Origin: Escherichia phage vB_EcoM_011D4 | Sequence record: MT478991.1 | Direction: 5' to 3' (one strand) | Length of the DNA: 64,000 bases | Part shown: one piece after another, positions 1 to 64,000 of the stretch | How the letters are laid out: every line of letters begins with the position of its first letter | Position numbering within the stretch: the stretch's first letter is position 1 | The notes under the pieces: model-generated | Database searches by the model: none | Told to the model about the DNA's origin: nothing | Seen by the model: only the letters and a program-made list of their open reading frames with translations | Position numbers and translations under genes: made by a program

Positions 1-138
1 TTTAAAGGTATGCGAGATAGTAGCAATCATAAGCTGCGACATATCAATCAAATGCACACCTTCCGGCAGTTTATCTTCTGGATCATCGAAGAAATCATTA
101 AGTGTAGCGGTAGTTTTTGTAAACGGGTTATACGTCAT
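1..138 (-). CDS. rnh: RNase H (5'-3' exonuclease), N-terminal fragment; gene continues beyond window start
   Basis: Minus-strand ATG at 138..136; translation MTYNPFTKTTATLNDFFDDPEDKLPEGVHLIDMSQLMIATISHTFK resembles the T4 RNase H N-terminus (LIDFSQ motif); lies upstream of and divergent from gene 34 as in T4. Confidence 0.55.
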   Translation of the reverse strand, partial: MTYNPFTKTTATLNDFFDDPEDKLPEGVHLIDMSQLMIATISHTFK

Positions 139-140
139 AA

Positions 141-326
141 TTAAGTTCTCTCCACTCTCACAACAACATATTCGCCAAACGAGTTAGATACTTCACGATC
201 ATACCCGTATTTCTCCATAACTCGCAGAATTGCATTGTTTAATTCGGCACGGAAATAATTATAATCCTTATCAGGGATTCTGTCAACTACCCATTTTGCA
301 CCTTCTGACAAATCAACTTTAACCAT
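141..326 (-). CDS. hypothetical protein (61 aa)
   Basis: ORF track; ATG at 326 with AGGA RBS upstream. Confidence 0.5.
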   Translation of the reverse strand: MVKVDLSEGAKWVVDRIPDKDYNYFRAELNNAILRVMEKYGYDREVSNSFGEYVVVRVERT

Positions 327-364
327 AATATATCATCCTCTTTTGTTTCTATCAAGCCTCATTT

Positions 365-372
365 TATAAATA
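365..372 (+). promoter_or_regulatory. T4-type late promoter TATAAATA
   Basis: Exact TATAAATA 29 nt upstream of the gene 34 ATG, followed by AAGGAG RBS. Confidence 0.6.
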
Positions 373-400
373 TGAACATACTATAAAAGGAGACCCAATA

Positions 401-3400
401 ATGGCAGATTTTTCTCAACATTTCAAGGCCACATTTGGCTTTGACGCTGGTAATGAAAAGGTCGTCAATGTAGCATTGGCTGATAAGAATGTCAACACCG
501 ATGCGGTCAACGTTGAATTTTTCAATTACCATAATGGTATTACTCAGTATGACACAACTCGCGGTTATGATCAATACGGAACTACAATCTATCAAAACCG
601 TCCATATTATGCAAAAGAAGATATCACAAAGCCAGCAGGTGATTTTGACCCGACTAAATGGCAAGCACTGCGCACGGACCCACGTTGGGATTATGTTGCA
701 GCAACTTCCGGTGATACTCCTTTACAGTCTGGTGATTATATCGCAGCAGATGGTCAATTTGCAAACTTGACTTTCTCTATGCCAACTAAACCAGCAGAGG
801 GAGACACTATAACAGTAAAAGATATCGGTGGCAAGTGTGGTGTTAACGAATTATCGTTCTTGAGTTCAGGACATGAGTTTTACCATAACGGTAATGTGTA
901 TAACCGAAAATGGTATTGCACTACCCCGTATGCAATGAACTATTTCATCTTTGTTCGTAATCGTTGGCATGTTTATCAGACAGGAACAGAGCCACGCGGT
1001 GTGTATGCACAGCCAGCGATTGATGCTATTCAAATGCAGAATGGTGATCAGGTATTTCGTCGTAGTTCGTTGGGTAATATTACCTTAGTGCTTCCTAAGT
1101 TTGCCAACAATGGCGACATGATCCAGACTACAGACCTTGACGGATTAACCGCAACCAACCACGTTACGGTTAAAGTTCATGAGCACGCAGAAGAACAATC
1201 AATTGGCACGTCCGGTCTAAAAGAGATTATCGGTAAGCGTAGCGGTCATGGTGTATTCATCTTTGACAAGACGGAAAACTTATGGCGTTTGTGGGATGGT
1301 GATCAGTCTGTTCGTCTTAAACCGATCATCGATGACACTCGCTTGCAACCTAATAGCTATGTTGCCGTATTTGGTGATCGTGATGTTACTCTGACGCTGC
1401 CGACCAATGTCGAGCCGGGTGATCGTATTCAAGTTTCTATGCAGTATATGCACGGAAACCAGAATTGCCGTATTATCACCGCCACAGAGGATACAAAAAT
1501 CCTTATGCAGAAAAACATGGTTCAGTTTCCTAAGCGTAGCGAGTACCCATTCAATGGGACCGATACATGGACGGGAGTATCTGAATTGTCTTTCAACGCT
1601 GCAAATGATTATGTACCTTATCTGGAGTTCTCTTATTCAGAAGGTGATGATGGTAAGAAATACTGGTTGGTGGCACATGCTCACCCGATTGTAGAACGAG
1701 TAGATCCGACTCGTAAAGATCGTGTTGGTGTAATTGCACTGGCTACCCAGGATGAAACAAACAAAAACCATGAAGATAATCCTAGCGACGAAGTTGCGGT
1801 GACTCCAAAGGTTCTGGCTAATAAAACAGCCAACGAAACTCGACGCGGTATTGCTCGCATTGCAACTCAAGCGGAAACGCATCAAGATACTGGTTCCAGC
1901 TTCCTGGATGATGTTATCGTTACGCCTAAAAAGTTAAATAATTGTGTTGCTACCGAAGCCCGTCGTGGTGTGATGGAAATTGCAACCCAGCACGAAACCA
2001 ATGAAGGTTTAGACGATACCCGCGCTATTACTCCTAAGAAATTAGAAGAACGTCGCGCTTCCGAAGATCTCGCTGGTATTGCTGAAATTGTTCAGGCTGG
2101 CGGTAGTGCTGCCGCTCGACGTGGCGAAGCTGGTACAGGGATCTATAACATCAACGACCATGCTAAAATTGTTACGCCACAAAACATCAACGAAGTCAAG
2201 GCGACCGAAACTTCCCGTGGTGTTGGCTATCTGGCAACTGACGCGGAAGTGCAAGGGGCTACAGAATCAACCCCGCAAGATGCTTTACTAATCACGACTC
2301 GCACGCTAACGAAACGTACTGCTACCGAATCGCGCACTGGTATCGCTGAAATTGCAACTCAGGAAGAAACAAACTTAGGTCAAAGTGATAACCATATCAT
2401 CACGCCTAAAAAGCTGCATACTCGCCGCGCAACGGAAACTTTACATGGTTTAGCAGAAATTGCAACTCAACCGGAGTTTGACGCAGGTCTTGACGATGCT
2501 CGCATTTCTACCCCATTGAAGATTAAAACCTTCTTTGAGAATGCACAGCGTTTGAAAGTAGATCCGACTCAGGGGCTTAACCTTACTGGTGATTTGTGGC
2601 AAGGTATCATGATTCGCGGTCTGGACGCAACCGAAGACACAAAAGGTGTCGCTAAAGTTGCTACTACTCAGCTTACGGATGCTGGTCAAGATGATACTAC
2701 AATCATCACGCCTAAAAAGCTGCAAGGCAAAAAGGCCACCGAAGGTAAAGAAGGTATTATCCGAGTTGGTACTCAAGCCGAAACCGTGGCTGGTACACTG
2801 GCTAATGTAGCAATTTCTCCGAAGAACTTCAAATATGTTGTTCAGACAGAGGATACATGGAAAGCAACCGAAGCGCGTCGTGGTTTCTTGAAAGTTGCCA
2901 CTCAGGAAAACTGTTTTGTTGGTGATAATCTGCAAGGTTCTACTCAAGAACTAGGAAACTACCAGCATGACGGAATTGCTGTTACTCCGAAAGGATTAAA
3001 CTACGCACTTGCTAATTTCTTACCTAAGATGGCAACCGCTCAGAATAGTTTGAAATTGGGTAACGTAGAGGCCGCTAAATGGGCGCGTAGAGACATTGAC
3101 CAGACCATAGAGAGCAATTACACGTTTAATAAAAACGTTAACGTGAAGGGCGATTTAGGGTGCTTAAAATCTGGTTCCTTTGAAACTCTGTCTGTGACTA
3201 AGAACTCGACCGATGGTCCGAGTAATGGTCATCTGGTGTTGGGTGAGCGTGGAGTTGACGGTCACACCGGAATTACTCTGCATGGCACAACCGCATCGGA
3301 AGGCATGAAAAACTCGTGGTCTATTATCGTTGGTGGTACTGGAACAGCGCAAGTTGTTGATAGTGATGCTATCGCTTTCGGTAAAATCAATGATGGTGGA

Positions 3401-4141
3401 GTCGTCGAGCATTACGCCTTTGCTATGGAACACAATGGCGACGCGACAGCATATAGAGACTTTATTGCAGGTCGTAACCTGTATGCGAAACAAGGCGGTT
3501 TATACATTGTTGATCAGTCTAATCCGGCAATGACTCGTTCCCCAGATGGTATGCTGAATATCGGTCACGGTGGAAGTGTTAACATCAAGGCAGGTTATCA
3601 AACGTTAACTACAGAGATCGCCGGACAGAAATATCAGATCGTACACGCAGGAAACGCTGACGAAGTTCTTAACCGTCAGTTTGTTAAGAATGCTGGCGAT
3701 ACAATGGTCGGTAAGCTGACTATGGATAATGCGCCTATTGTTTCTGTTAAGCATGAAGCTAGCGCGGCAACCGCTCCAGCAATCGGTAACATCGGTTTCT
3801 GGAATATGCGAGTTACTACCCAGAACATCAAAGAAACTTATCCAGAGAAGAAAAACGGTACTCTGATGCAATGGGGTACTGACGCGGACGGGCTTACCCA
3901 GCTTTGGTCCCCTGATGGTACTCATAAACATTATATCCGTTCCGGTACTGGTGGTCAATGGACTGCATGGGGTGAAATTTACACCAAACAGAATAAGCCT
4001 ACCGCTCAGGAAATCGGGGCAGTAGTTGCAGAAGGTGGTTTAATGAACTCTATGACGGTTCGTGATTGGATCAAAGTTGGTAATGTTAAAATCATCGCCA
4101 ATAATCTGACTCGTACCGTAGACTTTATCTGGGAAGACTAA
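401..4141 (+). CDS. 34: long tail fibre proximal subunit gp34 (1246 aa)
   Basis: Size and motifs match T4 gp34 (VTPKxL...ETRRGIARIATQ repeats, ARISTPLKIKT, conserved C-terminus); first gene of 34-35-36-37 module. Confidence 0.93.
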   Translation: MADFSQHFKATFGFDAGNEKVVNVALADKNVNTDAVNVEFFNYHNGITQYDTTRGYDQYGTTIYQNRPYYAKEDITKPAGDFDPTKWQALRTDPRWDYVAATSGDTPLQSGDYIAADGQFANLTFSMPTKPAEGDTITVKDIGGKCGVNELSFLSSGHEFYHNGNVYNRKWYCTTPYAMNYFIFVRNRWHVYQTGTEPRGVYAQPAIDAIQMQNGDQVFRRSSLGNITLVLPKFANNGDMIQTTDLDGLTATNHVTVKVHEHAEEQSIGTSGLKEIIGKRSGHGVFIFDKTENLWRLWDGDQSVRLKPIIDDTRLQPNSYVAVFGDRDVTLTLPTNVEPGDRIQVSMQYMHGNQNCRIITATEDTKILMQKNMVQFPKRSEYPFNGTDTWTGVSELSFNAANDYVPYLEFSYSEGDDGKKYWLVAHAHPIVERVDPTRKDRVGVIALATQDETNKNHEDNPSDEVAVTPKVLANKTANETRRGIARIATQAETHQDTGSSFLDDVIVTPKKLNNCVATEARRGVMEIATQHETNEGLDDTRAITPKKLEERRASEDLAGIAEIVQAGGSAAARRGEAGTGIYNINDHAKIVTPQNINEVKATETSRGVGYLATDAEVQGATESTPQDALLITTRTLTKRTATESRTGIAEIATQEETNLGQSDNHIITPKKLHTRRATETLHGLAEIATQPEFDAGLDDARISTPLKIKTFFENAQRLKVDPTQGLNLTGDLWQGIMIRGLDATEDTKGVAKVATTQLTDAGQDDTTIITPKKLQGKKATEGKEGIIRVGTQAETVAGTLANVAISPKNFKYVVQTEDTWKATEARRGFLKVATQENCFVGDNLQGSTQELGNYQHDGIAVTPKGLNYALANFLPKMATAQNSLKLGNVEAAKWARRDIDQTIESNYTFNKNVNVKGDLGCLKSGSFETLSVTKNSTDGPSNGHLVLGERGVDGHTGITLHGTTASEGMKNSWSIIVGGTGTAQVVDSDAIAFGKINDGGVVEHYAFAMEHNGDATAYRDFIAGRNLYAKQGGLYIVDQSNPAMTRSPDGMLNIGHGGSVNIKAGYQTLTTEIAGQKYQIVHAGNADEVLNRQFVKNAGDTMVGKLTMDNAPIVSVKHEASAATAPAIGNIGFWNMRVTTQNIKETYPEKKNGTLMQWGTDADGLTQLWSPDGTHKHYIRSGTGGQWTAWGEIYTKQNKPTAQEIGAVVAEGGLMNSMTVRDWIKVGNVKIIANNLTRTVDFIWED
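1736..2830 (+). repeat. in-frame tandem ~40-aa repeats inside gp34 ([I/V]TPKKL...RRATE..G[I/V]AEIATQ.ET..G.DD, about 8-9 copies)
   Basis: Repeated peptide motif read in the gp34 translation; approximate nucleotide span. Confidence 0.6.
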
Positions 4142-4146
4142 TTAAA

Positions 4147-4162
4147 GGGGGCGAAAGCCCCC
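4147..4162 (+). promoter_or_regulatory. GC stem-loop (GGGGGC-gaaa-GCCCCC) between gene 34 and 35, no T-run
   Basis: Perfect 6-bp inverted repeat immediately after the gp34 stop; not followed by a U-tract, so not a classical terminator. Confidence 0.4.
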
Positions 4163-4174
4163 TATGGGGTTATT

Positions 4175-5314
4175 ATGACACAAGATATAGAATTACGCAA
4201 CACTGGAATTAGGTTTGCGCATTTCGACGAAGACTCTGCGACATTTACCAGCATTTCAGAAAATAACTCTGTGATGTATAAGCTGGAAGTGCGCGGATCT
4301 AATGCGGATTCTACCAAACCAGCAAGAATTAGATTTAATGGAGTGGAGATCGTTGGCACTGGCTATGAAAATGGCCTAAATTTTAAAGTTCTTACTCCAA
4401 CTGGACAACTACACGAAGAAAAGGTATTCTATGGTCGCGGTGCTGTTTTGGCAATGCGTGATTATCTTTCTTTGCTGAAAGGTGATTATATCATTGCGAT
4501 GGCAACTCATGGAGAATTGTTTGCAGATCCGATAAGTGATGTTGTATTTTCTAAGCTGGGATCGGTATCATTCCCGAATCACATTTTGTTACAGCAAATG
4601 CCTCGTGTATCATATGCAGCAATTTATTCTACGAAAATGGGTAAAATTGTTTGTGAGGGTATGCAAGCGACCCACGGGGAAGGACAAGATTCATCTATAC
4701 AAATTGAGAAAGTCTATGATACTATAGATGATCTTGCTATAACAGGAACACCACAACGATTTTTAGATTATCCGGTTGAGTATGTTAGCGAAGATGCCGA
4801 ACATTTCGAGCTAATACAATGGCCTCACGATGAGATCAGCGCACCACTTGAAGATTTTAACATAAAGGCAGGTGACAAACTATCAATATCCTTTGAATTG
4901 TTCCGTGATAGTGCCGCAGCCGCAGCCAACGTAACAGCGCGTTTCTATCACAACTACTTCACCGATGGACAATATAAAACTGGTGTTCGATACAATGCCA
5001 GCAAAAAAGACCAATGGGAAAAGTTTGAAGCAGTCTATACAGTACCGGAAGGTGTCGATGGTGTAGTAACTGGTTGTATCAGATATCCAACCAACTCAAA
5101 TGAAGGTATTGTTAAAATTAGAAACATACTAATAACGCCGATCAGTGGAGTCGTTAAAACTACTGGTCCTACTTCATTTGGTGTTAATGGTGTTAGAACA
5201 ACTCATATTCAGGATAACGGTGATTTTACTAACCCTGTAATGAGTCTTCTTAAACTACCCAGAGATAATAAACACATCACATCCAACAACTTTAAAGAGT
5301 TCGATGTTGATTAA
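4175..5314 (+). CDS. 35: tail fibre hinge connector gp35 (379 aa)
   Basis: Position between 34 and 36; size close to T4 gp35 (372 aa). Confidence 0.75.
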   Translation: MTQDIELRNTGIRFAHFDEDSATFTSISENNSVMYKLEVRGSNADSTKPARIRFNGVEIVGTGYENGLNFKVLTPTGQLHEEKVFYGRGAVLAMRDYLSLLKGDYIIAMATHGELFADPISDVVFSKLGSVSFPNHILLQQMPRVSYAAIYSTKMGKIVCEGMQATHGEGQDSSIQIEKVYDTIDDLAITGTPQRFLDYPVEYVSEDAEHFELIQWPHDEISAPLEDFNIKAGDKLSISFELFRDSAAAAANVTARFYHNYFTDGQYKTGVRYNASKKDQWEKFEAVYTVPEGVDGVVTGCIRYPTNSNEGIVKIRNILITPISGVVKTTGPTSFGVNGVRTTHIQDNGDFTNPVMSLLKLPRDNKHITSNNFKEFDVD

Positions 5315-5324
5315 CATTTTTTAC

Positions 5325-5355
5325 AAGCCGATCCATGTGGTCGGCTTTATTTTTA
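5325..5355 (+). terminator. rho-independent terminator (AAGCCGA-loop-TCGGCTT + T-run)
   Basis: 7-bp stem followed by TTTATTTTTAT directly after the gp35 stop. Confidence 0.7.
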
Positions 5356-5475
5356 TACAGTTGGTTAAAATGTAACCAAAACGAAGAAAGATCTTTAGAA
5401 TAATAGAAAATTTGTTTCGGTTAAAAAATAGTCAGTGCCTACGGCACGTCGCGAAGCGATATTTTGTTAACATTC

Positions 5476-5483
5476 TATAAATA
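5476..5483 (+). promoter_or_regulatory. T4-type late promoter TATAAATA
   Basis: Exact TATAAATA 34 nt upstream of the gene 36 ATG. Confidence 0.6.
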
Positions 5484-5516
5484 ATCGGAACTATAACTAA
5501 TTTTTGAGGTTACTTT

Positions 5517-7007
5517 ATGGCAGATTTGAAATATGGATCTACTGTAGGTGGATCTCCCATTTGGACGCAAGGAAACTTGACGATCCAGCCAGCGGGGGAT
5601 CAGCTTTTCTACAAAGGTCATAAAATCTATACCGCTTTTGATAGACCTTCGGCTACCGATTTTGATGCTGTTAGTGCATCCGAAGGTGGCACATTTCAAA
5701 AGCAAGTTCATTTCGAGGAAGGTTTAAGCGTAGGTAGCGCATCGGCTGGAGAAACCAAAAAGAATGGTATCTTTAAAGGCCAGAGTGATGCCGCTAATTT
5801 TGACGGCGTAAGCTGGGGTTTGCATTCATGGAAGTCAATCGGCTTTGTTAATGCCCGTGATGGCGTTATTATGGCGTATATTGACACCACAACGGGCGAA
5901 TTTAAGTCTAAAGGGACTATCGAAGGGACAACCATTAAAGACACAGGTCAACGCGTCTATAGCCCTGTTAATAAACCAACGAATAATGATTTAGATTTGG
6001 TGTCTCGTCGCGGTGATACTCTCACAGGAACATATAATTTAAACACTGTCACTGTTAAACTATCGGTTGATTCGAAATTAATTGCAAGGGAACGTGATTT
6101 AATTAATTTTGATGCGACTAAGATCTATTATGGTAACGTTCTTGATACGTTGGTATTCCGAAGTAAAGATGAGCCTACCATTTTTGTTAATGGCAGAGAA
6201 GGTCGTTTTTATCACACCAACAATAAACCAACTAAAGCCGATGTTGGGCTAGGCAATGTCACCAATGATGCACAGGTTAAACGTGCTGGTGATATTATGG
6301 AAGGTAACTTGCAAGCGCCTAGAATGTTGGCGACAAACGATCCTGCTGGTCCTAATGAATTGGTTCGTTTGAGCTACTTTGAGAGAAAATCAATGGTAGC
6401 AAATCCAACCATCATTGGAAACGTTGATTGGAACACTCTTATTAATCGCGGTATCTATCGTGTGGAAAATGCTGGGTCGGGTACTAATAAACCGTCTGAT
6501 AGTTATTATAACGGCGTTTTGATGGTATATCGCCCAGAAGATGCGGTCGGTACTCGTCGAATTGTTCAGGTGTATTATCCTGAATCTATTGATCATCCGA
6601 TGTGCTGGCGTTCGTGTTCTAATGAATCATGGACTGCATGGAACTATGTAGATCACCGTAAATTAGCCGATATTCGCTATGTTAACGTAACTGGCGATAC
6701 CATGACAGGACCGTTAACTGTTCCGGCTGCAAACGGTGTTAGAACAGCTAAAACTAACTATAACGGGGATAACTGTTATGCGGCGTTAAGCGGTGCTGAT
6801 GGTACTGCTATGATTCACCGTATTAGTGATATTAAAGGGACCGAAAAGCTGGGGATCACCCACGACTCAAAGGTCGTGTTTTTCCGTTCTAGAAACAATA
6901 CTCAAACCGTGGACCGCTATCAGCTTTATCATGAAGGCAATAAACCTACTCCGGCTGATGTTGGCGCAGTTCCACTTAATGCGGTGATTGATTTTGGTAC
7001 TTTCTAA
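5517..7007 (+). CDS. 36: long tail fibre distal connector gp36 (496 aa)
   Basis: N-terminus MADLKYGSTVGGSPIWTQGN matches T4 gp36 (MADLKVGSTTGGSVIWHQGN); longer than T4 gp36. Confidence 0.85.
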   Translation: MADLKYGSTVGGSPIWTQGNLTIQPAGDQLFYKGHKIYTAFDRPSATDFDAVSASEGGTFQKQVHFEEGLSVGSASAGETKKNGIFKGQSDAANFDGVSWGLHSWKSIGFVNARDGVIMAYIDTTTGEFKSKGTIEGTTIKDTGQRVYSPVNKPTNNDLDLVSRRGDTLTGTYNLNTVTVKLSVDSKLIARERDLINFDATKIYYGNVLDTLVFRSKDEPTIFVNGREGRFYHTNNKPTKADVGLGNVTNDAQVKRAGDIMEGNLQAPRMLATNDPAGPNELVRLSYFERKSMVANPTIIGNVDWNTLINRGIYRVENAGSGTNKPSDSYYNGVLMVYRPEDAVGTRRIVQVYYPESIDHPMCWRSCSNESWTAWNYVDHRKLADIRYVNVTGDTMTGPLTVPAANGVRTAKTNYNGDNCYAALSGADGTAMIHRISDIKGTEKLGITHDSKVVFFRSRNNTQTVDRYQLYHEGNKPTPADVGAVPLNAVIDFGTF

Positions 7008-7011
7008 TTTT

Positions 7012-7037
7012 AGCGGGGAGACAATCCCCGCTTTTCT
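7012..7037 (+). terminator. rho-independent terminator (AGCGGGGA-gacaa-TCCCCGCT + T-run)
   Basis: 8-bp stem then TTTTCT directly after the gp36 stop. Confidence 0.65.
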
Positions 7038-7043
7038 AAATAA
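7036..7043 (+). promoter_or_regulatory. possible variant late promoter CTAAATAA
   Basis: One mismatch to TATAAATA; 35 nt upstream of the gene 37 ATG, same spacing as the two exact late promoters. Confidence 0.3.
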
Positions 7044-7077
7044 TATTATTCTAATAACCGTTTAAGGATTTTATAAA

Positions 7078-9996
7078 ATGGCAGATTTAAGCAGAATCCA
7101 ATTTAAACGTACTAGCACTAAAGGCCGTCGACCTGATGCTGGTACGATGAATCCGGGGGAATTGGCAATCAACCTTGCGGATCAATATCTTCTTACTAAA
7201 AATGATTCCGGTGCTATTATCAATTTAAGTTGTCCTCCGGTTTATGACCGCGATGTTACAATGGCAGGTAAGGTTAAAGGTAATAATTATATCTTAAGTA
7301 AAACCGCTAACTATTTGGAAGACCAGACAGCGCGAGATCTTAACTACTTTGGTGCTTTCCGTACCAATGGTCTTGATGGTCTTCTCGAACTCACGCTAAA
7401 CGTTCCTCATTCTTCTGGTGTTCAGCATGGTCGAGGATTTACTTTCCAGTATGGACACACTGGATCGCGTGTAGAAACTTATGGCTATAATAAAGAAGGT
7501 CAAAAAGCATTTAGCTATAAAATGTATCATGAAGGTGATAAACCAACTCCAGGAGAATTGAACGTTTATAGCAAACAAGAAGTTGACCGTATGTTTGTTA
7601 AGAACGTTAAACTTTCTACAGGTTCTGGTGATATCGTTGAAGGCTATTTTAAATTAGCAACTGCAATGATTCCACAAAACGGTCTTAGCGTATTTTTCCG
7701 TATTCATGGTGGTAACGGATATAACGTTACTGCATACGACCAAGTTGATATTGTAGAAATTGTTATTCGCAGTGGAAATGGTCGCCCTAAAGGTGTTAAC
7801 GTTATTGCATATCGCCGAAATACAAACAAATCATTTGATGTTTTGGCTGTTAATACTTCTGGTGATAACTATGATATCTATGTGAAATATCAGCGTTACA
7901 CTGATAACGTTATTGTTGAATTTGGTAAAAGTGTTGGTGTTAATCTGGTAGTTCATGACGTTCCAGATTTTGTTGCTGAACGTCCTGCTGGCGATAATGT
8001 TATTGGCGGTCGTGCTGTAACTCTTTTTAACACAGAAAATAAGCGTGGTGTGTTGAGTTTTGACGATAACACACAAAACAGCTATGATATTGTTCATATG
8101 AGTAATGATAAAGGTACTGGTCGGAAATATATTCGTAAATTCCGTAGTAACTATAATGAAATGATCTGGCACGAGACGGTTCAAGGTAATACATATCGAT
8201 TGGCAACCGGAACGACTGATGCATCGGAAGTTTTTAGAATTACTAGCCGCACCATGTTTACTGGTAAAGGTGTATTTGATGCCGGACAAAACGTTCTTAG
8301 ATTAGAGCGTCCTAGTAACCAATCAAACTATATTGAATGGCAAGATCGCCGAAATGGTGCTGATGTTCGTCAAGGTTGGATCGGTTTTGGTGGTGCTGAA
8401 ACAAATGACTTCCAATGGTATAGCGATCACGCAAAAAACTCATTCATGTTGGATGCTAACGGTCAATGCTCTATTATTACTGGTGCGACCAAAATTGTAT
8501 ATACCAACGGACAATATTATTCCGCTAACTCTGATGCATATCGTATGATCTATGGCAATTATGGTGCATTCTGGCGTAATGACGGGACTAAAGTTTATCT
8601 TCTGTCTACGGCTGAAAATGACCGTTTTGGTGGCTGGAACGGAAACCGACCATTCATTTACGATCTTACTTCCGGTAACGTTCAATTAGGCGGTGATGGT
8701 AACGAAGATGCATTAACGTTAGAATGTGCTTCTCGTGCCGCTCGCTTTAGTAATGACGTTTACATTAAGAAAGGGCTTTTGACTTTCGACGCTGGGCGCG
8801 CTGGATCTCGCGATTATATTCGATTTAATCATTGGGGTGATAGTAATAATGCCCGTGATAACGTTTTGTACATAGAAGATAGTCAAGGCCGACATTTTAG
8901 CACAGAACGTGCGATGGGTACTGGTGCTCTTAAAGCATACTTCTTAGGCGATCTTGAAGTCGGTGGTAAGTTTACTTGGGGTAAAAATACAGCTACATCT
9001 AGCTTTAATATTCGTGCATGGGGTAATGATTCCCGTAAACAAGTATTAGAATGCGCGGATGAAAGTGGTTGGCATTGGTATACCCAACGTCCAGGCGGTC
9101 CGGGAACAAATGAGATTATATTCAATGTTAACGGGAAAGTTCAATCTCAGGGTTTTGAGACTTCCGGTAATATTAAGATAACTGGACCAGACATTGAGTT
9201 TCGTCGCACTGGCAATAAGCACATCTGGTTTAGAGATCCTGACGGCTTAGAATTGGGTTTGATTTATTGTGACGACAACGGCGTTATTCGTTTCCGTGGT
9301 CAAAAACAAACTCAAGATTGGATATTTGGCAATAAGACGATCCAATTAGGAACTAGTGCTACTGTTAGTGGATCTGGTAACGGTTTGATTCGCGGACAAG
9401 TTCAAGGTGGTGCTTGGACACAATGGAGAGATCGTGCTGCTGGCTTATTGGTTGATTGTCAGAATACCGAAAACTCTGCACATAACGTGTGGAAAGCGAC
9501 ACATTGGGGCAAATTCCACATTGCAGCTATGGGTATTCACGTTTCAGGTGGAAATATAGCAAACGCATTGGCGCGTCTACATGTTAATGATGCAACTTTT
9601 GACCATAGTGCGAGCGGTGACTTCCAGGCAAGCCGTAATGGTAGCTTTAACGATGTTTATATTCGTTCTGATGCTCGCCTTAAAATCAATAAGGAAGAGT
9701 ATAAGGAGAATGCCACCGATAAAGTTAATCGCTTGACTGTGTACACCTACGATAAGGTTAAGTCTTTGACGGACCGCACTGTTATCGCTCATGAAGTTGG
9801 TATTATTGCTCAGGATCTTGAAAAAGAATTGCCGGAAGCAGTAACAACTTCTAAGATCGGCGATCCTGATAAGCCAGAAGAGATCTTAACAATTTCTAAC
9901 TCTGCTGTCAACGCTCTTTTAATTAAGGCGTTTCAGGAAATGAGCGAAGAACTTAAAGCCGTTAAAGCTGAACTAGCGGAACTTAAAAAGAATTAA
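7078..9996 (+). CDS. 37: long tail fibre distal subunit gp37 with C-terminal intramolecular chaperone (S74-type) domain (972 aa)
   Basis: N-terminus ...IQFKRTSTKGRRPDAG..GELAINL matches T4 gp37; C-terminal ~109 aa carries the SDARLK autoproteolysis motif (Ser864, nt 9667-9669) and a coiled-coil tail. Confidence 0.9.
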   Translation: MADLSRIQFKRTSTKGRRPDAGTMNPGELAINLADQYLLTKNDSGAIINLSCPPVYDRDVTMAGKVKGNNYILSKTANYLEDQTARDLNYFGAFRTNGLDGLLELTLNVPHSSGVQHGRGFTFQYGHTGSRVETYGYNKEGQKAFSYKMYHEGDKPTPGELNVYSKQEVDRMFVKNVKLSTGSGDIVEGYFKLATAMIPQNGLSVFFRIHGGNGYNVTAYDQVDIVEIVIRSGNGRPKGVNVIAYRRNTNKSFDVLAVNTSGDNYDIYVKYQRYTDNVIVEFGKSVGVNLVVHDVPDFVAERPAGDNVIGGRAVTLFNTENKRGVLSFDDNTQNSYDIVHMSNDKGTGRKYIRKFRSNYNEMIWHETVQGNTYRLATGTTDASEVFRITSRTMFTGKGVFDAGQNVLRLERPSNQSNYIEWQDRRNGADVRQGWIGFGGAETNDFQWYSDHAKNSFMLDANGQCSIITGATKIVYTNGQYYSANSDAYRMIYGNYGAFWRNDGTKVYLLSTAENDRFGGWNGNRPFIYDLTSGNVQLGGDGNEDALTLECASRAARFSNDVYIKKGLLTFDAGRAGSRDYIRFNHWGDSNNARDNVLYIEDSQGRHFSTERAMGTGALKAYFLGDLEVGGKFTWGKNTATSSFNIRAWGNDSRKQVLECADESGWHWYTQRPGGPGTNEIIFNVNGKVQSQGFETSGNIKITGPDIEFRRTGNKHIWFRDPDGLELGLIYCDDNGVIRFRGQKQTQDWIFGNKTIQLGTSATVSGSGNGLIRGQVQGGAWTQWRDRAAGLLVDCQNTENSAHNVWKATHWGKFHIAAMGIHVSGGNIANALARLHVNDATFDHSASGDFQASRNGSFNDVYIRSDARLKINKEEYKENATDKVNRLTVYTYDKVKSLTDRTVIAHEVGIIAQDLEKELPEAVTTSKIGDPDKPEEILTISNSAVNALLIKAFQEMSEELKAVKAELAELKKN

Positions 9997-10036
9997 GGAA
10001 ACTCCCAGGGAAGGGAACTACTAAGGAGAAACGGCT

Positions 10037-10276
10037 ATGGTCTATAATATCGTCATTGGTGCTTTGTCTAATTTCGGAATGAAATTATTGTCAAAGTTAA
10101 TTAGTGAAAAGATGCTCACTAAAATTTTCTTCTATTGCGCTCGTCGTCTTGCGGCTTATACCAATACGCCAATTGATGATCGTTTTGTGGAAGAACTTTA
10201 TAAGGAGTTTAATAAAGATCAGTCAGAAGATAGCAACGAGCAAAATAAAAATAGTGATAGTCAACTACCTAAATAA
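10037..10276 (+). CDS. hypothetical protein (79 aa), hydrophobic N-terminus and acidic C-terminus
   Basis: ORF track; strong RBS AAGGAGA upstream of ATG; sits between gp37 and holin. Confidence 0.5.
   Translation: MVYNIVIGALSNFGMKLLSKLISEKMLTKIFFYCARRLAAYTNTPIDDRFVEELYKEFNKDQSEDSNEQNKNSDSQLPK
10269..10276 (+). promoter_or_regulatory. possible variant late promoter CTAAATAA
   Basis: Same octamer as upstream of gene 37; 34 nt upstream of the holin ATG. Confidence 0.3.
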
Positions 10277-10309
10277 GAGTACACTGTCATAGTTATCTTA
10301 GGGCATTAT

Positions 10310-10966
10310 ATGCAAGTTTCTGAAAAAGGGAAAGACTTTGCTATCTCAAATGTCCTGCGCGCTATTTTCACAACTAAAAGCACGGAGTTGCTCGTACTTC
10401 GTGTTTTTGCTGCCGTCGTGTTGTCCATATTAGCATTTGTCGTTTATAGTAAAAACGAGTTATTTGCGCTTTATAAAGAGACTCGTTATGAGACTTATGC
10501 TCACGTTCTCCAGGTAGAGAAAGACCGCAATTTTGATAATGCAGCACAGGAGCAGTTACAGATAGTTCATGTGTCGGCTGATGCCGATTTTTCTGCTGTT
10601 TTTAGTTTTCGTCCGAAAAACCTAAACTATTTTGTTGATTTGGTGGCATATGAAGGAAAGCTACCGCATACAATCGATGAAAAAAATTTAGGCGGATTCC
10701 CTATCAATAAAACGAGTGAAGAATATCGTAGACATCTTTTAGGTAAATCCTATTTTACCGATAAAGATTTCCAGTATATTCCATCAAGAGAAAAGAAATT
10801 AGAGAGTATCGATATAGGGGTTATGTATTCTTGTCCTATATTCAATCTCGATAATGTCTATTCTGGTAGTATCTCCATTGCATGGAAGAATAAACCGGAT
10901 ATTGACATTGAGAATTTAGATACTCTTTGCAATCAATCTGCCAGAATCCTCGGAAGGATTAGATAA
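10310..10966 (+). CDS. t: holin (T4 t-type, 218 aa)
   Basis: Same length as T4 T; strong identity to T4 holin (EQLQIVH.S.DADFSAV.SFRPKNLNYFVD..AYEGKLP...RILGR). Confidence 0.92.
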   Translation: MQVSEKGKDFAISNVLRAIFTTKSTELLVLRVFAAVVLSILAFVVYSKNELFALYKETRYETYAHVLQVEKDRNFDNAAQEQLQIVHVSADADFSAVFSFRPKNLNYFVDLVAYEGKLPHTIDEKNLGGFPINKTSEEYRRHLLGKSYFTDKDFQYIPSREKKLESIDIGVMYSCPIFNLDNVYSGSISIAWKNKPDIDIENLDTLCNQSARILGRIR

Positions 10967-10970
10967 CTTA

Positions 10971-11003
10971 AAGGGGAAGCCTTTCGGCCTCCCCTTCTTT
11001 TTT
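10971..11003 (+). terminator. rho-independent terminator (AAGGGGA..GCC-tttc-GGC..TCCCCTT + T-run)
   Basis: Long GC hairpin then TTTTTTATT after the t stop, at the convergence point of plus and minus transcription. Confidence 0.7.
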
Positions 11004-11250
11004 ATTGACGCATAGACGCGCCTGAATCGCATTTTGACGCTGTATGATGAAAACATGTAGCGTACCAGTCATCGGCTTGTTTGTCTTCGTCAGAAAACGC
11101 GTAATTTCGTTGTATGCCGTTTTCTACTTTGACCAGTGCAATAGCTGTTTCTGGAAGATCAATCAATCGGACAAAATCACCATCTTCCCACTCTACACGA
11201 GCAATATCATAGCCCATCTCAAAGTATACAATCGCTTGTTCTAATTTCAT
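11002..11250 (-). CDS. hypothetical protein (82 aa)
   Basis: ORF track; start overlaps stop of upstream gene. Confidence 0.45.
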   Translation of the reverse strand: MKLEQAIVYFEMGYDIARVEWEDGDFVRLIDLPETAIALVKVENGIQRNYAFSDEDKQADDWYATCFHHTASKCDSGASMRQ

Positions 11251-11570
11251 TCTGGAAACTTCCCGTAAACATTCTCTGCCAACTTACGTGCATCTTTTAC
11301 AATATCTTTCATGTAATGACTATAATTTTTAGCTAGATCAATGATACAATCAACAAAGAAGTAATAGCGTCGCAGTGCTACCAGCTCAACATCTTCAAGA
11401 TGACCATTTTCTCCAATCGATGAAATATATTTAAATTCCTTTCGGATCGCGTCCATCGCTACATTAACTTCTTTTATAATATCTTTAGTATTATATGCAC
11501 CTCGACTAATCAAAATTTTGGTTATGTCTTCTGCTTTTTCGTGAAAGTTGTCAATTTCAAACTCGATCAT
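11247..11570 (-). CDS. hypothetical early protein, paralog of 11685..12017
   Basis: Refined ATG at 11570 with GAGAGGTGA RBS (track start 11576 is a GTG extension); C-terminus ...ENVYGKF. Confidence 0.55.
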   Translation of the reverse strand: MIEFEIDNFHEKAEDITKILISRGAYNTKDIIKEVNVAMDAIRKEFKYISSIGENGHLEDVELVALRRYYFFVDCIIDLAKNYSHYMKDIVKDARKLAENVYGKFPE

Positions 11571-11684
11571 AATCACCTCTCATAATTTCACGCTGTTGTT
11601 TCAACATTTTTTCGTGGTTTGCTAATTCTATACCTTGTAATAGCATAACCAGTGCAATTTTCAATGATTCATCATCTTTCATAA

Positions 11685-12017
11685 TCAAAATTTACCGAAA
11701 ATATTCTCTGTCATAATTCTTGCTTCGTCGATTATTTTCGTCATGTTCATGGTGTAGTTATGATCATTTAGTGCTTTAATAACAACGAGCAAGGAATCTA
11801 AAAACACTCGATACCGGGTATATTCTACGCTATTTGTGAATACCGATGTTTTCTCGACTTTATCGATCAGATAGCCTAAAACCGATAGCGCCTCGTTTAC
11901 TTCCCTTGTTACTTTATCGGCGCTAAACAACACCGGATAAAGACGCGGTGTGATTAACCGCGCTGCCTCTTTCAATTCGGTTGCTTTCCATGATTCATAT
12001 TTGTCATAATTAAACAT
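11685..12017 (-). CDS. hypothetical early protein, paralog of 11247..11570
   Basis: ORF track; aligns with neighbour (EVN.A...Y..F.D..I...Y...KII.DAR...EN.FGKF). Confidence 0.55.
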   Translation of the reverse strand: MFNYDKYESWKATELKEAARLITPRLYPVLFSADKVTREVNEALSVLGYLIDKVEKTSVFTNSVEYTRYRVFLDSLLVVIKALNDHNYTMNMTKIIDEARIMTENIFGKF

Positions 12018-12029
12018 TGTATAATGTCC

Positions 12030-12362
12030 TTACAGATGAAAACCTGTTACAATCACCGCATCGATCATACCGCTAGGAATAAACGGTTCACCCTCTTTTA
12101 TTTCAACTTTGAATTGATGCCATTTCGCTAATACTTCTTCCGGTACACCCAGCGATTCGGCGTCTGCTTTAGTTTCATCCATAATCCAACTAGGCTGCAT
12201 GAGAGCATAGTTTACATAGTCCATTTCTGGGGTCATGTCATCAATGTTAATATATTTGCAGTTGACGCGTTTCAGAATTTCAAATTCTTTATTGTCAACC
12301 TGTACCATGTATAATTCAGTAGTTTCTGGAATCAGTTCCCACACAATCAGTACATTTTTCAT
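12030..12362 (-). CDS. hypothetical protein (110 aa)
   Basis: ORF track; minus-strand early block. Confidence 0.5.
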   Translation of the reverse strand: MKNVLIVWELIPETTELYMVQVDNKEFEILKRVNCKYINIDDMTPEMDYVNYALMQPSWIMDETKADAESLGVPEEVLAKWHQFKVEIKEGEPFIPSGMIDAVIVTGFHL

Positions 12363-12370
12363 AGTTCACC

Positions 12371-12739
12371 TCACTTAACAAAGATTTTCTTTAATGCTTT
12401 CAGGATCGTTGCTTCCGGCGCTTCTTCCGGTGGAGGAAGCAATTCTACCACTTCCTCTTCCAACTCGATATAGTCTACCAGATATTCTACATAGAATGCA
12501 AGTGCTTCCATGAAATTAAATGCTACATCCGATTCACCACAAGCGCCCACATGCATTGTATAAACATCACTGCGATCAAGTTTGTGGATGCTTCCCAGAT
12601 AGTTTCGGTTATACCAGACTTCCCACACTTTCAACTTTCCGGTTTTTGTTGATGTTTTATAATCGGTTTCGTAATGATGCAATTGACGTTGCAAATCATT
12701 GATAATAACACATTTTTCGTAATTGTTTTGAATTTCCAT
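12371..12739 (-). CDS. hypothetical protein (122 aa)
   Basis: ORF track. Confidence 0.5.
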   Translation of the reverse strand: MEIQNNYEKCVIINDLQRQLHHYETDYKTSTKTGKLKVWEVWYNRNYLGSIHKLDRSDVYTMHVGACGESDVAFNFMEALAFYVEYLVDYIELEEEVVELLPPPEEAPEATILKALKKIFVK

Positions 12740-12749
12740 GATGTAATCC

Positions 12750-12941
12750 TCACTTATCGTTAAGAAGTTCTAAAACTTTCTGTCGTACTTTGTCAATATT
12801 AGTTGATTCAAAAACTGTACGGTATCCCCAGCTTTGACCGTATGATCGCGAGCAATCCCCATATCCCCATTGTTCAACCTGATAGTATTCAAGGAATGGA
12901 TGTTGCCGAACTATGATACCATCGCGATTAAAAATTACCAT
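12750..12941 (-). CDS. hypothetical protein (63 aa)
   Basis: ORF track. Confidence 0.4.
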   Translation of the reverse strand: MVIFNRDGIIVRQHPFLEYYQVEQWGYGDCSRSYGQSWGYRTVFESTNIDKVRQKVLELLNDK

Positions 12942-12964
12942 AATATAATCCTCACGTCAACAAC

Positions 12965-13252
12965 TTATTTTCGGTTGTGGTCACGATATGTTTTAAAATA
13001 TCCCTCGTACCACGGTAAAACATCTGGATTTTTACCACTATACAGACCTTTAACCATCATGTCAATAAGACCGTCCGGTGTTTGATAATTACCAGCTTTT
13101 ATAAGCTCTCTGATTAAAATTTCCCTGTATATGTCTTTCGGATCTTCGTAATCAACTTGTATCGTGGTTGTTGTCTCGCTTAATTTGGTTTCTGGAGTAT
13201 CTTGCATCGCCTTCCACCAATCTTTTGTAATCTTCATGTTATTGAATTGCAT
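12965..13252 (-). CDS. hypothetical protein (95 aa)
   Basis: ORF track. Confidence 0.5.
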   Translation of the reverse strand: MQFNNMKITKDWWKAMQDTPETKLSETTTTIQVDYEDPKDIYREILIRELIKAGNYQTPDGLIDMMVKGLYSGKNPDVLPWYEGYFKTYRDHNRK

Positions 13253-13263
13253 AATTTAACCTC

Positions 13264-14022
13264 TTACTTGCAAACGTATTGATCTACATCAATTGCGCCA
13301 CCGAATGTAGGATGACGTTTTTCAAATCGAATAGTTCCGTCGTTTGGTTCGAAAACGGAGTATTCATATAGATCTTTCTTGCCAACATTCTTATAAAACC
13401 CGCCTTTAGTCATAACGGTTTCTTGTACGTTTGCTTTGTGTACGTTGTATTCATCAATGTATACAAAATCAACCATCTTCCCATTTTTAATGGTTACTTT
13501 AAGATCTCCTGGTTGATTTCCATATTTGGCATACAGTGGCGCTTCTTTAATTTTTGTGGAAATTCCATCTTTCATACTCCACTCATAACGAACGGTGCAT
13601 TGATAGGTAAAAGTTTCGACCTTCGGTTCTTCCACCACTTTTTCTTCCTGTTTCGGTTGTTCTTCGTCAACCTTCACAGAAGTCTCTGAATCGCTTTCTG
13701 ACGCGGTTTCTTCTTTAGGTAATACATTCATCAAGTTTTGGATTTGAGCGTTGTATACAGCCTCCAGTGGCTGAATCTGCCCGATATTGATCATTGTATC
13801 ACGAATAGTTTTATTCCAGTTGCGTTGCTCTTGTTTAAGAGACGGATCAATCTTAACAGCCTTAACATATACTTCATGAAGTTTCGAATCCAGCGCGGAG
13901 ATAGACTCGTTAGCACAAATAAACTTCTCTGATTTGGTAGTCGCTTTAGCGCAATCAAAGGACGCAGCGTTAGCACCGAAAGCAGTAGCAGAAAGAACGA
14001 TAGCAGCGATAATGTTTTTCAT
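13264..14022 (-). CDS. secreted protein with N-terminal DUF1311/LprI-like (lysozyme-inhibitor-like) domain (252 aa)
   Basis: Signal peptide MKNIIAAIVLSATAFGANA; then C..KA.T..E..IC...L..LD..L..Y......QR.W motif typical of DUF1311; acidic/lysine-rich linker; Cys-bounded C-terminal domain. Confidence 0.65.
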   Translation of the reverse strand: MKNIIAAIVLSATAFGANAASFDCAKATTKSEKFICANESISALDSKLHEVYVKAVKIDPSLKQEQRNWNKTIRDTMINIGQIQPLEAVYNAQIQNLMNVLPKEETASESDSETSVKVDEEQPKQEEKVVEEPKVETFTYQCTVRYEWSMKDGISTKIKEAPLYAKYGNQPGDLKVTIKNGKMVDFVYIDEYNVHKANVQETVMTKGGFYKNVGKKDLYEYSVFEPNDGTIRFEKRHPTFGGAIDVDQYVCK

Positions 14023-14049
14023 AATATATTCCTCAATGTTTTTCTTGAT

Positions 14050-14084
14050 GGGAGTATCTTACTACTCCCTTAATCCGGTGTCAA
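14050..14084 (-). promoter_or_regulatory. PeSL-type early promoter: TTGACA-17-TAAGAT with GGGAGTA/TACTCCC stem-loop
   Basis: On minus strand -35 at 14084..14079, -10 at 14061..14056, perfect 7-bp inverted repeat 14050-14069; upstream of 13264..14022. Confidence 0.6.
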
Positions 14085-14091
14085 CTACTTT

Positions 14092-14304
14092 TTAATTTTT
14101 ACCCGCTCGTGCATTAATACGCATTTTCTGCATAGCCATGATCTGGTTTACTGCTTCTTCTTTACGTTCTTGCGTGATAACGTGACCAGATTCCGCAAAC
14201 TCTCCAGAGACCTCTTCCACGATCTCGCGAACTTGAGAACGTCCAAAGATGCGGTTTCCTTCGTAGCTCATAAACTCTGTTACTACTTGCTCGATAGATT
14301 TCAT
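14092..14304 (-). CDS. hypothetical protein (70 aa)
   Basis: ORF track; GGAG RBS; preceded by PeSL. Confidence 0.55.
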   Translation of the reverse strand: MKSIEQVVTEFMSYEGNRIFGRSQVREIVEEVSGEFAESGHVITQERKEEAVNQIMAMQKMRINARAGKN

Positions 14305-14327
14305 GTGATTCTCCTTTCGTTTGGTAT

Positions 14328-14362
14328 GGGAGTATCTTACTACTCCCGTTTCTTTACGTCAA
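14328..14362 (-). promoter_or_regulatory. PeSL-type early promoter: TTGACG-17-TAAGAT with GGGAGTA/TACTCCC stem-loop
   Basis: -35 at 14362..14357, -10 at 14339..14334, stem-loop 14328-14347; followed by AAAGGAGAATCAC ATG. Confidence 0.6.
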
Positions 14363-14369
14363 CTGGTTT

Positions 14370-14612
14370 TTAGAAATTTTTCGCTTCTTCTTCGGTCATC
14401 ATAACCGCGCATTCGTGCATAACTTTGAAAACCGGATCAATCATGTCGAATGCTTCGCGAGACAGTTTACGAGAAGCGATTTTGATTGCTTCAACGTCTT
14501 CTACTACAGGAACAAAAACAGTTTTCAGTTCATCGAGCACGGCAGCTTCTTTTTCATTCAGGAAGATTCCAGCGTCGTACAGTGCAACTTCGATAACATT
14601 AACTTTAACCAT
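14370..14612 (-). CDS. hypothetical protein (~80 aa)
   Basis: Refined ATG at 14612 with GGAGG RBS (track start 14675 is a TTG extension that runs into the promoter). Confidence 0.55.
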   Translation of the reverse strand: MVKVNVIEVALYDAGIFLNEKEAAVLDELKTVFVPVVEDVEAIKIASRKLSREAFDMIDPVFKVMHECAVMMTEEEAKNF

Positions 14613-14640
14613 TTTTATTTCCTCCAGTTCGTTTCGGTAT

Positions 14641-14675
14641 GGGAGTATAATACTACCGATGACCTTTGGCGTCAA
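14641..14675 (-). promoter_or_regulatory. PeSL-type early promoter: TTGACG-17-TATTAT with short AGTAT/ATACT stem
   Basis: -35 at 14675..14670, -10 at 14652..14647. Confidence 0.5.
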
Positions 14676-14886
14676 CTGCTTTTTTATTATTTTCGTGAAA
14701 ATTTTTCGTTGCCTCTAGGTTCTTTTCGACCTTCATCCATTCCGCGTATTCTTGCGCGGCTACTTTCGGATTTAGTCCGTCTTCGTACATTGCATCGAGT
14801 AATTCTTCGTCGGTGGGCTTATACCCTAGATAAGCCTCCACCTGATTTTTCCAAATTTTATACCAGTTCATATTATCACCAATCAA
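14653..14886 (-). CDS. hypothetical protein (77 aa)
   Basis: ORF track. Confidence 0.45.
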   Translation of the reverse strand: MIGDNMNWYKIWKNQVEAYLGYKPTDEELLDAMYEDGLNPKVAAQEYAEWMKVEKNLEATKNFHENNKKAVDAKGHR

Positions 14887-15148
14887 GAGCGCGTGTCTCT
14901 GCGTCTTCCCATGCTTGATCCATTACAGCCTTAAAAACATACTCTAGAGTATCATCTTTAGAGAATCCGAAGACTTTAGACGGAATATCTTCGATTGCTA
15001 CTCCCGCAACTTCTGCATTACGCGCTTGGCAATAATGCAACTCTAAGTTATCGAGATAGCGACCGCCTAATTTCTCCATATCATCCCAGCATTTCCAGTA
15101 ACCTACTTTATCTGCAATTGCTAACACTTTGCTGTTTTTGTTGCTCAT
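14876..15148 (-). CDS. hypothetical protein (~90 aa)
   Basis: Refined ATG at 15148 with AGGAGAATCAAAG leader (track start 15238 is an extension). Confidence 0.55.
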   Translation of the reverse strand: MSNKNSKVLAIADKVGYWKCWDDMEKLGGRYLDNLELHYCQARNAEVAGVAIEDIPSKVFGFSKDDTLEYVFKAVMDQAWEDAETRALDW

Positions 15149-15179
15149 CTTTGATTCTCCTTTTGTTTGGGATGGGTGT

Positions 15180-15208
15180 ATTATGCAATGATGGATTTGT
15201 GAAGTCAA
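15180..15208 (-). promoter_or_regulatory. early promoter TTGACT-17-CATAAT
   Basis: -35 at 15208..15203, -10 at 15185..15180; immediately downstream of the terminator at 15214-15248. Confidence 0.5.
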
Positions 15209-15213
15209 CAACT

Positions 15214-15248
15214 TTTTAAAATAAAAAGCCGACCACAAGGATCGGCTT
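15214..15248 (-). terminator. rho-independent terminator (AAGCCGA-loop-TCGGCTT + TTTTTATTTT)
   Basis: Near-identical hairpin to the plus-strand terminator at 5325; on the minus strand followed by a U-tract, just after the stop of 15258..15653. Confidence 0.7.
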
Positions 15249-15257
15249 AATAATCAG

Positions 15258-15653
15258 TTACTTACTAAATTTCTTTTTGGCTTCGTCTACTGCATGAGAT
15301 GCCAGTACCGCTGCCGCATGTGCACTTTTATCTGTGTTGCAGAGAACACCCAGATAAACATCACGCCAAAGTTTAATCATCTCGTAGATCATATCAATAT
15401 CATTTTCTTGTTTGTTGGCGATGCTATTCGTTGTTATCTGGTAAGGTAACGGCTTAATCTGTACTGGTTCCGCCATCGGGCTAATCGGTTTCGGATCAGT
15501 CATAATAGGTGCTGTTGTGTGTGGTGTTTTCCATACGCCATTATTCCACGGTTTAATCGTTGTATCGTAAAGTTTATAAGGATTTTTGTCTGGGTCAACC
15601 ATCCATGCATGATGAGTACCCAAACCATTTGAAGTGATGCGTCGTTCAGTCAT
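15258..15653 (-). CDS. hypothetical protein (131 aa)
   Basis: ORF track. Confidence 0.55.
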   Translation of the reverse strand: MTERRITSNGLGTHHAWMVDPDKNPYKLYDTTIKPWNNGVWKTPHTTAPIMTDPKPISPMAEPVQIKPLPYQITTNSIANKQENDIDMIYEMIKLWRDVYLGVLCNTDKSAHAAAVLASHAVDEAKKKFSK

Positions 15654-15656
15654 AAT

Positions 15657-15860
15657 TTATTTCCTCTCTGATAATTCTTTCATCAAGCTGTCGATCTTTG
15701 CTCTGTGTTCTGGCGTGTTTGTCATCTCTGCTAATTTGCTCAGAGATTCACTGGTGATCCGGTTGGATTCTTCCAGTGTTTCAACGACAATTGGCACAAT
15801 CTTTTTATTGTTGTACAGAAATGCAATATAACCGCCTTCTGGATATTCTTTCATAATCAA
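15657..15860 (-). CDS. hypothetical protein (67 aa)
   Basis: ORF track; immediately downstream of gp52. Confidence 0.45.
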   Translation of the reverse strand: MIMKEYPEGGYIAFLYNNKKIVPIVVETLEESNRITSESLSKLAEMTNTPEHRAKIDSLMKELSERK

Positions 15861-17203
15861 CCCTTCTTAAGTTCTTTAAGATCTTTCTTATATTCCTTCA
15901 TTGCGGTCGTCTTTGTCCAATACTCATATTCACTATGATGTTTATCGGCATCTTTGACCAGTCGATCATACTCTTCTTGAGTAACGCTATACAATGGCAT
16001 AGAAACGAGTTTATCGGCGTATGGACGCAGTTTTTCATGTCCATTGATAGATTGCATTACCTCGGCCTTTTTCTTGCCCTGTAGCTCGATTTCGCCCTTA
16101 ATTACAAGGTCGATAAATTCGGCTTTAGCCATTGCATAATTGTATGCTTCCAGCGTTTCCGCTTGCATCAATTCAATGCGTTTATCGACATACCCTAATC
16201 GGATTTCGACGAATCGACGGATCAGATCGCTCGCTTTCTCGAATACTTCAACTAAGCCACGTTCATTAACTACCACGATATTCTGGGCTACTAACTGCGT
16301 TAGTTTAAAATCCTTCATGATTTGCTCATGTCGAGCGTATTCATCTTCGCTTTTGAAATAATCGCGTTTCAGTGTTACTTCAAATCTGAATCCGTCCTTA
16401 GAGCAACGGTCATTATACGATACAATCAGATCTTTTTCTTCCAGCGCATCCAGTACCGCTACATATTCTTCACGGTCGAACTTATAAGGAACTTCTGATA
16501 TTGTCAGTTTAGTCTTGCCGTTTAGTTCATATGTACCCTCAAGAATCACACCATCGCGATCATCTCGCGGGATAACTTTACCCGTGAATTTTGGGAATTG
16601 AACACTAGGTTCTTTATCCAGTTTTCCGGCAAGTGCTAGCTCTGTGCATTCAATGAGGCTTTCCAGTGAATGCGGTAAAATGTCGGTTTTATACCCTGTA
16701 GCAATACCACTAATACCATTTGCCAATACCATTGGCACAACTGGCAAGTAGAACGCTGGCGGGATGTGTTCCAGGTCTTCGTGCTTAGGTGCGCAATTCA
16801 TATCTTTATAGATTTTAAAGAAGTTTTCATGCACACGAGCAAAAATATAACGTGCTGCACCTGCTTTCTGGACTAAACGCGATCCGAAGTTACCTTGACC
16901 GTCAAGCAGTGGAGTATTATTGCTCCATGTATTCGCCATGAGTGATCCGGCTTCTACGGCATTAGTTTCCCCGTGGTGATACCCCAACTCAGCGACACCA
17001 GATCCAATATCTGCCATCTTACGGAATTTCTTACGGTCGCCTTTACTCTTTTGCAAAGCACATTCCATAACAAAGCGTTGCACTGGTTTAAGACCATCAA
17101 CTAATTGAGGAATCCCGCGTTCCTCGGCAGAATAGATCGCATATTCCTTAGCTTCATTATGTACAATGCTTTCAAGGCTGCGGTAAGTAACTGATTTATT
17201 CAT
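15857..17203 (-). CDS. 52: DNA topoisomerase II medium subunit gp52
   Basis: Refined ATG at 17203 with GAGGTG RBS (track start 17218 is GTG); strong identity to T4 gp52 (GIPQLVDGLKPVQRF, YHHGE, GQGNFGSR, YIFARV). Confidence 0.92.
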   Translation of the reverse strand: MNKSVTYRSLESIVHNEAKEYAIYSAEERGIPQLVDGLKPVQRFVMECALQKSKGDRKKFRKMADIGSGVAELGYHHGETNAVEAGSLMANTWSNNTPLLDGQGNFGSRLVQKAGAARYIFARVHENFFKIYKDMNCAPKHEDLEHIPPAFYLPVVPMVLANGISGIATGYKTDILPHSLESLIECTELALAGKLDKEPSVQFPKFTGKVIPRDDRDGVILEGTYELNGKTKLTISEVPYKFDREEYVAVLDALEEKDLIVSYNDRCSKDGFRFEVTLKRDYFKSEDEYARHEQIMKDFKLTQLVAQNIVVVNERGLVEVFEKASDLIRRFVEIRLGYVDKRIELMQAETLEAYNYAMAKAEFIDLVIKGEIELQGKKKAEVMQSINGHEKLRPYADKLVSMPLYSVTQEEYDRLVKDADKHHSEYEYWTKTTAMKEYKKDLKELKKG

Positions 17204-17210
17204 CTTCACC

Positions 17211-17573
17211 TCATACACGCTTACAAATCACATTCTTTACTTTATCAGATTTATCAGCCCAATCCAATAGCCATTTTAACGGAAGGATTGAAACAATAAA
17301 CGGGGCAGCAATCAAAGCAAACATGATACACCGGATAATCAGGAAAGCGCAAGTAACAAAGCTAGCGATAGCGATCCCGACAAAACAAAATACCATAGAA
17401 AACAGAGTAATGATATAGAAAGGCCAGAATACCCACTCCCGCATCTTAACGCCTTTGTATTCTCTGAATTGCTTAAAATCTACAAACAACTCTCGGATAG
17501 ACGCGTACAGGACCGAAAAATCATCTTTCATTGCTCTGAATGAGCAATCTTCTATTTTAGAATGACCTAGCAT
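17211..17573 (-). CDS. small membrane protein (two or three predicted TM helices)
   Basis: Hydrophobic stretches FWPFYIITLFSMVFCFVGIAIASFVTCAFLIIRCIMFALIAAPFIVSILPL; occupies the T4 ac/stp/ndd region. Confidence 0.5.
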   Translation of the reverse strand: MLGHSKIEDCSFRAMKDDFSVLYASIRELFVDFKQFREYKGVKMREWVFWPFYIITLFSMVFCFVGIAIASFVTCAFLIIRCIMFALIAAPFIVSILPLKWLLDWADKSDKVKNVICKRV

Positions 17574-17575
17574 TA

Positions 17576-17869
17576 TTAACCGCCTTTCATCATTGATACT
17601 GGAATTGTTTTCTGATTTGTGTATAATTGTCCTACTTCAATTTTTTCTTGAATCACCACGACGTTACAATATCCACTGTCTTTAAGTTTTCTGATAATGA
17701 CTCGCTTTTGTTCGTCGGTGATAGGATTGACTGTTCTCACCAATTCACCGCAAATAATAGCACCATCTTTACAATTACCAGTAACTTTCATGCTACGACC
17801 GTGAACAACAACCACATCACCGCAAATCACATTTTCGTCGTCGTATTTGGTAATAACCGTGACCGTCAT
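17576..17869 (-). CDS. hypothetical protein (97 aa)
   Basis: ORF track. Confidence 0.5.
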   Translation of the reverse strand: MTVTVITKYDDENVICGDVVVVHGRSMKVTGNCKDGAIICGELVRTVNPITDEQKRVIIRKLKDSGYCNVVVIQEKIEVGQLYTNQKTIPVSMMKGG

Positions 17870-17883
17870 AATGTATTCCCTCT

Positions 17884-17905
17884 AAGAAAGGCCGCTTTGC
17901 GCGGC
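17884..17905 (-). terminator. possible weak terminator (GGCCGC-loop-GCGGCC, short U-tract)
   Basis: 6-bp GC stem after the stop of 17915..18241; only TTTCTT follows on the minus strand. Confidence 0.35.
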
Positions 17906-17914
17906 CTATGTTGA

Positions 17915-18241
17915 TTATTGTTCTACAGTATAACCGTTGTTTTCAAGCCATGCAATAACAATCTTCTCACCAATTTCATCGAGCATTTCATCAGATCCAT
18001 ATTCTTTGATGAAAATCGATGGATCATTATTGCTTACTACGTGCTGAATCACAACATGTTCAGGAATTGCGTCTAGCAGTTCGCTATGATCATACTCATT
18101 AACGATATCTTCAACACTAACATTATTAACCAAATCAACATCATCCATAGTCACAGTAACGCGACCGGACGGACGCAATGAATATTGGCTACTTTCAACT
18201 TCAACATGTGCACTTTCGCAAGTAACTTTCATATCAACCAT
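17915..18241 (-). CDS. highly acidic protein (108 aa; about 23 Asp/Glu versus 5 Lys/Arg)
   Basis: Composition counted from the translation; located between rIIB and gp52 where T4 carries denB/ndd. Confidence 0.55.
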   Translation of the reverse strand: MVDMKVTCESAHVEVESSQYSLRPSGRVTVTMDDVDLVNNVSVEDIVNEYDHSELLDAIPEHVVIQHVVSNNDPSIFIKEYGSDEMLDEIGEKIVIAWLENNGYTVEQ

Positions 18242-18255
18242 AATTAATTCCTCTG

Positions 18256-19257
18256 TTAGTAATGGCTAAAACCTTCGGTTACATCTTCAACCACATAGTA
18301 ACGATGACAGCGCATTTTGGCATTCGCATAATCTTTCGGAATACTTACAACGTGACGAGGATCAACTTTGCATTTAATGATTCGGCCTCGTCCACCGCCA
18401 TAGTGTGGAATATAGTGTTTCGCTGCAACGTGGAGGCCATTAGAGCAAGTGCGATCATCATCTGGGTCAACGTCTTTACGCTTCATTTTAACCGTGCGCC
18501 CTGGGCTATTATCAAACGTATGAGTAAAGAAATCTTTATAATCAACATCAACACGTTTCCATGCATAGAAACAACCATCTTCCCCGATCTCAATGTCGTT
18601 GTGTTCTAAGAAGTCAAACAGACGATCTACCGCCTTACGGCTAGGGTTTTTCTTGCACTTCTCAAAGAAGTTCAGATAGTGCGTATATGGCTTATTCTCT
18701 TTAATAGACTCAACAACTCGACGAGTCAGATTATTATCAAGAACAATATTATGATAATACACAATACCATTTTCGATACGGAAAGCGCCGTGATAATATA
18801 CTTCAACCGCTTTCTTAATGTCAATCAGCGTAATTGCTTTAATAAAATCATTCTGCTTAACTGCTTCCAGTGCTTCCTTAAAGTTAACATGTGATGGATC
18901 AGCAGTATAAACAATGTCACCGCATGTAATAGTAATAAACTTAGTTGAGGCTATGGCTACGATTTTTGAGGTAGTAGTCACGGGCTTTTTTGCGCGTTCA
19001 CCACCTTTTCCTTTACTTGTTTTACGGCGTGCTTTACGTTTTTCTAGTGCCTTGCGACCTTCCGCTACTGCGTCTTTCTGAATCAGTAATACACGGGAGG
19101 CAGTACGACGAGATACCCCAAATGCTGCCGCAAGTGCTTCGCGGGTAGTAAACTTACCTTCGCCCCACTGTTTAGCCAGTTTGATTTGTTTTTCAGAATC
19201 CAGGCATTGAACGTTACGGTCAGAGACGGTGATTTTTGCTTTAGTCATAGTATTCAT
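18256..19257 (-). CDS. rIIB: rIIB protein
   Basis: C-terminal identity to T4 rIIB (KAVDRLFDFL..NDIEI.EDG.FYAWK...FDNSPG..VKM.R..V..DD.TCS.GLHV...VVSIP.DY..AKMR...Y.VVEDVTE.F). Confidence 0.88.
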   Translation of the reverse strand: MNTMTKAKITVSDRNVQCLDSEKQIKLAKQWGEGKFTTREALAAAFGVSRRTASRVLLIQKDAVAEGRKALEKRKARRKTSKGKGGERAKKPVTTTSKIVAIASTKFITITCGDIVYTADPSHVNFKEALEAVKQNDFIKAITLIDIKKAVEVYYHGAFRIENGIVYYHNIVLDNNLTRRVVESIKENKPYTHYLNFFEKCKKNPSRKAVDRLFDFLEHNDIEIGEDGCFYAWKRVDVDYKDFFTHTFDNSPGRTVKMKRKDVDPDDDRTCSNGLHVAAKHYIPHYGGGRGRIIKCKVDPRHVVSIPKDYANAKMRCHRYYVVEDVTEGFSHY

Positions 19258-19309
19258 TCCTCTATTAGTTGGGCGACTATCGCCGCCCGATTCACATCAT
19301 TATAACAGA

Positions 19310-19441
19310 ATTATTTTGCTTCGACAACCTTGCGGATTGTGCGGTCTGATACATTATAGATTCGTGCCAGTTCGCCTTTAGTCAAGCCGCGAGCGTATTG
19401 TTTACGGATGGTTTCTTTCTGGATAGCGGTCAGTTTAGTCA
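19310..19441 (-). CDS. small HTH protein (43 aa) resembling the rIIB N-terminus
   Basis: Below the ORF-track size cutoff; ATG at 19441 with GAGGTGA RBS; MTKLTAIQKETIRKQYARGLTKGELARIYNVSDRTIRKVVEAK resembles the rIIB N-terminal segment (...GVS..T.RRVL..AEEAK). Confidence 0.4.
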
Positions 19442-19453
19442 TAATATCACCTC

Positions 19454-21562
19454 TTAAAATTTAACATTCTTAACCAGTTTCATAAAGTCTTGTGCGCGTT
19501 TGTCGTTATGCAGAATACGATACCAGTTATCTACAATATCATACAGTAACGGGCTATTCTCTTTAAACTTCGCACAAACTGCTTTAATTCGTTCGTTTGC
19601 TGCCGTGAATTTTTCATCACAGATCTTTTTAGTTTCTTCGTCCATAATCCAACGAGTACGAAGGAGTAACTTGGAAACCTCTTTATTATAATGACGACCG
19701 TACAGTCTGTCAATAAATTCTGGAACACAGCGTTCTAGTTCATCGTCATGAAACAACATAGTGATCACACCCAGATATTCGCCATACCCCAGATGATTGG
19801 TCTTAACCTTCTTAGCCAGACCAGCCAGCTTACCGCGAACAAATTCTAGCGCACATTCCAATTGTTCGTCAACGAGATATTTTTGTGTCTCGTTTCGAGT
19901 AATAATATACTTTGTTACCCCGAAGTAGTCAAGCGCCGTGTGTAATGTATCTTCATTATAGATCGATTGACGGCTACGGCTTTCGAATGCATCACCCACA
20001 CGGAACATATGCAAACCTGATAACTCGCGAATCTCTGCCGCTTTCATGTGATGGCTGGTTTTATGCCAACTGTCACCAATCTTTTCCATGATATACACGT
20101 TAGGCAGCTTGGGAGTAGCTTCACGTTGTGTACGCTCGGTCTTCTCCGGCTTAACTGCTTTAGCACGCAGATCATCGGCCTCTGATACCTTAATCACGGT
20201 CATTTCAGAATCATCATAATACTGTTTGATGTACTCGAAAGTCTCCATATGTTTTTCGTTGTTCTGACGGAACACCAGTACCTTTTTATTGATTCCGTAT
20301 TCCTGGACCATGCCGTTAAGAGTCAGTGCACGCAGTTTCGGTTTATCGGTATCATCAATAAGACACGTAATATCTTCTTTATGCATCCATACAAAATGCG
20401 TAATGTTGTATTGACTGCTAACGAAAGCAGGGCGCAATTTACTGATTGTGTGACGAGTACGATACAGAGTATACACCTGACCTTCTACGTCATTTGGCGA
20501 ATCTTTACCCGCATTCACAAACTTATTATAGATTGCTACCGGATCATCCCACTGCCCGATCTTACCCATCTTGCTAATAATATTGCGTTGAGTCGATGAA
20601 TACTCGCTCATAAATTGCGCAAGTTTACGCTCTGTTTTAATGTTGGCGATCTTCTCTTTAACCTTTTCCAACATCATTTCATTGATTTCTGCAATGCGTT
20701 TTTCGATGTTCGCTTTAGTATCAATTGACAAGTGAACTTCTTCACGCGATGGCATCAGGTCCAGATCACCCAACTCAAAATTAATGTAAATGGTCTGGTG
20801 CTGGCGGTTTACAGCTTCTAACCACGTTCCGCGAACATATTCATACGGGATCGGATACTGGATCTTACCCATGATTGCATATACTACATAGGAATCGTTA
20901 TCACGACCATTGCAAACATAATAATTATCAAAGCTAGGGAAATAATTAATTTCGATTGCATTGATATTAGGTTTGTGTTCCCCAAAATGACGAAGTACAA
21001 ATTGTGCTTCTCGATGCCATGTCTGAATGTCTTTTTCTTTCACCGGAATAGTGATTTTCAGACCATTGTCTTCATAGGTCGGTTCGTCGAAAATCTGCAC
21101 CATTTTCGGCATAGAGTTTTGCACAAATGCCGTAAAGCCATAAGCGCGACCATTGTAATAGTTTACGATTGTAAAGGTGTCAGTGTAGCTATAAGCAGAT
21201 TTCGCACCTAAACCAAAAGATCCGATATAATCATTAGTCTGGTCTTTTGTTGATTCAAAGTAAACCGTAAACAGTTGTTCTAATTCTTTCTTAGACGGAA
21301 TACCAGTACCATAATCACGCACAGAAAAATACGGTTCGATTGCAGTCGGTAAATGAATATCAAACGGACGATCTAAGGTTCCGGCTTCTTTGTGAGTGTC
21401 GGTAGCATTGCACGAATACTCACGGACGCAAGCACGTTCACAATATTGATAGGTATTCTTAGAAAGCACCATAAAAGCCTTGCTACTTGCTTTCAGTGAA
21501 AAATCAACCGCACCGCTCAAGTCACTGCCAAATACTTCTTCATTATCAATATGCATTTTCAT
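19454..21562 (-). CDS. rIIA: rIIA protein (GHKL-type ATPase fold)
   Basis: N-terminal similarity to T4 rIIA (KAF..L.S..Y...VRA.VRE...N..D.H); size about 700 aa; upstream of rIIB as in T4. Confidence 0.85.
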   Translation of the reverse strand: MKMHIDNEEVFGSDLSGAVDFSLKASSKAFMVLSKNTYQYCERACVREYSCNATDTHKEAGTLDRPFDIHLPTAIEPYFSVRDYGTGIPSKKELEQLFTVYFESTKDQTNDYIGSFGLGAKSAYSYTDTFTIVNYYNGRAYGFTAFVQNSMPKMVQIFDEPTYEDNGLKITIPVKEKDIQTWHREAQFVLRHFGEHKPNINAIEINYFPSFDNYYVCNGRDNDSYVVYAIMGKIQYPIPYEYVRGTWLEAVNRQHQTIYINFELGDLDLMPSREEVHLSIDTKANIEKRIAEINEMMLEKVKEKIANIKTERKLAQFMSEYSSTQRNIISKMGKIGQWDDPVAIYNKFVNAGKDSPNDVEGQVYTLYRTRHTISKLRPAFVSSQYNITHFVWMHKEDITCLIDDTDKPKLRALTLNGMVQEYGINKKVLVFRQNNEKHMETFEYIKQYYDDSEMTVIKVSEADDLRAKAVKPEKTERTQREATPKLPNVYIMEKIGDSWHKTSHHMKAAEIRELSGLHMFRVGDAFESRSRQSIYNEDTLHTALDYFGVTKYIITRNETQKYLVDEQLECALEFVRGKLAGLAKKVKTNHLGYGEYLGVITMLFHDDELERCVPEFIDRLYGRHYNKEVSKLLLRTRWIMDEETKKICDEKFTAANERIKAVCAKFKENSPLLYDIVDNWYRILHNDKRAQDFMKLVKNVKF

Positions 21563-21576
21563 AATATAATACTCAC

Positions 21577-21834
21577 TTAATTAAAATCTTCTTTGTCCAT
21601 CTCTGCGTAGATTACATCCCACGCCCATAAATCAATAAACGCATTATATGTCACGGTGCAATCGTTGTCAATCACTTCTTTCGCATATTTCTTGATGTTT
21701 TCGTAGGAAACTTGCGGATCAATTTTGTGTTTACGAAGATGCGCATATTCATACCTCAAACACTCCATAAACAGGTCCATCGATTTCTTTTCTCGATGAC
21801 ACTTGGCGATCAGAAAATCAAAACTTCGACTCAT
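21577..21834 (-). CDS. hypothetical protein (85 aa)
   Basis: ORF track. Confidence 0.5.
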   Translation of the reverse strand: MSRSFDFLIAKCHREKKSMDLFMECLRYEYAHLRKHKIDPQVSYENIKKYAKEVIDNDCTVTYNAFIDLWAWDVIYAEMDKEDFN

Positions 21835-21844
21835 TTTCTACTCC

Positions 21845-22039
21845 TTATACATTTTCAATCACCCATTGCAGATGGGCTTCTGCGTCAACCAGTTCAGCGC
21901 GGCTTTTCTCTAAGCACTTGCTGTATTCTTTACGTTCCCAATCAGCAATTTCGTTTTTCAAGACTTCTTCATAGTAAGCAATTACGCCTTTCAGATCGGA
22001 AACTCTACGGCTTGCCAGTTCGATGTAATGGTTACGCAT
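21845..22039 (-). CDS. hypothetical protein (64 aa)
   Basis: ORF track. Confidence 0.45.
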   Translation of the reverse strand: MRNHYIELASRRVSDLKGVIAYYEEVLKNEIADWERKEYSKCLEKSRAELVDAEAHLQWVIENV

Positions 22040-22226
22040 TTTGATTCTCCTTTGTTACTAGATAACGAATTTGGTCTTGCATTGCGATCAGTTCCCAGCG
22101 TGCTACTTTCATCATGGAAACTGACTCTTTGAACATAATATTAGCTTTTTCCTTCTCCCCTGTCAAGTAGATTTCTGCAATTTTTTCACAAAATTTTTGA
22201 GTTTCTTCATTCTTAAACGGTTTCAT
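22032..22226 (-). CDS. hypothetical protein (~64 aa)
   Basis: Refined ATG at 22226 (track start 22235 is TTG). Confidence 0.45.
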   Translation of the reverse strand: MKPFKNEETQKFCEKIAEIYLTGEKEKANIMFKESVSMMKVARWELIAMQDQIRYLVTKENQNA

Positions 22227-22250
22227 ATAAGTCAACCTTTTGTTTTCGAT

Positions 22251-22285
22251 GGGGACATTATGATATATCCCCTATCTGGTGTCAA
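22251..22285 (-). promoter_or_regulatory. PeSL-type early promoter: TTGACA-17-CATAAT with GGGGA/TCCCC stem
   Basis: -35 at 22285..22280, -10 at 22262..22257; A-rich tract upstream. Confidence 0.5.
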
Positions 22286-22293
22286 CAACTTTT

Positions 22294-22593
22294 TTAATCT
22301 TTTTTCAGTGCGTCCATTACTCGCTCTGCGATCAGTTCTCGTAAGCACTGATAACCATGATATTTGATGGCAATGTCACGCAGATCATTAACCAGTTCTC
22401 GCACTTCATGGTCTTTCAGATCGTCTCTGTATTTCGATTTAACCGTGTCTTTAGGTGGATTGCGGATAACCTGAAAACCTTGTTCTGCAATCACTGCGGC
22501 TTCTCGCTGGCGTTCATGTTGTACGGTGTTTTTGATCAGGTCCGCTTCCATGAACTTTGCCATGCTCATCATCATGTTATTCTTTTTGCTCAT
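22294..22593 (-). CDS. hypothetical protein (~100 aa)
   Basis: Refined ATG at 22593 (MSKKNNMMM...); track start 22674 is an extension through the promoter. Confidence 0.5.
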   Translation of the reverse strand: MSKKNNMMMSMAKFMEADLIKNTVQHERQREAAVIAEQGFQVIRNPPKDTVKSKYRDDLKDHEVRELVNDLRDIAIKYHGYQCLRELIAERVMDALKKD

Positions 22594-22613
22594 TATTAAA
22601 TCCTCATAAAAGA

Positions 22614-22655
22614 AAAGGGAGACTCCCATTATAGAGAATCTCCCTTTTATGTCAA
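22614..22655 (-). promoter_or_regulatory. PeSL-type early promoter: TTGACA-16-TATAAT with 9-bp AAAGGGAGA/TCTCCCTTT stem-loop
   Basis: -35 at 22655..22650; TATAAT at 22633..22628 lies in the hairpin loop; directly after the gp39 stop. Confidence 0.6.
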
Positions 22656-22658
22656 GTG

Positions 22659-24482
22659 TTATGATTGCATCCAAATTTTGCGCTGATCTGCATCTTCACT
22701 ATAGAGCAAATCGAATAGCTCTTTATAGTTTTCCGGCAACGTGATGATTTCCATTACAGGATCGTTGATCACGCGATGATAATCTGATTCTGTAAGCGAT
22801 GCTAACCCTTTGATATATCGAATGCTATAACCTTTGATATTATCTCGGTCGTTCTCAAAATCTTCTAGGTCATAATACCATCGAACATCATTACCTTTCT
22901 TTTGTTCCGCAATGATAATAGGTGTTTTGATAAACCGGATTCGTCCATCTTCGAACAATTCAGGCCAACGAGCAAAGAAAGAAATCAGACTAGGTTTAAT
23001 AGACCCGATCCCGTCAGTATCAGCGTCTGTCATAATCGCAATATTTTTGTATTGCATAACTTCCAGCGCATCAACACCAAATTGCAAACCAGTGATCGCC
23101 ATGATGTTAAAAATTTCGGCGTTCTTAACGATCTTTGCCTCTGGTTGTTCCCACGTTGTAAGAGTTTTACCTCGCAACGGGAAACCGCCATGTAAATCTT
23201 GATCACGTACAGAGATCAGATAGTTGATCGCGGAATCACCTTCCGTCAAAAACAGGGTAGTTTCTGCGTCAGTTCCAATAAGGTTAGCTTTAACGTGTTT
23301 TGCTACCTTAGCCCGTTTTGCTGCCTTTGCTGCCTTAGTCGCTGCCGCTTTATCTGCTGCCTCTTTGCGTGCCAGGACTACAGCAATAATAGGCATGATA
23401 ATGTTTTCTTTCTTCGCAATGACTTTAGCCAGCTTTTTAAAATCAAGATCAATATGACGCTTGATATCACCAGTTGGATTAGTCAATCGTTCTTTTGTCT
23501 GTGAATCAAAACGGAGGTTTGGCAATTCACGAACAATAAGAATACAGGTCAATCCAGACTTAACCGCAGCTTTAGTAACATCAACCTTATATTCTTTCTT
23601 GATTCGTTTTACAATCTCTTCACAAAGATCATCTGTCACGTAGTCTACGTGTGTTCCCCCGTTTTTGGTAAACAGACCATTAGCAAATGATACTGATTTA
23701 AAACCTTCACCTTCAACCGCAGGAACTAGGGCAAGTGAAAAGTTTTTATCTTCAATGACAAACGGATCATCATTGTATAGTTTAGCATAATCCTTGAACT
23801 TACTAACAATACGTTTACCATTAAACTTAAACGTGATCTTAGGAAATATTACGCTCAATGATTGCAGACGATCATGAACAATATCTAAAACAGAGTTGTC
23901 CATCATATAACCTTCGAAGTGGTCGAAGTCTGGGCAAAATGTAACCTTTGTTCCCTTCAATTTTGATGGTTTCGATGACCATGTGATATTTTCAGCACCG
24001 TTTGTACATTGAACGGTCATTTCTGTTTCGCCGTCACAGGTCACACCAGTAAACCAATCGCTAAAGAAATTTGACAACGACGACCCCACACCGTTCATCC
24101 CTTGCGTTAGTCGATTTGTATCATCAAAGTTAGACCCTGCTTTTGTTCGTGTCCATGCGGCTACAGGTTGCGGAATCTGCGTGCCCTCTGGGGTAGTAAC
24201 CATATGTTGAGGAATACCGCGACCATTGTCTGTTACCGTAACAATATTGTTTTGGATATCGACGCTAATCACATTGGCAAATTCAAAGTTAGTGCGGATC
24301 GCCTCGTCTACAGAGTTGTCGATGATCTCATCAATGATTTTAACCAGTCCTGGAACATATGAAATTTTTGTCCATTTACCGAACAGGAAACGTTGATGTT
24401 CTTCGTAAGTTGTTGATCCTATATACATTCCTGCACGCTTAAGGACATGTTCACGATCAGATAAAATGCGAAACTCACTCAT
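22659..24482 (-). CDS. 39: DNA topoisomerase II large subunit gp39 (GyrB-like ATPase), fused single-chain form (607 aa)
   Basis: Strong identity to T4 gp39 (HVLKRAGMYIGS, GLVKIIDEIIDNSVDE, DNGRGIP, GMNGVGSS, KNGGTH, LTEGDSAI); continuous ORF, no split into 39 + 60. Confidence 0.93.
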   Translation of the reverse strand: MSEFRILSDREHVLKRAGMYIGSTTYEEHQRFLFGKWTKISYVPGLVKIIDEIIDNSVDEAIRTNFEFANVISVDIQNNIVTVTDNGRGIPQHMVTTPEGTQIPQPVAAWTRTKAGSNFDDTNRLTQGMNGVGSSLSNFFSDWFTGVTCDGETEMTVQCTNGAENITWSSKPSKLKGTKVTFCPDFDHFEGYMMDNSVLDIVHDRLQSLSVIFPKITFKFNGKRIVSKFKDYAKLYNDDPFVIEDKNFSLALVPAVEGEGFKSVSFANGLFTKNGGTHVDYVTDDLCEEIVKRIKKEYKVDVTKAAVKSGLTCILIVRELPNLRFDSQTKERLTNPTGDIKRHIDLDFKKLAKVIAKKENIIMPIIAVVLARKEAADKAAATKAAKAAKRAKVAKHVKANLIGTDAETTLFLTEGDSAINYLISVRDQDLHGGFPLRGKTLTTWEQPEAKIVKNAEIFNIMAITGLQFGVDALEVMQYKNIAIMTDADTDGIGSIKPSLISFFARWPELFEDGRIRFIKTPIIIAEQKKGNDVRWYYDLEDFENDRDNIKGYSIRYIKGLASLTESDYHRVINDPVMEIITLPENYKELFDLLYSEDADQRKIWMQS

Positions 24483-24544
24483 TATTAAACCTCTTCATAA
24501 CATAACCATAACTTACTGCAACCGCCACAAAGACGGCTGCAACA

Positions 24545-24572
24545 ATCATATTAAAAATTGAGTGATTGTCAA
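24545..24572 (-). promoter_or_regulatory. early promoter TTGACA-16-TATGAT upstream of gene 39
   Basis: -35 at 24572..24567, -10 at 24550..24545; about 60-nt leader to the gp39 ATG. Confidence 0.5.
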
Positions 24573-24581
24573 GTATATGAC

Positions 24582-24755
24582 TCATGATACGCGCACATTT
24601 TTATCATAGTACCCGCCATTAATCCCGCGCGGGGCAGTCAATCCCTGTTTGCATTCTTTACCACATTCAGGGCATTCTGCCTTTTCACGCTCGGAAATTT
24701 TGCGGATTTTCTGAAATTGACCGTGTTCTTCACAAGAATAATCGTATAATGGCAT
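24582..24755 (-). CDS. small zinc-ribbon protein (57 aa, FmdB-like CxxH...CxxC)
   Basis: Refined ATG at 24755 with GGGGA RBS; MPLYDYSCEEHGQF...CPECGKEC pattern. Confidence 0.5.
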   Translation of the reverse strand: MPLYDYSCEEHGQFQKIRKISEREKAECPECGKECKQGLTAPRGINGGYYDKNVRVS

Positions 24756-24756
24756 A

Positions 24757-25425
24757 TTATCCCCTTTGTTTCTTAACTGAATTTGGATCTGGATTTTCTG
24801 GTAGGTCTTCCAGACCCATAGCATAACGTTGTGCATAGATTAGCATAAGAATATCGCGAGCGCAATCATGAATTGCATCATGTGCGATAAAACCATCTAG
24901 CGTACCCATTGGTAACGGACACTCACACATCCCGCGATGCATCAATGTACGCTCAATGGCGGTGCGAACATCTCGGATATTCCAGAATCGCACAGGTTCA
25001 AGGCTGAACGTCTCTCGTGTATTGTGTGCACGGCGGATCATATCAACTAGCAACGGAATATCAAACGCATTACCGCGTGACCACATTACTGATTTAACCG
25101 GATCTACTCCTACGGCTTCACAGAATGCGTTAAAACGAGCTAAACCTTCTTTAGTTGATACTTCCGTACCATTTGTGATTAATTGCTTTCTCATGCCTTC
25201 TGAGGCGGTATTCTTCCACCATTCAACCACACCATGATCAAACACCCTTACACCTTTCTGGGAAGGAATATCAAATTTTACCAGAAAGGAATTGTCAACC
25301 AGTTCTTTAAATGTAGGTGGATTGTGCGGATCTTCTTTAAATCCGATTGCCGCCATATTGATCACCGCCCCATCAGGCGGATAACCTAAACTTTCAAAGT
25401 CAATCATTAAATCCACTGGAAGCAT
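24757..25425 (-). CDS. dexA: exonuclease A (DexA)
   Basis: Refined ATG at 25425 with GGAGG RBS; N-terminal MIDFESLG resembles T4 DexA (IIDFETMG); position between dda and 39. Confidence 0.7.
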   Translation of the reverse strand: MLPVDLMIDFESLGYPPDGAVINMAAIGFKEDPHNPPTFKELVDNSFLVKFDIPSQKGVRVFDHGVVEWWKNTASEGMRKQLITNGTEVSTKEGLARFNAFCEAVGVDPVKSVMWSRGNAFDIPLLVDMIRRAHNTRETFSLEPVRFWNIRDVRTAIERTLMHRGMCECPLPMGTLDGFIAHDAIHDCARDILMLIYAQRYAMGLEDLPENPDPNSVKKQRG

Positions 25426-25426
25426 T

Positions 25427-25669
25427 TTAAATATCCTCCGCGATGTGCCGGAATAACTCCAGATCATTTTTATCAAGAATGAAACCGCTACAATCAATAA
25501 TTCCTTTACCGTAATTATCGGTTAACAGTCGGTCCGTTGCCATGTATTCGCGTACTTTGTTGTTAAAATTCATTACATGTTGTGCATAGTCACAATGAAT
25601 CTTTTGACGGTTCCACGCGACAATTGATTGTAGATGTATTACATTAGCCATATCATTAATAACAACCAT
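25427..25669 (-). CDS. hypothetical protein (80 aa), third of a tandem small-gene array
   Basis: ORF track; ATG preceded by the repeated junction cactaagcGAGGtttttgatATG. Confidence 0.5.
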   Translation of the reverse strand: MVVINDMANVIHLQSIVAWNRQKIHCDYAQHVMNFNNKVREYMATDRLLTDNYGKGIIDCSGFILDKNDLELFRHIAEDI

Positions 25670-25726
25670 ATCAAAAACCTCGCTTAGTGGAATGTTCTGG
25701 CATTTTTATTGATACATTCAGCTTGG
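25664..25726 (-). repeat. direct repeat copy A (about 60 bp) spanning a gene 3' end, RBS and next start
   Basis: Near-identical to 25844-25906 (catatcaaaaacctcgcttagtg.aatg.tc...cattttattgatacat.cagctt). Confidence 0.7.
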
Positions 25727-25848
25727 TAGTCACGAGATTTTTTTGACGAATTAAGAGCTACAGCCAAAAAATCCTGTAACTGCTCGTTTGTCATTTTTGG
25801 CTTACGACGCGTATCTAAACTCTTCGTTCTTCTAACTTCATTAGCCAT
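25684..25848 (-). CDS. hypothetical small protein (54 aa), second of a tandem array
   Basis: Below track cutoff; ATG at 25848; C-terminus ...QAECINKNARTFH encoded within the repeated junction. Confidence 0.4.
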   Translation of the reverse strand: MANEVRRTKSLDTRRKPKMTNEQLQDFLAVALNSSKKSRDYQAECINKNARTFH

Positions 25849-25906
25849 ATCAAAAACCTCGCTTAGTGAAATGCTCGATCATTTTATTGATACATGCAGC
25901 TTCACT
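25844..25906 (-). repeat. direct repeat copy B (about 60 bp)
   Basis: See copy A. Confidence 0.7.
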
Positions 25907-26017
25907 ATCGCCGGACACGTTCCAGCCGTATAGACCCCATCTAAAGCACATGGTAACAGTTCCATTGTGACGGCTTACCGTCACATCATTAAATTCTGGG
26001 ATACTTCGCATAATCAT
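25850..26017 (-). CDS. hypothetical small protein (53-55 aa), first of a tandem array
   Basis: Below track cutoff; ATG at 26017 or 26011 with GAGGAA RBS; C-terminus ...EAACINKMIEHFTKRGF. Confidence 0.4.
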   Translation of the reverse strand: MIMRSIPEFNDVTVSRHNGTVTMCFRWGLYGWNVSGDSEAACINKMIEHFTKRGF

Positions 26018-26027
26018 AATAATTTCC

Positions 26028-27419
26028 TCAAATATAGTCTACTCGATACCGCGCACGGGTAACACCCACATATAATAACTGCATTGCCAATTCAAAGTCA
26101 ACATTGTCTGTACACATACAAGGAGTATACAGGAACACGCGGTCTACGCTGATCCCTTGTGACTTATGAATGGTGCAAGCTGGTAATGCTTTTACATTCA
26201 AGAACATACGTTTCATCGTCCAGAAGGAATCCCAATCTGGTTTAAATTTTGGATTCTCTTTCTTCATTTCGCGATATTGTCCGGCGACCGTATTCAGATA
26301 GATAGAGAAAATGTTCTTCTGACGTTGTTCTGTCAGAATGTTGATTTCTACTAAATCCGGTTTATCTGTAGTGATTCCGACTGCATCTAAACCGACTTTC
26401 TGATTTAGGATTTCTTTGTCTTCGTCATCATCGACGCTTTCCACTTTCAGAGTATAGCCTAAAACTGGTTGCGGATCTACCCCCGTGCAACGTAATGTAA
26501 ATTCACGCGGTATAACCTCTTTAACCCGGATCATCTCACCATTGTTAAAAATAACATTGGGAATTTTCTTCCCGCGTTCATCTCGCAGATATTCGATCAA
26601 CGGTTCCTGAGTAACCAGAATTTCATCTACAATCACTGGTTCATCGGTGTTATAAACGCGCTTGCGCACAATTTCATTGAGTTTTTCGACGCTCTTGTTA
26701 GTGTAAGCCAGAATACGGTTTTCTAGAAGGTCTTCCGGCGTTTTAACGGTTTCGAAATAATGCTTCATAAACTCCGGCAGAGTTGAGCTATGGAATACAC
26801 CCTCGTTACCGCACTGCTTTTCGAATACCCATTTACCGTTACGGACAGCGGTCGCCACATCAATGATCGGTGCATTAGATCGTTTAATTTCTGTCAACTC
26901 CACGTTTTGAAAATTTTCATCCGTGAAGAAAGGAGAAATTGACGTTGCACCGCTCGGATCAACTGGTCGTAACTGGTGCGGATCGCCAACTGCAATAACA
27001 ACAATTCGACCGTTGATACTCTTCATGAGAATATCAAATAGTTTCTTATCGACCATACTCGCTTCATCAACAATGATGATCTGAACATCATCTAGCTTAG
27101 GAGTATCTTTTTGCTCAAATACTTGAGTATCTTCATAGTTGGTCGGGTTTAGTCGCAGTAGTGCATGTAAAGTAAATGCTTGACGACCTACCGCTTTACT
27201 CAAAACTTTTTTAGCCTGGTGGGTAGGCGTTGCCAAAACCACACCAGTTACACCACGGCGGACCATTTCCTGAACAATGAATTTCATCATTGCGGTTTTA
27301 CCAGTACCCGCCGCACCACGGACAGTTGTATGCTTCTTTTGTTCAATGCGTTTCATTAGAACATCAAAAGCATGTTTTTGCCCGTCTGTTAACATATCGA
27401 AAGTTAATACTCTGCTCAT
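26028..27419 (-). CDS. dda: Dda DNA helicase (SF1)
   Basis: Strong identity to T4 Dda (LT.GQK.AF...MK, GAAGTGKT, APTH.AKK.LSK, FTNKSV.KLN.I.RK, ALPA.T.HK.QG.SVDR.F.YTPC, LLYVGVTR.RY.V). Confidence 0.93.
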   Translation of the reverse strand: MSRVLTFDMLTDGQKHAFDVLMKRIEQKKHTTVRGAAGTGKTAMMKFIVQEMVRRGVTGVVLATPTHQAKKVLSKAVGRQAFTLHALLRLNPTNYEDTQVFEQKDTPKLDDVQIIIVDEASMVDKKLFDILMKSINGRIVVIAVGDPHQLRPVDPSGATSISPFFTDENFQNVELTEIKRSNAPIIDVATAVRNGKWVFEKQCGNEGVFHSSTLPEFMKHYFETVKTPEDLLENRILAYTNKSVEKLNEIVRKRVYNTDEPVIVDEILVTQEPLIEYLRDERGKKIPNVIFNNGEMIRVKEVIPREFTLRCTGVDPQPVLGYTLKVESVDDDEDKEILNQKVGLDAVGITTDKPDLVEINILTEQRQKNIFSIYLNTVAGQYREMKKENPKFKPDWDSFWTMKRMFLNVKALPACTIHKSQGISVDRVFLYTPCMCTDNVDFELAMQLLYVGVTRARYRVDYI

Positions 27420-27733
27420 TATCCTAAAATCCTCACCTTGCGAACACAGATAGTATTGAGTTCTCGCCGTACCCGTTCTTTTTCATATTCAGGAATTTTA
27501 TATTCGATACCATCCCGAACAATTTCAGAAGACCGGATTATGCCAAATTTTCGTTTAGGTACAACCTTGTATTTCGGTTCACCCGCCAATAGACTCTCAC
27601 AATAATCTATCTGATCACACATTGACGCTAACGCAGCATCATGTGTTTCGCAAGTTAGGACGCGACCCTTCGCGTCCACTGAGTATTGAAAGAATCCGTC
27701 TTTATCACGATAACATACAGCAAATACATGCAT
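27419..27733 (-). CDS. hypothetical protein (104 aa)
   Basis: ORF track; start/stop overlaps with neighbours. Confidence 0.5.
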   Translation of the reverse strand: MHVFAVCYRDKDGFFQYSVDAKGRVLTCETHDAALASMCDQIDYCESLLAGEPKYKVVPKRKFGIIRSSEIVRDGIEYKIPEYEKERVRRELNTICVRKVRILG

Positions 27734-28488
27734 TATAAACCTACCTTCGCTTTCATCAATTCAATCCACGACGCATCAATCGGAAGCCCGTATTTCACGC
27801 GTTCTTTTTGTGCTGGCGTTAAGTTCTCATACTTAGAAAGAGATTCAATCAAAACGCTGGTATATTTTAGCACGATTTCGGTATTGTTTGCAATAGCCTT
27901 AAGTTTTTCCTCTTTCTTGTTGATTTCGCTAAGGGCTTGCTTGAGATCTGCAATTTTCTGATAACGTTCTTCCATACGGAAGAGAGTATTTTTAATCGCT
28001 CGCTCGGCTGCCTCTGCTTTCTCCGGTTCGTTGTGCTTTTTATGGCGCTCGATTGCTAATTTCTTTTCTTCGATTGCCATTTCCTGATTTTTGATGCGAT
28101 TCTCGTTAAGTTCGATCCACTCGATGTACTTCGCACGTAGGGCAATTTCATCATCAGAAAGTTTACCGTTAGTTCCTAGTTCCTGGATCTCTTTAAGAGA
28201 TTCGATAGTGTGATTGCCACGGAAAGAATTGTATTTCAGTTTAACCGGAATTACATTGCCATCAACATATCCCAGATTGCAATCAATGCGCTCTAAGGAG
28301 AGTCCGTCATCACCTTCACCGAAAGCCTCACCTGAATATGCGCAATGAGTCTGACGGTAAATGTTACGCACAGTGACTAAGCTCATAGAGAAGTCTTTGT
28401 TGCGACGTGAAGCGCCAGCCATGATAGAGTTCAGACGGAAAACAACCAGCGCCAATTCTTCGTTAGATTTAAAAGCAAACAGTTTCAT
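27733..28488 (-). CDS. hypothetical protein with degenerate HNH-like motif and coiled-coil C-terminus (251 aa), at the T4 srd position
   Basis: HCAYSGE..(19)..LSLERIDCNLGYVDGNVIPVKLKYNSFRGNH resembles a zinc-finger HNH core with the catalytic His replaced; C-terminal half is E/K-rich helical. Confidence 0.5.
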   Translation of the reverse strand: MKLFAFKSNEELALVVFRLNSIMAGASRRNKDFSMSLVTVRNIYRQTHCAYSGEAFGEGDDGLSLERIDCNLGYVDGNVIPVKLKYNSFRGNHTIESLKEIQELGTNGKLSDDEIALRAKYIEWIELNENRIKNQEMAIEEKKLAIERHKKHNEPEKAEAAERAIKNTLFRMEERYQKIADLKQALSEINKKEEKLKAIANNTEIVLKYTSVLIESLSKYENLTPAQKERVKYGLPIDASWIELMKAKVGL

Positions 28489-28517
28489 AATTGATTCTCC
28501 TTAGTTGGTATGTGTGT

Positions 28518-28546
28518 ATTATTGTCTATCTGGTTTGTGCTGTCAA
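28518..28546 (-). promoter_or_regulatory. early promoter TTGACA-17-AATAAT
   Basis: -35 at 28546..28541; followed by AAGGAGAATCAATT ATG of 27733..28488. Confidence 0.45.
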
Positions 28547-28549
28547 CAC

Positions 28550-29053
28550 TTAAATTAAAGAAAATTTGTAAATCTCTATCAGATCGCCATTACACGCGTA
28601 AACTTCCTCGATCTCGTCAAGGATCATGGTCGTCCCTGTCTTGTATATGCACTCGCGCTCATCTGCCAACATAGCATACAAAGACAGTCGAGTAGTCGGA
28701 TTGTCATACTCTTTAGACACCACTCGGTCAATAGCATGTTCGTAATAATTCATGCAAGGCTTGGTAGGTTTTATTGCAATAATCTTTCCTGTTGCATAAA
28801 CATCGGTTGCAAAGTCCTCTGCTGTTGATTGCAGTGGCGTAAAGCTCATAGGACGCTCTACAACGAAAGAATCACCCACAATTAAGGTATCCAGCTTACG
28901 GCCTTCTCTTTTGCTCACACCGCGATACAAGGCTTCATGATGCACTAACCGCTCAGTCTTTTCGATCAATCCATTAAGGGTCGACATATCGATATTTTCT
29001 TTGGAGTTCATAACTTCATCAATGATGTTAAGTTCTTCTGGTGTAAATTGCAT
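28550..29053 (-). CDS. possible Mod-like mono-ADP-ribosyltransferase (167 aa)
   Basis: R (LYRGVS), S/T (QST) and E-x-E (ADERE) motifs in ART-like order; at the T4 modA/modB position just downstream of gene 56. Confidence 0.35.
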   Translation of the reverse strand: MQFTPEELNIIDEVMNSKENIDMSTLNGLIEKTERLVHHEALYRGVSKREGRKLDTLIVGDSFVVERPMSFTPLQSTAEDFATDVYATGKIIAIKPTKPCMNYYEHAIDRVVSKEYDNPTTRLSLYAMLADERECIYKTGTTMILDEIEEVYACNGDLIEIYKFSLI

Positions 29054-29062
29054 AATAAAAAA

Positions 29063-29115
29063 GCCTCCAATCTTTCGACGGGAGGCATAATAAAACCATT
29101 ATAGAGTAGTGTCAA
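29063..29115 (-). promoter_or_regulatory. early promoter TTGACA-17-TATTAT with leader hairpin GCCTCC/GGAGGC that includes the Shine-Dalgarno
   Basis: -35 at 29115..29110, -10 at 29092..29087; the 3' arm of the 6-bp hairpin is the GGAGG RBS of 28550..29053. Confidence 0.5.
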
Positions 29116-29122
29116 CTAATTT

Positions 29123-29647
29123 TTAGTAGCCGCGTTCTTGACGGGCGAAATTTTCAGCATTTTTCAGGTAGTACAGAATAAAGAGTTCTTGAGCGTCAAT
29201 ACCAAGCGGGATCATCTTTGACAGAATGAAGTGGACCGCGTCCACAAATTCAAATTTCACTTCAAGCTGATCTTCTGGTGACAGTTCAGAGAATTTACGC
29301 GCTCGCGCTTCCCCGTGGTTCTTTTTCCACATTTTCCAGATTGCACTTGCATCTTTACCATTGGACATTCCACCCAGCGATGTGTAAAGCTCTCGTGTTT
29401 CGTCTGCGATAGCGTCATCCATCCGTTGCATCCAATCCAGCATTTCACCGCAAGTCTCTAGCTTAGTTGGATTTGGGACCCAATCAAATTTTTCGGATAG
29501 TGCAACCTGCAAACCAGTTTGCATTTCTAGCATCACCTGAAACGGATCTTTACCTTCTGCAATCGCGTGATGATATGCGGCAATAGCCGCGTTAATATCT
29601 TTTTCGTTAACCAGACCAGCACAAGAATTAAATTCTGACATATTCAC
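29123..29647 (-). CDS. 56: dCTP/dUTP pyrophosphatase gp56-like
   Basis: Resembles T4 gp56 as recalled (KDPFQVML.MQ, KLET.G....WM, SPEDQLE.KFE.VD..HF.L, YYLKN.ENFARQ.RGY); adjacent to gene 61 as in T4. Confidence 0.7.
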   Translation of the reverse strand: MNMSEFNSCAGLVNEKDINAAIAAYHHAIAEGKDPFQVMLEMQTGLQVALSEKFDWVPNPTKLETCGEMLDWMQRMDDAIADETRELYTSLGGMSNGKDASAIWKMWKKNHGEARARKFSELSPEDQLEVKFEFVDAVHFILSKMIPLGIDAQELFILYYLKNAENFARQERGY

Positions 29648-29655
29648 CTCATTAA

Positions 29656-30684
29656 TTAAAATTTACAATATTTCATAAACCGCATTTTAGCCATCAGACC
29701 TTGTACGGTGTTCTCTTTGATATATTCCATGATCTGATCGCGGGTAGCACCCTCATCCTGAATCATGGCGTTAACGTCTTTAGAATGCCACGGGCAACGA
29801 TCCCATAATACAATCTTTTCCCCTGCATTGATAAACTTTTCCAGTCGGTGCATTGTATCGGCTGACCGTGGTTCGGCGTCAAGTACAAACACTCGCTGAT
29901 CAGGGAAAGGAATTTCATCTAATCCCAAAGTACCGCCAGTAATTGCACACCCGTTATCAATAAACAGGGAATCTATCGGACCCTCTAAGAAGTACACTGG
30001 CTTGCTCGGATCAGCACGTTCAAGACCATAGACCTTACTCGCTAACTCATGAGTTTTAATCGTCATATATTTGGTCTTTCCGTAATCCTTTCTCAATGCT
30101 CGCCCCTGAATGGATTCTATCTTGTTTTCGCGGTTAAAGATAGGAATCACTAAACGCGGTTCAGGTTGTGGATTCTTGAAGGTATCAGCTTTAATGTGAT
30201 TTGCTACCTTTTGCCATTCTCTCGTGAAATACAGAAGATCCCATTTATCGTGGGGAATGCAACGATCACTGACATACTTTATTATAGGATGATTAGCCGG
30301 AAGAGTATCTAATCTCTCGCAGAAAGGCAATGTTTGCACTTTCTTAATCTCCGGCTTTTCTACCTTTTTCAGTGGCTTGAACGTGGTGTTCTTGTGATCG
30401 CCTTGTTCCTTCCGTCGTTCCATAAGCCATTCCCTGAATAGGTCCGGCTTATATTGTTTAAGAAATTCACCTAACGGCTGATTGTAGTTACAGTTGAAAC
30501 AACCACAACGCAAACTATCCTTATAGGTATAGATACGGAATCGCGCTTGAGTATGATTTTTCTTTGAGTCACCGCAGATCGGACAACTACAGACCAGCGT
30601 AAATGAGCTAGTATGCAACCGTTTAAAATTTCGTTCGCCATATATGGCTTTTTCCGCTATTTCATAATCTGCGTAGTAAATCAT
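29656..30684 (-). CDS. 61: DNA primase gp61 (342 aa)
   Basis: Same length as T4 gp61; N-terminal zinc ribbon CSCPICGDSKKN...CGCFNCN and TOPRIM-type core. Confidence 0.92.
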   Translation of the reverse strand: MIYYADYEIAEKAIYGERNFKRLHTSSFTLVCSCPICGDSKKNHTQARFRIYTYKDSLRCGCFNCNYNQPLGEFLKQYKPDLFREWLMERRKEQGDHKNTTFKPLKKVEKPEIKKVQTLPFCERLDTLPANHPIIKYVSDRCIPHDKWDLLYFTREWQKVANHIKADTFKNPQPEPRLVIPIFNRENKIESIQGRALRKDYGKTKYMTIKTHELASKVYGLERADPSKPVYFLEGPIDSLFIDNGCAITGGTLGLDEIPFPDQRVFVLDAEPRSADTMHRLEKFINAGEKIVLWDRCPWHSKDVNAMIQDEGATRDQIMEYIKENTVQGLMAKMRFMKYCKF

Positions 30685-30693
30685 ATTAACCTC

Positions 30694-30897
30694 TTATAGC
30701 TCAAATTTCATGAAAGTTCCTACACTTTCATTTTCATTCTCTCCGTTTTCATCTAAGCCAAATTTGTAGACACTACCATCTGGCGATGTGTAAGAGAATA
30801 CACGAAAACGGCCTACCGGGTCAAGTTCTGTAAATTCATATTCTTTTCCGGCTTCAAAAAGTGCATATGTGCTTTTAAGACATTTCATCGTAATCAT
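30694..30897 (-). CDS. hypothetical protein (67 aa)
   Basis: ORF track; ATG overlaps the stop of the upstream small membrane ORF (ATGA). Confidence 0.5.
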   Translation of the reverse strand: MITMKCLKSTYALFEAGKEYEFTELDPVGRFRVFSYTSPDGSVYKFGLDENGENENESVGTFMKFEL

Positions 30898-31052
30898 TTA
30901 AGCGCCACCGACAACAGAATGAGAACTACACCAACATACATTGTGATCTCGGATAACTTTTCTGTTTTTGTTTTGTGTCCAGATAATCCGAAAACAACAA
31001 CACCGACAATAGCGGACAGCAAGCCAACGATAAACATGATGATACTAAGCAC
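30894..31052 (-). CDS. small membrane protein (47-52 aa, two predicted TM helices), missed by ORF track
   Basis: GTG at 31052 with AAGGAG RBS 7 nt upstream (or ATG at 31037); LSIIMFIVGLLSAIVGVVVFGL and ITMYVGVVLILLSVAL; stop overlaps next ATG. Confidence 0.4.
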   Translation of the reverse strand: MLSIIMFIVGLLSAIVGVVVFGLSGHKTKTEKLSEITMYVGVVLILLSVALK

Positions 31053-31221
31053 CGTCTTTCTCCTTTTTGCGTTTTTCTTTACCCGCTACACTAGGTCCAC
31101 GATTGGTAATAGATCCGCTCGTTTCACCTGCTGCGATCTTCTCAGGATTGCCGCCAGCATCGCCAGCGGTCATATCTTCTTTGAGTTTATTTTCTTCAAC
31201 AAACTGTTTAAAGCCAATCAT
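31045..31221 (-). CDS. small hydrophilic protein (58 aa), missed by ORF track
   Basis: ATG at 31221 overlaps the TGA of 31218..31595 (ATGA coupling). Confidence 0.4.
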   Translation of the reverse strand: MIGFKQFVEENKLKEDMTAGDAGGNPEKIAAGETSGSITNRGPSVAGKEKRKKEKDGA

Positions 31222-31595
31222 AGAATAATCTCTTTCAGTAAGTCAACAATCTGGTCTTTCGTCAGTTTATCCTGATTCTCTACAATCTTGATAACACAAG
31301 CGTTAACATCTTTTCGAGTCACGCGGGAGATCGTTTTAATCCGGTTAAATGGTTCGTAGAAATACACTGCTTCATTATAGAGAGCGGATACTTTACGACG
31401 CATTTGATCTTTATCTGACAAGAAAACAATTGCTGTTTTATGACCTTCTACACCCGCCACGTTATATAGTTCAGCAACACCCCAGCGACCGTTAGGTTCA
31501 ATCATTCCGGCGTGTTTACCGTCGATAAAAATAAGAATATCTCCGTTGAATGCGGTTTTGAATGCTACATCTTCCGGCGTAATCATATTTTTCAT
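31218..31595 (-). CDS. hypothetical protein (125 aa)
   Basis: ORF track; in the 61.x region between 41 and 61. Confidence 0.55.
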   Translation of the reverse strand: MKNMITPEDVAFKTAFNGDILIFIDGKHAGMIEPNGRWGVAELYNVAGVEGHKTAIVFLSDKDQMRRKVSALYNEAVYFYEPFNRIKTISRVTRKDVNACVIKIVENQDKLTKDQIVDLLKEIIL

Positions 31596-31625
31596 AATAT
31601 AGTCTCCTTAGAGTTTCATTATAGA

Positions 31626-32261
31626 TCAATCGAATGTAGAAAGCAACTGTTTTGTTTCTTTCAGTTGTCGTTCAAGATTTTTGCGTTTCTCTTTAAGTTG
31701 CATTTTAGCATTATTTCGCTCTCTTGTAACCTCTTTATCAATGCTCTTATTCCAGTTATCAATATCAGAATAAGTTGGCATACCCAATTCTAGACCTAAT
31801 GCGGTTGGATGCAGGGTAACAGTCCATAAACCGCTAATCTTCTTAAATAGGTCGGGGTGTAGTGTACTACCTACATCTTCCGGTGTCAACTCTTTTTCTT
31901 CTTTCAGTGGTGGGGTCTCGTCATATGGTTCCAGTGCATTTACTTTAATATCAGATACCTCATCAAAGAATCCGCGTACATCCGCAGGAAATACACAAGC
32001 AATTTCCCAACCGTGTTCACGCAGAGAAGTAATATTTTTCACACCCCCGCCATGTGTGATGATTGATGTGACATTGCCATCAAGGTCCACCGAATTTACG
32101 AGAAATGGCTTATCGTCTGTCAGATCATTATAAAACTGTGCTTCGGCTGTAGTCATCTCCAGAAACAGATCTCGGATCGGACGACCATCAGGTGCGTTAC
32201 CTTCCTTGAGAGTATAAAAGCGACTTACGATCCATTTTGGCGGTAAAGCATTAGCGATCAT
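31626..32261 (-). CDS. hypothetical protein (211 aa)
   Basis: ORF track. Confidence 0.55.
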   Translation of the reverse strand: MIANALPPKWIVSRFYTLKEGNAPDGRPIRDLFLEMTTAEAQFYNDLTDDKPFLVNSVDLDGNVTSIITHGGGVKNITSLREHGWEIACVFPADVRGFFDEVSDIKVNALEPYDETPPLKEEKELTPEDVGSTLHPDLFKKISGLWTVTLHPTALGLELGMPTYSDIDNWNKSIDKEVTRERNNAKMQLKEKRKNLERQLKETKQLLSTFD

Positions 32262-32311
32262 GTTATATCTCCTATCAAATCATTCACCAGCGCCCCGCAG
32301 GGCGCATTTTA

Positions 32312-33724
32312 TTAGAAAGTCATGTTATTTGCTAGCTCGTCGAGTTTTTCTCGTTTCTCGGCTTGCTGTGCGCTTTGTGGTTTAACTTGTGCATTCTCCT
32401 GATCTGCGATCTGGTTTGGTACTTCATACCACCGCTGATTGCCTTTTTTCACACCAACGTTAAACCGTGAATAATAGTTCTTATCACCGTAACGAGACTT
32501 GATCTGCTTCATGAGTTGGACGCCCATTTTAGCCAGGTCTTCGGTTTCGATAACACCCAACATAAAGTCGGCAGTAGCCGGAAGACCTGCTGATTCAGCG
32601 GTATCACTCATGTTAAGGTCTGACGCATCCCAACCAGCGCGGGTAGTCTGTGCCGCAGTCCAACCGACAACATCCCACTTAACAAAAAATCCTCGCAGTT
32701 CTTCCGCAATCGCCTTAACTAGTGTGTAACTATTCTCAGAGTATACACGCAAGCGAGACGATGCGCAAATCCCCAGATAGTCAACAATCACAACATCAGG
32801 TTTAAACTGTTTCTTGAGTCGCAATTCATTCATTAACGCCTCAAAGTGATTGGAGTTCGCGCCACCAGTAGGATACTGCTTGATCATCAATTTTCCAACC
32901 GGACGATCTCCGATCTTCTTATTCTTAACACGCTTCATGCGTGCGGAATATTCCGCAAAAGAAACATTACCATTATCCAATTCATCTAATGTAATGTCAA
33001 GCAAGTTTGCGTCGATACGTTTGGCTACGACATGCTCTGCCATCTCCATTGAGATATACAATACATCATAACCACATTCCATATAATCCGCAGCAAGAGA
33101 ACACAAGCCCAATGATTTGCCAACGTTTACACCAGCAAGCAACACATTTAGCGTTTTTCTTTCTGCCCCTCCTTTCGTGATTTTATTCAACATCGGCAGC
33201 TTAAACGGGATCTTATTCGCCTTAGTCTGATATAGCAAGAATCGTTTTTCAAAGTCATTAAACCAGTCATGACCTACATCAGAATCAAACGTAATGGATA
33301 GTGCTTCCTGCATGATCTCAGGAATAGCACCCTCACTCGGCAATTTCTTATTCTGTTTCTCTTTTGGTAGTTGTGCGTTCGCCTGAATCTCTAGCGCCCG
33401 TGACATTGCATTATACATAGCGCGGTCACGAATAAATTTTTCGGTTTCCTTCATTAACCAATCAAGGTCTTCCGGTGTATTCTCAAGCGAATCGAGAAGA
33501 GTTTTAGCCCCTTCATATGTTGTCTGATTGCCTCTCTCCTTGTCTAAAGCAATCTGTAATGCTGTTGGCGTAGGAATATTGGAATATTCGTCTACGTGCT
33601 TTTTAATCAGCTTATAAATCAGTTTTTCTTCGTCTTCGGTGAAGTAGTCCGCTTTAAGGTGAGGCCATACATTCGTAAAGAATGCGCTATTGTAAATCAA
33701 CTGTGAAAAGATAGTTTTAATCAT
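32312..33724 (-). CDS. 41: replicative DNA helicase gp41 (DnaB-like)
   Basis: Walker A GVNVGKS, RecA-like core, size 470 aa versus T4 475 aa; synteny. Confidence 0.92.
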   Translation of the reverse strand: MIKTIFSQLIYNSAFFTNVWPHLKADYFTEDEEKLIYKLIKKHVDEYSNIPTPTALQIALDKERGNQTTYEGAKTLLDSLENTPEDLDWLMKETEKFIRDRAMYNAMSRALEIQANAQLPKEKQNKKLPSEGAIPEIMQEALSITFDSDVGHDWFNDFEKRFLLYQTKANKIPFKLPMLNKITKGGAERKTLNVLLAGVNVGKSLGLCSLAADYMECGYDVLYISMEMAEHVVAKRIDANLLDITLDELDNGNVSFAEYSARMKRVKNKKIGDRPVGKLMIKQYPTGGANSNHFEALMNELRLKKQFKPDVVIVDYLGICASSRLRVYSENSYTLVKAIAEELRGFFVKWDVVGWTAAQTTRAGWDASDLNMSDTAESAGLPATADFMLGVIETEDLAKMGVQLMKQIKSRYGDKNYYSRFNVGVKKGNQRWYEVPNQIADQENAQVKPQSAQQAEKREKLDELANNMTF

Positions 33725-34038
33725 ACATAGCCCCCAACTACACGCATAACAAAGGTCTTGAGTTTATACCAGAAAGTTTCTTTTTTCAACTTTTCTTCTG
33801 CTTCTTTGATCTGCGCGGTTAACGCCTTAATGACGTGTGGATATACCACATCACGATCTGACGGCGTGGAGTAGTCGACCACAATACCTTTAGTGTCTGG
33901 ATCGTATTCAACATTATGAATATAGACAATATGATGTTCTCCCTCTTCATCAACAATTATCAGTTCCTGAATAACTGTCTTCATTGCTTCTTGAATCAAG
34001 CCGTGTGCTTCTTCTAAACTTGTTGGTTTCTTATCCAT
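33721..34038 (-). CDS. gp40-position protein (105 aa) with hydrophobic C-terminus
   Basis: Between uvsX and 41 as T4 gene 40; GAGAGGATTATATT ATG leader. Confidence 0.45.
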   Translation of the reverse strand: MDKKPTSLEEAHGLIQEAMKTVIQELIIVDEEGEHHIVYIHNVEYDPDTKGIVVDYSTPSDRDVVYPHVIKALTAQIKEAEEKLKKETFWYKLKTFVMRVVGGYV

Positions 34039-34057
34039 AATATAATCCTCTCTAGAT

Positions 34058-34083
34058 ATGAAAAAGGGGCATGTAGCCCCTTT
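34058..34083 (-). terminator. rho-independent terminator (AAAGGGGC-atgta-GCCCCTTT + TTTTT)
   Basis: 8-bp stem plus U-tract on the minus strand just after the uvsX stop. Confidence 0.65.
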
Positions 34084-34093
34084 ACTACCATTG

Positions 34094-35164
34094 TTATGCT
34101 AACATATCTTCGATTTCTTTGTCAACTGCTTCGTCGCTGATCACTTGTCCCAGCTTATAATGATCGTTGATTGCTTCGTTAAACTTATCGTTTGTCAGAA
34201 GTGGTTTCCAGAACTCAATACTATTGGTTTCTTTAGCACGGAACTTGCGTTCTTCGGTTTCCATCTCTCCGGTCTCAATATTCAGGATTGAACGAGAATA
34301 CCAGCCGTTTGACGGTTTCACTACCCAGCCTAACTCTACAGCCAACTCCAGCAAACCGGAATAAGGATCGATGCCACCGCTAAATGTTACGCTAATCGGG
34401 AACTTAGATTTTTCTTTAACGGTTCGTGATTTTTCCGCATTCAGGATAAAATCATAACCAGTAATTTCGGTTCCTTCTTTCTGCTGACGACGACCAATAA
34501 TGAAAACTTCATTGGCTGAATACATCGCGCCCGTACCGCCGGACATAACGGTCTTACTAAACATTTCTTGCGTTTCGTAAGTGTGGTTAATAGCGATGCA
34601 CGGGATATCATTCATAGTCAGATACGGCGTAACCATACGGAACAAGCCTTTAAGTGCTTTAGCTCGCGTCATATCCTGTGCGGATTTCTCATTAATCGCG
34701 TCTTCAACTTCTTTTTTACTTGCTAAGTTACCGATTGAGTCAATAAAGATGATCACTTTATCTTCACGGGTAATTTGCTCAAGCTGGTTCATGATTTCAA
34801 ATTTAAGTTCTTCGATGTTCTTGATTGGAACATGCACCACGCGATCAGGATCTACACCCATAGATTCAAGATAAGCGGGTGTAATACCGAACTCAGAATC
34901 AAAGAACAAACACGCCGCATCAGGATTCTGTTTCATGTATGCGCTAACGCAAGTTAATCCCATGTTTGATTTAAAGTGCTTAGATGGACCAGCAAAGAAA
35001 ATCAGACCAGATTGAAAGCCCTTTTTAAGATCACCTGAAAACGCAATATTCAGCATCGGGATCTTAGTGCGAGTATTTGTTTTTTCGTTAAAGAAGCTGG
35101 ATTTAGACAGTACCGCAGTAGTTTTCAGGGTAGAGTTCTTTTTCAGTTTTTCCAGTACAGACAT
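34094..35164 (-). CDS. uvsX: UvsX recombinase (RecA-like)
   Basis: Extensive identity to T4 UvsX (RTKIPM.NIA.SG, GPSK.FKSN.GLT, FYDSEFGITPAYL.SMGVDP.RV, AINHTYETQEMFSKTVM.GGTG.MYSA, KSRTVKEKSKF). Confidence 0.94.
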   Translation of the reverse strand: MSVLEKLKKNSTLKTTAVLSKSSFFNEKTNTRTKIPMLNIAFSGDLKKGFQSGLIFFAGPSKHFKSNMGLTCVSAYMKQNPDAACLFFDSEFGITPAYLESMGVDPDRVVHVPIKNIEELKFEIMNQLEQITREDKVIIFIDSIGNLASKKEVEDAINEKSAQDMTRAKALKGLFRMVTPYLTMNDIPCIAINHTYETQEMFSKTVMSGGTGAMYSANEVFIIGRRQQKEGTEITGYDFILNAEKSRTVKEKSKFPISVTFSGGIDPYSGLLELAVELGWVVKPSNGWYSRSILNIETGEMETEERKFRAKETNSIEFWKPLLTNDKFNEAINDHYKLGQVISDEAVDKEIEDMLA

Positions 35165-35175
35165 TATTAATACCT

Positions 35176-35403
35176 CTATTCAGTTAATCCGTAATACTTT
35201 AATTGCTTCATTGTTATTCGATCTTTGTAGTGCTCTTGAATTAACTTTTTCATCGCACCAACATCGATCGTCACAAATACTTCGTTGCTGTGATTTCCGT
35301 GAACTTTCTTGAAATGCTCTATGCCTTCCTCACGTTCACGTTTAATCTTTTCAATGTCTCTCATCGTATATTTCTCACGTTGGCGGGTATCGTCACCCAA
35401 CAC
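35176..35403 (-). CDS. hypothetical protein (about 62-75 aa)
   Basis: ORF track; the only ORF between uvsX and gene 43. Confidence 0.4.
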   Translation of the reverse strand: MLGDDTRQREKYTMRDIEKIKREREEGIEHFKKVHGNHSNEVFVTIDVGAMKKLIQEHYKDRITMKQLKYYGLTE

Positions 35404-35425
35404 CCGCCATTATACACACTTTATC

Positions 35426-38104
35426 TTAAATGTCAAACAGGTCCGTAAGCGATGCCACTTTTTCATATTGCAGCTTTGCAGCCGTGGTAATATTCTCCAG
35501 TGGTTTAACGAAAGTCTTATTAAACAACAAAGGCCAGTCTAACCACTTTAACACCTCGCTTTCAATTTCTGGTGGAATACGAGTACCAGACAACCAACCA
35601 AAACAGATTTCTCCAAACGGATTTCGATCTTTGAGCGGTACGATCATAACTTTCTCGCCCTCACGAATCGGATCTAGTCCAAATTTTCGAGCATTACGAT
35701 TATAACACAATACGCTCTTAACCGCATACGGACAACCCTTAATCGGATACCCGTTTGAATCGCTGTATTTCTGTAGGTTGTTTGCAGATGACACCGCAGC
35801 AACCTCAAGATAGTCAAGTTTTCTAAATTCTTGCTCAAAAATACCGTAGTATTCCTGCAATGACTCTTCACCTTCCTGCAACATACGACGAATACATTCT
35901 TTCAGTGATTTCTGACATGCTTTAGGCGTAGAGCTACGTTGCGTTTCCAAGCCCATGATTTTTAGCTTAGGTTCAGCAAAGCGCGTTCCTTCCATATCCC
36001 AAACATTAAGAGCATAACGCTTTTTACCAGTCCAGAATCCACCGATACCCGCAGATTTCAACGGAGGACCAGCAATTGCTTCACGGTCCATAAACATCAA
36101 GTGCTCATAGTTGTTCATGTACTCGCACAACTCTCGATATCCTTTGTCGATAATCGGTTCCATTCGATGTTTACCGAAATTATCAAGGAAGTCAACAAGT
36201 TTTTCGGTATCGTCGAAACGATCTTCCCCGCCAACCTTATCAACAACATTGTTAACCAGCACATAAACGGAGTCAGTATCACAATAACGAACATATGCAA
36301 AATCAGTTGTTCCGCAAAGCTCGTTTAAGTATTCGTTAATCTTACGCTCAATCCACTGAATTGCAAGCTGACCAAACAGTGTGATCGCACTAGCGTTACG
36401 GAGATCATAAAAGCGGAATTTAGGATTCCCCAACGCACCATAAAGGGAGTTGATCAAAACTTTACGAGAAAGCTGGTTTGTATTGCACAAGATCGACTCG
36501 TCTTTACATTCTTCCAGCAATTTTTCTAGGGTATCTTTGCTTAATTCCAAAAGCATAGATTTAAACGCTTCATCGAAGTCATGACGCACTTCAACGCTAT
36601 AGCTAATGGTTCCCCCATAAACATGATTTTCATCGTGTAGAATCGCTTTACATAGTTCAGCATTGCGATCACATGCCAACATCATGTTTTTGTACTGCTT
36701 ACGCTGATCGAATACCTTTTTAATCTCAATCGGTACGATACCATGAATATCTTTTCTATACATCCATCCGTTAGGCGAGCAAGAATACTCATCACTCGGA
36801 CGTGGTGCAGTTTTATTGATATACTCGTGCATCGGTGCAGCATCAAAAGATCCAGCGATAGTTTCGGGTGAAATATTTACCTGCCTAATTATTGAAGGAT
36901 ACAAACTCGTGAGATCGAAGCTCATCATCCAACGGTAAGCATTCGGCACAGGTTCTTTTACAAATGCGCCTGGATACGTCTGCTTAGGCTGTATCTTATT
37001 TTCCGGTACTACTTTACCCTCTGCTTTCAGAGATCCGAAGATAATAGCATCCCATACTTTCATCGGATTATAAACATGGTTAAATTTAATCTTTGCATAG
37101 AAACATAGGCTATACACCAGATCAATAAAACCACGCTTTTTATCAATCGCCAGCACACGGTCAACGTCGCCGATGTTATAATCGATGTAAAGTTGATGGT
37201 TGTCATCACGCAATTTCTTTAATGGACCATCATAATCAACCTTACCGATTCCTGTCTCATATTCAGCAACATAATCTAATGCATATGTTGGTTGAGTCGT
37301 AAAGCTAAATTTCTTGTACAGGTCAATATAATCAAGGCTTTCGATCCCCATGATCGTAAATGCTTCACGCTCGTTGCCAAAATCATCCTGTGAGATTCGG
37401 GATTTAATCTTACCGCACGGGCTTAATCGGTTTGCCGTTCGACTTCCAAACTTATTACTGATACGCTTAATGATATATGGAATATCGAATGTTTCTGTGT
37501 TCCAGCCAGTGAAGCCAACTGGTCGGTTTTCCTCAAAGAATCGGATGTATTCTAATAGCAATTCATCTTCTGTATCATAGACGTTATAAACAACGCGCTC
37601 TACAATATCAGGTCGAAGAATAGATTTGCTTGCTTCCCAGATTTCACCGTTCTTTCCTTTCAAATCAAATACAAAGAAACGATCATGTACGGAATCATAA
37701 TGCGTAATTGCATCGATAGGATATTTCGCTTCTTCTGGTTTAGGAAATTCTGGGGCAGTGACCTCAATATCAACCCACGCTACACGGATTTTATTTCGGT
37801 CATATCGAATCTCGCCTTTATATGTATCGGACAGATAGGAGATGATAAAATCATCCATCCCTAGTGCCTCTTGCCCCATTTCCCCCATCTTTTTACGCCA
37901 TTTGTTGGCCTCGTTCATAGATGGGAATTTTTTAGCAATGCAAGGCTTGCCATAGATATCTTTATAATTCGTAACCATACCAGGCGCGGCATGATGAAAT
38001 AAAGTTGGCGTATATTCAACGTAACGCTCTTGTTCTTGTCCAGCATCATCAATATAACGCTCGTAGATCTTATCACCTACTCGCTCACATGACAGAAAAT
38101 ACAT
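35426..38104 (-). CDS. 43: DNA polymerase gp43 (family B)
   Basis: Refined ATG at 38104 with GAAGGAG RBS (track start 38134 is GTG); extensive identity to T4 gp43 (ERYIDD, FTGWN, SFDLTSLYPSIIRQVNISPET, KILINSLYGALGN, YCDTDS, KKRYALNVWDME). Confidence 0.95.
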   Translation of the reverse strand: MYFLSCERVGDKIYERYIDDAGQEQERYVEYTPTLFHHAAPGMVTNYKDIYGKPCIAKKFPSMNEANKWRKKMGEMGQEALGMDDFIISYLSDTYKGEIRYDRNKIRVAWVDIEVTAPEFPKPEEAKYPIDAITHYDSVHDRFFVFDLKGKNGEIWEASKSILRPDIVERVVYNVYDTEDELLLEYIRFFEENRPVGFTGWNTETFDIPYIIKRISNKFGSRTANRLSPCGKIKSRISQDDFGNEREAFTIMGIESLDYIDLYKKFSFTTQPTYALDYVAEYETGIGKVDYDGPLKKLRDDNHQLYIDYNIGDVDRVLAIDKKRGFIDLVYSLCFYAKIKFNHVYNPMKVWDAIIFGSLKAEGKVVPENKIQPKQTYPGAFVKEPVPNAYRWMMSFDLTSLYPSIIRQVNISPETIAGSFDAAPMHEYINKTAPRPSDEYSCSPNGWMYRKDIHGIVPIEIKKVFDQRKQYKNMMLACDRNAELCKAILHDENHVYGGTISYSVEVRHDFDEAFKSMLLELSKDTLEKLLEECKDESILCNTNQLSRKVLINSLYGALGNPKFRFYDLRNASAITLFGQLAIQWIERKINEYLNELCGTTDFAYVRYCDTDSVYVLVNNVVDKVGGEDRFDDTEKLVDFLDNFGKHRMEPIIDKGYRELCEYMNNYEHLMFMDREAIAGPPLKSAGIGGFWTGKKRYALNVWDMEGTRFAEPKLKIMGLETQRSSTPKACQKSLKECIRRMLQEGEESLQEYYGIFEQEFRKLDYLEVAAVSSANNLQKYSDSNGYPIKGCPYAVKSVLCYNRNARKFGLDPIREGEKVMIVPLKDRNPFGEICFGWLSGTRIPPEIESEVLKWLDWPLLFNKTFVKPLENITTAAKLQYEKVASLTDLFDI

Positions 38105-38136
38105 AATATAAACTCCTTCACTTACGAAAGACACTC

Positions 38137-38165
38137 ATTATAGGGGAATCGACTTAGTTTGTCAA
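38137..38165 (-). promoter_or_regulatory. sigma70-consensus promoter TTGACA-17-TATAAT upstream of gene 43
   Basis: -35 at 38165..38160, -10 at 38142..38137; flanked by AGGGG/CCCCT inverted repeat. Confidence 0.6.
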
Positions 38166-38186
38166 TACCCCTATCCCATCAGTATC

Positions 38187-38549
38187 TTAGCGTCCGATCT
38201 GATATTTCTCGATCAGCGTCCACTCTTCTTTCTGTTTAAAAGACAGTACACGGAAATTATTAACTTCGGTAGTTTCAAAATCACTATCAATCAGGGTACA
38301 CAGATTCCACTGCGCCAGAAGTTTTGCAATGTTATTGCGGCGTAATTCATCTTCCCACGTCATTTTAACACTACGACCATCTAATTTCAACAACTCCTTG
38401 AAATGAACGATGTAATAGCGCCCTTTCTTCTGGAGAATATGACAAGACTGATACAGTGTCTTGTCTCGATTGTTGGCAATGCCGCAGCGGGTTAAAGTTT
38501 CCTTAATTTTAAGGAAGTTTTCAGGACTAATCAAATTAATTTCAATCAT
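38187..38549 (-). CDS. regA: translational repressor RegA
   Basis: High identity to T4 RegA (MIEI.L..PE.FLK.KETLTR.GIAN..DK.LYQSCHILQKKG.YYIVHFKE). Confidence 0.9.
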   Translation of the reverse strand: MIEINLISPENFLKIKETLTRCGIANNRDKTLYQSCHILQKKGRYYIVHFKELLKLDGRSVKMTWEDELRRNNIAKLLAQWNLCTLIDSDFETTEVNNFRVLSFKQKEEWTLIEKYQIGR

Positions 38550-38550
38550 T

Positions 38551-39129
38551 TTACCACCTTTCTATAATCTTTTTAAGTCGTTTCCTTTCTGTCTGATTCT
38601 TAGTAACACCCGCCAAAAGTTCATCGGTCGCATACGGTTTAATGTGCTTCAATAACTTGTCCATATATCCCTTTTCATTAGCCAAATCGAGATAAAACCG
38701 GGCGTCATCCATATTTACACAATATGCTTTCGCCACTGCCGTTAAAACCAATTTTTGGTCCAATTCTTCTGTTAGTTTAGCCCATTTACCGTATCGTTTC
38801 CCCTTAGAAATACTCTGTAAGAGATAATCAAAATGCATTTGATCTGGGAGGCCATGACCGATTAAATTCATCACATACGCGCTATATAGGCAATCTGCGT
38901 GCTGGGAAAGAGCGGTGTTAATCCATCTCTGGTTATATGCAGAATTGTTTCCCACATTAACGCGCTGTTTATCTAAGGTGATATGATCCATCAGAGCAAA
39001 TAATGCATTGTCGGTTTTCTCGGTGAATGTATCCGCTAATTCAGACACCTTTTCCCAATCACGAGAGCGCCATGCAATTTCATGCTCGTTTAATTGTGTA
39101 TCATCTTCACCGAAAAATTGACCTAACAT
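38551..39129 (-). CDS. 62: clamp loader small subunit gp62
   Basis: Size and position (regA-62-44-45 order as in T4). Confidence 0.8.
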   Translation of the reverse strand: MLGQFFGEDDTQLNEHEIAWRSRDWEKVSELADTFTEKTDNALFALMDHITLDKQRVNVGNNSAYNQRWINTALSQHADCLYSAYVMNLIGHGLPDQMHFDYLLQSISKGKRYGKWAKLTEELDQKLVLTAVAKAYCVNMDDARFYLDLANEKGYMDKLLKHIKPYATDELLAGVTKNQTERKRLKKIIERW

Positions 39130-40103
39130 TATACGAACTCCAATTCAACCATTAATTGCATTAACAAAAAGACAATGTGAATCTCTTTATCAGCCGCGTG
39201 CGCAAACATCTGATTATTTTCACCGATGATCTCAGTGAGACGAATAATCGACGCTGGCTTAACTTGAGTATATAACTCATTATAAAGTTTCTTGACAAAT
39301 TGAGCGTATGTATTGGTATATCGCGGTGCAAGTTTACGCACATTAGCAAACTGTTTAGTTTTAAGTGCTTCCACTACATCGGTTACTTCGGTATTGCTAC
39401 TTTCGATAACCATGCTCAATACGCCAGCATCAATTTTACCGTGTTTTGCGTAACGGTCCAAGAGTTTCATTACGCGCCGGAAATCTGGGAAGTTCTGCTT
39501 AACCAGTTCCGCCAATACGCGCATTTCTTCTACTGGAACACCTTCTTTATCAAGAATTGCTTTACACCGGACGATCATTTCTTTCATCATGCGAAGCTGA
39601 TCATCTTTAGTCGGAGATCCAAACGTGATTGGATCAAATCGAGATCTCAACGCTGGGATAACACCTTCTAGATCGTTTGCTGTGATAATGAAGGTCACAT
39701 TGTTTGAGTATGCCTCAGAGAAACTACGCAAGTGTCTTTGAGCATCAGCCAGCCCCGCTCGGTCATACTCATCGATAATAACAACTTTGCCTTTTTCTCG
39801 TTTTTCTTCATCGAGTGATACACTCTGCGCAAAGCGTGTAATCTCATCGCGGATAAAATCAATCTTACAATCTGCGCCGTTAACAAACAGATAATCAACA
39901 CCAACATCTTCACAAAGCGCCTTAGCAACGGTTGTTTTACCAGTACCTGGCGATGGGCTATGCAGAATCATTGAAGGGATTCGGCCTTGCTTAACGATCT
40001 GCGCGAAGATCTTTTTATCTGCTTCCGGCAGAATACATTCAGAAATTGATTTCGGACGGTATTTCTGTTCCCACTGAAACTCATTTTCATTAACACTCAG
40101 CAT
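39129..40103 (-). CDS. 44: clamp loader large subunit gp44 (AAA+ ATPase)
   Basis: Refined ATG at 40103 with AGAGGTGA RBS; identity to T4 gp44 (EQKYRP, SPSPGTGKTTVAKAL, VIIDE.DR.GLA..QRHLRSF.EAYS). Confidence 0.9.
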   Translation of the reverse strand: MLSVNENEFQWEQKYRPKSISECILPEADKKIFAQIVKQGRIPSMILHSPSPGTGKTTVAKALCEDVGVDYLFVNGADCKIDFIRDEITRFAQSVSLDEEKREKGKVVIIDEYDRAGLADAQRHLRSFSEAYSNNVTFIITANDLEGVIPALRSRFDPITFGSPTKDDQLRMMKEMIVRCKAILDKEGVPVEEMRVLAELVKQNFPDFRRVMKLLDRYAKHGKIDAGVLSMVIESSNTEVTDVVEALKTKQFANVRKLAPRYTNTYAQFVKKLYNELYTQVKPASIIRLTEIIGENNQMFAHAADKEIHIVFLLMQLMVELEFV

Positions 40104-40131
40104 ATAATCACCTCTCACAAATTACATCATT

Positions 40132-40155
40132 AAAAAGGGGAGTTTTATACTCCCC
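40132..40155 (-). terminator. rho-independent terminator (GGGGAGT-tttat-ACTCCCC + TTTTT)
   Basis: 7-bp stem and U-tract on the minus strand between genes 45 and 44. Confidence 0.65.
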
Positions 40156-40167
40156 ACAATCATTATA

Positions 40168-40857
40168 TTAGTCGGTGTAGCTGGAGTCAAGGTCACACGC
40201 GATCATGTAAGACACGGTTTCACTTGCCAGCCATACAGCCTTACGGCGAGTGAAGCTCAATTTGTAATCGCCGAAGTCGGTAGCAACCAGTTTCATGTTG
40301 TCTTTACGAATAAAGAAATGGAAGTCGGCGGTTCCTGCATATTCGCCCATATCAAGACAAAACATCTCATTAGGATTGTTTTTGTCAATCTCTTCCCAGC
40401 CTTTGATCATCAGACGGCCATCAATCGGTAGAAATTCAAGGCGGTCCACTTTAAGCTGATTGCTCATTTTCATAAGCTGTTTCAGATCGTCGTTGCTCAG
40501 TTCGTAATCCACATCGCTTGCAGGTGGAGTAACTCGGCCTTTCGGTGATACGATAGCAGCAGCACTAGCACCAGGATAATTAATTTTCAGACGATCATTA
40601 GACACACGAATGTTTCCGGTGCGGTTATCAACCGTAATATCTGCTTCATCGCCTACCAGATTCAGAATACCCAAGAAAGAGTTAAGATCATAGATCCCAA
40701 TTTCGTGTTCCAGTTCTTGATTCAGAGTCGCTTCACCATATACAACGTTTGTCATGTTTTTGGTGATCAGGACGTTTCCTTTTTTCAGGATGATACCTGG
40801 GTTAATAGCGGAAAAGTTTTTCAGGGTAGCAATGGTTTCTTTAGTCAGTTTCATCAA
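40168..40857 (-). CDS. 45: sliding clamp gp45
   Basis: N-terminal identity to T4 gp45 (MKL.K.T.A.LKNF..IN.GI.LK.G); size 229 versus 228 aa. Confidence 0.88.
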   Translation of the reverse strand: MMKLTKETIATLKNFSAINPGIILKKGNVLITKNMTNVVYGEATLNQELEHEIGIYDLNSFLGILNLVGDEADITVDNRTGNIRVSNDRLKINYPGASAAAIVSPKGRVTPPASDVDYELSNDDLKQLMKMSNQLKVDRLEFLPIDGRLMIKGWEEIDKNNPNEMFCLDMGEYAGTADFHFFIRKDNMKLVATDFGDYKLSFTRRKAVWLASETVSYMIACDLDSSYTD

Positions 40858-40884
40858 ATCACCTTTATCATGTTAATCAATTAA

Positions 40885-41283
40885 TTACGGGTTTACTTCG
40901 TGCTCATTTTGAATCTTTAGCATTCTTTCGATAAATTTTTTCTCGGCTTCCTTGTCGGAGGAGTGAGTATACTTCAATCCAATGTAAGCTGTCAAGTATT
41001 GTTGCAGTGCATAGACAGTAACAGGATTCTTTGCGGTCTTTTTGCCGTCGAGATATACCAGATCACCACGAACATCAAACGCAAGTTTACGACGAATCAC
41101 ATCATCAACAAATTTATCTAGGACAAAATACCACTCAATACACTCTATCCCGTGACGGTAGTTCATTACATCATTATCTTTGATATAATCAAACGGAATA
41201 TGACATAATTTACTATTTTGTAGGATGAATAGCATTTGTTCTTTTAAGCTCATACGTTTCATTCTATCACTTCCCATCAGCAA
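40885..41283 (-). CDS. RpbA-position protein (132 aa)
   Basis: Position and size only (T4 RpbA 129 aa follows gene 45); no motif verified. Confidence 0.4.
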   Translation of the reverse strand: MLMGSDRMKRMSLKEQMLFILQNSKLCHIPFDYIKDNDVMNYRHGIECIEWYFVLDKFVDDVIRRKLAFDVRGDLVYLDGKKTAKNPVTVYALQQYLTAYIGLKYTHSSDKEAEKKFIERMLKIQNEHEVNP

Positions 41284-41659
41284 TTGCGATCAGACGAGTT
41301 ACTACTACGCTAGCGGCTTCAATCAGCAGTTCATCAGTGTCAATCTGATAACTTTTTTCGAGAATATCTTTACCTCGAATAGTTTTAGCGCCTTTAGCAA
41401 TTGAATCATCGTAATACTTGCGCATTGCAGCGATCCATTCTTTTTGCACCATATCATCAATATGAGCGTACAGTTCAAAGCGTGCTTGCTGCGGGATAAC
41501 CTTCATTTTAGCTTTCTCGCTTTCTGGCATTTGTAGTACCCACGCTTTACGGATCTTGTTCATTGCTCGGTCAAATTCGAGACTGGTTTTCTTGTTCTGA
41601 ATGTCTGCTACAGTAATTTTAGCCAGGTTTGCGGAAGTAGTCATAATATTAATCTCCAA
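41267..41659 (-). CDS. hypothetical protein (130 aa)
   Basis: ORF track. Confidence 0.5.
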   Translation of the reverse strand: MEINIMTTSANLAKITVADIQNKKTSLEFDRAMNKIRKAWVLQMPESEKAKMKVIPQQARFELYAHIDDMVQKEWIAAMRKYYDDSIAKGAKTIRGKDILEKSYQIDTDELLIEAASVVVTRLIAIADGK

Positions 41660-41674
41660 AATAAAATCAGTATA

Positions 41675-41905
41675 TCACGTTCTAAAGTTTGTTGCAACCC
41701 CAGCATCAGGGTAATCAAGTTTATCAAATTTGGGGACCAGCATAAACTCATGATGACGACAAGACAACATTTTTGTTATGTCTTCATCGCTGTATATGCT
41801 GTTTTTCATATCCCCCATACTAACTACATATTCTTCACCGGAATATAGATTGATTAATGTATACAATTCTAACTCCGGCTGCGTTACTCTGTCAAATGTT
41901 AACAT
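41675..41905 (-). CDS. hypothetical protein (76 aa)
   Basis: ORF track. Confidence 0.45.
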   Translation of the reverse strand: MLTFDRVTQPELELYTLINLYSGEEYVVSMGDMKNSIYSDEDITKMLSCRHHEFMLVPKFDKLDYPDAGVATNFRT

Positions 41906-43589
41906 TCATTTCAGTGAATCGCCCACGTTTAACCATCTTGAGATGACGGCTAAAATCATCAGGGTTATGGTCACGATGGCTGATAATATACACGTTATCA
42001 TCTAACTTGTCAATGATGGAATCAAGTGCTTTTACGCCTTGAACGTCAGTAGCCCCATCATAGATTTCATCGAGTACCAACAAAGAAATATTAGTACCAG
42101 ATACTTTACCAGCAACATCACGCCATGTAAAGAGCATCGCAAGATCAATACGTGCTTTTTCGCCTTGACTGAATGATGTATACGAAAACGATTCACGCCC
42201 CCGTGATTTGATTGTTTCGTTAAACTCTTCATCTAACGTAAAGATATAATCCGCTTCCATGATCTCCAGATAATAAGCAATTCGATCATTGAAATATGGA
42301 ATATATTTCTTGACGATAGACGCCTTAACACCGGAATCCTTCAACATTTCTGTTACAAATCCGCGATGATATTTTTCAAGAACTAGTTTTGATTTTTCAT
42401 TGGTAATCTCTACCAGTTCGTGTTCCAGTTTAGCAAGTTCTTCGGAATTGTCAACCCTTTCTTTTTGTAATTCCTGAATTGCTTTCTGGATCTGTTTAGC
42501 CCGACCTACAGATGCCGTTAAATTAGCTCTCTGTGACTCTATAGCGCGTTTAATTTCCAAGACCTTAGTTTGTGCTGTCTGGAAAGAATTGGCTTTCTCT
42601 GCGTATTCTACGCGCTTCTCGTCAATCAGAGACAGCTTATGTTCTGCTTGTGCTTTTTGCTCGCGCACCGCTTGATCATTACCTTGAATGATCGGTTGTG
42701 TACACGTCGGACAAACCCCGCCTTTCTCGTGCATATGGATAACACGGTCAAAGTTCTGGATCTGCGCACCAATCTGAGCAATAGCAGTATTGATTTTAGC
42801 CAATGCCGCGCTGGGGTCTTCCGGCATAACAACAGCCAATAGCTCATCGGTCAAGCGCGTTTCTTCGGCTTTAAATGCTTTAGCCGATTCTACCTCTTTA
42901 TCATACATATTCTGTAAACGCTGGAGATTCTCGGCACTCGCCTTGCTAGCGTCTTCTATGTACTTTTTATGAGTGTTGATTTGTTGCTGAACGTGATTAG
43001 CTTTCATTTCCTGCATTTGGATATTCTGGGTAATCTCGCGCACATATGCTTTATTCAGTTTATCCATTTCGCCTAGCGTAGCAATATCAAGCAAATCCTC
43101 GACCAGCTTACGGCGACCCGCTGCCGGAAGACTCATAAACGGAACATAACCAGCAGTGCCTAAAACAACGATCTGTTTAAAGCTGGCTAGGTTCATGCCT
43201 ATGATACCTTCAAAATATTCCTGAAAGTCTTTGGTGCTTGCGCTCTCGTCGATCTTTTGACCGTCGCGATGCACTTCGAATACTTCCGGCTTTTGACCAC
43301 GTTTGATATAAAACTCTTTCCCGTCCAGTTCAAACCAGACTTCGACTAACAGTTTCTTTTTGTTGACGCTGTTAATCAATTGGCCTTTCTTGATACTACG
43401 AAACGGTTTACCAAACAACACAAAGCAAAGCGCCTCGATCATTGTTGATTTACCAGCACCGTTAACACCAGTGATTAGTGTCTTTTTGAATCCGTCTAGC
43501 TGAATCTCAACAGGTTCAGCACCCACGCTCATTATATTTTGATAGCGCAAGGTTTTAAAATTTAACTTTGCCATTAATCCACTCCGCAA
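41892..43589 (-). CDS. 46: recombination endonuclease subunit gp46 (Rad50/SbcC-like ATPase)
   Basis: N-terminal Walker A GVNGAGKST, coiled-coil middle with CPTC zinc hook, C-terminal signature/Walker B; 565 versus 560 aa in T4. Confidence 0.9.
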   Translation of the reverse strand: MRSGLMAKLNFKTLRYQNIMSVGAEPVEIQLDGFKKTLITGVNGAGKSTMIEALCFVLFGKPFRSIKKGQLINSVNKKKLLVEVWFELDGKEFYIKRGQKPEVFEVHRDGQKIDESASTKDFQEYFEGIIGMNLASFKQIVVLGTAGYVPFMSLPAAGRRKLVEDLLDIATLGEMDKLNKAYVREITQNIQMQEMKANHVQQQINTHKKYIEDASKASAENLQRLQNMYDKEVESAKAFKAEETRLTDELLAVVMPEDPSAALAKINTAIAQIGAQIQNFDRVIHMHEKGGVCPTCTQPIIQGNDQAVREQKAQAEHKLSLIDEKRVEYAEKANSFQTAQTKVLEIKRAIESQRANLTASVGRAKQIQKAIQELQKERVDNSEELAKLEHELVEITNEKSKLVLEKYHRGFVTEMLKDSGVKASIVKKYIPYFNDRIAYYLEIMEADYIFTLDEEFNETIKSRGRESFSYTSFSQGEKARIDLAMLFTWRDVAGKVSGTNISLLVLDEIYDGATDVQGVKALDSIIDKLDDNVYIISHRDHNPDDFSRHLKMVKRGRFTEMNVNI

Positions 43590-43818
43590 TCACACATTCC
43601 ATAATATTAAATGCTAACACATCTTCATCAATGTTGTAAACACTTGCAGCCTTCACTTTAACTAGTGTGTCTCTGCGATCTGGCAACATGATCACATAAT
43701 CCAGCGTCGCCGGATCATATGTCATAAAGGGATCAATGTAAATCCCTTTATTCAATGCCAGATATTCGCGAAGACCTTCTATAACCCTGTGTCTAAGGTA
43801 GGTCATCGATAGAATCAT
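43555..43818 (-). CDS. hypothetical protein (87 aa)
   Basis: ORF track; between 46 and 47. Confidence 0.45.
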   Translation of the reverse strand: MILSMTYLRHRVIEGLREYLALNKGIYIDPFMTYDPATLDYVIMLPDRRDTLVKVKAASVYNIDEDVLAFNIMECVIAEWINGKVKF

Positions 43819-44411
43819 TTTAGTTTATGTTCCTCTAAAAATTCTTCAATTTCACCTTGCAGGTCTTCCGCTTGCTGTTCCAGAATATCGCGAAATTCAC
43901 CTACAGTCAAGCGGTGATCACATTTCACCAGTCTATGCGGGAGAATATACCCCTTGTACATTGTCTCTGACGCTTCCAGGAATACCCCGCTATGCATGAC
44001 AGAGATCCAACCTGTTAGAGTCAATGGAGTATTCGGAAAATAATATTTGCTGGATTGTTTCCACTGGACGAAAGCACCATATACAATCGGATTATATTCA
44101 CCAACCACACTCTTAATAATAGCTTCTACTTTGTCTTTTACAAATACGCCCATATCCATATTGATCATCAATTCTTGTGGATGTACCACTTTAAGATAAC
44201 GATGATAACCATCATCATAATACAGCTTAACCACTGGCTGACCCCACGTAGATGAAATATTCGCTTTCAGATAACCATAAATCGGATTCTTGTAATGTGA
44301 TTGTTTTATCGTGTAGTTATGCAACAGCGTAATAAAATGTTGCATTACCAGTTTATCTGGATCAGCCGCGACCATAGTCGTATTCATAATATGTTCCCCC
44401 TTCAATCTCAT
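43815..44411 (-). CDS. hypothetical protein (198 aa)
   Basis: ORF track. Confidence 0.55.
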   Translation of the reverse strand: MRLKGEHIMNTTMVAADPDKLVMQHFITLLHNYTIKQSHYKNPIYGYLKANISSTWGQPVVKLYYDDGYHRYLKVVHPQELMINMDMGVFVKDKVEAIIKSVVGEYNPIVYGAFVQWKQSSKYYFPNTPLTLTGWISVMHSGVFLEASETMYKGYILPHRLVKCDHRLTVGEFRDILEQQAEDLQGEIEEFLEEHKLK

Positions 44412-44679
44412 ATTGTTTCAGGTCTTCTAAAAGTTCATCCATTGCTTGTTTCAGCACATGACGCAGCGTAAAATAATAGCTTTCATCAAATTCTATTTCA
44501 TCGCGAGGAATAGAGCGAAACTTACACTTAACGGTAGTGTCAGTGAGTCGCTTTTCGAGCATCATACGAACTTCTTCATGATCTTTGGAATACCATACAT
44601 CAACGGAGATCCCCTTACGGCGAGCAAACATAGGCAACGCTGCATTAAATTCCATTACTTTTTGTGCAAGTGTTTTCAT
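44362..44679 (-). CDS. hypothetical protein (105 aa)
   Basis: ORF track. Confidence 0.5.
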   Translation of the reverse strand: MKTLAQKVMEFNAALPMFARRKGISVDVWYSKDHEEVRMMLEKRLTDTTVKCKFRSIPRDEIEFDESYYFTLRHVLKQAMDELLEDLKQYEIEGGTYYEYDYGRG

Positions 44680-44927
44680 CGTACAGACTCCATAGACCCA
44701 CGAGCAATAACATTCTGGGTAATATCAGCAACCTTACGGGATACGATGGTTGCTAGTTCCAGTCTAGTGATATTGTCTCGGTCGAAAGGAATTTCATCAT
44801 GTGTCCACATCCCGTAATTAGAACGGAAGGATAGCATATGTTGACCATTCCGAACAACCTCAAAAACTCGGATCTTAGTAAACTTCTCTAAACTTGCGTT
44901 AAATTCTTTCAGTGTGTCAGTAATCAT
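44676..44927 (-). CDS. hypothetical protein (83 aa)
   Basis: ORF track; GGGAGG RBS; preceded by PeSL. Confidence 0.5.
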   Translation of the reverse strand: MITDTLKEFNASLEKFTKIRVFEVVRNGQHMLSFRSNYGMWTHDEIPFDRDNITRLELATIVSRKVADITQNVIARGSMESVR

Positions 44928-44951
44928 AATAACCTCCCATCAATTTTAGAG

Positions 44952-44980
44952 AGTATAACGGGGATTTCTCCCCGCGTCAA
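44952..44980 (-). promoter_or_regulatory. PeSL-type early promoter: TTGACG-17-TATACT with GGGGA/TCCCC stem
   Basis: -35 at 44980..44975 abutting the gp47 stop; -10 at 44957..44952. Confidence 0.5.
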
Positions 44981-46006
44981 CTAACTTTTTGCGCTATTTA
45001 CTTCGGCTAAAAGTTCATCAGAGATACGCTTAACTGCCGCAAGTTCTTCCGGTTCTAGGTTTTGTTCTTCCAGATATTCATAGACCATCTGAATAGTGCT
45101 TTTAACTTCAATAACACCTGTTTCCTGTGATGCGCTACTCTCCAGCTTATGGACAACTTTTAGCTTATGCACAACGGCTTCTAACGCGCTTTCTAACTTA
45201 GTTAACCCATTATCAGCGACCGTTGCAATTAGGCGCACACTAAGCCCTTTAAAGCGTTCTACATCGATTTTATCATCTGACGGGTAAGCGATACGCACAT
45301 GATAAGTTTTGTCATTCTGGATAAACTCCTTTTTGTGTGTATCTGTATCGAATACCCAAAAACCACGCGGATCATTTTCGTCGCCAGCCGTTAGTGTGTA
45401 TGGTGTACCGATATACGTTACGTTACCGCCATCACTGATAGTATGAAAGTGACCGGAAAACACTTCACGGTATTTCTTGAGGAAGTCCGCGCTATAACCT
45501 TCGGATTTTAACCCTTTATAGAAATAGTAGCCGGACAATTCCCAATGGCCTACACAATATTCGCTGAATGAATTTTGAATAAACTCTAAAACCTCGGATT
45601 TATTGTCATCACAAAACCACGGGAACAGGTCGAATGATACCCCATCAAAGGTAACTGTTTCCGGCTTATCAATAACCTTAATGCAATCATACTGGCTTAA
45701 CACTTCGCGCGGTGCGTTAGGCTGGATCTTATTGCGTTTAAACATATCATGATTCCCGACCGTGATATAACAGGTGATTCCTGCCTCTTCCAGTAATGGG
45801 ATGACCTTAGTACGGTTAAATTTCATGGTTTCATGTGTGATAGCCTTGCGACAATCAAACCAATCCCCTGTTTGAATCCATATCTTAATACCGTTTTCTT
45901 TAGAATAATCAACAGCTTTCTTGATCGTGTCTAAAATATACTCATGCACCCACGGATCATCGCCACCGATACCAGTATGCAGATCACCCAAAAGCAAAAT
46001 TTTCAT
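44981..46006 (-). CDS. 47: recombination endonuclease subunit gp47 (Mre11/SbcD-like phosphoesterase)
   Basis: N-terminal MKILLLGDLHTG calcineurin-like motif; 341 versus 339 aa in T4. Confidence 0.9.
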   Translation of the reverse strand: MKILLLGDLHTGIGGDDPWVHEYILDTIKKAVDYSKENGIKIWIQTGDWFDCRKAITHETMKFNRTKVIPLLEEAGITCYITVGNHDMFKRNKIQPNAPREVLSQYDCIKVIDKPETVTFDGVSFDLFPWFCDDNKSEVLEFIQNSFSEYCVGHWELSGYYFYKGLKSEGYSADFLKKYREVFSGHFHTISDGGNVTYIGTPYTLTAGDENDPRGFWVFDTDTHKKEFIQNDKTYHVRIAYPSDDKIDVERFKGLSVRLIATVADNGLTKLESALEAVVHKLKVVHKLESSASQETGVIEVKSTIQMVYEYLEEQNLEPEELAAVKRISDELLAEVNSAKS

Positions 46007-46050
46007 AGTCTCTTCCTCTCTTCGTTTTCGATGCTCTCACTATATCATAG

Positions 46051-46085
46051 AAAAATAAAAAGGGAAACCCCTTTCGGAGTCTCCC
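46051..46085 (-). terminator. rho-independent terminator (10-bp stem with two G-U pairs + UUUUUAUUUUU)
   Basis: On the minus strand GGGAGACUCC-gaaa-GGGGUUUCCC then a long U-tract, between 46097..46384 and gene 47. Confidence 0.65.
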
Positions 46086-46096
46086 TTATAAAGCCA

Positions 46097-46384
46097 TTAC
46101 AGCATACTTAATACCGTTTGCCGTGTACTAATCCACATAGCAGAAAGCAGTTCTGGCGTGTGTGGCTGTTTGTAGATATCACGTAACTTTCCGATAGCGT
46201 AGATATACGCATCACGGTTATCATCGATGATAGCTTGTTCAGCCCACCGCTTAAGGCGTGCAATCTCTCGCGAGTTCTTACGCAAGATCTTTTCCGCTTT
46301 CTTAGCGGCTTTAGCCTCTAGTTCTGCTTGTACTTTGTCTACTTCATTCACTGCAATCTGGTCATGCTGTTCATCGTAAGTCAT
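46097..46384 (-). CDS. hypothetical protein (95 aa)
   Basis: ORF track. Confidence 0.5.
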   Translation of the reverse strand: MTYDEQHDQIAVNEVDKVQAELEAKAAKKAEKILRKNSREIARLKRWAEQAIIDDNRDAYIYAIGKLRDIYKQPHTPELLSAMWISTRQTVLSML

Positions 46385-46620
46385 GTTATTTTTCCTTCTG
46401 GGATATAATCAATTATTAAAGAAAATTCATCTTCTGATACATTATAGCTATGTGAGATTGTACCCGTAAAGACCTCAAGATCCGGTGATTTGATATTGCA
46501 CGGATCGATAATCACCGGAACGCCGCAATCTCTCAAAAATAATTTGGCGAAATACGGCACGAGGTCAGTTTCAAACTCTGCTTCTTCCAGCAAACGGGAA
46601 ATGTTAATTTTCAATCTCAT
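46381..46620 (-). CDS. hypothetical protein (79 aa)
   Basis: ORF track. Confidence 0.5.
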
Positions 46621-47137
46621 AAAATTGGTCCAGGCTAGGCAATTCCTCGGTCAATACATCTTCAACCTTTGGCGCTTTCGGTTTATTGACCGATTCCTCG
46701 TAGTTGTTGATTTTATCGTAAATGTCCTGTATGAATGCCTCATCAGCAATCTGGCACATATCAGCGTCGCGTTCGTCATATACATGATGCACAAAATATT
46801 TGTATTTTGCGGCTGTCGCTGTTCTCTCTTTTTTAATGCGCTGTACAAAAGCATTAAAGCACGCTTGCGTGATGTAAGCATGAGGATTTTTATACTTTGT
46901 CTCGTCAAAATTAATCAAACCCTTGACCGCCGCTTCGATTCCGTCGTCGATCATTTCTTCGCGCCATGTTTGACTATAGCCAGAAAAGTTAAAACGTCGT
47001 GATAGATTTTTTGAGATTTGCATAATTGCCAGGCCAATTTGATCGCTCATTGGCACTTGCCGACCTTCGGCTGCAATTCGTTGTTTCCAACGGCAAATTT
47101 CTTCGTAAAGCTCTTTATTGTTTACATAATCAGACAC
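46604..47137 (-). CDS. 55: late-transcription sigma factor gp55
   Basis: Very high identity to T4 gp55 (IGLAIM.I...[52 protein letters not shown]); apparent GTG start with GAGGG RBS. Confidence 0.93.
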
Positions 47138-47177
47138 TTCGCACCCTCGCTATTATTTAGGAAATAACCCTTTCGGG

Positions 47178-48647
47178 CTATTCCCCATTACCATTATACT
47201 TTCTTTGCTTAGTTATCCACACTCTAACCATCTCTACAGATTCGCCGTCAGACGGATCAAGAGTTTTTCCCTTTTTCTTCATGCGGTACTTAAATCCGTT
47301 AAATCTTGCATTCTCTTGTTCGTTAAAGTCGAACATCTTTTTAAATGATTTTCGCCCTTTACGCTCACCACATTCTAGCGGAATCATTCGGTCTGTTATT
47401 ACATTGGCATTAGGTAGAAACGTTTTTAGATAATCTACCAACGCCCAATCAGGAACATATAGATTAACATTCTCCTTGCTCTCGTTGTCTCTCAGGTTAC
47501 AACGCAAACATAATTGAAATGCTGGTTCCAGATAATCAGACACATGACGCGCTTTCAAAAACTCATTTGTTGGAAGATCGCAACTGTGCGCCAATCCTTT
47601 TAAAATGTCAATCTCCCATCGTTGAGGGTTAAAGCTGAACATCACAGCAACATTTTTATGATGAATGTAAGAGTTAAGGCCATAAGATCCGTATGGTATC
47701 CGCTCACCAATACCATTTGTGCACGCTTCACGGTCCCTATTCACGGTATAAATGAAGTCATCACCACATTCATTTTTAACCATATCAACTAGACGTTCAA
47801 AGGTATTGTTTGTTTCTGACTGGTGACGCGACCAGCGTTCGGAGTCCGTCATAAGGATGATATTAACTCTATCTGTATTTTTATACTCTTTGAAATATAG
47901 TCTGGATTCTAGAGCACTCGGAACAAAATCGCAATTTGCATAGTATCGTAGATACTTCCCGCTATATGTATCAAAGAGATTTGCACATGCTATCGTAACC
48001 TTTTTAAAGTCTCCCCATGTACCGTGTTTGTTATCGTTCAAGAAAACAATTTTCGACCCATTCTTCCGGTGTCCTTCGTTATGTTTTACCATAACGTTGA
48101 TTTTCTTCTCTAATAACGCCTCATAAAGCCCTCTAAGAGAAGAATCGATCATATCAGTACCATCCTTTGCACTTTCTATCTTTTCTTTGATAGCGGCCTT
48201 CTCAGAGTCTTTTAGAACTAGGTTCTGTAGACATTCCGATTCGTCGGCGATTGGTTCGCAATGCTTCGTGATAAGTTCAAGATTAGACTTAAACGGATAC
48301 TCATTAAATTCAACCAGTTGAGGAACTTCATCAATGTAAAGAGCATAATCACCAAACATTTTTGAACGTTCCATATTAGATAACGCAGTATGTGTAATGA
48401 ATATCACATCAGCACCGTCTTTAACTGATTGCATTATCGACGCTTGCACTGTCTTAAGGCTTCTTAGTCTTGTGCTATCGATCAAGACAGCACGACCGCC
48501 CATTCTTTTAAACTTATTGTAAGATTGTTCACTTAAAACACGAGATGGCGAAGCAATAACCGCTTTTTCTTTTGTCTCTAGGACGTGGGAAAGTATAGCA
48601 TCAGTTTTCCCCGCCGCTGGCAATGCGATTAATGTTTCAATCTTCAT
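47178..48647 (-). CDS. P-loop NTPase domain protein of unknown function (489 aa)
   Basis: Walker A LPAAGKTD at residues 9-16 and hhhhDE (ALYIDEVPQ) about 90 residues later; remaining ~380 aa without recognisable motifs; basic C-terminus. Confidence 0.6.
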   Translation of the reverse strand: MKIETLIALPAAGKTDAILSHVLETKEKAVIASPSRVLSEQSYNKFKRMGGRAVLIDSTRLRSLKTVQASIMQSVKDGADVIFITHTALSNMERSKMFGDYALYIDEVPQLVEFNEYPFKSNLELITKHCEPIADESECLQNLVLKDSEKAAIKEKIESAKDGTDMIDSSLRGLYEALLEKKINVMVKHNEGHRKNGSKIVFLNDNKHGTWGDFKKVTIACANLFDTYSGKYLRYYANCDFVPSALESRLYFKEYKNTDRVNIILMTDSERWSRHQSETNNTFERLVDMVKNECGDDFIYTVNRDREACTNGIGERIPYGSYGLNSYIHHKNVAVMFSFNPQRWEIDILKGLAHSCDLPTNEFLKARHVSDYLEPAFQLCLRCNLRDNESKENVNLYVPDWALVDYLKTFLPNANVITDRMIPLECGERKGRKSFKKMFDFNEQENARFNGFKYRMKKKGKTLDPSDGESVEMVRVWITKQRKYNGNGE

Positions 48648-48934
48648 TAGAAACCCTTACGTCGTGCTTTCTGGCATTTCTTGATCATTTTATCAGAAAT
48701 TTCGCGCTTAGGTGCAATCTCTTTCACACCGAAAGCACTAATGCCAAATTCAGAGAGAATATATTCAACTAACAATTCACGCACACGCGCTTTACCGATA
48801 TTCACGCCGTTATTTTTCAGATATGTCTGGCCTTCGACTTGCATCAGATCTAAATCTGCGTCGGTAATATTGATTTCTTCCATGCGCCCAAATCGAGAAT
48901 AAACCATGTGTGCGATTGCATTGTGTACTAACAT
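48647..48934 (-). CDS. hypothetical protein (~95 aa), translationally coupled to the P-loop protein
   Basis: Refined ATG at 48934 with GAGGAA RBS; stop overlaps the downstream ATG (TAATG). Confidence 0.5.
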   Translation of the reverse strand: MLVHNAIAHMVYSRFGRMEEINITDADLDLMQVEGQTYLKNNGVNIGKARVRELLVEYILSEFGISAFGVKEIAPKREISDKMIKKCQKARRKGF

Positions 48935-48955
48935 AATATATTCCTCACTCAAGAA

Positions 48956-49114
48956 TTACTTAATGATACTTACTTTACCAGATCCGTGACAATGAGCGCA
49001 ACACCCATCACCACACAATCCTGTTCCGTTACAGTGTTTACACTTCTTCAACGGTAAAGCCATTATAACAAATAAAGCAATAATGAACACCGAAACTAAA
49101 TTCTCAATAATCAT
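48956..49114 (-). CDS. membrane-anchored zinc-finger micro-protein (52 aa) with two DnaJ-type CxxCxGxG repeats
   Basis: Below track cutoff; ATG at 49114 with GAGGG RBS, overlapping the last codons of nrdH; hydrophobic N-terminus then CKHCNGTG..CAHCHGSG. Confidence 0.4.
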   Translation of the reverse strand: MIIENLVSVFIIALFVIMALPLKKCKHCNGTGLCGDGCCAHCHGSGKVSIIK

Positions 49115-49373
49115 AAATCGCCCTCAGTTCTTTATAGCCTCCAATGTGCTCGTTGTCAATGAATATCTGGGGGTATACAAATCGGAGGCTCTTTGAGTTC
49201 AGCCTCCCCGCCAGTTCTTCAATCATATCACGGTCGGGAATAATGTCAACCCCGACCTGCTTGAATACTGGTTTAAGTGTATACGGAATACCCAGATCAT
49301 CCAGTAGCTTCATTGCACCAATACAACCATAACAATGATAAGCCTCTTTCGGTATGCCGTATATCTCGATCAT
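49104..49373 (-). CDS. nrdH: glutaredoxin-like protein NrdH
   Basis: CxxC (YHCYGC) and PQIF..IGG motifs; at the T4 nrdH position. Confidence 0.75.
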   Translation of the reverse strand: MIEIYGIPKEAYHCYGCIGAMKLLDDLGIPYTLKPVFKQVGVDIIPDRDMIEELAGRLNSKSLRFVYPQIFIDNEHIGGYKELRAIYDY

Positions 49374-49846
49374 TTCTCAGCCTTTAATCTTTCTAGTTCT
49401 TCTTCCAGTTCCTTGATCCGTTGGTCACGTTCAAAGTCACGCTGCAACTTAGTGGCGAATACTCGTTTAAACTGATTGTAATCATCGATTTTAAACACTT
49501 CTTCTTCGCCATAGCGACGCACAGAAACTTCGTAGTTATTGAAGAATTGTTGCATCATTGCTTCGGATGATAGTTCTGCTGATACTACTTTAAAATATTG
49601 ATCTTCTGTAGGCGAAAACCAATTACAAGCATAAAGATAAACCTTTTCATTGTCTGGACACTGGTAAGCCTTACCATCGATTTCAATCACAGAAACATAT
49701 TCAGGCATAGTAGATGAATCAATAGCTAAGACTTTAAACTGACGGTCCCCGATAAACTCGGAGATCACACGATTCGCATCACTGGTTGCAAAGGCTTTAC
49801 GCGCTTGTTCGCTTTTCCACTGATAGGTCATACCAACAACAAACAT
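49370..49846 (-). CDS. paralog-family protein (one ~80-aa W..K..[D/E]..YF domain + helical tail)
   Basis: Motifs TYQWK...NWFSPTEDQYFKVV and C-terminal coiled coil. Confidence 0.6.
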   Translation of the reverse strand: MFVVGMTYQWKSEQARKAFATSDANRVISEFIGDRQFKVLAIDSSTMPEYVSVIEIDGKAYQCPDNEKVYLYACNWFSPTEDQYFKVVSAELSSEAMMQQFFNNYEVSVRRYGEEEVFKIDDYNQFKRVFATKLQRDFERDQRIKELEEELERLKAEK

Positions 49847-49847
49847 A

Positions 49848-50672
49848 TTACCAACCTCGCTCTTTACCGATCAAAAATTCAACCTCACGACGTTTAATGT
49901 CTTCTTGAAGGTCTTTAATCTTCTGGCGATCTTGCATGATTTCATCCATCTTGTCAAGTGCTGCAATAAAATCATCGAAACGTTCAAAGGTTTTACCTTC
50001 ATTTGCTTCGCCAAATTTAACCATAGTCAGACCGTAACGACTACTAAACAGACGTTTCAACTGCCCAACGATCTTAGAATCAGTAGTGACGACTTCCAAT
50101 TCTTCTACTTCTTGAAAGAATTTTCTATCAGAATCAATAAACCAGCTAGTTCCTTTATGGTCTTTATCTTCGGTTGCACTCATTAGAGTATGGTCTTTAC
50201 CATCAATTTCAATTACATCAATTTGCCCACATGGACTAACCTTTTTAACAGTAAAAGGTCTATAATTTATTGCTCGTGCAATAACATAATTAAGGTTAGA
50301 TACGTTTTCAGCATAATGACAGAAGTCGGTCATAGCATTCGCATCTTTCCAAGTATAAGTTTTACCAACTTCCCATTTCTGGGGAACTTCTTCAACTTCA
50401 CGAAAGAATTTTCTGTCAGTAGGACTAAAGAAAAATGATGCCGTCCACAATTCATTTTCTGTAACAGAGTCTACCGTATGCTCAACCCCATCGAGTTCTA
50501 TTACATCAATCCAATCGCCATCTTCGACCTTGTTGATGGTAAAAGGCTTATCACCAATAGATTTTCTGATATCGTCATTAAGTGGAGAAAGGCAACCACC
50601 ACCACAATTAACAAAATCTGTTTTAGCTTTTTCATCTTTCCAGGTGTAAGTTTTACCAATTTCCCATTTCAT
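49848..50672 (-). CDS. paralog-family protein (two tandem domains + helical tail)
   Basis: WEIGKTYTWKD...SPTDRKFFREV and WEVGKTYTWKD...DSDRKFFQEV. Confidence 0.6.
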   Translation of the reverse strand: MKWEIGKTYTWKDEKAKTDFVNCGGGCLSPLNDDIRKSIGDKPFTINKVEDGDWIDVIELDGVEHTVDSVTENELWTASFFFSPTDRKFFREVEEVPQKWEVGKTYTWKDANAMTDFCHYAENVSNLNYVIARAINYRPFTVKKVSPCGQIDVIEIDGKDHTLMSATEDKDHKGTSWFIDSDRKFFQEVEELEVVTTDSKIVGQLKRLFSSRYGLTMVKFGEANEGKTFERFDDFIAALDKMDEIMQDRQKIKDLQEDIKRREVEFLIGKERGW

Positions 50673-50684
50673 AATATATTCCCC

Positions 50685-51149
50685 TTAACCGATTTTATCA
50701 AGTTCGTTTAATGCTTTCTCTGCTTCCTGTATAGCTTGCACCCTTTCCGGCATTTTGTCAAGAAAATCTTTCAACTCTTCAAAACTGGAGATATGACGCA
50801 AGGCGTTAGCACCGATAGCCGCATGTGATTTGCATTCAAAGCGGATTTTATAATTATCCATCGCCAACTTGAGAAGATCAATTAATTTAGATTCTTCTGG
50901 AATAATAATTTCTTCAAATCTGCTACGGTCATGATCCAGAAACCAACAAGATAGACCTACATCGGTTGAACTAATATAAGTTCCATCATGAAGATAAACA
51001 GACCGCACGTATCCTTTTTTCGCATCAACCGACGCAACTTTAAACGGTAATCTCAGATATTTCAAATAATCAACATCATACCATTTAAAAAATTGGTTTG
51101 CATCTTTTACATCTTTCCACGCATAGGTCTTACCAGCTTCCCATTTCAT
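50685..51149 (-). CDS. paralog-family protein (one domain + helical tail)
   Basis: Refined ATG at 51149; WEAGKTYAWKD...DHDRSRFEEI. Confidence 0.6.
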   Translation of the reverse strand: MKWEAGKTYAWKDVKDANQFFKWYDVDYLKYLRLPFKVASVDAKKGYVRSVYLHDGTYISSTDVGLSCWFLDHDRSRFEEIIIPEESKLIDLLKLAMDNYKIRFECKSHAAIGANALRHISSFEELKDFLDKMPERVQAIQEAEKALNELDKIG

Positions 51150-51153
51150 AATA

Positions 51154-51681
51154 TCATCTCTCATTTTTGATACGTGATTCTAATTGGATCATACGGTCGC
51201 GCGTTTGCTTGTATTCTCGGATAGCACCGATCCGGCTAGGCATACCATCAAGCACGCTCTTAATACCTTCTAGGGTAGTAATTTTGGCAATGCTATTATG
51301 TAACCCCATCTTATCGATCAACTGAATGTCGTAGGCTTCCATAAGCAGACCCAGGCGTTCTAAAGTTAGGTCTTCTTCTTTTTCTTCCGAATCTGGAATC
51401 TTAGGTTCAATAGTAACTTCGGTAAAGAAACGACGCTCACCCGACCAAAACCACACACCGGAACAGCCAATAGGGGATTCTTTTAACGTCATAGAGTCGA
51501 AATTACTACCAATAATAGTAATTTCTCTAACATCACCATCATCGTCAAGGTCTTCTACCCTAAACGGGCGACCAGCCAACAAGTCAACAATACATCTGTT
51601 AATAGACGACGAAAATTTAGTCAGTTCGGCTTTCGACGCTTCGCATTCAATCTTGTAAGTTTTACCAACTTCCCATTCCAT
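51154..51681 (-). CDS. paralog-family protein (one domain + helical tail)
   Basis: Refined ATG at 51681 with GAGGTGA RBS; WEVGKTYKIE...SGERRFFTEV. Confidence 0.6.
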   Translation of the reverse strand: MEWEVGKTYKIECEASKAELTKFSSSINRCIVDLLAGRPFRVEDLDDDGDVREITIIGSNFDSMTLKESPIGCSGVWFWSGERRFFTEVTIEPKIPDSEEKEEDLTLERLGLLMEAYDIQLIDKMGLHNSIAKITTLEGIKSVLDGMPSRIGAIREYKQTRDRMIQLESRIKNER

Positions 51682-51691
51682 AATAATCACC

Positions 51692-52201
51692 TCAAATAAT
51701 TTTCACTGGAATACTATTAACAATCTTGTATTGTACTTGATTGTCAGACCCCCGCCACGGCTTCTTCGTTGGCATATCTTTAATATAACGCCCATCGATG
51801 AACATGTCAACTGATTCTACAATTTTTCTTTGCTCATCATTCAATTGGTCAAGGGTATAACCAGACCATAGCCAAATATCTTTATTTGGCATCCATGATT
51901 TTACTTCATCGATGATCCGCTGTACACCCTTTAAATTGCGTTTATACAGTGGATCGCCACCTAAGAATGTTAGCCCCTGAATAAAATCAGGTCTAAGCAG
52001 ATCCAGAATCAATCCCATTGTATCATCGGTGAATGGTTCCCCGTTCTTAGGATTGAGTAGGCTAGCATTAAAGCAACCATCACATGCGTGTGAACATCCG
52101 GTAACGTAAAGGGAGACTCTCACTCCCTCACCGTTAACCATATCACAATCTTTAATATCGGCATAGCGTAGTTTGCCGTATGTATCAGAACTCATATTCA
52201 A
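51692..52201 (-). CDS. nrdG: anaerobic ribonucleotide reductase activating protein NrdG (radical SAM)
   Basis: CxxxCxxC radical-SAM motif CSHACDGC and N-terminal glycine-rich loop typical of NrdG. Confidence 0.9.
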   Translation of the reverse strand: MNMSSDTYGKLRYADIKDCDMVNGEGVRVSLYVTGCSHACDGCFNASLLNPKNGEPFTDDTMGLILDLLRPDFIQGLTFLGGDPLYKRNLKGVQRIIDEVKSWMPNKDIWLWSGYTLDQLNDEQRKIVESVDMFIDGRYIKDMPTKKPWRGSDNQVQYKIVNSIPVKII

Positions 52202-52337
52202 TTACCCCGAACTCGTTTACAATCTGCGCTTTATAGTAACCACCGCGAGATGCTAATAGATAAGCTGGGCTTAGGTATTCGTATTCACGGATTTCTACTT
52301 GTGCGTTTTCAGTTTCCCAAATCAGTAAAGTCCACAT
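52185..52337 (-). CDS. hypothetical small protein (50 aa)
   Basis: Refined ATG at 52337 with AGGAGAATCAAAT leader (track start 52412 is an extension into the promoter). Confidence 0.45.
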   Translation of the reverse strand: MWTLLIWETENAQVEIREYEYLSPAYLLASRGGYYKAQIVNEFGVIEYEF

Positions 52338-52379
52338 ATTTGATTCTCCTGTAAAGTTGTATCTCGTCTTGATGAATAT

Positions 52380-52408
52380 AGTATAGGGGATCTCGCGATC
52401 CCCGTCAA
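52380..52408 (-). promoter_or_regulatory. PeSL-type early promoter: TTGACG-17-TATACT with GGGGATC/GATCCCC stem-loop
   Basis: -35 at 52408..52403, -10 at 52385..52380. Confidence 0.55.
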
Positions 52409-52412
52409 GCAT

Positions 52413-52961
52413 TTATTTTAAATTTTTTCGAATGTAGTCAGACCATTCCTTCCCTGTCAGTTCGGTCCCATTCTGGAAACTGAAATATTCATACGGCATC
52501 GAGTCAAGATAAAACAGGATCATACATCGCGCCATATAATACCAATCACGATTAAAGTAAACTACGTTATCTCCAGTACCATCAGCACCTTTATCATAAC
52601 CATCGCGGGTACGGGCGACCCATTGAATGGTATCATTTTTCTCACGGATAGTAACAGGTTCCCAATATCCAGCACATCCAGCATGACCACACGAACAAGT
52701 AAGGAAATATTGACCTTTTGCTTTGTTGTCATCCCATTCACGATGAATTGGTTTGATTTCGTGAAACAGTGCCAAACAATCATGATTATGCAACACTGGC
52801 TTACCATCAATCAATGCATGGAATGTATACAAACGACCCGTAGACAAATAGCTATCCTCACGCTCAACCAGTTCAATAGCAATCTTTTTAGCTAGTTCTT
52901 TGTGTCGTTGTGCTTTACGCTTACGGTTTAATGATTTCATATTCACCTCACACATTATCAA
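52413..52961 (-). CDS. hypothetical protein (182 aa)
   Basis: ORF track. Confidence 0.55.
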   Translation of the reverse strand: MIMCEVNMKSLNRKRKAQRHKELAKKIAIELVEREDSYLSTGRLYTFHALIDGKPVLHNHDCLALFHEIKPIHREWDDNKAKGQYFLTCSCGHAGCAGYWEPVTIREKNDTIQWVARTRDGYDKGADGTGDNVVYFNRDWYYMARCMILFYLDSMPYEYFSFQNGTELTGKEWSDYIRKNLK

Positions 52962-53500
52962 AGGTCGCGATATAGTACATTATGAAAATGAGAACTTGCA
53001 TTACCAATATTGTAGATAATAAATTCTTCATCCGGCGCTTGCGCTACAAATTGAGTATGAGCAACCGCCACAACCTTAAAAATACGATCCGTGATCTTGT
53101 GTTTAATTTCTGCTCCTACTTCCATAGGAACATATTCATTTGTTTCTGTTTCAGTCGCAAAACAGCCATCTTCTTCATAAGCACGAACAAATCGGTCGCA
53201 ATCAGTACGCTTAACAAATTCAAGAGTATATAATTCTCGTGAATTGTCGGTATAGACCAATACAGAATTATTATGATAGCGAATCACATACAGGTTATTA
53301 TCATCGTCAATTACGCAAAAGCTACGGATTCCTTCGCCTTGACTCCAGCAGACATTAACCACCGTTCCTCTAATAAAAAAACTTTCCTTTAAATTAAAAC
53401 TAGCCAATGTGCTAGCGTGCATTTTAACAACAACACCATCGCCAATTTCCAGTTTACGAAGTTTAACTTCTTTGCTCAGTACACAAAACATCATCATCAT
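52958..53500 (-). CDS. hypothetical protein (180 aa)
   Basis: ORF track; GAGAGG RBS. Confidence 0.55.
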   Translation of the reverse strand: MMMMFCVLSKEVKLRKLEIGDGVVVKMHASTLASFNLKESFFIRGTVVNVCWSQGEGIRSFCVIDDDNNLYVIRYHNNSVLVYTDNSRELYTLEFVKRTDCDRFVRAYEEDGCFATETETNEYVPMEVGAEIKHKITDRIFKVVAVAHTQFVAQAPDEEFIIYNIGNASSHFHNVLYRDL

Positions 53501-53529
53501 GTTGTCCTCTCGTTGTTTTCGATGTGAGC

Positions 53530-53557
53530 ATTATACATTAGCTAATCAGGTTGTCAA
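53530..53557 (-). promoter_or_regulatory. sigma70-consensus promoter TTGACA-16-TATAAT
   Basis: -35 at 53557..53552, -10 at 53535..53530; immediately downstream of the terminator after nrdD. Confidence 0.55.
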
Positions 53558-53565
53558 CACCCCAA

Positions 53566-53596
53566 AACGAAAAAGCCGACCCTTTCGGATCGGCTG
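53566..53596 (-). terminator. rho-independent terminator (AGCCGA-loop-TCGGCT + TTTTT) after nrdD
   Basis: Same stem sequence as the terminators at 5325 and 15214; U-tract on the minus strand. Confidence 0.65.
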
Positions 53597-53600
53597 AAAA

Positions 53601-55463
53601 TTACATGTGCTTAACGCGGTTTACCATCTCGGAGTGTTTCCCGTGGTTAAATGGACGCAGATCAACAGATCCAAGATATCCACTAACGCGGCGGATAACA
53701 TTCATCTTTTCCAGATTGTCGTTGCCGCAATCAGGACAAACAAAACCAGACTCGGTCGCTCTCATTTCCTTATTAGATCCGCATACATGACATACATCAG
53801 AAGGAGTATTAACACCGAAGTAGTGCAATTTATCCATTGCATAGTCTACTACAGTTTCAAGACCTTTCAGGTTGTTTTTCATGTCTGGGAACTCAACATA
53901 AGAGATCATGCCACCGGACGCCAGCCAGTGATAATCTTTCTCAAAGTCGATTTTCTCAAATGGTGTGACTTTCCGGTCTACGTCAAGGTGGAATGAGTTG
54001 GTGTACCAGTCTTTATCGGTAGCACCCTTAACAATACCAAATTGCTCTCTGTCCAGTCGATTAAATCGATAGCAAAGGCTCTCGGCTGGAGTACCGTAAA
54101 GACTAAACCCAAGTCCGGTTTCATCCTTCCATTTTTCAGTATAATGACGCAGGATTTTAAGAATATGTTTACCGTATCGCTGCGCATCTTCCGAATCAAA
54201 CGGATGAACACCAAACAGGACGCTCAATACCTCATGCAAACCAATATACCCAAGAGAGATACTAGCGCGACCATCTTTCAGCACTTCCAAAATTTCATCG
54301 TTTTGATGAATACGGAAAAATGCACCTTCTGTATACAGCACCGGAGCAACATTGGCTTTAGCCCCTTTTAAAGCGTCTACGCGACTCATGAGCGCATCAA
54401 AGCAAATAGGCATACGATTAGCTAGCTCTTGTTCGAATAGCTCAATTCTGCGCATTACAGACGCTTTACCAGCACGACGAGCGGCAATAAGGGCAATACG
54501 CGGAAGATTCAGAGTCACAACACCTAAGTTATTACGTCCGTCTAATACTTCTTCGCCTTTCTCATTATGCCACACACCCAGGAAGCTACGACAACCCATC
54601 GGGCTAACCGGAACACTAGATCCGGTGATACTACGGTTATTCTTCGCAGAGATATAATCAGGGTAAAGACGCTTACTAGAACATTCCAATGCAAGTTGCT
54701 TAATGTCGTAGTTCGGATCTTCCGGTTTAAGGTTTAATCCTTCTTCTAAGAACATCACCAGCTTAGGAAACACCGGAGTTATACCATCTTTACCTAAACC
54801 TTTAGTTCGAACTTTCAGGATCGCTTTCTGAATCAGTTTTTCTTCCCAGCTAGTACCCATACCAAAGGTTAAAGTCACAAAAGGCGTTTGACCGTTGGTG
54901 GAGAACAAAGTGTTGATTTCATATTCCAACGCTTGATACCCGTCTAAAGTTTCTTTTTCTGTCTTCTCTTGTGCATAGAGAGTATCAGCTTTGATTCCGT
55001 AGGTTTCGGCATCAGCAAGGTGTTTATGATATGTTTTCTCAACGTATGGCGCTAAAACCTGATCGATGTTTGCAATTGTGGTCCCGCCATATTGATGACT
55101 TGCCACCTGTGCGATAATTTGAGCGGTTACAGCACAAGCAACGCCGATTGATTTCGGACTTTCGATTTGTGCGCTACCCAATTTAAAACCATTCTCTAAC
55201 ATGTCTTTGAGATTAACAAGACAGCAGTTAGTAAACGGCATAGCGGGTGCATAATCCATATCATGATAATGAATATCACCGTCTACATGCGCTTTATAGA
55301 TGTGCTCAGGTAACACGGTTTTAGCAATCTGTTTAGACACAGCACCAGCAATCAGATCTCGACGTGTCGGGAATGTTCGCGCGTCTTTGTTCGCGTTCTC
55401 TTTACTTACTTCGTTTTCTTTACCCGTTGCGATCTCTGTAATGTCTTTGATTAGTTTTTCCAT
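53601..55463 (-). CDS. nrdD: anaerobic ribonucleoside-triphosphate reductase NrdD
   Basis: 620 aa; C-terminal glycyl-radical motif RVSGYLG and zinc-ribbon CHVCGS..CPDCG; continuous ORF. Confidence 0.95.
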   Translation of the reverse strand: MEKLIKDITEIATGKENEVSKENANKDARTFPTRRDLIAGAVSKQIAKTVLPEHIYKAHVDGDIHYHDMDYAPAMPFTNCCLVNLKDMLENGFKLGSAQIESPKSIGVACAVTAQIIAQVASHQYGGTTIANIDQVLAPYVEKTYHKHLADAETYGIKADTLYAQEKTEKETLDGYQALEYEINTLFSTNGQTPFVTLTFGMGTSWEEKLIQKAILKVRTKGLGKDGITPVFPKLVMFLEEGLNLKPEDPNYDIKQLALECSSKRLYPDYISAKNNRSITGSSVPVSPMGCRSFLGVWHNEKGEEVLDGRNNLGVVTLNLPRIALIAARRAGKASVMRRIELFEQELANRMPICFDALMSRVDALKGAKANVAPVLYTEGAFFRIHQNDEILEVLKDGRASISLGYIGLHEVLSVLFGVHPFDSEDAQRYGKHILKILRHYTEKWKDETGLGFSLYGTPAESLCYRFNRLDREQFGIVKGATDKDWYTNSFHLDVDRKVTPFEKIDFEKDYHWLASGGMISYVEFPDMKNNLKGLETVVDYAMDKLHYFGVNTPSDVCHVCGSNKEMRATESGFVCPDCGNDNLEKMNVIRRVSGYLGSVDLRPFNHGKHSEMVNRVKHM

Positions 55464-55475
55464 TGTATCACCTAT

Positions 55476-55497
55476 GAAAAAGCGGGATTTCTCCCGC
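55476..55497 (-). terminator. rho-independent terminator-like hairpin (GCGGGA-tttc-TCCCGC + TTTTT) just upstream of the nrdD RBS
   Basis: 6-bp stem and U-tract 8 nt before the AGGTGA RBS of nrdD; could equally be an attenuator. Confidence 0.5.
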
Positions 55498-55507
55498 TCG
55501 TTGATAG

Positions 55508-56002
55508 TTATTTTACCAATTCTGCTAATTCTTTTTCTTTAGCTTCTAGTTCAGCTTTAAGCTGTTTAATCTCTTGTCGCTTCTTATTAGCGGCTTCCTG
55601 CTTACTATTTCGGATAACCTGATCTAGATACAATTCCCAATCCTGAATATTTTTGATAATGTAGCCGTCAACATTAATTGGTCGGAGATTCAGTACAGCT
55701 TCCAGTTTAGTTGCAAAAACTTTAATTGCTGGGGTGAAGTATTCATATTCGTTATCTTCAAACCAATAACCTAGACTTGCATTCTCAATACGAAGATGAA
55801 GTTTAAGATCAAGGTCTTTATCATCGGTATATAGGTCTTTTACACACCCCATAGAATTAACCACAACTTTAAAACGAATTTTATCTACACCACCAAAAAC
55901 ATCTTCAAGAATATCAGCAATTGAGCTATTAGCGCAAGATTGGTCGCTGAATGCGTCAAGGTTTTCTTTAGTTACAGTATACCAAACATCTTGTACCCAC
56001 AT
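55508..56002 (-). CDS. paralog-family-like protein with C-terminal coiled coil (164 aa)
   Basis: MWVQDVWY...YWFEDNEYEYFTPAI and KKRQEIKQLKAELEAKEKELAELVK tail. Confidence 0.55.
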   Translation of the reverse strand: MWVQDVWYTVTKENLDAFSDQSCANSSIADILEDVFGGVDKIRFKVVVNSMGCVKDLYTDDKDLDLKLHLRIENASLGYWFEDNEYEYFTPAIKVFATKLEAVLNLRPINVDGYIIKNIQDWELYLDQVIRNSKQEAANKKRQEIKQLKAELEAKEKELAELVK

Positions 56003-56026
56003 AATATAATCCTCTCGTTGTTAAGT

Positions 56027-56060
56027 GGGAGTATTATAGCATACTCCCTTCGCATGTCAA
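56027..56060 (-). promoter_or_regulatory. PeSL-type early promoter: TTGACA-16-TATAAT with GGGAGTA/TACTCCC stem-loop
   Basis: -35 at 56060..56055, -10 at 56038..56033, stem 56027-56048; leader AGGATTATATT ATG. Confidence 0.6.
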
Positions 56061-57235
56061 GCACTAACTTTTTTCTTTACTGCTTTCACCTTCTGGCGAA
56101 TTGCTCGAATCTCTTCGATCTCTTTTTCAGTCTCTTTAACAATTTCTTTGCGATTCTGAATATCTGTATCTAGATTATCATCAAGTTTAGGCAGCATGTC
56201 AATCAAGAACTTTTTAAAGTCTTTCAGGTTTCGGATAACAGCACCTTCACCCATTACCGCCACGCCTACACCATCCGGCAGGTCGCCAAACAGTTTAACC
56301 AGTTCAGACAGATGATCATGATCTTCTAGTGCTTCTTCCGGTTCAGATGGCAGTCCAACAAAGTAATAACGTTCATCATTGCTGATCAGGTGATACCAGC
56401 AAAGCCCAAAAGATTTAGGAGTATATTCTACACCACCAACTTCAACTGCGTCAACACTTCCGAAAGAATCTACTTTAGTTACCTTAAATCCATGTTCCAG
56501 CGTTTTAATAATTTCAATAACATGACTAGATACGGTTTCAGTATTAAACCAATGAGGCAAATTATGTGGATTTGGCTTGTATCGTTCGCCTACTTTAAAT
56601 CTCTGACCACGCTCTTGCATACGGACATATTCAACTCGCGTGATTTCCGCGAAGTATTCAAATTCGCTACCGTCAAACAAGCAATTCCATTGATCACAAA
56701 AACGATCCGCCTTGACGGTTTCACCTTTCGCGGTGATCATGGTAGCCGATCCATGAAATTCTTCTTCAACCAAAAAGCCATATTCGACAAAATCAACAAG
56801 TTTCATGGCTTCTTTATGCTCTGGGTCATGCTCTCCCCAGAATCGCTTAAATTCTTGCAAACCTTCTGGGGTAAACGAATAACATTTACCTTTTTCAAAG
56901 TAAGTCGGCATTGCATCCTCTTTCTTGTTCATCGCTTCGTATGCCTCTTTTGAGATACGTTTAAAGTATTTGCGCTCATTGTGCATAATCATAGTAGACC
57001 AATAATAAACGATATCCTCAGCGGAATAAACTACATCTCCAGCTTCAATAGTAATAACATGACCGTGGTCATCTTTTTCTAATACTTTAAAGCCCTTTTC
57101 TACGATTTCAGCAACCCGAATATGACCACGGCGCGAAGCATCGGTCAGAATAATTGAATAGCGAGAAAAGTCTAGAAACTCATCTTTACCACCTTCACGG
57201 AATGCATAGTAATGACCTTCAAAGAATTTAGCCAT
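56057..57235 (-). CDS. paralog-family protein (three tandem domains + helical tail, 392 aa)
   Basis: Repeated ...GFKV.....G......ERKYFKRI / SEFEYFAEI / DERYYFVGL modules. Confidence 0.6.
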   Translation of the reverse strand: MAKFFEGHYYAFREGGKDEFLDFSRYSIILTDASRRGHIRVAEIVEKGFKVLEKDDHGHVITIEAGDVVYSAEDIVYYWSTMIMHNERKYFKRISKEAYEAMNKKEDAMPTYFEKGKCYSFTPEGLQEFKRFWGEHDPEHKEAMKLVDFVEYGFLVEEEFHGSATMITAKGETVKADRFCDQWNCLFDGSEFEYFAEITRVEYVRMQERGQRFKVGERYKPNPHNLPHWFNTETVSSHVIEIIKTLEHGFKVTKVDSFGSVDAVEVGGVEYTPKSFGLCWYHLISNDERYYFVGLPSEPEEALEDHDHLSELVKLFGDLPDGVGVAVMGEGAVIRNLKDFKKFLIDMLPKLDDNLDTDIQNRKEIVKETEKEIEEIRAIRQKVKAVKKKVSA

Positions 57236-57260
57236 AATATAATCCTCTCGTTGTTTAGAT

Positions 57261-57295
57261 GGGAGTATCTTACTACTCCCGTTTCATCATGTCAA
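57261..57295 (-). promoter_or_regulatory. PeSL-type early promoter: TTGACA-17-TAAGAT with GGGAGTA/TACTCCC stem-loop
   Basis: -35 at 57295..57290, -10 at 57272..57267; near-identical to the copies at 14050 and 14328. Confidence 0.6.
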
Positions 57296-57858
57296 GCGTT
57301 AAATGACTTTTGGATCTCTTTCAGTTCAGCTACTTTATCTGCGCTATATTTTGCTTGATGTTCCATGCGCTTAATCTCACCTTTGATATAGGTTTCTAGC
57401 TTAGGTTTATTCTCAATCAAAAAATCTTTCAGGTCATCGGCATTTTTAAAGTATAGCTGATTATCAACGCTAAAATCTTCCAGCGTCAATGATACCAAAG
57501 AAGACTTCGCAAACAAGTTAATCAGATCTTCCAGCGATTCTTCTTTCTTAACTGGCTTCATTTCTTCAAACTGCTTTTTAGTGATACGCTTAAAGTATTT
57601 GCGCTCGCTGGCATCAATCATGATTGATGCGCCCTCATAATCATGAGTTTCTACCAAATACACTTTACCCATAACATTAACAGTCAGAACTTTAAAGCCC
57701 TTGTGAAGCACACCATACAGGAACTTGTTATGTTGTGGATAGCGTTTAACAAATTCCTCTGCGGACTCAGCATTACGGAAAGTGTAATAACGACCTCGTT
57801 CAAAAACAGCATCATTTGAAGACTTAGCCGGATACAATTTATACGTTTTCTGTACCAT
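57292..57858 (-). CDS. paralog-family protein (one domain + helical tail)
   Basis: Refined ATG at 57858 with AGGATTATATT leader; ...GFKVLTVNVMGKVYLVETHDYEGASIMIDASERKYFKRI. Confidence 0.6.
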   Translation of the reverse strand: MVQKTYKLYPAKSSNDAVFERGRYYTFRNAESAEEFVKRYPQHNKFLYGVLHKGFKVLTVNVMGKVYLVETHDYEGASIMIDASERKYFKRITKKQFEEMKPVKKEESLEDLINLFAKSSLVSLTLEDFSVDNQLYFKNADDLKDFLIENKPKLETYIKGEIKRMEHQAKYSADKVAELKEIQKSFNA

Positions 57859-57872
57859 AATATAATCCTCTA

Positions 57873-58145
57873 TCATTTCACTAATTGAACAGCACGGAAC
57901 AGAATGCGCTCACACGGAAGCAGCATAAATTCCCAACGCGGATCAAAGTCTTTAGCGGTATACGTTTTCCCATCAACCGAGATTTCACTTACATAACCAA
58001 CAGGTGACACTTTAAGAACAGTAAACCCATTCTTGATGACTTCGTAGGTATCTTTCACCCCTTCGTATTCATCATCTAAGAAGTCTTTATGTGCTTGCTC
58101 AGATTTAAAAACATAGGCCACACCGGATTTAAACATCTTACGCAT
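57873..58145 (-). CDS. paralog-family protein (single domain, 90 aa)
   Basis: Refined ATG at 58145 with AGGAGAATCAACA leader; track start 58205 extends into the promoter. Confidence 0.55.
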   Translation of the reverse strand: MRKMFKSGVAYVFKSEQAHKDFLDDEYEGVKDTYEVIKNGFTVLKVSPVGYVSEISVDGKTYTAKDFDPRWEFMLLPCERILFRAVQLVK

Positions 58146-58170
58146 TGTTGATTCTCCTTCTTGATTAGAT

Positions 58171-58205
58171 GGGAGTATTTTACTACTCCCATTTCTTATT
58201 GTCAA
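58171..58205 (-). promoter_or_regulatory. PeSL-type early promoter: TTGACA-17-TAAAAT with GGGAGTA/TACTCCC stem-loop
   Basis: -35 at 58205..58200, -10 at 58182..58177. Confidence 0.6.
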
Positions 58206-58208
58206 CTA

Positions 58209-58682
58209 CTATCTTAATCTTTGTATAAATTGTTTCTTATACTTCTTCGTGATCTCTTCTCTTGTATCAGCGTCACAATAATCGAAGCCTTCTGCGTCCA
58301 TAATAGCAACCATCTCCGCGCGTGTCAAGCGTGAAAATCGTTTTACTTTATCAACAGCATATTGAGGATGTAAATGATTGTTGGTGTAGTCTCCTTTGAT
58401 GTAATTAACATAGTTTGTCGCCCAAACAACGAAATCAGCACCTAAAGCACCAACACCAAACCGTTTAAAGTCTCCGGTCAACGATCCTTCTAGGCGGTTG
58501 CAACACGAATGAAGCAATCCCCTTACGCGGCCTTGCCCTTTACCATCTAGATCGTGGTCGTGGTCAAGATGGTTTTTGCTCATATCCTCAAAAAGTGGCA
58601 ATTGACAAAGGGGGCAAATGCCCCCCTGTTTTTCGAATAGTTCTTGTTTGTACTCTTTAGCACTCTTAGCAGTCAGTAACAT
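58209..58682 (-). CDS. 49: recombination endonuclease VII (gp49)
   Basis: Refined ATG at 58682 with GGAGGGTGA RBS; strong identity to T4 endo VII (MLLT.K, GKC.ICQ, NHLDHDH.L.G...G.VRGLL...CN..EG). Confidence 0.92.
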   Translation of the reverse strand: MLLTAKSAKEYKQELFEKQGGICPLCQLPLFEDMSKNHLDHDHDLDGKGQGRVRGLLHSCCNRLEGSLTGDFKRFGVGALGADFVVWATNYVNYIKGDYTNNHLHPQYAVDKVKRFSRLTRAEMVAIMDAEGFDYCDADTREEITKKYKKQFIQRLR

Positions 58683-58706
58683 AAATTCACCCTCCAAAGA
58701 AGGTAT

Positions 58707-59000
58707 TTAACCATGAATCTTGTTTTTGACTACAAAGGATCGGAACTCATCAAAGCCACCAATATAATCACCATCATAGAAAATCTGCGGCATGGTGGCA
58801 ATAACTTCTACCCCTGCGCGATCCTGAATATCGGCAATGATAGAATCAATCTTTACGGGGCGACCGTTTTCGTCAACACCATCATTAACCGGAATGTAGA
58901 TGTAAGGGATCTTACGCGATTCACAAAGGCGCTTTGCATTCTGGCAATACTTACAGTTGTAACCTTCAAAACCAAAAATTTCTACCATATTATACCTCAA
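58707..59000 (-). CDS. nrdC: glutaredoxin/thioredoxin NrdC
   Basis: C.YC.NAKRL and MPQIF.DG..IGGFD motifs shared with T4 NrdC. Confidence 0.8.
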   Translation of the reverse strand: MRYNMVEIFGFEGYNCKYCQNAKRLCESRKIPYIYIPVNDGVDENGRPVKIDSIIADIQDRAGVEVIATMPQIFYDGDYIGGFDEFRSFVVKNKIHG

Positions 59001-59809
59001 TCTACGTTAGTTACATAAACTTCTTGCGTATCAGAAGACTTGCCACCTGAACGGTCTAGGCAATAGGTCTTATTCAACAGGACGCAGTTTAAATCATTCC
59101 GCTTGATAAAGTCAAGAAGATGATCGTTTACCTTTCCCTTATGATGCGTGACATTACTGATACCAAACTGAAAACCACGCGCCATAATAGATTCCACCCA
59201 CCGATAGAATTTAATCTCTTCCTCGTCACTCCAGAACTTATTATATTCCGCAGAAGTGATAAGGTACGGCGGGTCCAAATAAACGAAATCACCTGGCAAG
59301 ATCTCGATCTCGTCATAACGACCAGACGTAAAACTGATTCGACCGTCTTTGTTTTCTTCCTTAAAATTCAGGACACGCTCTACCGCGTTTTCGTTAAAAG
59401 TCCGGCGACCAAAATTAGCATTAAATTCGCCCTTTCGGTTATGGCGGTTAATGTTGCTAAAACTGTGCTGAATCAACACAAACAGCGATAGCGGATCTGG
59501 ATTCTCGTTATACTTCTTACGGAATGCCATGTAAGCGTCTTTATCATCACGAGACAAACCATTTTCGGAAATAATCCGATTGATTGTAGAAACCGGATCA
59601 GGACACGCATCAATGGCCTTGTAAGCGTCAATTAAACGATGGTCATAGTCATTAGCCAGCACATCACCTTCGACGTACAGAGACACGCTCAAACCGCCAC
59701 AAAAGGCATCAACAAAGCGGTTATAGTGCTTAGGGAAATACTTACTAACACCTGGCAATAGCTTTTCCTTATTGCCAGTATAGGGAATTAAACCTAATGC
59801 TTTCTTCAT
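58997..59809 (-). CDS. dam: DNA adenine methyltransferase (Dam-type N6-MTase)
   Basis: N-terminal SAM-binding F.GG (DAFCGGLSV) and catalytic DPPY motif; 270 aa versus T4 Dam 259 aa. Confidence 0.88.
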   Translation of the reverse strand: MKKALGLIPYTGNKEKLLPGVSKYFPKHYNRFVDAFCGGLSVSLYVEGDVLANDYDHRLIDAYKAIDACPDPVSTINRIISENGLSRDDKDAYMAFRKKYNENPDPLSLFVLIQHSFSNINRHNRKGEFNANFGRRTFNENAVERVLNFKEENKDGRISFTSGRYDEIEILPGDFVYLDPPYLITSAEYNKFWSDEEEIKFYRWVESIMARGFQFGISNVTHHKGKVNDHLLDFIKRNDLNCVLLNKTYCLDRSGGKSSDTQEVYVTNVD

Positions 59810-60240
59810 TATCCCTTCCTCAAATAAGTTCGCTCAATCTCTACCAGTTCGAAAAAATCTTGCCAGTCGCAAGGAAAATTGCAGTTTCCGAAATGATCCT
59901 CTTTGTAAAGTTCTTTACCGGATGGCAGCTTAATATCTGTTACGCTGTAGTATCCGCAACAATCGCAATCACCCTCTGTATATTCTGTTTTGGTAGGAAT
60001 ATCCATCATTGCCAGATACAAAGGCACATCGTCTTGCTCAAAGTTCATGTAACCTTCATGGTCGAATGAAACAAAGTTATCATCACCACCGAAAGGGATA
60101 TAATGGTCATAATCTGTTACAGGTTGACCGTGTAATTCCCATTCTACAATTTTAACATTACCGCTAAACTTGATACCCATAATTTCAACAATAAAATGAG
60201 TATCGTCAATGTAAATCTTACCAGGAGTTGGATAAACCAT
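59809..60240 (-). CDS. hypothetical Cys-rich protein (143 aa)
   Basis: ORF track; CDCCGYY...CNFPCDW cluster. Confidence 0.5.
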   Translation of the reverse strand: MVYPTPGKIYIDDTHFIVEIMGIKFSGNVKIVEWELHGQPVTDYDHYIPFGGDDNFVSFDHEGYMNFEQDDVPLYLAMMDIPTKTEYTEGDCDCCGYYSVTDIKLPSGKELYKEDHFGNCNFPCDWQDFFELVEIERTYLRKG

Positions 60241-60250
60241 TATATAATCC

Positions 60251-60547
60251 TCATATCTCAGAGAATAGAATCTCTGTTAGCTTCACTGACTGCTCTCTGA
60301 ATGTTAGCGTATACTCGAAAGGAAAGTCAACACCCAATTTCAAAAGAGAATAGCCTACCGCCTCTTTATGCTTATCGGTTAGGGCGATCCTAACCAATTC
60401 CCGTTGAATCTCTTTAGGCGGTGAATGGATAGTAACACGGGTATCATGTAATGTCCAGTCACCATTACGAATCAAGATTAACGGTTTATCGTCATTAAAG
60501 ATCACCGACCCCTTTCCGGTCGGTGAGTGTTTTATACTAATCATCAA
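60251..60547 (-). CDS. hypothetical protein (98 aa)
   Basis: ORF track. Confidence 0.5.
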   Translation of the reverse strand: MMISIKHSPTGKGSVIFNDDKPLILIRNGDWTLHDTRVTIHSPPKEIQRELVRIALTDKHKEAVGYSLLKLGVDFPFEYTLTFREQSVKLTEILFSEI

Positions 60548-60758
60548 ATTCTAAGAAATATTCTGGAACGATATAACCGTTAAAGTCATTGCACTTATAA
60601 AAATGTGGTGCATTTAATGCTGGATGAGCGTTTGTAAAGAGTTTACCCTCTAGAAACAGAATGTAATTAATAGGTCTTATACCGACAGAATCAGGGTCTA
60701 ATCCTTTTTCTCTCAGTTCAGCCAGCGTTAAAACTCGTCCAGATCGTAACTTAGCCAT
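60537..60758 (-). CDS. hypothetical protein (73 aa)
   Basis: ORF track. Confidence 0.45.
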   Translation of the reverse strand: MAKLRSGRVLTLAELREKGLDPDSVGIRPINYILFLEGKLFTNAHPALNAPHFYKCNDFNGYIVPEYFLEFDD

Positions 60759-61044
60759 GATTTACCCCCAATTCATCAAGATTGTGTCGCAGCATTTCAG
60801 AGTATTTTTCTACTTCCTTAATCTTAGTGTGGATCTCCACGATCTCATCTTCACTATCAGAAAGTTTAATGGCAATAGCGGTACTGCTTTTACCCGCTTT
60901 CATAGTCTCTTTCAGTTCAACCAACAGGTCCGCGTGTTTCAGTAGCAGTTCTTCACGTCGAACATAAGCGACGGTCAAAGCCTCATCAGCGATTTCTAAA
61001 GCATTTTCAGCGACACCAACAACCATTTTACGAGTAGACAGCAT
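60751..61044 (-). CDS. hypothetical protein (97 aa)
   Basis: ORF track. Confidence 0.5.
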   Translation of the reverse strand: MLSTRKMVVGVAENALEIADEALTVAYVRREELLLKHADLLVELKETMKAGKSSTAIAIKLSDSEDEIVEIHTKIKEVEKYSEMLRHNLDELGVNHG

Positions 61045-61058
61045 AAATTCACCTCACA

Positions 61059-61367
61059 TTATTTCACGTTAACGCCGCCATCAATCCAGCCGACGCTATT
61101 TGGTTTAACAGTTTTACCATAGGATGCATACTTAATCAAGCATGGTTTAACATCATTATCAAATCTTCCTAAGCGTACTCCCAAATCAGGAATATCCATG
61201 TAAGCGGCTTTATATCCCCATGTACAATATTCAGCATCAATCTCAACCGGACGGCCTTTAAAAGCATACACTACACCGTAACGGTCAACGATAACATAGC
61301 GATAGCCAGCCGGAAGATACACAGTTTCGCCGTAAACTTTAACTGGAGTAGCAGAAGAGATAAACAT
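61059..61367 (-). CDS. hypothetical protein (102 aa)
   Basis: ORF track; GTGAGGAATATATT ATG leader. Confidence 0.55.
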   Translation of the reverse strand: MFISSATPVKVYGETVYLPAGYRYVIVDRYGVVYAFKGRPVEIDAEYCTWGYKAAYMDIPDLGVRLGRFDNDVKPCLIKYASYGKTVKPNSVGWIDGGVNVK

Positions 61368-61401
61368 AATATATTCCTCACATCGTTCATTTGATGCGGC
61401 T

Positions 61402-61430
61402 ATTATAGGATAACCGCATTTTCATGTCAA
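61402..61430 (-). promoter_or_regulatory. sigma70-consensus promoter TTGACA-17-TATAAT
   Basis: -35 at 61430..61425, -10 at 61407..61402; short GCGG/CCGC stem around the -10. Confidence 0.55.
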
Positions 61431-61436
61431 CAGTTT

Positions 61437-61811
61437 TTAAAAATCTTCTTCCGGTTTATATCGACCGTCGTCTTCTTGTTTTGGGCTGAATCCGGTATGT
61501 TTGCGCGGCTTCGCTTCCGGTTTACCCGCAATCATCAAACCAAAACATTTCAGCCCCTTATAACACATAACAATATAAACTACTGTCCACGTTATAGGCC
61601 AGATGATTGCGGCAATACAAAATGCTCCTGTATCGACCTCTTTCGTGTCCTTATCGAATCTGGCATACAAGCAGAATATAAGATACGAGATCATTGCACC
61701 CGTAGGCCAGATATAAAGCACATTAACAATATCTTGTGTTGTCACATTGTCCTCCTTACATGTCTTGCAGTGCGTAGAAGCATTTTTCTTCATAGTCATA
61801 GAAAATGTCAA
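61437..61811 (-). CDS. predicted membrane protein (start uncertain)
   Basis: Hydrophobic segments (ISYLIFCLY, FCIAAIIWPITWTVVYIVMCY); track start overlaps the upstream gene, true start probably internal. Confidence 0.4.
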   Translation of the reverse strand: MTFSMTMKKNASTHCKTCKEDNVTTQDIVNVLYIWPTGAMISYLIFCLYARFDKDTKEVDTGAFCIAAIIWPITWTVVYIVMCYKGLKCFGLMIAGKPEAKPRKHTGFSPKQEDDGRYKPEEDF

Positions 61812-62034
61812 AGTATGCTTTTTCTACATACTCGCCATTGATCCAAGCGGCAGTAACAATCAGGGTAGTCCAGTTAGATCCGCTCTCAACGGTAAAGGTT
61901 TTAATACCCAGCTTCACAGCAAGGTCACGCGCAAACTGGTCGCAACCACGGCAGGAAGTGATATTGGAAGTTTTGATTTTGATGCCACCGCGAGTTTTAG
62001 AAATTTCTACTTTAGCGAAAGACAGGTTGCTCAT
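61756..62034 (-). CDS. hypothetical protein (92 aa)
   Basis: Refined ATG at 62034 with AGGAGAATCAAA leader (track start 62109 runs into the promoter). Confidence 0.5.
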   Translation of the reverse strand: MSNLSFAKVEISKTRGGIKIKTSNITSCRGCDQFARDLAVKLGIKTFTVESGSNWTTLIVTAAWINGEYVEKAYFDIFYDYEEKCFYALQDM

Positions 62035-62077
62035 TTTGATTCTCCTTAAGAAAAGTGTGTTTCGTTTTGATGTGTGT

Positions 62078-62106
62078 AGTATAGGGGATACGCGATCCCC
62101 TGTCAA
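62078..62106 (-). promoter_or_regulatory. PeSL-type early promoter: TTGACA-17-TATACT with GGGGAT/ATCCCC stem-loop
   Basis: -35 at 62106..62101, -10 at 62083..62078; close relative of the 52380 copy. Confidence 0.55.
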
Positions 62107-62121
62107 CAACTTTTTATGATT

Positions 62122-62442
62122 TTAGTGAATTAACTCTACACCAAAATGAGGCACAGAGAACGCCTTACGAAACACATATTCATCATGTTTAGGGATCGCC
62201 CCTAACCTCTCTATTTCGCTCGCCATAACGATAAACTGTTTATCTGGTGCATATGCCTTGTGTGCTTCAACAACGCACGGAAAACGCGTTTTAGAGAGTT
62301 CTGGATAGTTTTCTGAATCCAGAAGGACGATGAATACCCTATTACATTGATTGTAGAATCCTGTTTTTGATTTCATCAAGTTTTTTTCTATGTACATTTC
62401 GTGCAATCTTCCTTTCATGATTTCGTTGGTTCTTGTCTTCAC
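62122..62442 (-). CDS. hypothetical protein (start uncertain)
   Basis: ORF track; overlaps 62342..62683 by ~100 nt so the true start is probably internal. Confidence 0.4.
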   Translation of the reverse strand: MKTRTNEIMKGRLHEMYIEKNLMKSKTGFYNQCNRVFIVLLDSENYPELSKTRFPCVVEAHKAYAPDKQFIVMASEIERLGAIPKHDEYVFRKAFSVPHFGVELIH

Positions 62443-62683
62443 AGTTTACCCACTCAACAAGATCTTTACCTAACTCGAAAGCCCATTCTCGGTCTTGCTT
62501 TACGTTTTGTAGGTATGGGCTTTCCGACACTCGACGAAGTGATCTTGTCGTAACAAGAATGATCCCAGGAATGGTCGGATGTTCTTTTCCATATACAATA
62601 GGACGCGAGTCACTATCAATACCTTGTAAGAAGGTGTATCCTGAATCACTTAGAATCATATACTTTTTCATTTCACACATCAC
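62342..62683 (-). CDS. hypothetical protein (113 aa)
   Basis: ORF track. Confidence 0.45.
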   Translation of the reverse strand: MMCEMKKYMILSDSGYTFLQGIDSDSRPIVYGKEHPTIPGIILVTTRSLRRVSESPYLQNVKQDREWAFELGKDLVEWVNCEDKNQRNHERKIARNVHRKKLDEIKNRILQSM

Positions 62684-62937
62684 AGATTCCTCAACCAGTT
62701 ATTAAAGCGAGCAAACCATGATGCTTTTCGTGCTTCTTTTACTTTATGTGCACGAAAACCACTGAAACACCATTCATAATCATCACCGAAACATGATTCA
62801 ACAGGAACACCCGCATTTCGTAGTTCTCTGGTCTTTATCATGAATCCTTGACATAAGGGTCGACCTTCAACAATGATAGGAAGTTTAACTTTTTCCATGA
62901 AATTATACCCAGCACGGTCAATAATTTCAATCTTCAT
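62680..62937 (-). CDS. hypothetical protein, paralog of 62956..63153
   Basis: MKIEIIDRAGYNFMEKVKLPIIVEGR... versus MKIEIIDDGGFSFMNGVKLPIIVEGR... Confidence 0.5.
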   Translation of the reverse strand: MKIEIIDRAGYNFMEKVKLPIIVEGRPLCQGFMIKTRELRNAGVPVESCFGDDYEWCFSGFRAHKVKEARKASWFARFNNWLRNL

Positions 62938-62955
62938 AATATAATCCTCAATTAG

Positions 62956-63153
62956 TTATACCGCCCAGGCTTCATTTGCACGAAAACACCATTCATACTC
63001 AGGAAAATAACCTTTAATTGGCACGCCAGCTTTTTGTAGTTCCTGCGTTTCTACAAGATAATCAAGCCCATAACGACGACCTTCCACGATGATAGGAAGT
63101 TTAACGCCATTCATGAAAGAAAATCCACCATCATCAATAATTTCAATTTTCAT
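62956..63153 (-). CDS. hypothetical protein, paralog of 62680..62937
   Basis: See paralog. Confidence 0.5.
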   Translation of the reverse strand: MKIEIIDDGGFSFMNGVKLPIIVEGRRYGLDYLVETQELQKAGVPIKGYFPEYEWCFRANEAWAV

Positions 63154-63397
63154 TTACATTGTCTCCATAGATCTTTCCAGCAATATCAATTTCACCAGCG
63201 CGAACATCTAGGATAAGATGCGGTAGGTGTATGCAGTTTTCCCACCCTACGCGCTTCATTTCTTCTACGGTAACGTAAGCCCACCCGTTCGCTGTAATAA
63301 AGTCTACTTCAACCTTGAGAGGAAAGCAAGACTTTTCTATGTCTTCGAATCCGACAATATGTTTTGTTGTTGAATATGGAATATATCCGGTGATCAT
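63143..63397 (-). CDS. hypothetical protein (84 aa)
   Basis: ORF track. Confidence 0.5.
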   Translation of the reverse strand: MITGYIPYSTTKHIVGFEDIEKSCFPLKVEVDFITANGWAYVTVEEMKRVGWENCIHLPHLILDVRAGEIDIAGKIYGDNVNEN

Positions 63398-63828
63398 TTT
63401 GTGATCTCCTTATACTCAACACACCATAAGCGGGTAGCCCATGATAAACGCTCATAACGCTGGCAGAAATCGGACCATAGATATTGTGTACCGTCTTGCA
63501 TAGTTGAAATATGCGTTTTCTCTCCTACTTTCACGAAAGAAGTATTCGATTTTGTGATCTCGACAGGAGTATATCCGAAAGCTGGTTCCAAGTCAACATC
63601 TGAACTAAATGCCAATTTAACAGAATTTGTTTTTCTGACCGCTGTCCGGTTTCCTTCTGGGTATAGCACAGCAGGTTTAGCGCCTAAGCGGATAAACTCA
63701 GTATTTTTAATGAACAGAATATCATGATAACCGTCATATTCCGACACTTCCATAGTAACAGGAAAATCGATATGTGTTAAACCTGGTAGATCTCGCATGT
63801 CATGAAATGTAGCCATCAACTTTTTCAT
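63394..63828 (-). CDS. hypothetical protein (144 aa)
   Basis: ORF track; AGTGAGGAATACAAA ATG leader. Confidence 0.55.
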   Translation of the reverse strand: MKKLMATFHDMRDLPGLTHIDFPVTMEVSEYDGYHDILFIKNTEFIRLGAKPAVLYPEGNRTAVRKTNSVKLAFSSDVDLEPAFGYTPVEITKSNTSFVKVGEKTHISTMQDGTQYLWSDFCQRYERLSWATRLWCVEYKEITK

Positions 63829-63878
63829 TTTGTATTCCTCACTCTTCTGTAATTACTTCATATTCAATTTTCCATACA

Positions 63879-64000
63879 TCAATCGCCCAGCTTAAAAAGC
63901 TCATACGATTTACAGAAAGATGACCAAATATACTGTTTTCCGTGCATCGTTGTTATGTGTGTACGCTCGCCAACCTCAACGAAAGACATATTTGACTTTG
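63879..64000 (-). CDS. hypothetical protein, C-terminal fragment (5' end beyond window), paralog of 63394..63828
   Basis: Open frame to the window edge; ...SFVEVGERTHITTMHGKQYIWSSFCKSYELFKLGD* aligns with SFVKVGEKTHISTMQDGTQYLWSDFCQRYE of the neighbour. Confidence 0.4.
   Translation of the reverse strand, partial: KSNMSFVEVGERTHITTMHGKQYIWSSFCKSYELFKLGD

Follow-up and report, generated by a model that had tools for sequence, protein, structure and literature searches.

A strongly acidic early protein encoded next to rIIB in Krischvirus belongs to a phage-borne family of candidate host-factor inhibitors

The class of small acidic proteins made early in phage infection has yielded Ocr, Arn, gp5.9 and several anti-CRISPRs. 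The first of these, Ocr (gp0.3) of T7, is an elongated dimer, helical throughout, in which acidic side chains imitate the phosphate pattern of bent B-DNA, and it inhibits both type I restriction-modification (R-M) and BREX systems. Arn of T4 is an anti-McrBC DNA mimic that is also reported to bind H-NS, while ArdA-type functions are typically plasmid-borne. In lambda, the slot between N and cIII, with cIII and Kil annotated beside it, contains orf28, ral and ea10, of which ral specifies a restriction-alleviation function; this slot is a classical site of host-takeover and anti-restriction genes. Many other small acidic phage proteins have unrelated roles.

Here we describe a 108-aa acidic protein (ORF108) encoded in a 64,000-nucleotide stretch of the genome of Escherichia phage vB_EcoM_011D4 (MT478991.1; henceforth the window). 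Judged by nucleotide identity, the window is a segment of a Krischvirus (RB49-like 'pseudo-T-even') genome, with positions 17200-19300 showing 99.5% identity to phage ELT4 and 97.6-98.8% to RB49, Phi1, GEC-3S and others. The minus strand reads in the order rIIA, a 43-aa ORF, rIIB, ORF108, a hairpin, a 97-aa ORF, a 120-aa membrane ORF and gp52 (Table 1); rIIB is also annotated as such in related genomes, and a similarity of the 43-aa ORF to the N-terminus of rIIB was considered and rejected upon comparison. The original prediction had placed the protein next to rIIB, in the interval where T4 carries denB and ndd, and both statements hold: ORF108 starts 14 nt past the rIIB stop, and the T4 interval between rIIB and gene 52 comprises denB.1, denB, ndd.6 to ndd.1, ndd, stp, ac and 52.1, whereas that of the window has just three ORFs (108, 97 and 120 aa). 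Profile comparisons of the ORF108 family with the T4 proteins of this interval and of the arn cluster recovered no relation.

Table 1. Coordinates of the features at and around ORF108 in the window
Feature	Coordinates	Strand	Remarks
rIIA	19454-21562	-	PHROG match, 4.7e-188
43-aa ORF	19311-19442	-	between rIIA and rIIB
Putative sigma-70-like early promoter, TTGTCG-17 nt-TATAAT, extended TG	19299..19327	-	upstream of rIIB; scan, 10/12 matches
rIIB (333 aa)	18256..19257	-	upstream gene, same predicted unit as ORF108; PHROG 609, RIIB, 1.4e-106
rIIB-ORF108 spacer, 14 nt, coding strand CAGAGGAATTAATT	18242..18255	-	read from the sequence
CDS of the 108-aa acidic protein (ORF108)	17915..18241	-	ATG start; stop codon 17915-17917; ORF list and translation, PHROG 14049
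Predicted N-terminal β-hairpin region, residues 1-36	18134..18241	-	varies between lineages; AlphaFold and alternating columns
Divergence island between Krischvirus lineages	18080..18230	-	first ~50 codons; sliding identity
Repeat unit 1, residues 47-71, VNEYDHSELLDAIPEHVVIQHVVSN	18029..18103	-	inside the 31 residues that the 75-aa forms lack
Repeat unit 2, residues 78-102, IKEYGSDEMLDEIGEKIVIAWLENN	17936..18010	-	conserved GYTV end comes next; best-conserved stretch in the family
GC-rich hairpin AGGCCGCGCAAAGCGGCCT, then TTCTT	17889..17907	-	ends the rIIB-ORF108 unit; hairpin scan
gp52 topoisomerase	15857-17218	-	

The putative promoter upstream of rIIB has a counterpart annotated at the equivalent place in GEC-3S. 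The spacer ahead of ORF108 contains a GAGG Shine-Dalgarno ribosome-binding site, 8 nt before the ATG, and a ribosome-binding site is annotated at the equivalent position in phage Ec_Makalu_003. Downstream, the hairpin has seven pairs, six of them G-C, and is annotated as a gene-strand terminator in both GEC-3S and Ec_Makalu_003; our scan listed it on the plus strand, the gene-strand T-run (TTCTT) being short and under the scan threshold. Thus, the promoter-like site before rIIB, the ribosome-binding site and the terminator together show ORF108 to be set up for early expression, with predicted co-transcription with rIIB.

ORF108 has 23 acidic residues (10 Asp and 13 Glu) against five basic ones (3 Lys and 2 Arg), with a computed pI of 4.09 and a net charge of about -18. 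One to four acidic residues are found in each 12-residue block, and when the ORFs of at least 80 aa in the whole window are ranked by (DE-KR)/length, it comes first out of 111. The original portrayal of a highly acidic protein with the charge distributed along its whole length was accordingly accurate. Analysis of its composition, together with Pfam, NCBIfam and family scans, found no signal peptide, membrane segment or enzyme domain.

The gene is present in all 58 Krischvirus records, with 84-100% protein identity and the rIIB-ORF108 arrangement kept in every genome. Its dN/dS against the most divergent alleles is 0.13-0.15 and by this measure it is under purifying selection. Retention across the 58 genomes, this low dN/dS and the existence of relatives with 29-47% identity in unrelated phages and prophages confirm that ORF108 is a genuine gene and more than a chance reading frame. 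Within it, the divergence island has only 57-77% DNA identity to Shigella phage SSG23, as against ~97% in the flanks, and dS reaches 0.41-0.77 for ORF108, compared with ~0.14 in both rIIB and gp52. The N-terminal half has an omega of 0.18-0.20, the C-terminal half one of 0.06-0.07. The pattern points to an old alternative allele that was probably exchanged by recombination rather than to relaxed or positive selection.

Sequence searches place ORF108 in a family that has so far been recorded without a function. It matches PHROG 14049 along its full length (5.9e-66, residues 1-108 on profile positions 1-108), and there are weak matches of PHROG 7311 and 11519 to it and its relatives; none of the three entries carries a function and membership in them adds distribution only. 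Just ten matches (3.9e-14 to 6.2e-4) came from an exhaustive profile search that covered 1.84 billion representative proteins, and word-indexed searches with wider profiles gave 56 and 68 proteins, all of them 'hypothetical' and none with a Pfam domain. No Pfam family was detected for ORF108 at E <= 0.1 and none common to 39 members at E <= 1, NCBIfam and PADLOC scans of the same proteins returned nothing meaningful, and sequence and profile searches of the PDB returned chance matches only, such as bacterioferritin at E = 0.075.

The majority of the relatives are short proteins of 70-77 aa (about 75 aa). All members are acidic to the same degree, with a pI of about 4.05-4.3 and a net charge of -10 to -20 in the composition table, and their content of 21-27% Asp/Glu compares with 29% in T7 Ocr and 25% in gp5.9. 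Alignments reveal a shared architecture, comprising an N-terminal stretch of alternating hydrophobic and polar residues and a C-terminal motif of the form (I/V)xEY(G/D)xxxLLDxIGExxVIxWLExxGYTV. ORF108 displays all the marks of the family, i.e. the motif residues, the alternating N-terminal strand pattern and a pI of about 4. In its numbering, L87 and W98 are invariant and I46, E49, Y50, I90, V95, L99, G103 and V106 nearly so, while eight acidic columns (36, 39, 45, 49, 85, 88, 92 and 100) are 69-94% conserved. The most conserved residues are hydrophobic (L87, I90, V95, W98, L99 and V106) and may amount to no more than a core.

Relative to the short form, ORF108 has an insertion of 31 residues that it shares with a 103-aa protein of a Krischvirus-like phage and with a protein of a roughly 150-kb myovirus, whose ligase is closest to those of roughly 150-kb Citrobacter and Klebsiella myoviruses. 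An internal local alignment of residues 47-71 with residues 78-102 scores 49 (z = 7.3), a score reached by 0 of 2000 shuffles, and the insertion is on this statistical footing a real tandem duplication of a predicted helical unit. AlphaFold with seven close orthologues gave a pLDDT of 46, and with 39 diverse members a pLDDT of 71.8 but a pTM of 0.29 for the monomer, which makes the model unreliable as to the fold and as to any DNA-like or extended acidic surface. It features a β-hairpin (strands 10-17 and 26-33) followed by seven short helices that pack without confidence, and at this pTM it had no fold match in the PDB or BFVD.

The genomic contexts of the family outside Krischvirus echo the early setting of ORF108. 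Prophages with the short form were found in Yersinia, Enterobacter, Escherichia, Citrobacter, Cronobacter, Klebsiella, Pantoea, Proteus, Providencia and Vibrio. In these the gene belongs to the early-left (pL) operon, on the strand of cI and N, and is placed between cI/N and cIII, Kil or recombination genes (Erf, RecT, YqaJ, Exonuclease VIII or GamL); in those of E. coli and Pantoea no other ORF separates it from N. In some prophages it adjoins a gene for Nmad5 or Dam. The Yersinia prophages have an upstream PHROG 2201-like gene in common. A conserved partner gene was sought and rejected: across 28 IMG/VR loci, retrieved with short forms only as queries and scored for three upstream and four downstream genes each, the neighbors were highly variable and fell into 54 upstream and 51 downstream protein clusters. 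More distant members occur in Xuquatrovirus Pondi, its relative Bas95 and Kagunavirus ST20, where they reside in small-gene or replication clusters. A tblastn search of 72,556 plasmids with two family members as queries recovered no copy, and by these searches the distribution is limited to phages of Enterobacterales and Vibrio. Occurrence of the family is patchy, and the protein is probably dispensable; one contig has a frameshifted copy.

RB49 DNA contains ordinary cytosine and is cleaved by HpaII and NheI (PMC4041780), and Krischvirus genomes are without the hmC synthase, glucosyltransferases and endonuclease IV (denB) (PMC12115623, PMC13390438). RB49-type phages must hence handle host DNA-directed factors by other means. 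Bipartite type I sites were counted at spacers of 2-15 nt, and the count at the true spacer was compared with the mean of the 13 others. In the window the true spacer had the lowest count among the 14 spacer lengths for each of EcoKI (1 versus a mean of 6.6), EcoBI (5 versus 12.8), EcoAI (0 versus 3.5), EcoDI (3 versus 12.4) and StySPI (3 versus 11.0). Summed over ten systems, the window has 44 sites at true spacers versus 87.9 at control spacers, and an independent 50 kb of RB49 replicated this result, with 24 versus 67.7 and no EcoKI site. The Ocr-bearing T7 showed no pattern of avoidance (63 versus 74.5 in sum; 4 versus 4.5 for EcoKI). Separately, EcoRI sites are absent from both the window, where ~28 are expected, and the 50 kb of RB49. 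The avoidance of type IA/IB sites at the cognate spacer, along with the lack of EcoRI sites, bears on how T4-like phages with cytosine DNA get by with no base modification, and it is a useful trait to consider in choosing therapeutic phages.

We tentatively favor a reading in which ORF108 is a stand-alone, early, stoichiometric protein-binding inhibitor, i.e. an acidic decoy, of a basic host protein. It would be transcribed with rIIB from the early promoter in a unit stopping at the hairpin terminator, and its product would be a small soluble protein with an N-terminal β-hairpin and then short helices bearing the conserved motif. The eight conserved acidic positions would bind a basic host protein and sequester it in the first minutes of lytic growth. 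Such a target would probably be a nucleic-acid-binding protein conserved in Enterobacterales and Vibrio; a classical type I enzyme of the EcoKI kind, BREX and RecBCD are not expected, and a nucleoid-associated protein or another nuclease-type defence would be the most likely class. The long form of the large virulent phages would have arisen when the helical unit was duplicated in tandem, with a longer acidic surface as the outcome. This reading best fits the combination of early expression in diverse phages, a single gene, the lack of enzymatic, membrane or secretion features, the coupling of charge with a hydrophobic and aromatic motif, and the distribution of the family. In particular, the variability of the neighbors across the 28 loci suggests that the protein acts alone, as single-protein inhibitors do. 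On the other side, searches of the PDB and BFVD and profile searches showed no link in fold or sequence between ORF108 and known inhibitors, small acidic phage proteins often serve unrelated ends, the best-conserved residues are the hydrophobic ones of a possible core, and the family is patchy and its protein probably dispensable.

Several alternatives have to be weighed against this proposal. The first, which takes up the original prediction, is a DNA mimic of the Ocr, ArdA or Arn type that would fill the DNA-binding groove of the enzyme and thereby counter restriction of type I (or of type IV, or by BREX). The strong, evenly spread and family-wide acidity is in keeping with it, as are the predicted early expression, the position of prophage relatives in the lambda ral slot, in some cases beside Nmad5 or Dam, and the susceptibility of RB49-type DNA to restriction enzymes (PMC4041780), which would make an anti-restriction function useful. 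Nevertheless, there is no homology to any of Ocr, ArdA, Arn, Gam, gp5.9 or Ral: the family profile scores 1.1 bits against T7 Ocr and an insignificant 1.1 bits against T4 Arn (E = 0.43 in a set of 15 sequences), T7 Ocr, gp2, gp5.5, gp5.9 and gp1.2 and lambda Gam, Ral, Ea10 and orf28 were all rejected as homologs, and for ArdA neither a Pfam match in ORF108 or the 39 members nor a plasmid location was found. The phenotypes of carriers also speak against it. The Krischvirus TB34 encodes a copy of ORF108 with 98% identity, and yet the phage is held back 10- to 100-fold by the BREX system of Salmonella, and more so with brxL deleted, while either T7 Ocr or SP6 Gp5, when provided in trans, restores it fully (PMC11341690). 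An EPEC defence island with a type I hsd locus restricts TB34 by ~10^4, although this is a weak point since T7 is also hit (PMC12255303). Likewise, Bas95, which has a distant family member, has been characterized as highly sensitive to R-M systems (PMC11990801). Moreover, the avoidance of type I sites at the cognate spacer, which is not seen in the Ocr-bearing T7, suggests a lasting selection against type IA/IB sites that fits poorly with a potent inhibitor of type I enzymes in general, and absence from the plasmids surveyed sets the family apart from ArdA-type functions. Taken together, these indirect lines (the TB34 and Bas95 phenotypes, the site avoidance and the plasmid absence) make it unlikely that ORF108 blocks type I restriction or BREX in general, and we hold an Ocr-type role to be decidedly improbable. 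Of the original DNA-mimic proposal, the genuine and conserved strong acidity stands and an acidic decoy for a host protein is still plausible, but no kinship with Ocr, ArdA or Arn was detected, and anti-restriction of the Ocr kind is disfavored.

An inhibitor of RecBCD akin to Gam or gp5.9, i.e. an acidic mimic of DNA ends, would also be small, acidic and early, with a charge density like that of T7 gp5.9 and, in prophages, a gene just upstream of the recombination module. However, some prophages of Enterobacter and E. coli have both a family member and GamL, and Vibrio prophages have one together with a YqaJ protein bearing a gp5.9 domain, and so the family does not replace RecBCD inhibitors; RB49 moreover already encodes the gp2 DNA-end protector, and Gam and gp5.9 are not homologs of ORF108. 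We regard this as the least probable of the readings considered. Scarcely more probable is a partnership with rIIB and rIIA in the rII system that counters prophage-encoded exclusion. The 14-nt distance from rIIB, the common terminator and the constancy of the arrangement in all 58 Krischvirus genomes would suit such a partnership, but relatives in lambda-like prophages, in the Xuquatrovirus relatives, in a Kagunavirus and in the roughly 150-kb myovirus lineage have no rII gene beside them, T4 has rIIB without an ORF108 homolog in the interval, and the allele history of ORF108, as seen in its dS (0.55, versus 0.14 for rIIB), differs from that of rIIB. The main rival to the decoy reading is an inhibitor or modulator of a host target unrelated to nucleic acids, such as a protease, a toxin or abortive-infection effector, or a cell-division or envelope factor, with the acidity serving solubility or a specific electrostatic interface. 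Such a target would be compatible with the same early, stand-alone and patchy distribution and with the restriction of the family to phages, and the lambda pL operon encodes factors of this sort too, namely cIII and Kil beside the slot. Furthermore, the conserved hydrophobic and aromatic motif (W98, L99, G103, Y104 and V106), rather than charge alone, suggests a defined protein-protein interface. Against this, no particular non-DNA target is pointed to, and a net charge that is kept at -10 to -20 over a length of 70-108 residues is more extreme than that of most such inhibitors and typical of nucleic-acid mimics. On balance, we consider a target of this kind possible but on the unlikely side.

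A more specific form of the decoy reading, which we offer as a speculation with rather little chance of being correct, is that ORF108 and its relatives of roughly 75 aa constitute a new structural class of nucleic-acid mimic, namely single-domain acidic decoys directed against a DNA-binding protein conserved in enterobacteria or against some defence outside classical R-M, BREX and RecBCD. Were this so, lambda-like prophages would make the decoy as the first product after N, several virulent phages would carry it in their early regions, and the duplicated helical unit in the large virulent phages would lengthen the mimic.

Dozens of genomes already have the gene annotated as encoding a 'hypothetical protein', and no function has been described for the family. 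Full-text literature and the supplements of an accessory-gene screen (PMC12373910) contained no fragments of family sequences that we could find, and the main text of the 2023 preprint of that screen mentions no rII-linked or acidic gene. As far as the literature searched goes, the link of the Krischvirus ORF to the prophage family supplying the first gene after N is new, as are the internal duplication, the conserved acidity and the evidence against an Ocr-like role. The acidity alone had given the Ocr-like reading; with the published phenotypes and the site avoidance arguing against it, targets other than type I R-M and BREX are to be sought. Because the class to which it would belong has furnished Ocr and the like, and because it is common to RB49-type phages, other virulent coliphages and many enterobacterial prophages, the family is a well-defined and cheap candidate for screens of anti-defence or host-takeover functions.

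Set beside the known systems, ORF108 resembles T7 Ocr in its gross properties: the two have 108 and 117 aa, 21% and 29% Asp/Glu and a pI of 4.09 and 4.05, respectively, and, like Ocr, which is soluble, among the first phage proteins and in need of no partner gene, ORF108 is predicted to be soluble, early and self-sufficient. The resemblance does not extend to sequence, and the low-confidence model (pTM 0.29) of ORF108 has a β-hairpin and short helices; in behavior they differ, for TB34 with its ORF108 needs Ocr in trans against BREX (PMC11341690), and the phage of ORF108 avoids type I sites whereas T7 does not. T4 Arn (92 aa, 16 Asp/Glu, pI 4.55), from a T4-type phage, is likewise small, acidic and early and, as a decoy for a host DNA-binding protein, a possible functional analog. 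It is not a homolog, however, and arn lies beyond motA while ORF108 lies next to rIIB; furthermore, Arn guards hmC DNA from McrBC, whereas RB49-type DNA has unmodified cytosine (PMC4041780). With lambda Ral, orf28 and Ea10 the prophage members share the genomic slot and the timing but no sequence similarity; Ea10 (pI 4.28) and orf28 (pI 4.05) are acidic like the ORF108 family, whereas Ral is basic (pI 8.8). The present results indicate no unusual mechanism, and ORF108 is best filed as representing a new, unrelated family within a known kind of protein, namely the small acidic ones that phages make early to inhibit host factors.

Enterobacterial chromosomal type I restriction sites are strongly avoided in the Krischvirus DNA, both in the window (1-64000) and in RB49 50000-99999, and the avoidance is specific to the spacer: counts at the cognate spacer fall well below the mean at the 13 other spacers between 2 and 15 nt. 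In the window these stand at 1 against 6.6 for EcoKI, 5 against 12.8 for EcoBI, 0 against 3.5 for EcoAI, 3 against 12.4 for EcoDI and 3 against 11.0 for StySPI. Summed over ten type I systems, the window has 44 sites at cognate versus 87.9 at control spacers, and the independent 50 kb of RB49 has 24 versus 67.7. Clear avoidance was not found in the window for the type IC sites of EcoR124I and EcoprrI by the same spacer-controlled counts. Nor did these counts recover avoidance of the Krischvirus type in the T7 genome for nine of the specificities, the exception being EcoAI (GAG N7 GTCA), of which T7 has no site versus 7.5 at control spacers.

Among other motifs, GAATTC (EcoRI) is absent from the 64-kb window, where about 28 occurrences are expected, and likewise from the further 50 kb of RB49 (50000-99999). 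GATC is enriched (364 versus ~260), and the BREX motifs GGTAAG and GATCAG show no avoidance.

Within the gene of the acidic 108-aa protein, ORF108, DNA identity between Krischvirus lineages drops to 57-77% at window 18080-18230 while the flanks remain at ~97%, a sharp island of divergence that spans about 50 N-terminal codons and includes a 3-codon indel. Its dS reaches 3-5 times the value of the adjacent genes with omega (dN/dS) still low, so that recombination has probably brought in an old allele. A natural variant on a 48-kb metagenomic contig (P0007) matches ORF108 at 99% identity as far as residue 75 but is frameshifted thereafter, with loss of the conserved C-terminal motif; the frameshift is either a sequencing error or a sign that the gene is dispensable.

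Among the prophage relatives, the family member is immediately followed in E. coli (L012-L014, 6278-6947) by a gene with an Nmad5 (nucleotide-modification-associated) domain, some copies of which are split or frameshifted. In one Vibrio prophage (L015, 6251-6901) a Dam methylase gene comes after the family member. Many database entries of the 76-aa Enterobacter homologue (P0015, P0017 and P0019-P0028, from Enterobacter and Klebsiella prophages) begin with 26-63 extra, unrelated residues, apparently through miscalled start codons: the conserved protein begins MAIDATLKV, and the added N-terminal stretches differ even between otherwise identical genes.

Further ORFs of the window
Feature	Position	Strand	Sequence
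252-aa ORF with signal-peptide-like N-terminus and Glu/Lys-rich linker	13264-14022	-	
120-aa membrane ORF (PHROG 16033), directly upstream of gp52	17211-17573	-	
43-aa ORF between rIIA and rIIB	19311-19442	-	MTKLTAIQKETIRKQYARGLTKGELARIYNVSDRTIRKVVEAK

The 43-aa ORF resembles a helix-turn-helix protein; it is annotated as hypothetical in phages GEC-3S and SSG23. A kinship with the weakly HTH-like N-terminus of rIIB was considered and rejected, as the similarity is not significant. The 120-aa membrane ORF is kept beside gp52, at L010 1215-1586, in the Krischvirus-like contig that encodes the 103-aa relative P0009. In T4, ac and 52.1, both small membrane proteins, occupy the position of this Krischvirus ORF.

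Follow-up and report, generated by a model that had tools for sequence, protein, structure and literature searches.

T4-like phages encode antitoxins and also rearrange short genomic segments, and four described systems come close to the locus analyzed here. In T4, the phage antitoxin Dmd counteracts RnlA as well as LsoA, a toxin encoded on plasmid pOSAK1 (Otsuka and Yonesaki 2012, as cited in PMC5308261), and T4-like phages carry orphan antitoxins, for example, AdfN, a NADAR homologue of DarG1 (PMC11825919). T4 recombines at 6-10 bp microhomologies, with segmental amplification and deletion at the tifA locus (Srikant et al. 2022, PMC9391042). In the RB49/phi1 group, ORFan009.1 was listed among seven phi1-specific ORFs, with no origin or mechanism given (Arbiol et al. 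2010, PMC2839356).

The homologue of ORFan009.1 studied here, g2, lies between two small genes, g1 and g3, and shares features with each of these systems. Like Dmd, the g2 product would be a small early protein encoded by a T4-type coliphage and is proposed to take over from a labile antitoxin, of host or plasmid origin, once the host is shut off; its proposed target is likewise an endoribonuclease-type type II toxin encoded on a small E. coli plasmid. Dmd, however, is not homologous to RnlB or LsoB, and its function is proven, whereas g2 is a recognizable fragment of a gene in the antitoxin position, and its function is putative. As with AdfN, g2 is an antitoxin homologue (a putative one) without a toxin, probably bacterial in origin more than once and patchily distributed; in contrast, AdfN is an enzyme that reverses the modification made by the toxin and was acquired anciently, with no visible junctions, whereas g2 encodes a 43-residue peptide fragment, is up to 98% identical in DNA to its proposed donor, and has both joints readable. 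At tifA, too, microhomologies of 6-10 bp give rise to direct repeats around a counter-defense gene (putatively so for g2) with an unstable copy number, but the tifA events are intragenomic and were observed in the laboratory, whereas the g2 joints link phage to plasmid DNA, the variation is a natural polymorphism, and g2 was never found amplified above one copy. The PeSL elements of RB49 and phi1 belong to the same phages, and the general idea, of repeats beside ORFans that drive their gain and loss, is common to both; the g1/g2/g3 repeat, however, has no promoter or stem-loop, is confined to one locus, and is a duplicated gene end.

In the window, that is, the whole 64-kb stretch of phage DNA analyzed, three successive ORFs occupy the minus strand between dda and dexA, as an earlier note made from the letters alone had proposed. 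The features of the locus are as follows.

26028-27419: dda
25850-26017, minus strand: g1, homologue of RB49 ORF010, 55 aa, a conserved Krischvirus early gene
25845-25902, minus strand: repeat copy R1, 58 nt, comprising g1 codons 41-55, the stop, the Shine-Dalgarno site and the g2 ATGG
25850-25852, 25857-25860 and 25845-25848, minus strand: within R1, the TGA stop, the GAGG Shine-Dalgarno site and the g2 ATGG start, respectively
25845-25851, minus strand: left capture joint, microhomology GATATGG; in the alignments, phage GAGGTTTTTGATATGG, plasmid AAGGTTTCGATATGG
25684-25848, minus strand: g2, homologue of Phi1 ORFan009.1, 54 aa as read in the window
25725-25844, minus strand: unique body of g2, 120 nt, from codons 2-41 of the plasmid ORF
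25718-25724, minus strand: right capture joint, microhomology AAGCTG(A); in the alignments, plasmid ...GACTACCAAGCTGATATCAC, phage g1 ...GATAGTGAAGCTG(C/A)ATGTATC
25666-25724, minus strand: repeat copy R2, 59 nt, the duplicated junction of g1 tail, stop, Shine-Dalgarno site and start that serves g2 and g3
25678-25681 and 25667-25669, minus strand: within R2, GAGG and the g3 ATG, respectively; R2 also holds the A5 run that truncates g2
25427-25669, minus strand: g3, homologue of RB49 ORF009, 80 aa, a conserved Krischvirus early gene
25642-25655, minus strand: 14-nt TGATATGGCTAATG within g3, codons 5-10, identical to the start context of g2 and the plasmid ORF
24757-25425: dexA

The outer two genes are conserved: g1 was found in 32 of 32 loci examined, including those of the outgroup at ~80% identity (KFS-EC, AV108), where it retains the tail ...CINSMIDHFTKRG(Y/S), and g3 was found at every locus examined. 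The three genes belong to separate PHROGs (16162 for g1, 37371 for g2 and 15021 for g3), with cross-matches confined to a 21-residue tail, and tblastn of their bodies against the window returned only self matches. Searches of Pfam, NCBIfam, PHROG and PADLOC with the three products and the plasmid ORF introduced below yielded families of unknown function or nothing. An origin of g2 by duplication of g1, or of the 5' part of g3, followed by divergence was considered and rejected, as nothing beyond the tail and the 14-nt match is common to them. That match, TGATATGGCTAATG, is present in some g3 alleles only and could be a remnant of the capture described below. Of the three genes, g1 and g3 are conserved in Krischvirus, and g2 is the insert.

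Aligned over 59 columns, R1 and R2 agree in 52, with a single 1-nt indel and perfect-identity tracts of 6, 14, 2, 2, 4 and 24 nt. The window contains the 24-nt core, CACTAAGCGAGGTTTTTGATATGG, exactly two times (0 expected from 100 shuffles), and IMG/VR contains it at the dda-dexA locus only; no further copy of the repeat exists in the 64 kb, and neither the junction of dda with g1 nor that of g3 with dexA bears one. The unit spans the final 15 g1 codons, the TGA stop, the GAGG site and the next ATG and is mostly coding sequence. The near-identical junction of ~60 bp reported in the earlier note is therefore borne out on alignment, and the common ribosome-binding and start context is real, GAGG and ATG being present in both copies. 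The left part of R1 is native to g1, and the R1 sequence also forms the single g1/g3 junction of the two-gene phages, and outgroups without g2 bear the same tail on g1. A run of A residues is always 4 long in R1 and 3, 4 or 5 long in R2 across genomes. In the window, R2 has an extra A (A4 to A5), which shifts the g2 frame and places its TAA 14 nt before the g3 ATG. Because of this shift, the tail common to g1 and g2 amounts in the window only to ...CINK, whereas the full form, CINKM.EHFTKRGF, is seen in Phi1-type relatives; the C-terminal motif ascribed to both genes from the letters is thus not supported beyond CINK in the window. The g2 reading frame has 58 aa in Phi1, 54 aa in this window and 48 aa in the Makalu phages, and a 36-aa form also occurs.

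The body of g2 matches plasmid DNA. Its counterpart is the first 42 codons of a plasmid ORF of 50 aa (89-98% identity), and it aligns with two 3.1-kb E. coli plasmids over 124 of 124 nt; between the ATG and AAGCTG (127 nt), identity to NZ_CP145632.1 and NZ_AP022094.1 is 92.9% for the window, and across the same captured 127 nt a metagenomic contig of a Krischvirus (L037) reaches 98.4% identity to the plasmid. Bodies of the window type and of the L037 type differ from each other by ~7%, which reflects either later exchange with plasmids or more than one capture. In the window, g2 is chimeric: residues 1-43 are plasmid-derived, and what follows is the copied g1 tail, read in a shifted frame. A blastn search against phage records found no g2 body outside the dda-dexA locus. 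The homology between plasmid and phage ends at GATATGG and AAGCTG, exactly the ends of the repeat. Identity at the joints amounts to 7 nt for GATATGG (13 of 15-16 with the flank) and 6-7 nt for AAGCTG(A), so both fit the 6-10 bp microhomology expected of T4-type recombination products. We found no published description of this plasmid-to-phage capture.

On the plasmids, the ORF (P0012) and its variants of 78-82% lie 36-39 nt upstream of a 172-aa gene of the PF13957 (YafO_toxin) family. This pairing recurs, co-oriented and in three sequence variants, in 13 of 13 further contexts as well as in three additional ones (L034-L036), and precomputed annotation assigns PF13957 to all context toxin genes. 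The two plasmid proteins are WP_024046379.1 for the 50-aa product and WP_024046380.1 for the 172-aa toxin. The plasmid toxin scores 35.2 bits against the Pfam model (gathering score 25) and 16.9 against the NCBIfam YafO equivalog, far below the cut-off of 153. Variants of the ORF, at 73-82% nucleotide and 78-82% amino acid identity, occur in Escherichia, Enterobacter and Serratia, always as the complete 50 aa with a conserved C-terminus of their own (..EAHH) and always paired with the toxin. The 50-aa ORF matched nothing in Pfam, NCBIfam or PADLOC, and no membership in known antitoxin families (Phd/YefM, RHH, AbrB and others) was detected with Pfam and NCBIfam; its AlphaFold model, of low confidence (mean pLDDT 66), consists of one helix (residues 21-38) in an otherwise disordered chain. 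The pair resembles E. coli YafN-YafO in that the toxin passes the Pfam YafO_toxin threshold and a small ORF lies directly upstream, as yafN does, but differs in that this ORF has 50 aa and no detectable relation to YafN/Phd-YefM or other antitoxins, and in that the toxin has 172 aa and falls well under the equivalog cut-off. The 50-aa ORF is likely the antidote of a putative YafO-family toxin-antitoxin pair, a role assigned solely because the gene order is conserved. To our knowledge, this YafO-like plasmid module is not among the known phage defense systems.

We propose that the ancestral locus read dda-g1-g3-dexA, with one g1/g3 junction, and that part of a small enterobacterial plasmid came to be copied, in a Krischvirus resembling RB49, in between two copies of that junction. 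This part would comprise the first 42 codons of the 50-aa ORF that stands in the antitoxin position before the YafO-family toxin gene. GATATGG, which ends the phage junction, would have paired with the start context of the plasmid ORF, and AAGCTG(A), which lies inside the g1 tail, with codons 41-43 of that ORF. In the phage, AAGCTG is located upstream of GATATGG, and joining at both sites therefore necessarily duplicates the intervening 59 nt. Judging from the anatomy of the junctions, the most likely route would be a template switch, or recombination of two phage genome copies with a plasmid bridge; a predicted intermediate, with the 13-nt GATATGGCTAATG linking the g3 start to the g2 body, had no match in IMG/VR. 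The captured ORF would have lost its own last 7-8 codons and gained the g1 tail, a stop codon, a ribosome-binding site and a coupled start, and, therefore, is proposed to be expressed within the early dda-dexA transcription unit. The flanking repeats would then permit deletion of g2 by homologous recombination, as well as gene conversion. We put the probability of this account as a whole, namely, capture of a plasmid ORF at microhomologies, the repeat as its by-product, repeat-mediated loss and a putative orphan-antitoxin role, at roughly 70%.

Comparison of the locus among related isolates, the check that the earlier note had suggested, revealed copy-number variation: g2 is carried by 17 of 58 related Krischvirus records, and the other 41, all outgroup lineages at ~80% identity included, are shorter by exactly one repeat period (~179 nt). 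Phage PHB13 has a chimeric junction, in which the g1 body is joined to the R2 variant of the window, extra A included, and which, by its sequence, is the product of an R1×R2 deletion. In the Makalu phages, R2 is overwritten with variants of R1 from the same genome; R2 has thus been converted to the R1 type, which indicates gene conversion. The idea that the repeat is a substrate for recombination that adds or deletes cassettes accordingly stands as far as deletion is concerned, but not for addition, given that the only states found were 0 and 1 copies of g2 per genome. Against the phylogeny of the flanks, g2 presence required 8-10 Fitch changes, compared with 9.3 for shuffled labels, and gave no signal; the flanks are too recombined, so that gain and loss cannot be mapped informatively.

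Related fragments are present in other phages. An N4-like phage carries the same N-terminal part, that is, the same 32-36 residues, which matches a plasmid allele other than that of g2 (93% identity across 100 nt) and has limits of its own; judged by these matches, N4-like phages took the N-terminal part independently, from another plasmid allele. The 36-aa core also detects an ORF of Gamaleyavirus, at 30.1 bits, whereas the best of 5000 shuffles reaches 11.0. In Krischvirus, g2 is a homologue of the ORF in the antitoxin position, and no toxin homology follows it. We consider g2 likely to be a putative orphan antitoxin with a counter-defense role, its product neutralizing the plasmid YafO-like toxin once infection stops host gene expression. 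Such a product would be useful only on plasmid-bearing hosts, consistent with the patchy distribution and partial decay of the gene.

This partial decay is a point in favor of another reading, in which g2 is a functionless piece of plasmid inserted by illegitimate recombination, tolerated because it keeps the coupling to g3, and now decaying and being deleted. The frame is broken in 6 of the 17 copies, this window included, by four independent homopolymer slips; pN/pS is ~1.0 for the tail in intact copies and ~0.44 for the body, compared with 0.17-0.24 for g1 and g3 (0.17 for g3, about 0.2 for g1); g2 is missing from most records (41/58); and its family is very narrow, with 8 clusters among 5.8 billion proteins and 5 matches among 1.84 billion representatives. 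Thus, g2 is only weakly constrained and appears poorly maintained. Nevertheless, the pN/pS of the body is below 1, 16 of the 17 Krischvirus copies keep codons 1-36 intact, and in one copy (P0005) a double slip puts the frame back. Furthermore, the 98.4% identity of L037 to the plasmid implies recent or repeated exchange, and independent uptake of the same 32-36 residues by N4-like phages, along with the distant Gamaleyavirus homologue, also speaks against a scar. We consider this reading unlikely, although it is the strongest competitor of capture with a function.

The remaining explanations fare far worse. The earlier note had described a tandem array of three small genes joined by a repeat through which cassettes would be gained or lost. 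Read as related cassettes that arose by duplication and were joined by a linker already in place, this model is favored by the repeat at both junctions, by the tail that g1 and g2 have in common in genomes of the Phi1 type and by the variable copy number of the middle gene; however, the three genes have unrelated bodies (no tblastn similarity, three PHROGs) and nothing in common beyond the duplicated tail, g2 never exceeds one copy, its body is plasmid DNA, and the other two junctions have no repeat. The array thus does not hold and is very improbable, the repeat being better explained as the by-product of one plasmid DNA insertion than as a linker. Even less credible is a mobile regulatory cassette of the PeSL type (early promoter and stem-loop terminator) driving modular shuffling as in RB49/phi1, notwithstanding that these phages are of the same group and that the repeat flanks an ORFan differing between phi1 and RB49 (PMC2839356). 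Such a cassette requires many copies dispersed over hyperplastic regions, whereas only two exist, both at the dda-dexA locus and mostly coding. A scan of the minus strand (24400-29000) for promoters found none resembling sigma-70 in R1 or R2, nor was a terminator-like site or hairpin found in either copy. Folding was no better than in shuffled sequences and not conserved (z-scores of -1.67 for R1, +0.26 for R2 and +1.54 for the KFS-EC junction, with no common structure); a conserved RNA structure or coupling hairpin was likewise rejected, as the R1 hairpin is absent from R2 and from the KFS-EC junction. As for the direction of transfer, high nucleotide identity by itself sets none, and the plasmid ORF could in principle have been obtained from a Krischvirus. 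Yet the plasmid family is deeper and always a complete, toxin-paired 50-aa ORF ending in ..EAHH, the phage copy is a truncated fusion whose limits match sequences already present in insert-free phages, and the match of a second phage family is to another plasmid allele, so that transfer from phage to plasmid is highly implausible.

Capture from the plasmid is therefore the reading that we retain, and it allows a broader, more tentative proposal, to which we give somewhat less than an even chance. The YafO-like module of small ColE1-type enterobacterial plasmids would be an unrecognized abortive-infection defense, the N-terminal 32-36 antitoxin residues would have been taken independently as counter-defense by no fewer than two and probably three coliphage lineages unrelated to one another (Krischvirus, the N4-like contigs and Gamaleyavirus), and the repeats made by the capture would act in Krischvirus as a lose-or-amplify switch.

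Seldom is the uptake of a host gene by a strictly lytic phage so legible: public sequences display the donor, both joints, the duplicated target, the pre-insertion state and the deletion product, and the source of ORFan009.1, an ORFan unexplained since 2010, is accounted for. The locus also illustrates a route from captured fragment to gene, whereby the fragment would be expressible at once via the tail, stop codon, ribosome-binding site and coupled start of its neighbor. Finally, these observations lead to the hypothesis that the uncharacterized plasmid pair of 50-aa and 172-aa proteins protects against phages of the T4-like and N4-like groups and is countered by the phage peptides, which would bear on host range in phage therapy, where Krischvirus phages like Phi1 serve.

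The phage is a Krischvirus (an RB49/Phi1/JSE-like T4-type coliphage, with closest DNA matches 98% identical), and three small genes, g1, g2 (the homologue of Phi1 ORFan009.1) and g3, lie between dda and dexA, joined by two copies, R1 and R2, of a direct repeat:

26028-27419, minus strand, dda
25850-26017, minus strand, g1, 55 aa
25845-25902, minus strand, R1, at the g1/g2 junction
25684-25848, minus strand, g2, 54 aa
25666-25724, minus strand, R2, at the g2/g3 junction
25427-25669, minus strand, g3, 80 aa
24757-25425, minus strand, dexA

An alignment of R1 with R2, containing one 1-nt indel, shows agreement at 52 of 59 positions and unbroken matches of 6, 14, 2, 2, 4 and 24 nt, bearing out the earlier note's description of a ~60-bp repeat over stop, RBS and start; two copies of the 24-nt core are present in the window, where none would be expected by chance. 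From g1 the unit takes the final 15 codons and the TGA stop, followed by a Shine-Dalgarno site (GAGG) and the ATG of the following gene; the repeat is absent from the outer junctions, dda/g1 and g3/dexA. An extra A in the window's R2 shifts the frame of g2, which ends in ...CINKNARTFH with a TAA stop 14 nt before the g3 ATG. Of the C-terminal motif proposed to be shared by g1 and g2, CINK is kept and the rest has been lost through this frameshift.

Comparison among related isolates, as the earlier note had suggested, revealed a polymorphic locus. The region was matched in all 58 Krischvirus records of the phage collection; the three genes are complete in 17 (14 distinct phages after removal of GenBank/RefSeq twins), and in the other 41 the match falls into two pieces spanning ~720-725 nt, compared with 901, a deficit of about one repeat period (179 nt). 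By alignment, this short form consists of g1, a single junction copy and g3. It is also the form found in the most divergent lineages, KFS-EC and AV108 (~80% identity), where g1 has the same end, ...CINSMIDHFTKRG(Y/S), followed by the Shine-Dalgarno site and the g3 ATG. Thus, the repeat unit consists of the native g1 end together with the native junction between g1 and g3, and g2 has been inserted. When g2 presence/absence is mapped onto neighbour-joining trees built from one flank, the other or the two together, 8-10 changes are needed, compared with 9.3 for shuffled labels, that is, no phylogenetic signal, which fits frequent loss of g2 and/or its free spread by recombination. ORFan009.1 was previously listed among seven phi1-specific ORFs located outside hyperplastic regions, with neither the repeat nor an origin given (Arbiol et al. 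2010, PMC2839356), and our literature search found no published description of the capture. Separately, a second indel hotspot lies ~1 kb downstream, between a 36-aa ORF and the topoisomerase gene: Skers, PHB13, G2248, MIZ6 and JEP8 (L003, L015, L016, L019, L022; locus ~4044-4949) carry a 729-nt endonuclease-like ORF there, phiS (L017) has another ORF of 540 nt at this position, and the window (24475-24585 / 22659-24482) has no ORF insert.

The source of the insert is a plasmid. No phage record contains a further copy of the 124-nt g2 body, which matches full length two 3.1-kb E. coli plasmids, NZ_CP145632.1 (circular) and NZ_AP022094.1, where it makes up the first 42 codons of a 50-aa ORF (WP_024046379.1, MANEVRRTKRLDTRRKPKMTNEQLLAFLAAGINASKNRDYQADITLEAHH). 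The ORF is followed, after 36 nt, by a 172-aa gene whose annotation is YafO-family toxin (Pfam YafO_toxin, 35.2 bits, cut-off 25). This pairing is conserved: 777 contigs are listed with the E. coli allele, variants with 78-82% identity occur in Enterobacter and Serratia, and in 13 of 13 further contexts, on small Rop/ColE1-type plasmids, the ORF is 36-39 nt upstream of a YafO_toxin gene. It sits in the position of a type II antitoxin, a putative assignment made from gene order alone, and has no Pfam, NCBIfam or PADLOC match. Its AlphaFold model, of low confidence (mean pLDDT 66), has a basic N-terminus and a C-terminus that are both disordered, with one helix between them (residues 21-38). The donor plasmids also encode, ~900 nt downstream of the toxin gene (L034 1713-1862, L035 997-1146), a 49-aa ORF annotated as AbrB/MazE/SpoVT family, with only weak similarity to the C-terminus of MazE (E = 0.022).

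The limits of the homology indicate how the fragment was joined. Plasmid-phage similarity starts with ...GGTTT(C)GATATGG, where the plasmid ORF has its start context, and ends at ...GACTACCAAGCTG. The phage junction unit also has GATATGG as its final 7 nt, and its initial 6 nt, located 59 nt upstream, are AAGCTG (7 nt, AAGCTGA, in RB49-type alleles). A switch from phage to plasmid at GATATGG and a return at AAGCTG would therefore leave the intervening 59 nt present twice, and the observed repeat anatomy matches this predicted duplication exactly. The route might have been a template switch in recombination-dependent replication, or plasmid DNA bridging two recombining phage genome copies; T4 recombination at 6-10 bp microhomologies has been shown experimentally (PMC9391042). 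Transfer ran from plasmid to phage, because the plasmid family has greater depth, invariably consists of full-length ORFs with a conserved C-terminus of their own and is in every case toxin-paired; because the phage copy, a fusion, is truncated at limits that match sequence already present in insert-free phages; and because another phage family matches the plasmid gene in a different allele. We assign this capture-and-duplication account a probability of roughly 0.9.

A 14-nt sequence, TGATATGGCTAATG, occurs at 25642-25655 (in g3, codons 5-10) and at 25839-25852 (R1/g2 start), and 13 of its nucleotides are those of the start context of the plasmid ORF. Its g3 copy, limited to some alleles (window, Phi1, ECD7, PHB13, G2248, phiS), may be an alternative or first capture joint, then trimmed by an 18-nt deletion between two GATATGG copies; the intermediate predicted from this joint had no match in an IMG/VR search. 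Across the loci compared, the short stretch of these N-terminal g3 codons (window 25640-25657) is hypervariable: at least four alleles occur (NDMAN, NNVAN, NDISK, NNIAN), discordant with the flank phylogeny.

The repeat is recombinationally active, as evidenced by deletion, conversion and polymorphism. In PHB13, the closest two-gene relative, the single junction shares the state of the window's R2 at all diagnostic positions, the A5 run among them; attached to the g1 body, this R2-type junction yields a 51-aa g1 with a frameshifted tail, as would be expected if R1 and R2 of a window-like parent had crossed over in the left part of the repeat. Deletions by crossover in the right-end 24-nt perfect tract would leave an R1-type junction, indistinguishable from the ancestral state. 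In the three Makalu phages, R2 bears the variants of its own genome's R1, a pattern indicating gene conversion. The earlier proposal that the repeat would add or delete cassettes thus holds for loss of the middle gene, seen in the PHB13 chimera; no record examined carries more than one g2.

Several other explanations were weighed. The earlier note's tandem cassette array of related genes gives way to capture and duplication: g1, g2 and g3 belong to three separate PHROGs of unknown function, with cross-hits only in the duplicated tail, and are otherwise unrelated, ruling out a paralogue array. Identity of the repeat with PeSL, the early promoter and stem-loop terminator cassette described for RB49/phi1, is likewise ruled out, as it has no promoter, no stem-loop and no dispersed copies. 

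The insert also occurs in two Krischvirus contigs from metagenomes, L037 and L038, at an unchanged locus, bounded by identical joints and bearing an R2-type signature. Body identity to the E. coli plasmid ranges from 98.4% (L037) and 94.5% (L038) to 92.9% (window), 91.3% (Phi1) and 89.0% (kvi). The simplest reading is one capture, followed by continuing homologous exchange with plasmid alleles; repeated capture is a possible alternative.

The main rival concerns upkeep, namely, that g2 is a neutral, decaying scar. Its frame is broken in four different ways, all homopolymer slips: A4 to A5 in R2 in the window (54 aa), A7 to A6 in the Makalu phages (48 aa), A7 to A8 in ECD7 (39 aa) and T6 to T5 in pEJ01 (29 aa). 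That the window's A5 is a sequencing error private to this record is contradicted by its recurrence in PHB13 and in the g2 variant P0005, where A6 and A5 combined restore the frame and the canonical stop beside the g3 ATG. The A run is always 4 in R1 and 3, 4 or 5 in R2. pN/pS is 0.44 for the g2 body (codons 1-36) and 1.04 for its duplicated tail, compared, in the same genomes, with 0.24 for the g1 body, 0.18 for the g1 tail, 0.17 for g3 and 0.04 for dexA; on small numbers, these ratios show some constraint on the first 36 codons and none on the borrowed tail. P0005 derives from L030/L031 (Logan SRR25667334, SRR25667326; gene at L030 725-901); its compensating slips, A7 to A6 and A4 to A5, recode 12 internal residues and regain the 58-aa length, and all four combinations of the two indel sites are found among genomes.

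Related ORFs in other phages, read as independent captures, also bear on this rival. P0010, a 49-aa ORF near N4 gp1/gp2 homologues on N4-like (Schitoviridae) metagenome contigs (L052 3001-3150, L053, L054; JGI 3300007106, 3300007143), matches another plasmid allele (P0015 type) with 93% identity over 100 nt; its limits and C-terminus are different, and 36 nt are deleted internally. An early-region 59-aa ORF of the Gamaleyavirus 'nithesis' scores 30.1 bits against the 36-residue core profile (best of 5000 shuffles, 11.0; best of 1149 background segments, 9.7) and is, by this comparison, a distant homologue of the N-terminal part of the plasmid ORF; annotated as a hypothetical protein (L055 1456-1635, CDS0085), it has the conserved motif P.MTNEQL..F. 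All phage copies keep the basic arm and predicted helix (~residues 1-32 to 1-36) and diverge beyond, and this convergence on one retained region speaks for a function under selection. The repetitive 535-aa protein P0011 also matches the g2 profile weakly (E = 1e-4, six stretches, via its ...DEARRTAILQARLDNPRLTVDELADHL... repeat), probably through compositional or helix-turn-helix-like resemblance.

The copied Shine-Dalgarno site and ATG would allow g2 translation inside the srd-dda-dexA early unit, which no promoter-like or terminator-like site interrupts at the repeat. The product could then act as an orphan antitoxin against the plasmid YafO-like toxin once infection halts host antitoxin synthesis, a role we propose tentatively, as close to an even call; capture and this conditional function, taken as one statement, seem quite likely. 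The closest precedents are T4 Dmd, which counters the LsoA toxin of plasmid pOSAK1 and also RnlA (PMC5308261), and AdfN, an orphan antitoxin of T4-like phages (PMC11825919). The g2 locus, with its unusually complete record of capture, would fit among both phage orphan antitoxins and microhomology-mediated rearrangements in T4-type genomes. A benefit limited to plasmid-bearing hosts, together with easy repeat-mediated deletion, would explain the patchiness and decay of g2.

What the first reader, a model, noticed from the sequence alone, without database searches (positions are those of the whole stretch)
34094..47137. Hydroxymethylcytosine/glucosylation module and middle-mode regulators are absent from their T4 positions
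In T4, beta-gt, gene 42 (dCMP hydroxymethylase) and imm lie between uvsX and gene 43; alpha-gt lies between 47 and 55; denB lies between rIIB and 52; asiA and motA lie between t and 52. Here uvsX is separated from gene 43 by only one small ORF, 47 and 55 are separated by two small ORFs, the rIIB-52 interval holds only an acidic protein, a 97-aa protein and a membrane protein, and none of the ORFs between t and gp52 has MotA-like size or character. A gp56-like dCTPase/dUTPase and Dam methyltransferase are nevertheless present. This is consistent with a T4-type phage with unmodified or differently modified cytosine and no MotA/AsiA middle mode, relying on sigma70-type promoter cassettes instead. 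Absence is shown only for this window.
Basis: partly seen in the sequence, partly recalled or inferred. Interest (0 to 1): 0.45.

Follow-up and report, generated by a model that had tools for sequence, protein, structure and literature searches.

The report
RB49-like phage lacks T4 hmC/MotA genes
The window is part of an RB49-type (Krischvirus) relative of phage T4, and the missing hydroxymethylcytosine, glucosylation and MotA/AsiA genes are a real but long-published hallmark of that phage group, so the finding is correct and ordinary.

Summary
The window is a Krischvirus (RB49-like coliphage). Interval 34094-47137 is 98.8% identical to phage ELT3 and 96.4% to RB49, with full synteny.

T4 proteins find every flanking core gene at 32-65% identity: uvsX, 43, regA, 62, 44, 45, rpbA, 46, 47, 55, 52, rIIB, t, 56 and dam. 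They find nothing for beta-gt, 42, imm, alpha-gt, denB, ndd, arn, asiA or motA.

Those genes, plus alc and motB, are also missing from three complete Krischvirus genomes (RB49, ELT3, SAP). They have not simply moved outside the window.

The MotA-box middle-promoter motif is enriched in T4 but sits at chance level here. Perfect sigma70 consensus promoters occur 8 times on the coding strand (0 expected), several with GGGG/CCCC stem-loops. These match the published "PeSL" cassettes.

All of this is in the literature:
- Nolan 2006 and Petrov 2010 report the gene absences.
- Yaung 2014 shows RB49 DNA is cut by cytosine-modification-sensitive enzymes.
- A 2026 study finds canonical cytosine in Krischvirus TB34 by LC-MS.

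One open wrinkle remains. The same 2026 study reports hmC-type bases in SAP, a 99.96%-identical sibling of TB34, without any known pathway genes.

Verdict: confirmed, interpretation supported, already known, low interest.

The parts
34094..35164 (-). uvsX recombinase
   Evidence: 64% identity to T4 UvsX over 350 aa; syntenic with RB49p024.
35176..35364 (-). The single ORFan (62 aa) between uvsX and gene 43. It occupies the place of T4 segA, b-gt, 42, imm and imm.1.
   Evidence: PHROG 12120, unknown function. No significant Pfam hit. Homologue of RB49p025.
35409..35436 (-). Perfect sigma70 consensus promoter (TTGACA-16-TATAAT) followed by a GGCGGGT/ACCCGCC stem-loop. A PeSL-type early promoter for the ORFan and uvsX.
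   Evidence: RB49 annotates an early promoter at the same place.
35426..38134 (-). Gene 43 DNA polymerase
   Evidence: 55% identity to T4 gp43 over 903 aa.
38137..38165 (-). Perfect sigma70 consensus promoter upstream of gene 43, with a GGGG...CCCC inverted repeat across the spacer.
   Evidence: RB49 early promoter annotation.
38187..40857 (-). regA (38187-38549), 62 (38551-39129), 44 (39129-40118), 45 (40168-40857). A promoter plus terminator-like stem-loop lies at 40137-40190.
   Evidence: 65%, 42%, 53% and 33% identity to the T4 proteins; promoter and terminator scan.
40885..41905 (-). Krischvirus ORFan (40885-41283), rpbA (41267-41659) and a 45.2-like ORF (41675-41905).
   Evidence: PHROG 16137, unknown function. 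Pfam Phage_RpbA E=1e-41; Gp45_2 E=0.0015, which is below Pfam's threshold.
41892..43589 (-). Gene 46 recombination nuclease subunit
   Evidence: 51% identity to T4 gp46.
43555..44927 (-). Four Krischvirus ORFans (87, 198, 105 and 83 aa) between 46 and 47, in place of T4 46.1 and 46.2.
   Evidence: PHROGs 14972, 16328, 15856 and 15867, all of unknown function. No T4 homologue.
44981..46006 (-). Gene 47 recombination nuclease subunit
   Evidence: 56% identity to T4 gp47.
46097..46620 (-). a-gt.4 homologue (46097-46384) and a-gt.5 homologue (46381-46620). These are the only ORFs between 47 and 55. T4 47.1, a-gt, mobB, a-gt.2 and a-gt.3 are missing.
   Evidence: tblastn 44% and 32% identity. Pfam DUF2654 E=1e-22; DUF5491 E=4e-4.
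46604..47137 (-). Gene 55 late sigma factor
   Evidence: 61% identity to T4 gp55.
10310..10966 (+). Holin t, the landmark for the asiA-motA interval.
   Evidence: 48% identity to T4 T.
11002..15860 (-). Block of 14 ORFs between t and 52, with no AsiA, Arn or MotA homologue.
   Evidence: Pfam at E<=1 shows no AsiA, MotA_activ or MotCF domain. The nine ORFs scanned against PHROGs all fall in families of unknown function. tblastn with T4 asiA, arn and motA is negative.
15857..17218 (-). Gene 52 topoisomerase II subunit
   Evidence: 51% identity to T4 gp52.
17211..18241 (-). Three ORFs between 52 and rIIB: a 120-aa membrane protein, a 97-aa protein and a 108-aa acidic protein. They stand in place of T4 52.1, ac, stp, ndd and denB.
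   Evidence: pI and hydropathy. PHROGs 16033, 14759 and 14049, all unknown function. No denB or ndd hit.
18256..19257 (-). rIIB
   Evidence: 44% identity to T4 rIIB.
29123..29647 (-). Gene 56 dCTPase/dUTPase homologue
   Evidence: 49% identity to T4 gp56 across 171 aa. PHROG 173 NTP pyrophosphohydrolase. Pfam dUTPase_2.
58997..59809 (-). Dam N6-adenine methyltransferase. It lies next to nrdC here, not next to gene 56 as in T4.
   Evidence: 47% identity to T4 Dam. Pfam MethyltransfD12 E=1.5e-29.

Best explanation
The window is a 64-kb stretch of a Krischvirus (RB49-type, 'pseudo-T-even') coliphage genome. This lineage keeps the T4 replication/recombination core in T4 order: uvsX-43-regA-62-44-45-rpbA-46-47-55.

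It has never carried, or has lost, the whole T4 network built around hydroxymethylcytosine. That network comprises gene 42, the glucosyltransferases, the dC-DNA-directed functions denB and alc, and arn. It also lacks ndd and imm, and the MotA/AsiA sigma-appropriation system.

Its DNA therefore most likely contains ordinary cytosine, plus Dam GATC methylation. This step is inferred for this isolate; it has been shown experimentally for RB49 and TB34.

gp56 is retained together with Cd, Td and gp1. Inferred role: nucleotide-pool sanitation and dUMP/dTMP supply, rather than dCTP exclusion.

Pre-replicative genes are read from strong sigma70-consensus early promoters, many embedded in stem-loop 'PeSL' cassettes. 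Late genes are read through gp55/gp33/gp45, with no MotA-dependent middle class. The motifs are shown here; the transcription pattern is inferred and published for RB49.
For: Identity of the phage:
- 96-99% nucleotide identity with 100% coverage to 58 Krischvirus genomes.
- Gene-for-gene synteny with RB49.

Absences:
- No hit in the window for b-gt, 42, imm, a-gt, asiA, arn, motA, ndd or denB, while all flanking orthologues are found.
- The same negatives, plus alc and motB, across complete RB49, ELT3 and SAP genomes. Gene 42 hits only the td paralogue, at E between 5e-4 and 0.01.
- Pfam and PHROG scans of the filler ORFs show no MotA or AsiA domains.

Promoters:
- MotA-box motif on the sense strand: 10 in T4 versus 2.25 expected (strict form 5 versus 0.17). 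In the window, 1 versus 1.0 expected (strict form 0).
- Perfect TTGACA-N16-18-TATAAT: 8 on the window's coding strand, 0 on the antisense strand, 0 expected, and 0 in T4.

Literature: PMC1524935, PMC2993671 (Table 4), PMC4041780, PMC2839356, PMC12115623; PMC13390438 for TB34.
Against: - No direct chemistry exists for this isolate.
- One Krischvirus, SAP, was reported to carry 5-hmdC and glucosylated/gentiobiosylated hmdC despite lacking all known pathway genes (PMC13390438). Gene absence may therefore not be a perfect predictor in this genus.
- Retaining a gp56 dCTPase homologue and DenA in a dC-DNA phage is not mechanistically explained.
- Many ORFans of unknown function could hide non-homologous regulators.
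Confidence: 0.9

Rival explanations
1. The hmC, glucosylation and MotA/AsiA genes exist in this phage but have moved to the part of the genome outside the 64-kb window.
For: The window covers only about 39% of a roughly 164-kb genome. Dam shows that T4 genes can sit at different positions here.
Against: Three complete Krischvirus genomes that are 96-99% identical to the window have no such genes anywhere, by six-frame tblastn. Published gene inventories agree (PMC2993671, PMC12115623).
Confidence: 0.02
2. Cytosine is modified after all, by a pathway unrelated to gp42 and the T4 glucosyltransferases, as claimed for Krischvirus SAP. The gene absence would then reflect replacement rather than loss of function.
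For: PMC13390438 reports 5-hmdC and alpha-glucosyl/gentiobiosyl-hmdC in SAP DNA, and BrxU sensitivity. I confirmed that the deposited SAP genome lacks 42 and the gt genes. gp56 is conserved. Many ORFans have unknown function.
Against: - TB34, 99.96% identical to SAP, has canonical cytosine, and the authors found no candidate gene (PMC13390438).
- RB49 DNA is cut by HpaII and NheI (PMC4041780).
- SAP's modification profile is the same as that of seven Tequatrovirus phages in the same collection. A mixed or mislabelled DNA preparation is therefore the simpler reading; this is my inference, not something shown.
- No thymidylate-synthase-family paralogue other than td is found.
Confidence: 0.05
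3. A middle-mode switch exists but is run by non-homologous factors hidden among the ORFans, for example in the t-52 block, acting on promoters that do not resemble Mot boxes.
For: - 14 uncharacterised ORFs sit where asiA, arn and motA sit in T4.
- The RNA-polymerase modifiers Srd, ModB and RpbA are retained.
- AsiA homologues without MotA exist in other T4-type phages (PMC1524935).
Against: - There is no AsiA or MotA domain.
- The ORF at the asiA position is Tad2-like, and the only MotA-sized ORF is a secreted LprI-domain protein.
- Replication genes carry consensus sigma70 promoters directly upstream.
- Earlier searches for a middle consensus in RB49 failed (PMC1524935).
Confidence: 0.1

Closest known systems
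Escherichia phage RB49 and the genus Krischvirus (RB49, phi1, JSE, ELT3, ELT4, TB34, SAP)
   Same: - 96-99% nucleotide identity and identical gene order across the whole interval.
- The same single ORFan between uvsX and 43.
- The same a-gt.4 and a-gt.5 pair between 47 and 55.
- The same three ORFs between 52 and rIIB.
- The same sigma70-consensus early promoters.
   Different: Only homing-endonuclease content and a few ORFans in the t-52 hyperplastic patch differ. The window lacks RB49's HNH-AP2 gene between 47 and a-gt.4. It also lacks the ELT3/SAP endonucleases between 61 and 56.
Phage T4 (Tequatrovirus) hmC/glucosylation network and MotA/AsiA middle mode
   Same: The core replication, recombination and late-transcription genes are present in the same order, at 33-65% protein identity. 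gp56, Dam, and in close relatives Cd, DenA and gp1, are also present.
   Different: - No 42, a-gt, b-gt, imm, denB, alc, arn, ndd, asiA, motA or motB.
- No Mot-box enrichment.
- Consensus sigma70 early promoters instead of T4-type early and middle promoters.
PeSL (promoter-early stem-loop) cassettes of RB49/phi1 (Arbiol et al. 2010, PMC2839356)
   Same: TTGACA/TATAAT consensus promoters on the coding strand. GGGG/CCCC-type stem-loops lie between, over or just after the hexamers, immediately upstream of small ORFs.
   Different: Nothing differs as far as was tested. Promoter activity and mini-circle formation were not tested for this isolate.

Membership tests
Krischvirus (RB49-like T4-type phages) | High nucleotide identity and collinearity with RB49 and other genus members | tested here: met
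   The interval is 96.4% identical to RB49 and 98.8% to ELT3 at 100% coverage. The rest of the window is 94-98% identical.
Krischvirus (RB49-like T4-type phages) | About 40% G+C and no tRNA genes | tested here: met
   G+C is 0.37-0.46 in 2-kb windows, mostly near 0.40. There are no tRNAs in the 64 kb. PMC7552041 notes that krischviruses lack tRNAs.
T4 hydroxymethylcytosine pathway | dCMP hydroxymethylase (gp42) | tested here: not met
   No hit in the window. In complete RB49, ELT3 and SAP genomes only the td paralogue is hit, at E between 5e-4 and 0.01.
T4 hydroxymethylcytosine pathway | DNA glucosyltransferases (a-gt, b-gt) | tested here: not met
   No tblastn hit below E=0.5 in the window or in the three complete genomes.
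T4 hydroxymethylcytosine pathway | dC-DNA exclusion functions (denB, alc) and arn | tested here: not met
   No significant hit. This agrees with Table 4 of PMC2993671.
T4 hydroxymethylcytosine pathway | gp56 dCTPase/dUTPase | tested here: met
   49% identity over the full length, at 29123-29647. The enzymatic specificity was not tested.
T4 hydroxymethylcytosine pathway | hmC or glucosyl-hmC in virion DNA | not testable with these tools
   Published data: RB49 is cut by HpaII and NheI (PMC4041780). TB34 has canonical C, while SAP is reported as modified (PMC13390438).
T4 MotA/AsiA sigma appropriation (middle mode) | MotA activator (MotA_activ and MotCF domains) | tested here: not met
   tblastn is negative genome-wide. 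There is no Pfam MotA domain in the t-52 ORFs at E<=1.
T4 MotA/AsiA sigma appropriation (middle mode) | AsiA anti-sigma co-activator | tested here: not met
   tblastn is negative. The ORF at the syntenic position is Tad2-like, not AsiA.
T4 MotA/AsiA sigma appropriation (middle mode) | Mot-box middle promoters (TGCTTnA, 11-13 nt, TAnnnT) upstream of early and middle genes | tested here: not met
   The window has 1 on the sense strand versus 1.0 expected, and 0 for the strict form. The T4 positive control has 10 versus 2.25, and 5 versus 0.17 for the strict form.
PeSL early-promoter cassettes | Sigma70-consensus -35/-10 hexamers with an adjacent G/C stem-loop, on the coding strand upstream of ORFs | tested here: met
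   8 perfect and 11 near-perfect matches lie on the coding strand of the minus-strand gene block (10967-64000), against about 0-0.3 expected. Stem-loops are visible at 35409, 38137, 40137-40190, 56033, 58177 and 22628.

The most novel reading that the evidence does not exclude
This isolate, like the reported Krischvirus SAP, might replace cytosine with hmC-type bases by a pathway that has no gp42 or glucosyltransferase homologue. The 'missing module' would then mark an undiscovered DNA-hypermodification route encoded among the Krischvirus ORFans or borrowed from the host.
Probability: 0.04. Interest if true: 0.85.

Novelty: already known. Interest (0 to 1): 0.1.

Why it matters
It matters mainly as a correct identification. 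The window belongs to a T4-type lineage with ordinary cytosine DNA and a two-stage (sigma70 early, gp55 late) transcription programme.

This has practical consequences that are already discussed in the literature:
- The DNA should be sensitive to classical restriction enzymes and to Cas9.
- The phage should be insensitive to type IV enzymes such as McrBC and GmrSD.
- It should have a higher capacity for generalized transduction.

Nothing new about biology follows from the finding itself. The only open thread is the unexplained report of modified DNA in Krischvirus SAP.

Tried and rejected
- **Relocation of the missing genes.** Six-frame tblastn of 22 T4 proteins against complete RB49, ELT3 and SAP genomes was negative.
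- **Hidden MotA or AsiA among ORFans.** Pfam at E<=1 and PHROG scans of the larger t-52 ORFs (10 and 9 of 14) and of the three 52-rIIB ORFs gave only unknown-function families, a Tad2-like hit and an LprI-like hit. phmmer against PDB sequences for the two most suggestive ORFs found nothing.
- **A second thymidylate-synthase-family enzyme that could make hmdCMP.** Only td is found. In RB49 it is a 410-aa protein with a genuine thymidylate synthase domain split by an insert.
- **Candidate glycosyltransferases among the larger unknown ORFs downstream of gene 55.** None was found. The 489-aa ORF is helicase-like.
- **Collection-wide tblastn with gp42.** It returned 1504 records, but organism names do not separate Krischvirus from other coliphages, so it was uninformative for the genus.
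- **Structured RNAs and tRNAs.** Rfam and tRNA scans of the window found nothing.
- **Desplats et al. 2002 (the RB49 'snapshot' paper).** It is not held in the library. Its conclusions are cited only through PMC1524935 and PMC2993671.
Full report
**Identity of the window**

A megablast of 34094-47137 against 50,697 phage records finds 64 records. In 58 of them a single place covers at least 80% of the query, and 59 have their best place at 95-99% identity. All are RB49-like coliphages of the genus Krischvirus. ELT3 is 98.8% identical and RB49 96.4%, both at 100% coverage. The neighbouring 10000-34000 stretch behaves the same way. G+C is about 40%, and there are no tRNA genes or Rfam matches. 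The annotated RB49 genome is collinear with the window.

**Checking the observation**

- segA, b-gt, 42, imm and imm.1 lie between uvsX and 43.
- 47.1, a-gt, mobB and a-gt.2 to a-gt.5 lie between 47 and 55.
- denB and ndd lie between rIIB and 52.
- asiA, arn and motA lie between t and 52.

I translated 63 T4 genes from these regions and ran tblastn against the window. Every core landmark is recovered:

| T4 gene | Identity in window |
|---|---|
| uvsX | 64% |
| 43 | 55% |
| regA | 65% |
| 62 | 42% |
| 44 | 53% |
| 45 | 33% |
| rpbA | 37% |
| 46 | 51% |
| 47 | 56% |
| 55 | 61% |
| 52 | 51% |
| rIIB | 44% |
| t | 48% |
| 56 | 49% |
| dam | 47% |

There is no hit at E<=1e-3 for segA, b-gt, 42, imm, imm.1, 47.1, a-gt, mobB, a-gt.2, a-gt.3, asiA, arn, motA, ac, stp, ndd or denB.

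What fills each interval:
- The only ORF between uvsX and 43 is a 62-aa ORFan at 35176-35364.
- The two ORFs between 47 and 55 are homologues of T4 a-gt.4 and a-gt.5.
- The three ORFs between 52 and rIIB are an acidic 108-aa protein (pI 4.1), a 97-aa protein, and a 120-aa protein with a hydrophobic segment. This is exactly as described.

One detail needs correcting. A 252-aa ORF between t and 52 (13264-14022) is of MotA-like size. It has a signal peptide and an LprI-like domain and no MotA domain.

**Extending the absence beyond the window**

I assembled the complete genomes of RB49 (164,018 bp), ELT3 (163,510 bp) and SAP (165,332 bp) from fetched pieces. I then searched them in six frames with T4 b-gt, 42, imm, a-gt, asiA, arn, motA, motB, ndd, denB and alc.

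None gives a significant hit. Gene 42 touches only its paralogue td, at E between 5e-4 and 0.01. In contrast, 56, dam, denA, cd, srd, 33, 55 and dsbA are all found. The negative result is meaningful because gp42 is conserved at 55-73% identity in other T4-type genera.

**What occupies the vacated positions**

Pfam and PHROG scans show that the filler ORFs are Krischvirus-specific proteins of unknown function. None carries an AsiA, MotA_activ or MotCF domain. The ORF directly after t, where asiA sits in T4, matches the Tad2-like (DUF2829) family above Pfam's threshold.

**Promoters**

I used the T4 1-50 kb early region as a positive control for the Mot-box middle-promoter pattern TGCTTnA-N11-13-TAnnnT.

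| Motif | T4 sense strand | Window sense strand |
|---|---|---|
| Mot-box, relaxed | 10 (2.25 expected) | 1 (1.0 expected) |
| Mot-box, strict | 5 (0.17 expected) | 0 |
| Perfect TTGACA-N16-18-TATAAT | 0 | 8 (0 expected; 0 on the antisense strand) |

Inside the finding's interval, perfect or near-perfect sigma70 sites lie upstream of the uvsX-proximal ORFan (35409-35436), of gene 43 (38137-38165) and of gene 44 (40162-40190). G/C-rich stem-loops are attached to them. They coincide with the early promoters annotated in RB49. TATAAATA late motifs occur only ahead of the plus-strand tail-fibre genes, at 365 and 5476.

**Comparison with the literature**

- Nolan et al. 2006 (PMC1524935) report that neither a motA orthologue nor a middle-promoter consensus could be found in RB49. 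They also report that AsiA orthologues exist in RB69, 44RR, Aeh1 and KVP40 but not in RB49.
- Petrov et al. 2010 (PMC2993671, Table 4) list gene 42, denB and alc for the T-even, JS98, RB69, CC31, Acinetobacter and some Aeromonas phages only. They list the glucosyltransferases and arn for T-even types and CC31 only. gp56 is present in all but the giant phages.
- Yaung et al. 2014 (PMC4041780) state that RB49 lacks the hydroxymethylase and glucosyltransferase. They show its DNA is cut by HpaII and NheI, which fail on T4.
- Arbiol et al. 2010 (PMC2839356) describe about 50 PeSL cassettes per genome in RB49 and phi1. Each combines a sigma70-consensus promoter with a stem-loop.
- A 2025 review (PMC12115623) repeats that Krischvirus lacks the hmC transferase, endonuclease IV and ndd, and links this to plasmid transduction.

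The finding is therefore a correct rediscovery of a textbook property of this genus.

**The one loose end**

A 2026 study (PMC13390438) measured nucleosides by HPLC-MS. Krischvirus TB34 has canonical cytosine. SAP, 99.96% identical to TB34, was reported to contain 5-hmdC and alpha-glucosyl/gentiobiosyl-hmdC and to be BrxU-sensitive. The authors found no 42 or gt homologue and no explanatory SNP.

I confirmed that the deposited SAP sequence lacks these genes. SAP's modification profile equals that of seven Tequatrovirus phages in the same collection. I consider a mixed or mislabelled preparation more likely than a cryptic pathway. That is my inference and has not been shown, so I keep the cryptic-pathway reading as the low-probability novel case.

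**Mechanism**

Shown here:
- The gene content, the synteny and the promoter motifs.

Established for close relatives:
- Unmodified cytosine in RB49 and TB34.
- Functional PeSL promoters.

Inferred for this isolate:
- dC-containing, Dam-methylated DNA.
- gp56 acting with Cd, Td and gp1 in dUTP sanitation and dTMP supply rather than in dCTP exclusion.
- A programme of sigma70-dependent early transcription, modulated by Alt, ModB, Srd and RpbA, followed by gp55/gp33/gp45 late transcription without sigma appropriation.

How DenA spares the phage's own dC-DNA, and why a dCTPase homologue is tolerated, remain unexplained.

**Verdict**

The feature is already known and of low interest.

Noticed in passing
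window 11002-11250 (-): The 82-aa acidic ORF immediately after holin t, at the position of asiA in T4, matches Pfam Tad2-like/DUF2829 (Thoeris anti-defence 2). E=3.4e-6 and 27.9 bits, above the 25-bit cut-off. It also matches PHROG 1048. No PDB sequence match was found.
   Followed up: partly
window 13264-14022 (-): A 252-aa ORF with a clear signal peptide (MKNIIAAIVLSATAFGANA) and an N-terminal LprI (lysozyme-inhibitor) domain, E=4e-5. It is probably a secreted or periplasmic protein sitting in the early-gene block between t and 52.
   Followed up: partly
window 47178-48647 (-): A 489-aa ORF directly downstream of gene 55 with a DEAD-box-like helicase N-domain (E=3e-6). It belongs to PHROG 2467, of unknown function. 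It is conserved in RB49 (RB49p044), ELT3 and SAP and has no T4 counterpart at that place.
   Followed up: partly
window ~46007, ~29640 and ~59000-59090: Homing-endonuclease genes present in relatives are absent from the window. These are the RB49 HNH-AP2 gene between 47 and a-gt.4, the ELT3/SAP gene between 61 and 56, and the ELT3 gene between dam and nrdC. Several other relatives carry a roughly 1.1-kb insertion that splits gene 43 in the megablast.
   Followed up: partly
window 12978-15100, especially 14100-14720: This patch between t and 52 has no megablast match in RB49 or SAP (14100-14720), nor in ELT3 (12978-15100). It is a hyperplastic ORFan region that differs between near-identical phages.
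   Followed up: no
window 22659-24482 (-): The topoisomerase II large subunit is a single 607-aa ORF. T4 splits it into genes 39 and 60, the latter with the translational bypass; here the two parts are uninterrupted.
   Followed up: no
L006 41870-43102 (RB49 td, outside the window); L007 27190-27600 (ELT3 denA): RB49 td encodes 410 aa, with the thymidylate-synthase domain in two stretches separated by an insert of roughly 140 aa. ELT3 denA aligns to T4 DenA in two different frames, which suggests a frameshift or a sequencing error.
   Followed up: no
L012-L015 (phage SAP, OZ034687.1): The deposited genome of SAP has no homologue of T4 42, a-gt, b-gt, denB, alc, motA or asiA in six-frame search. 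SAP is the one Krischvirus reported to carry hmC-type bases. The published anomaly therefore stands unexplained at the sequence level.
   Followed up: yes
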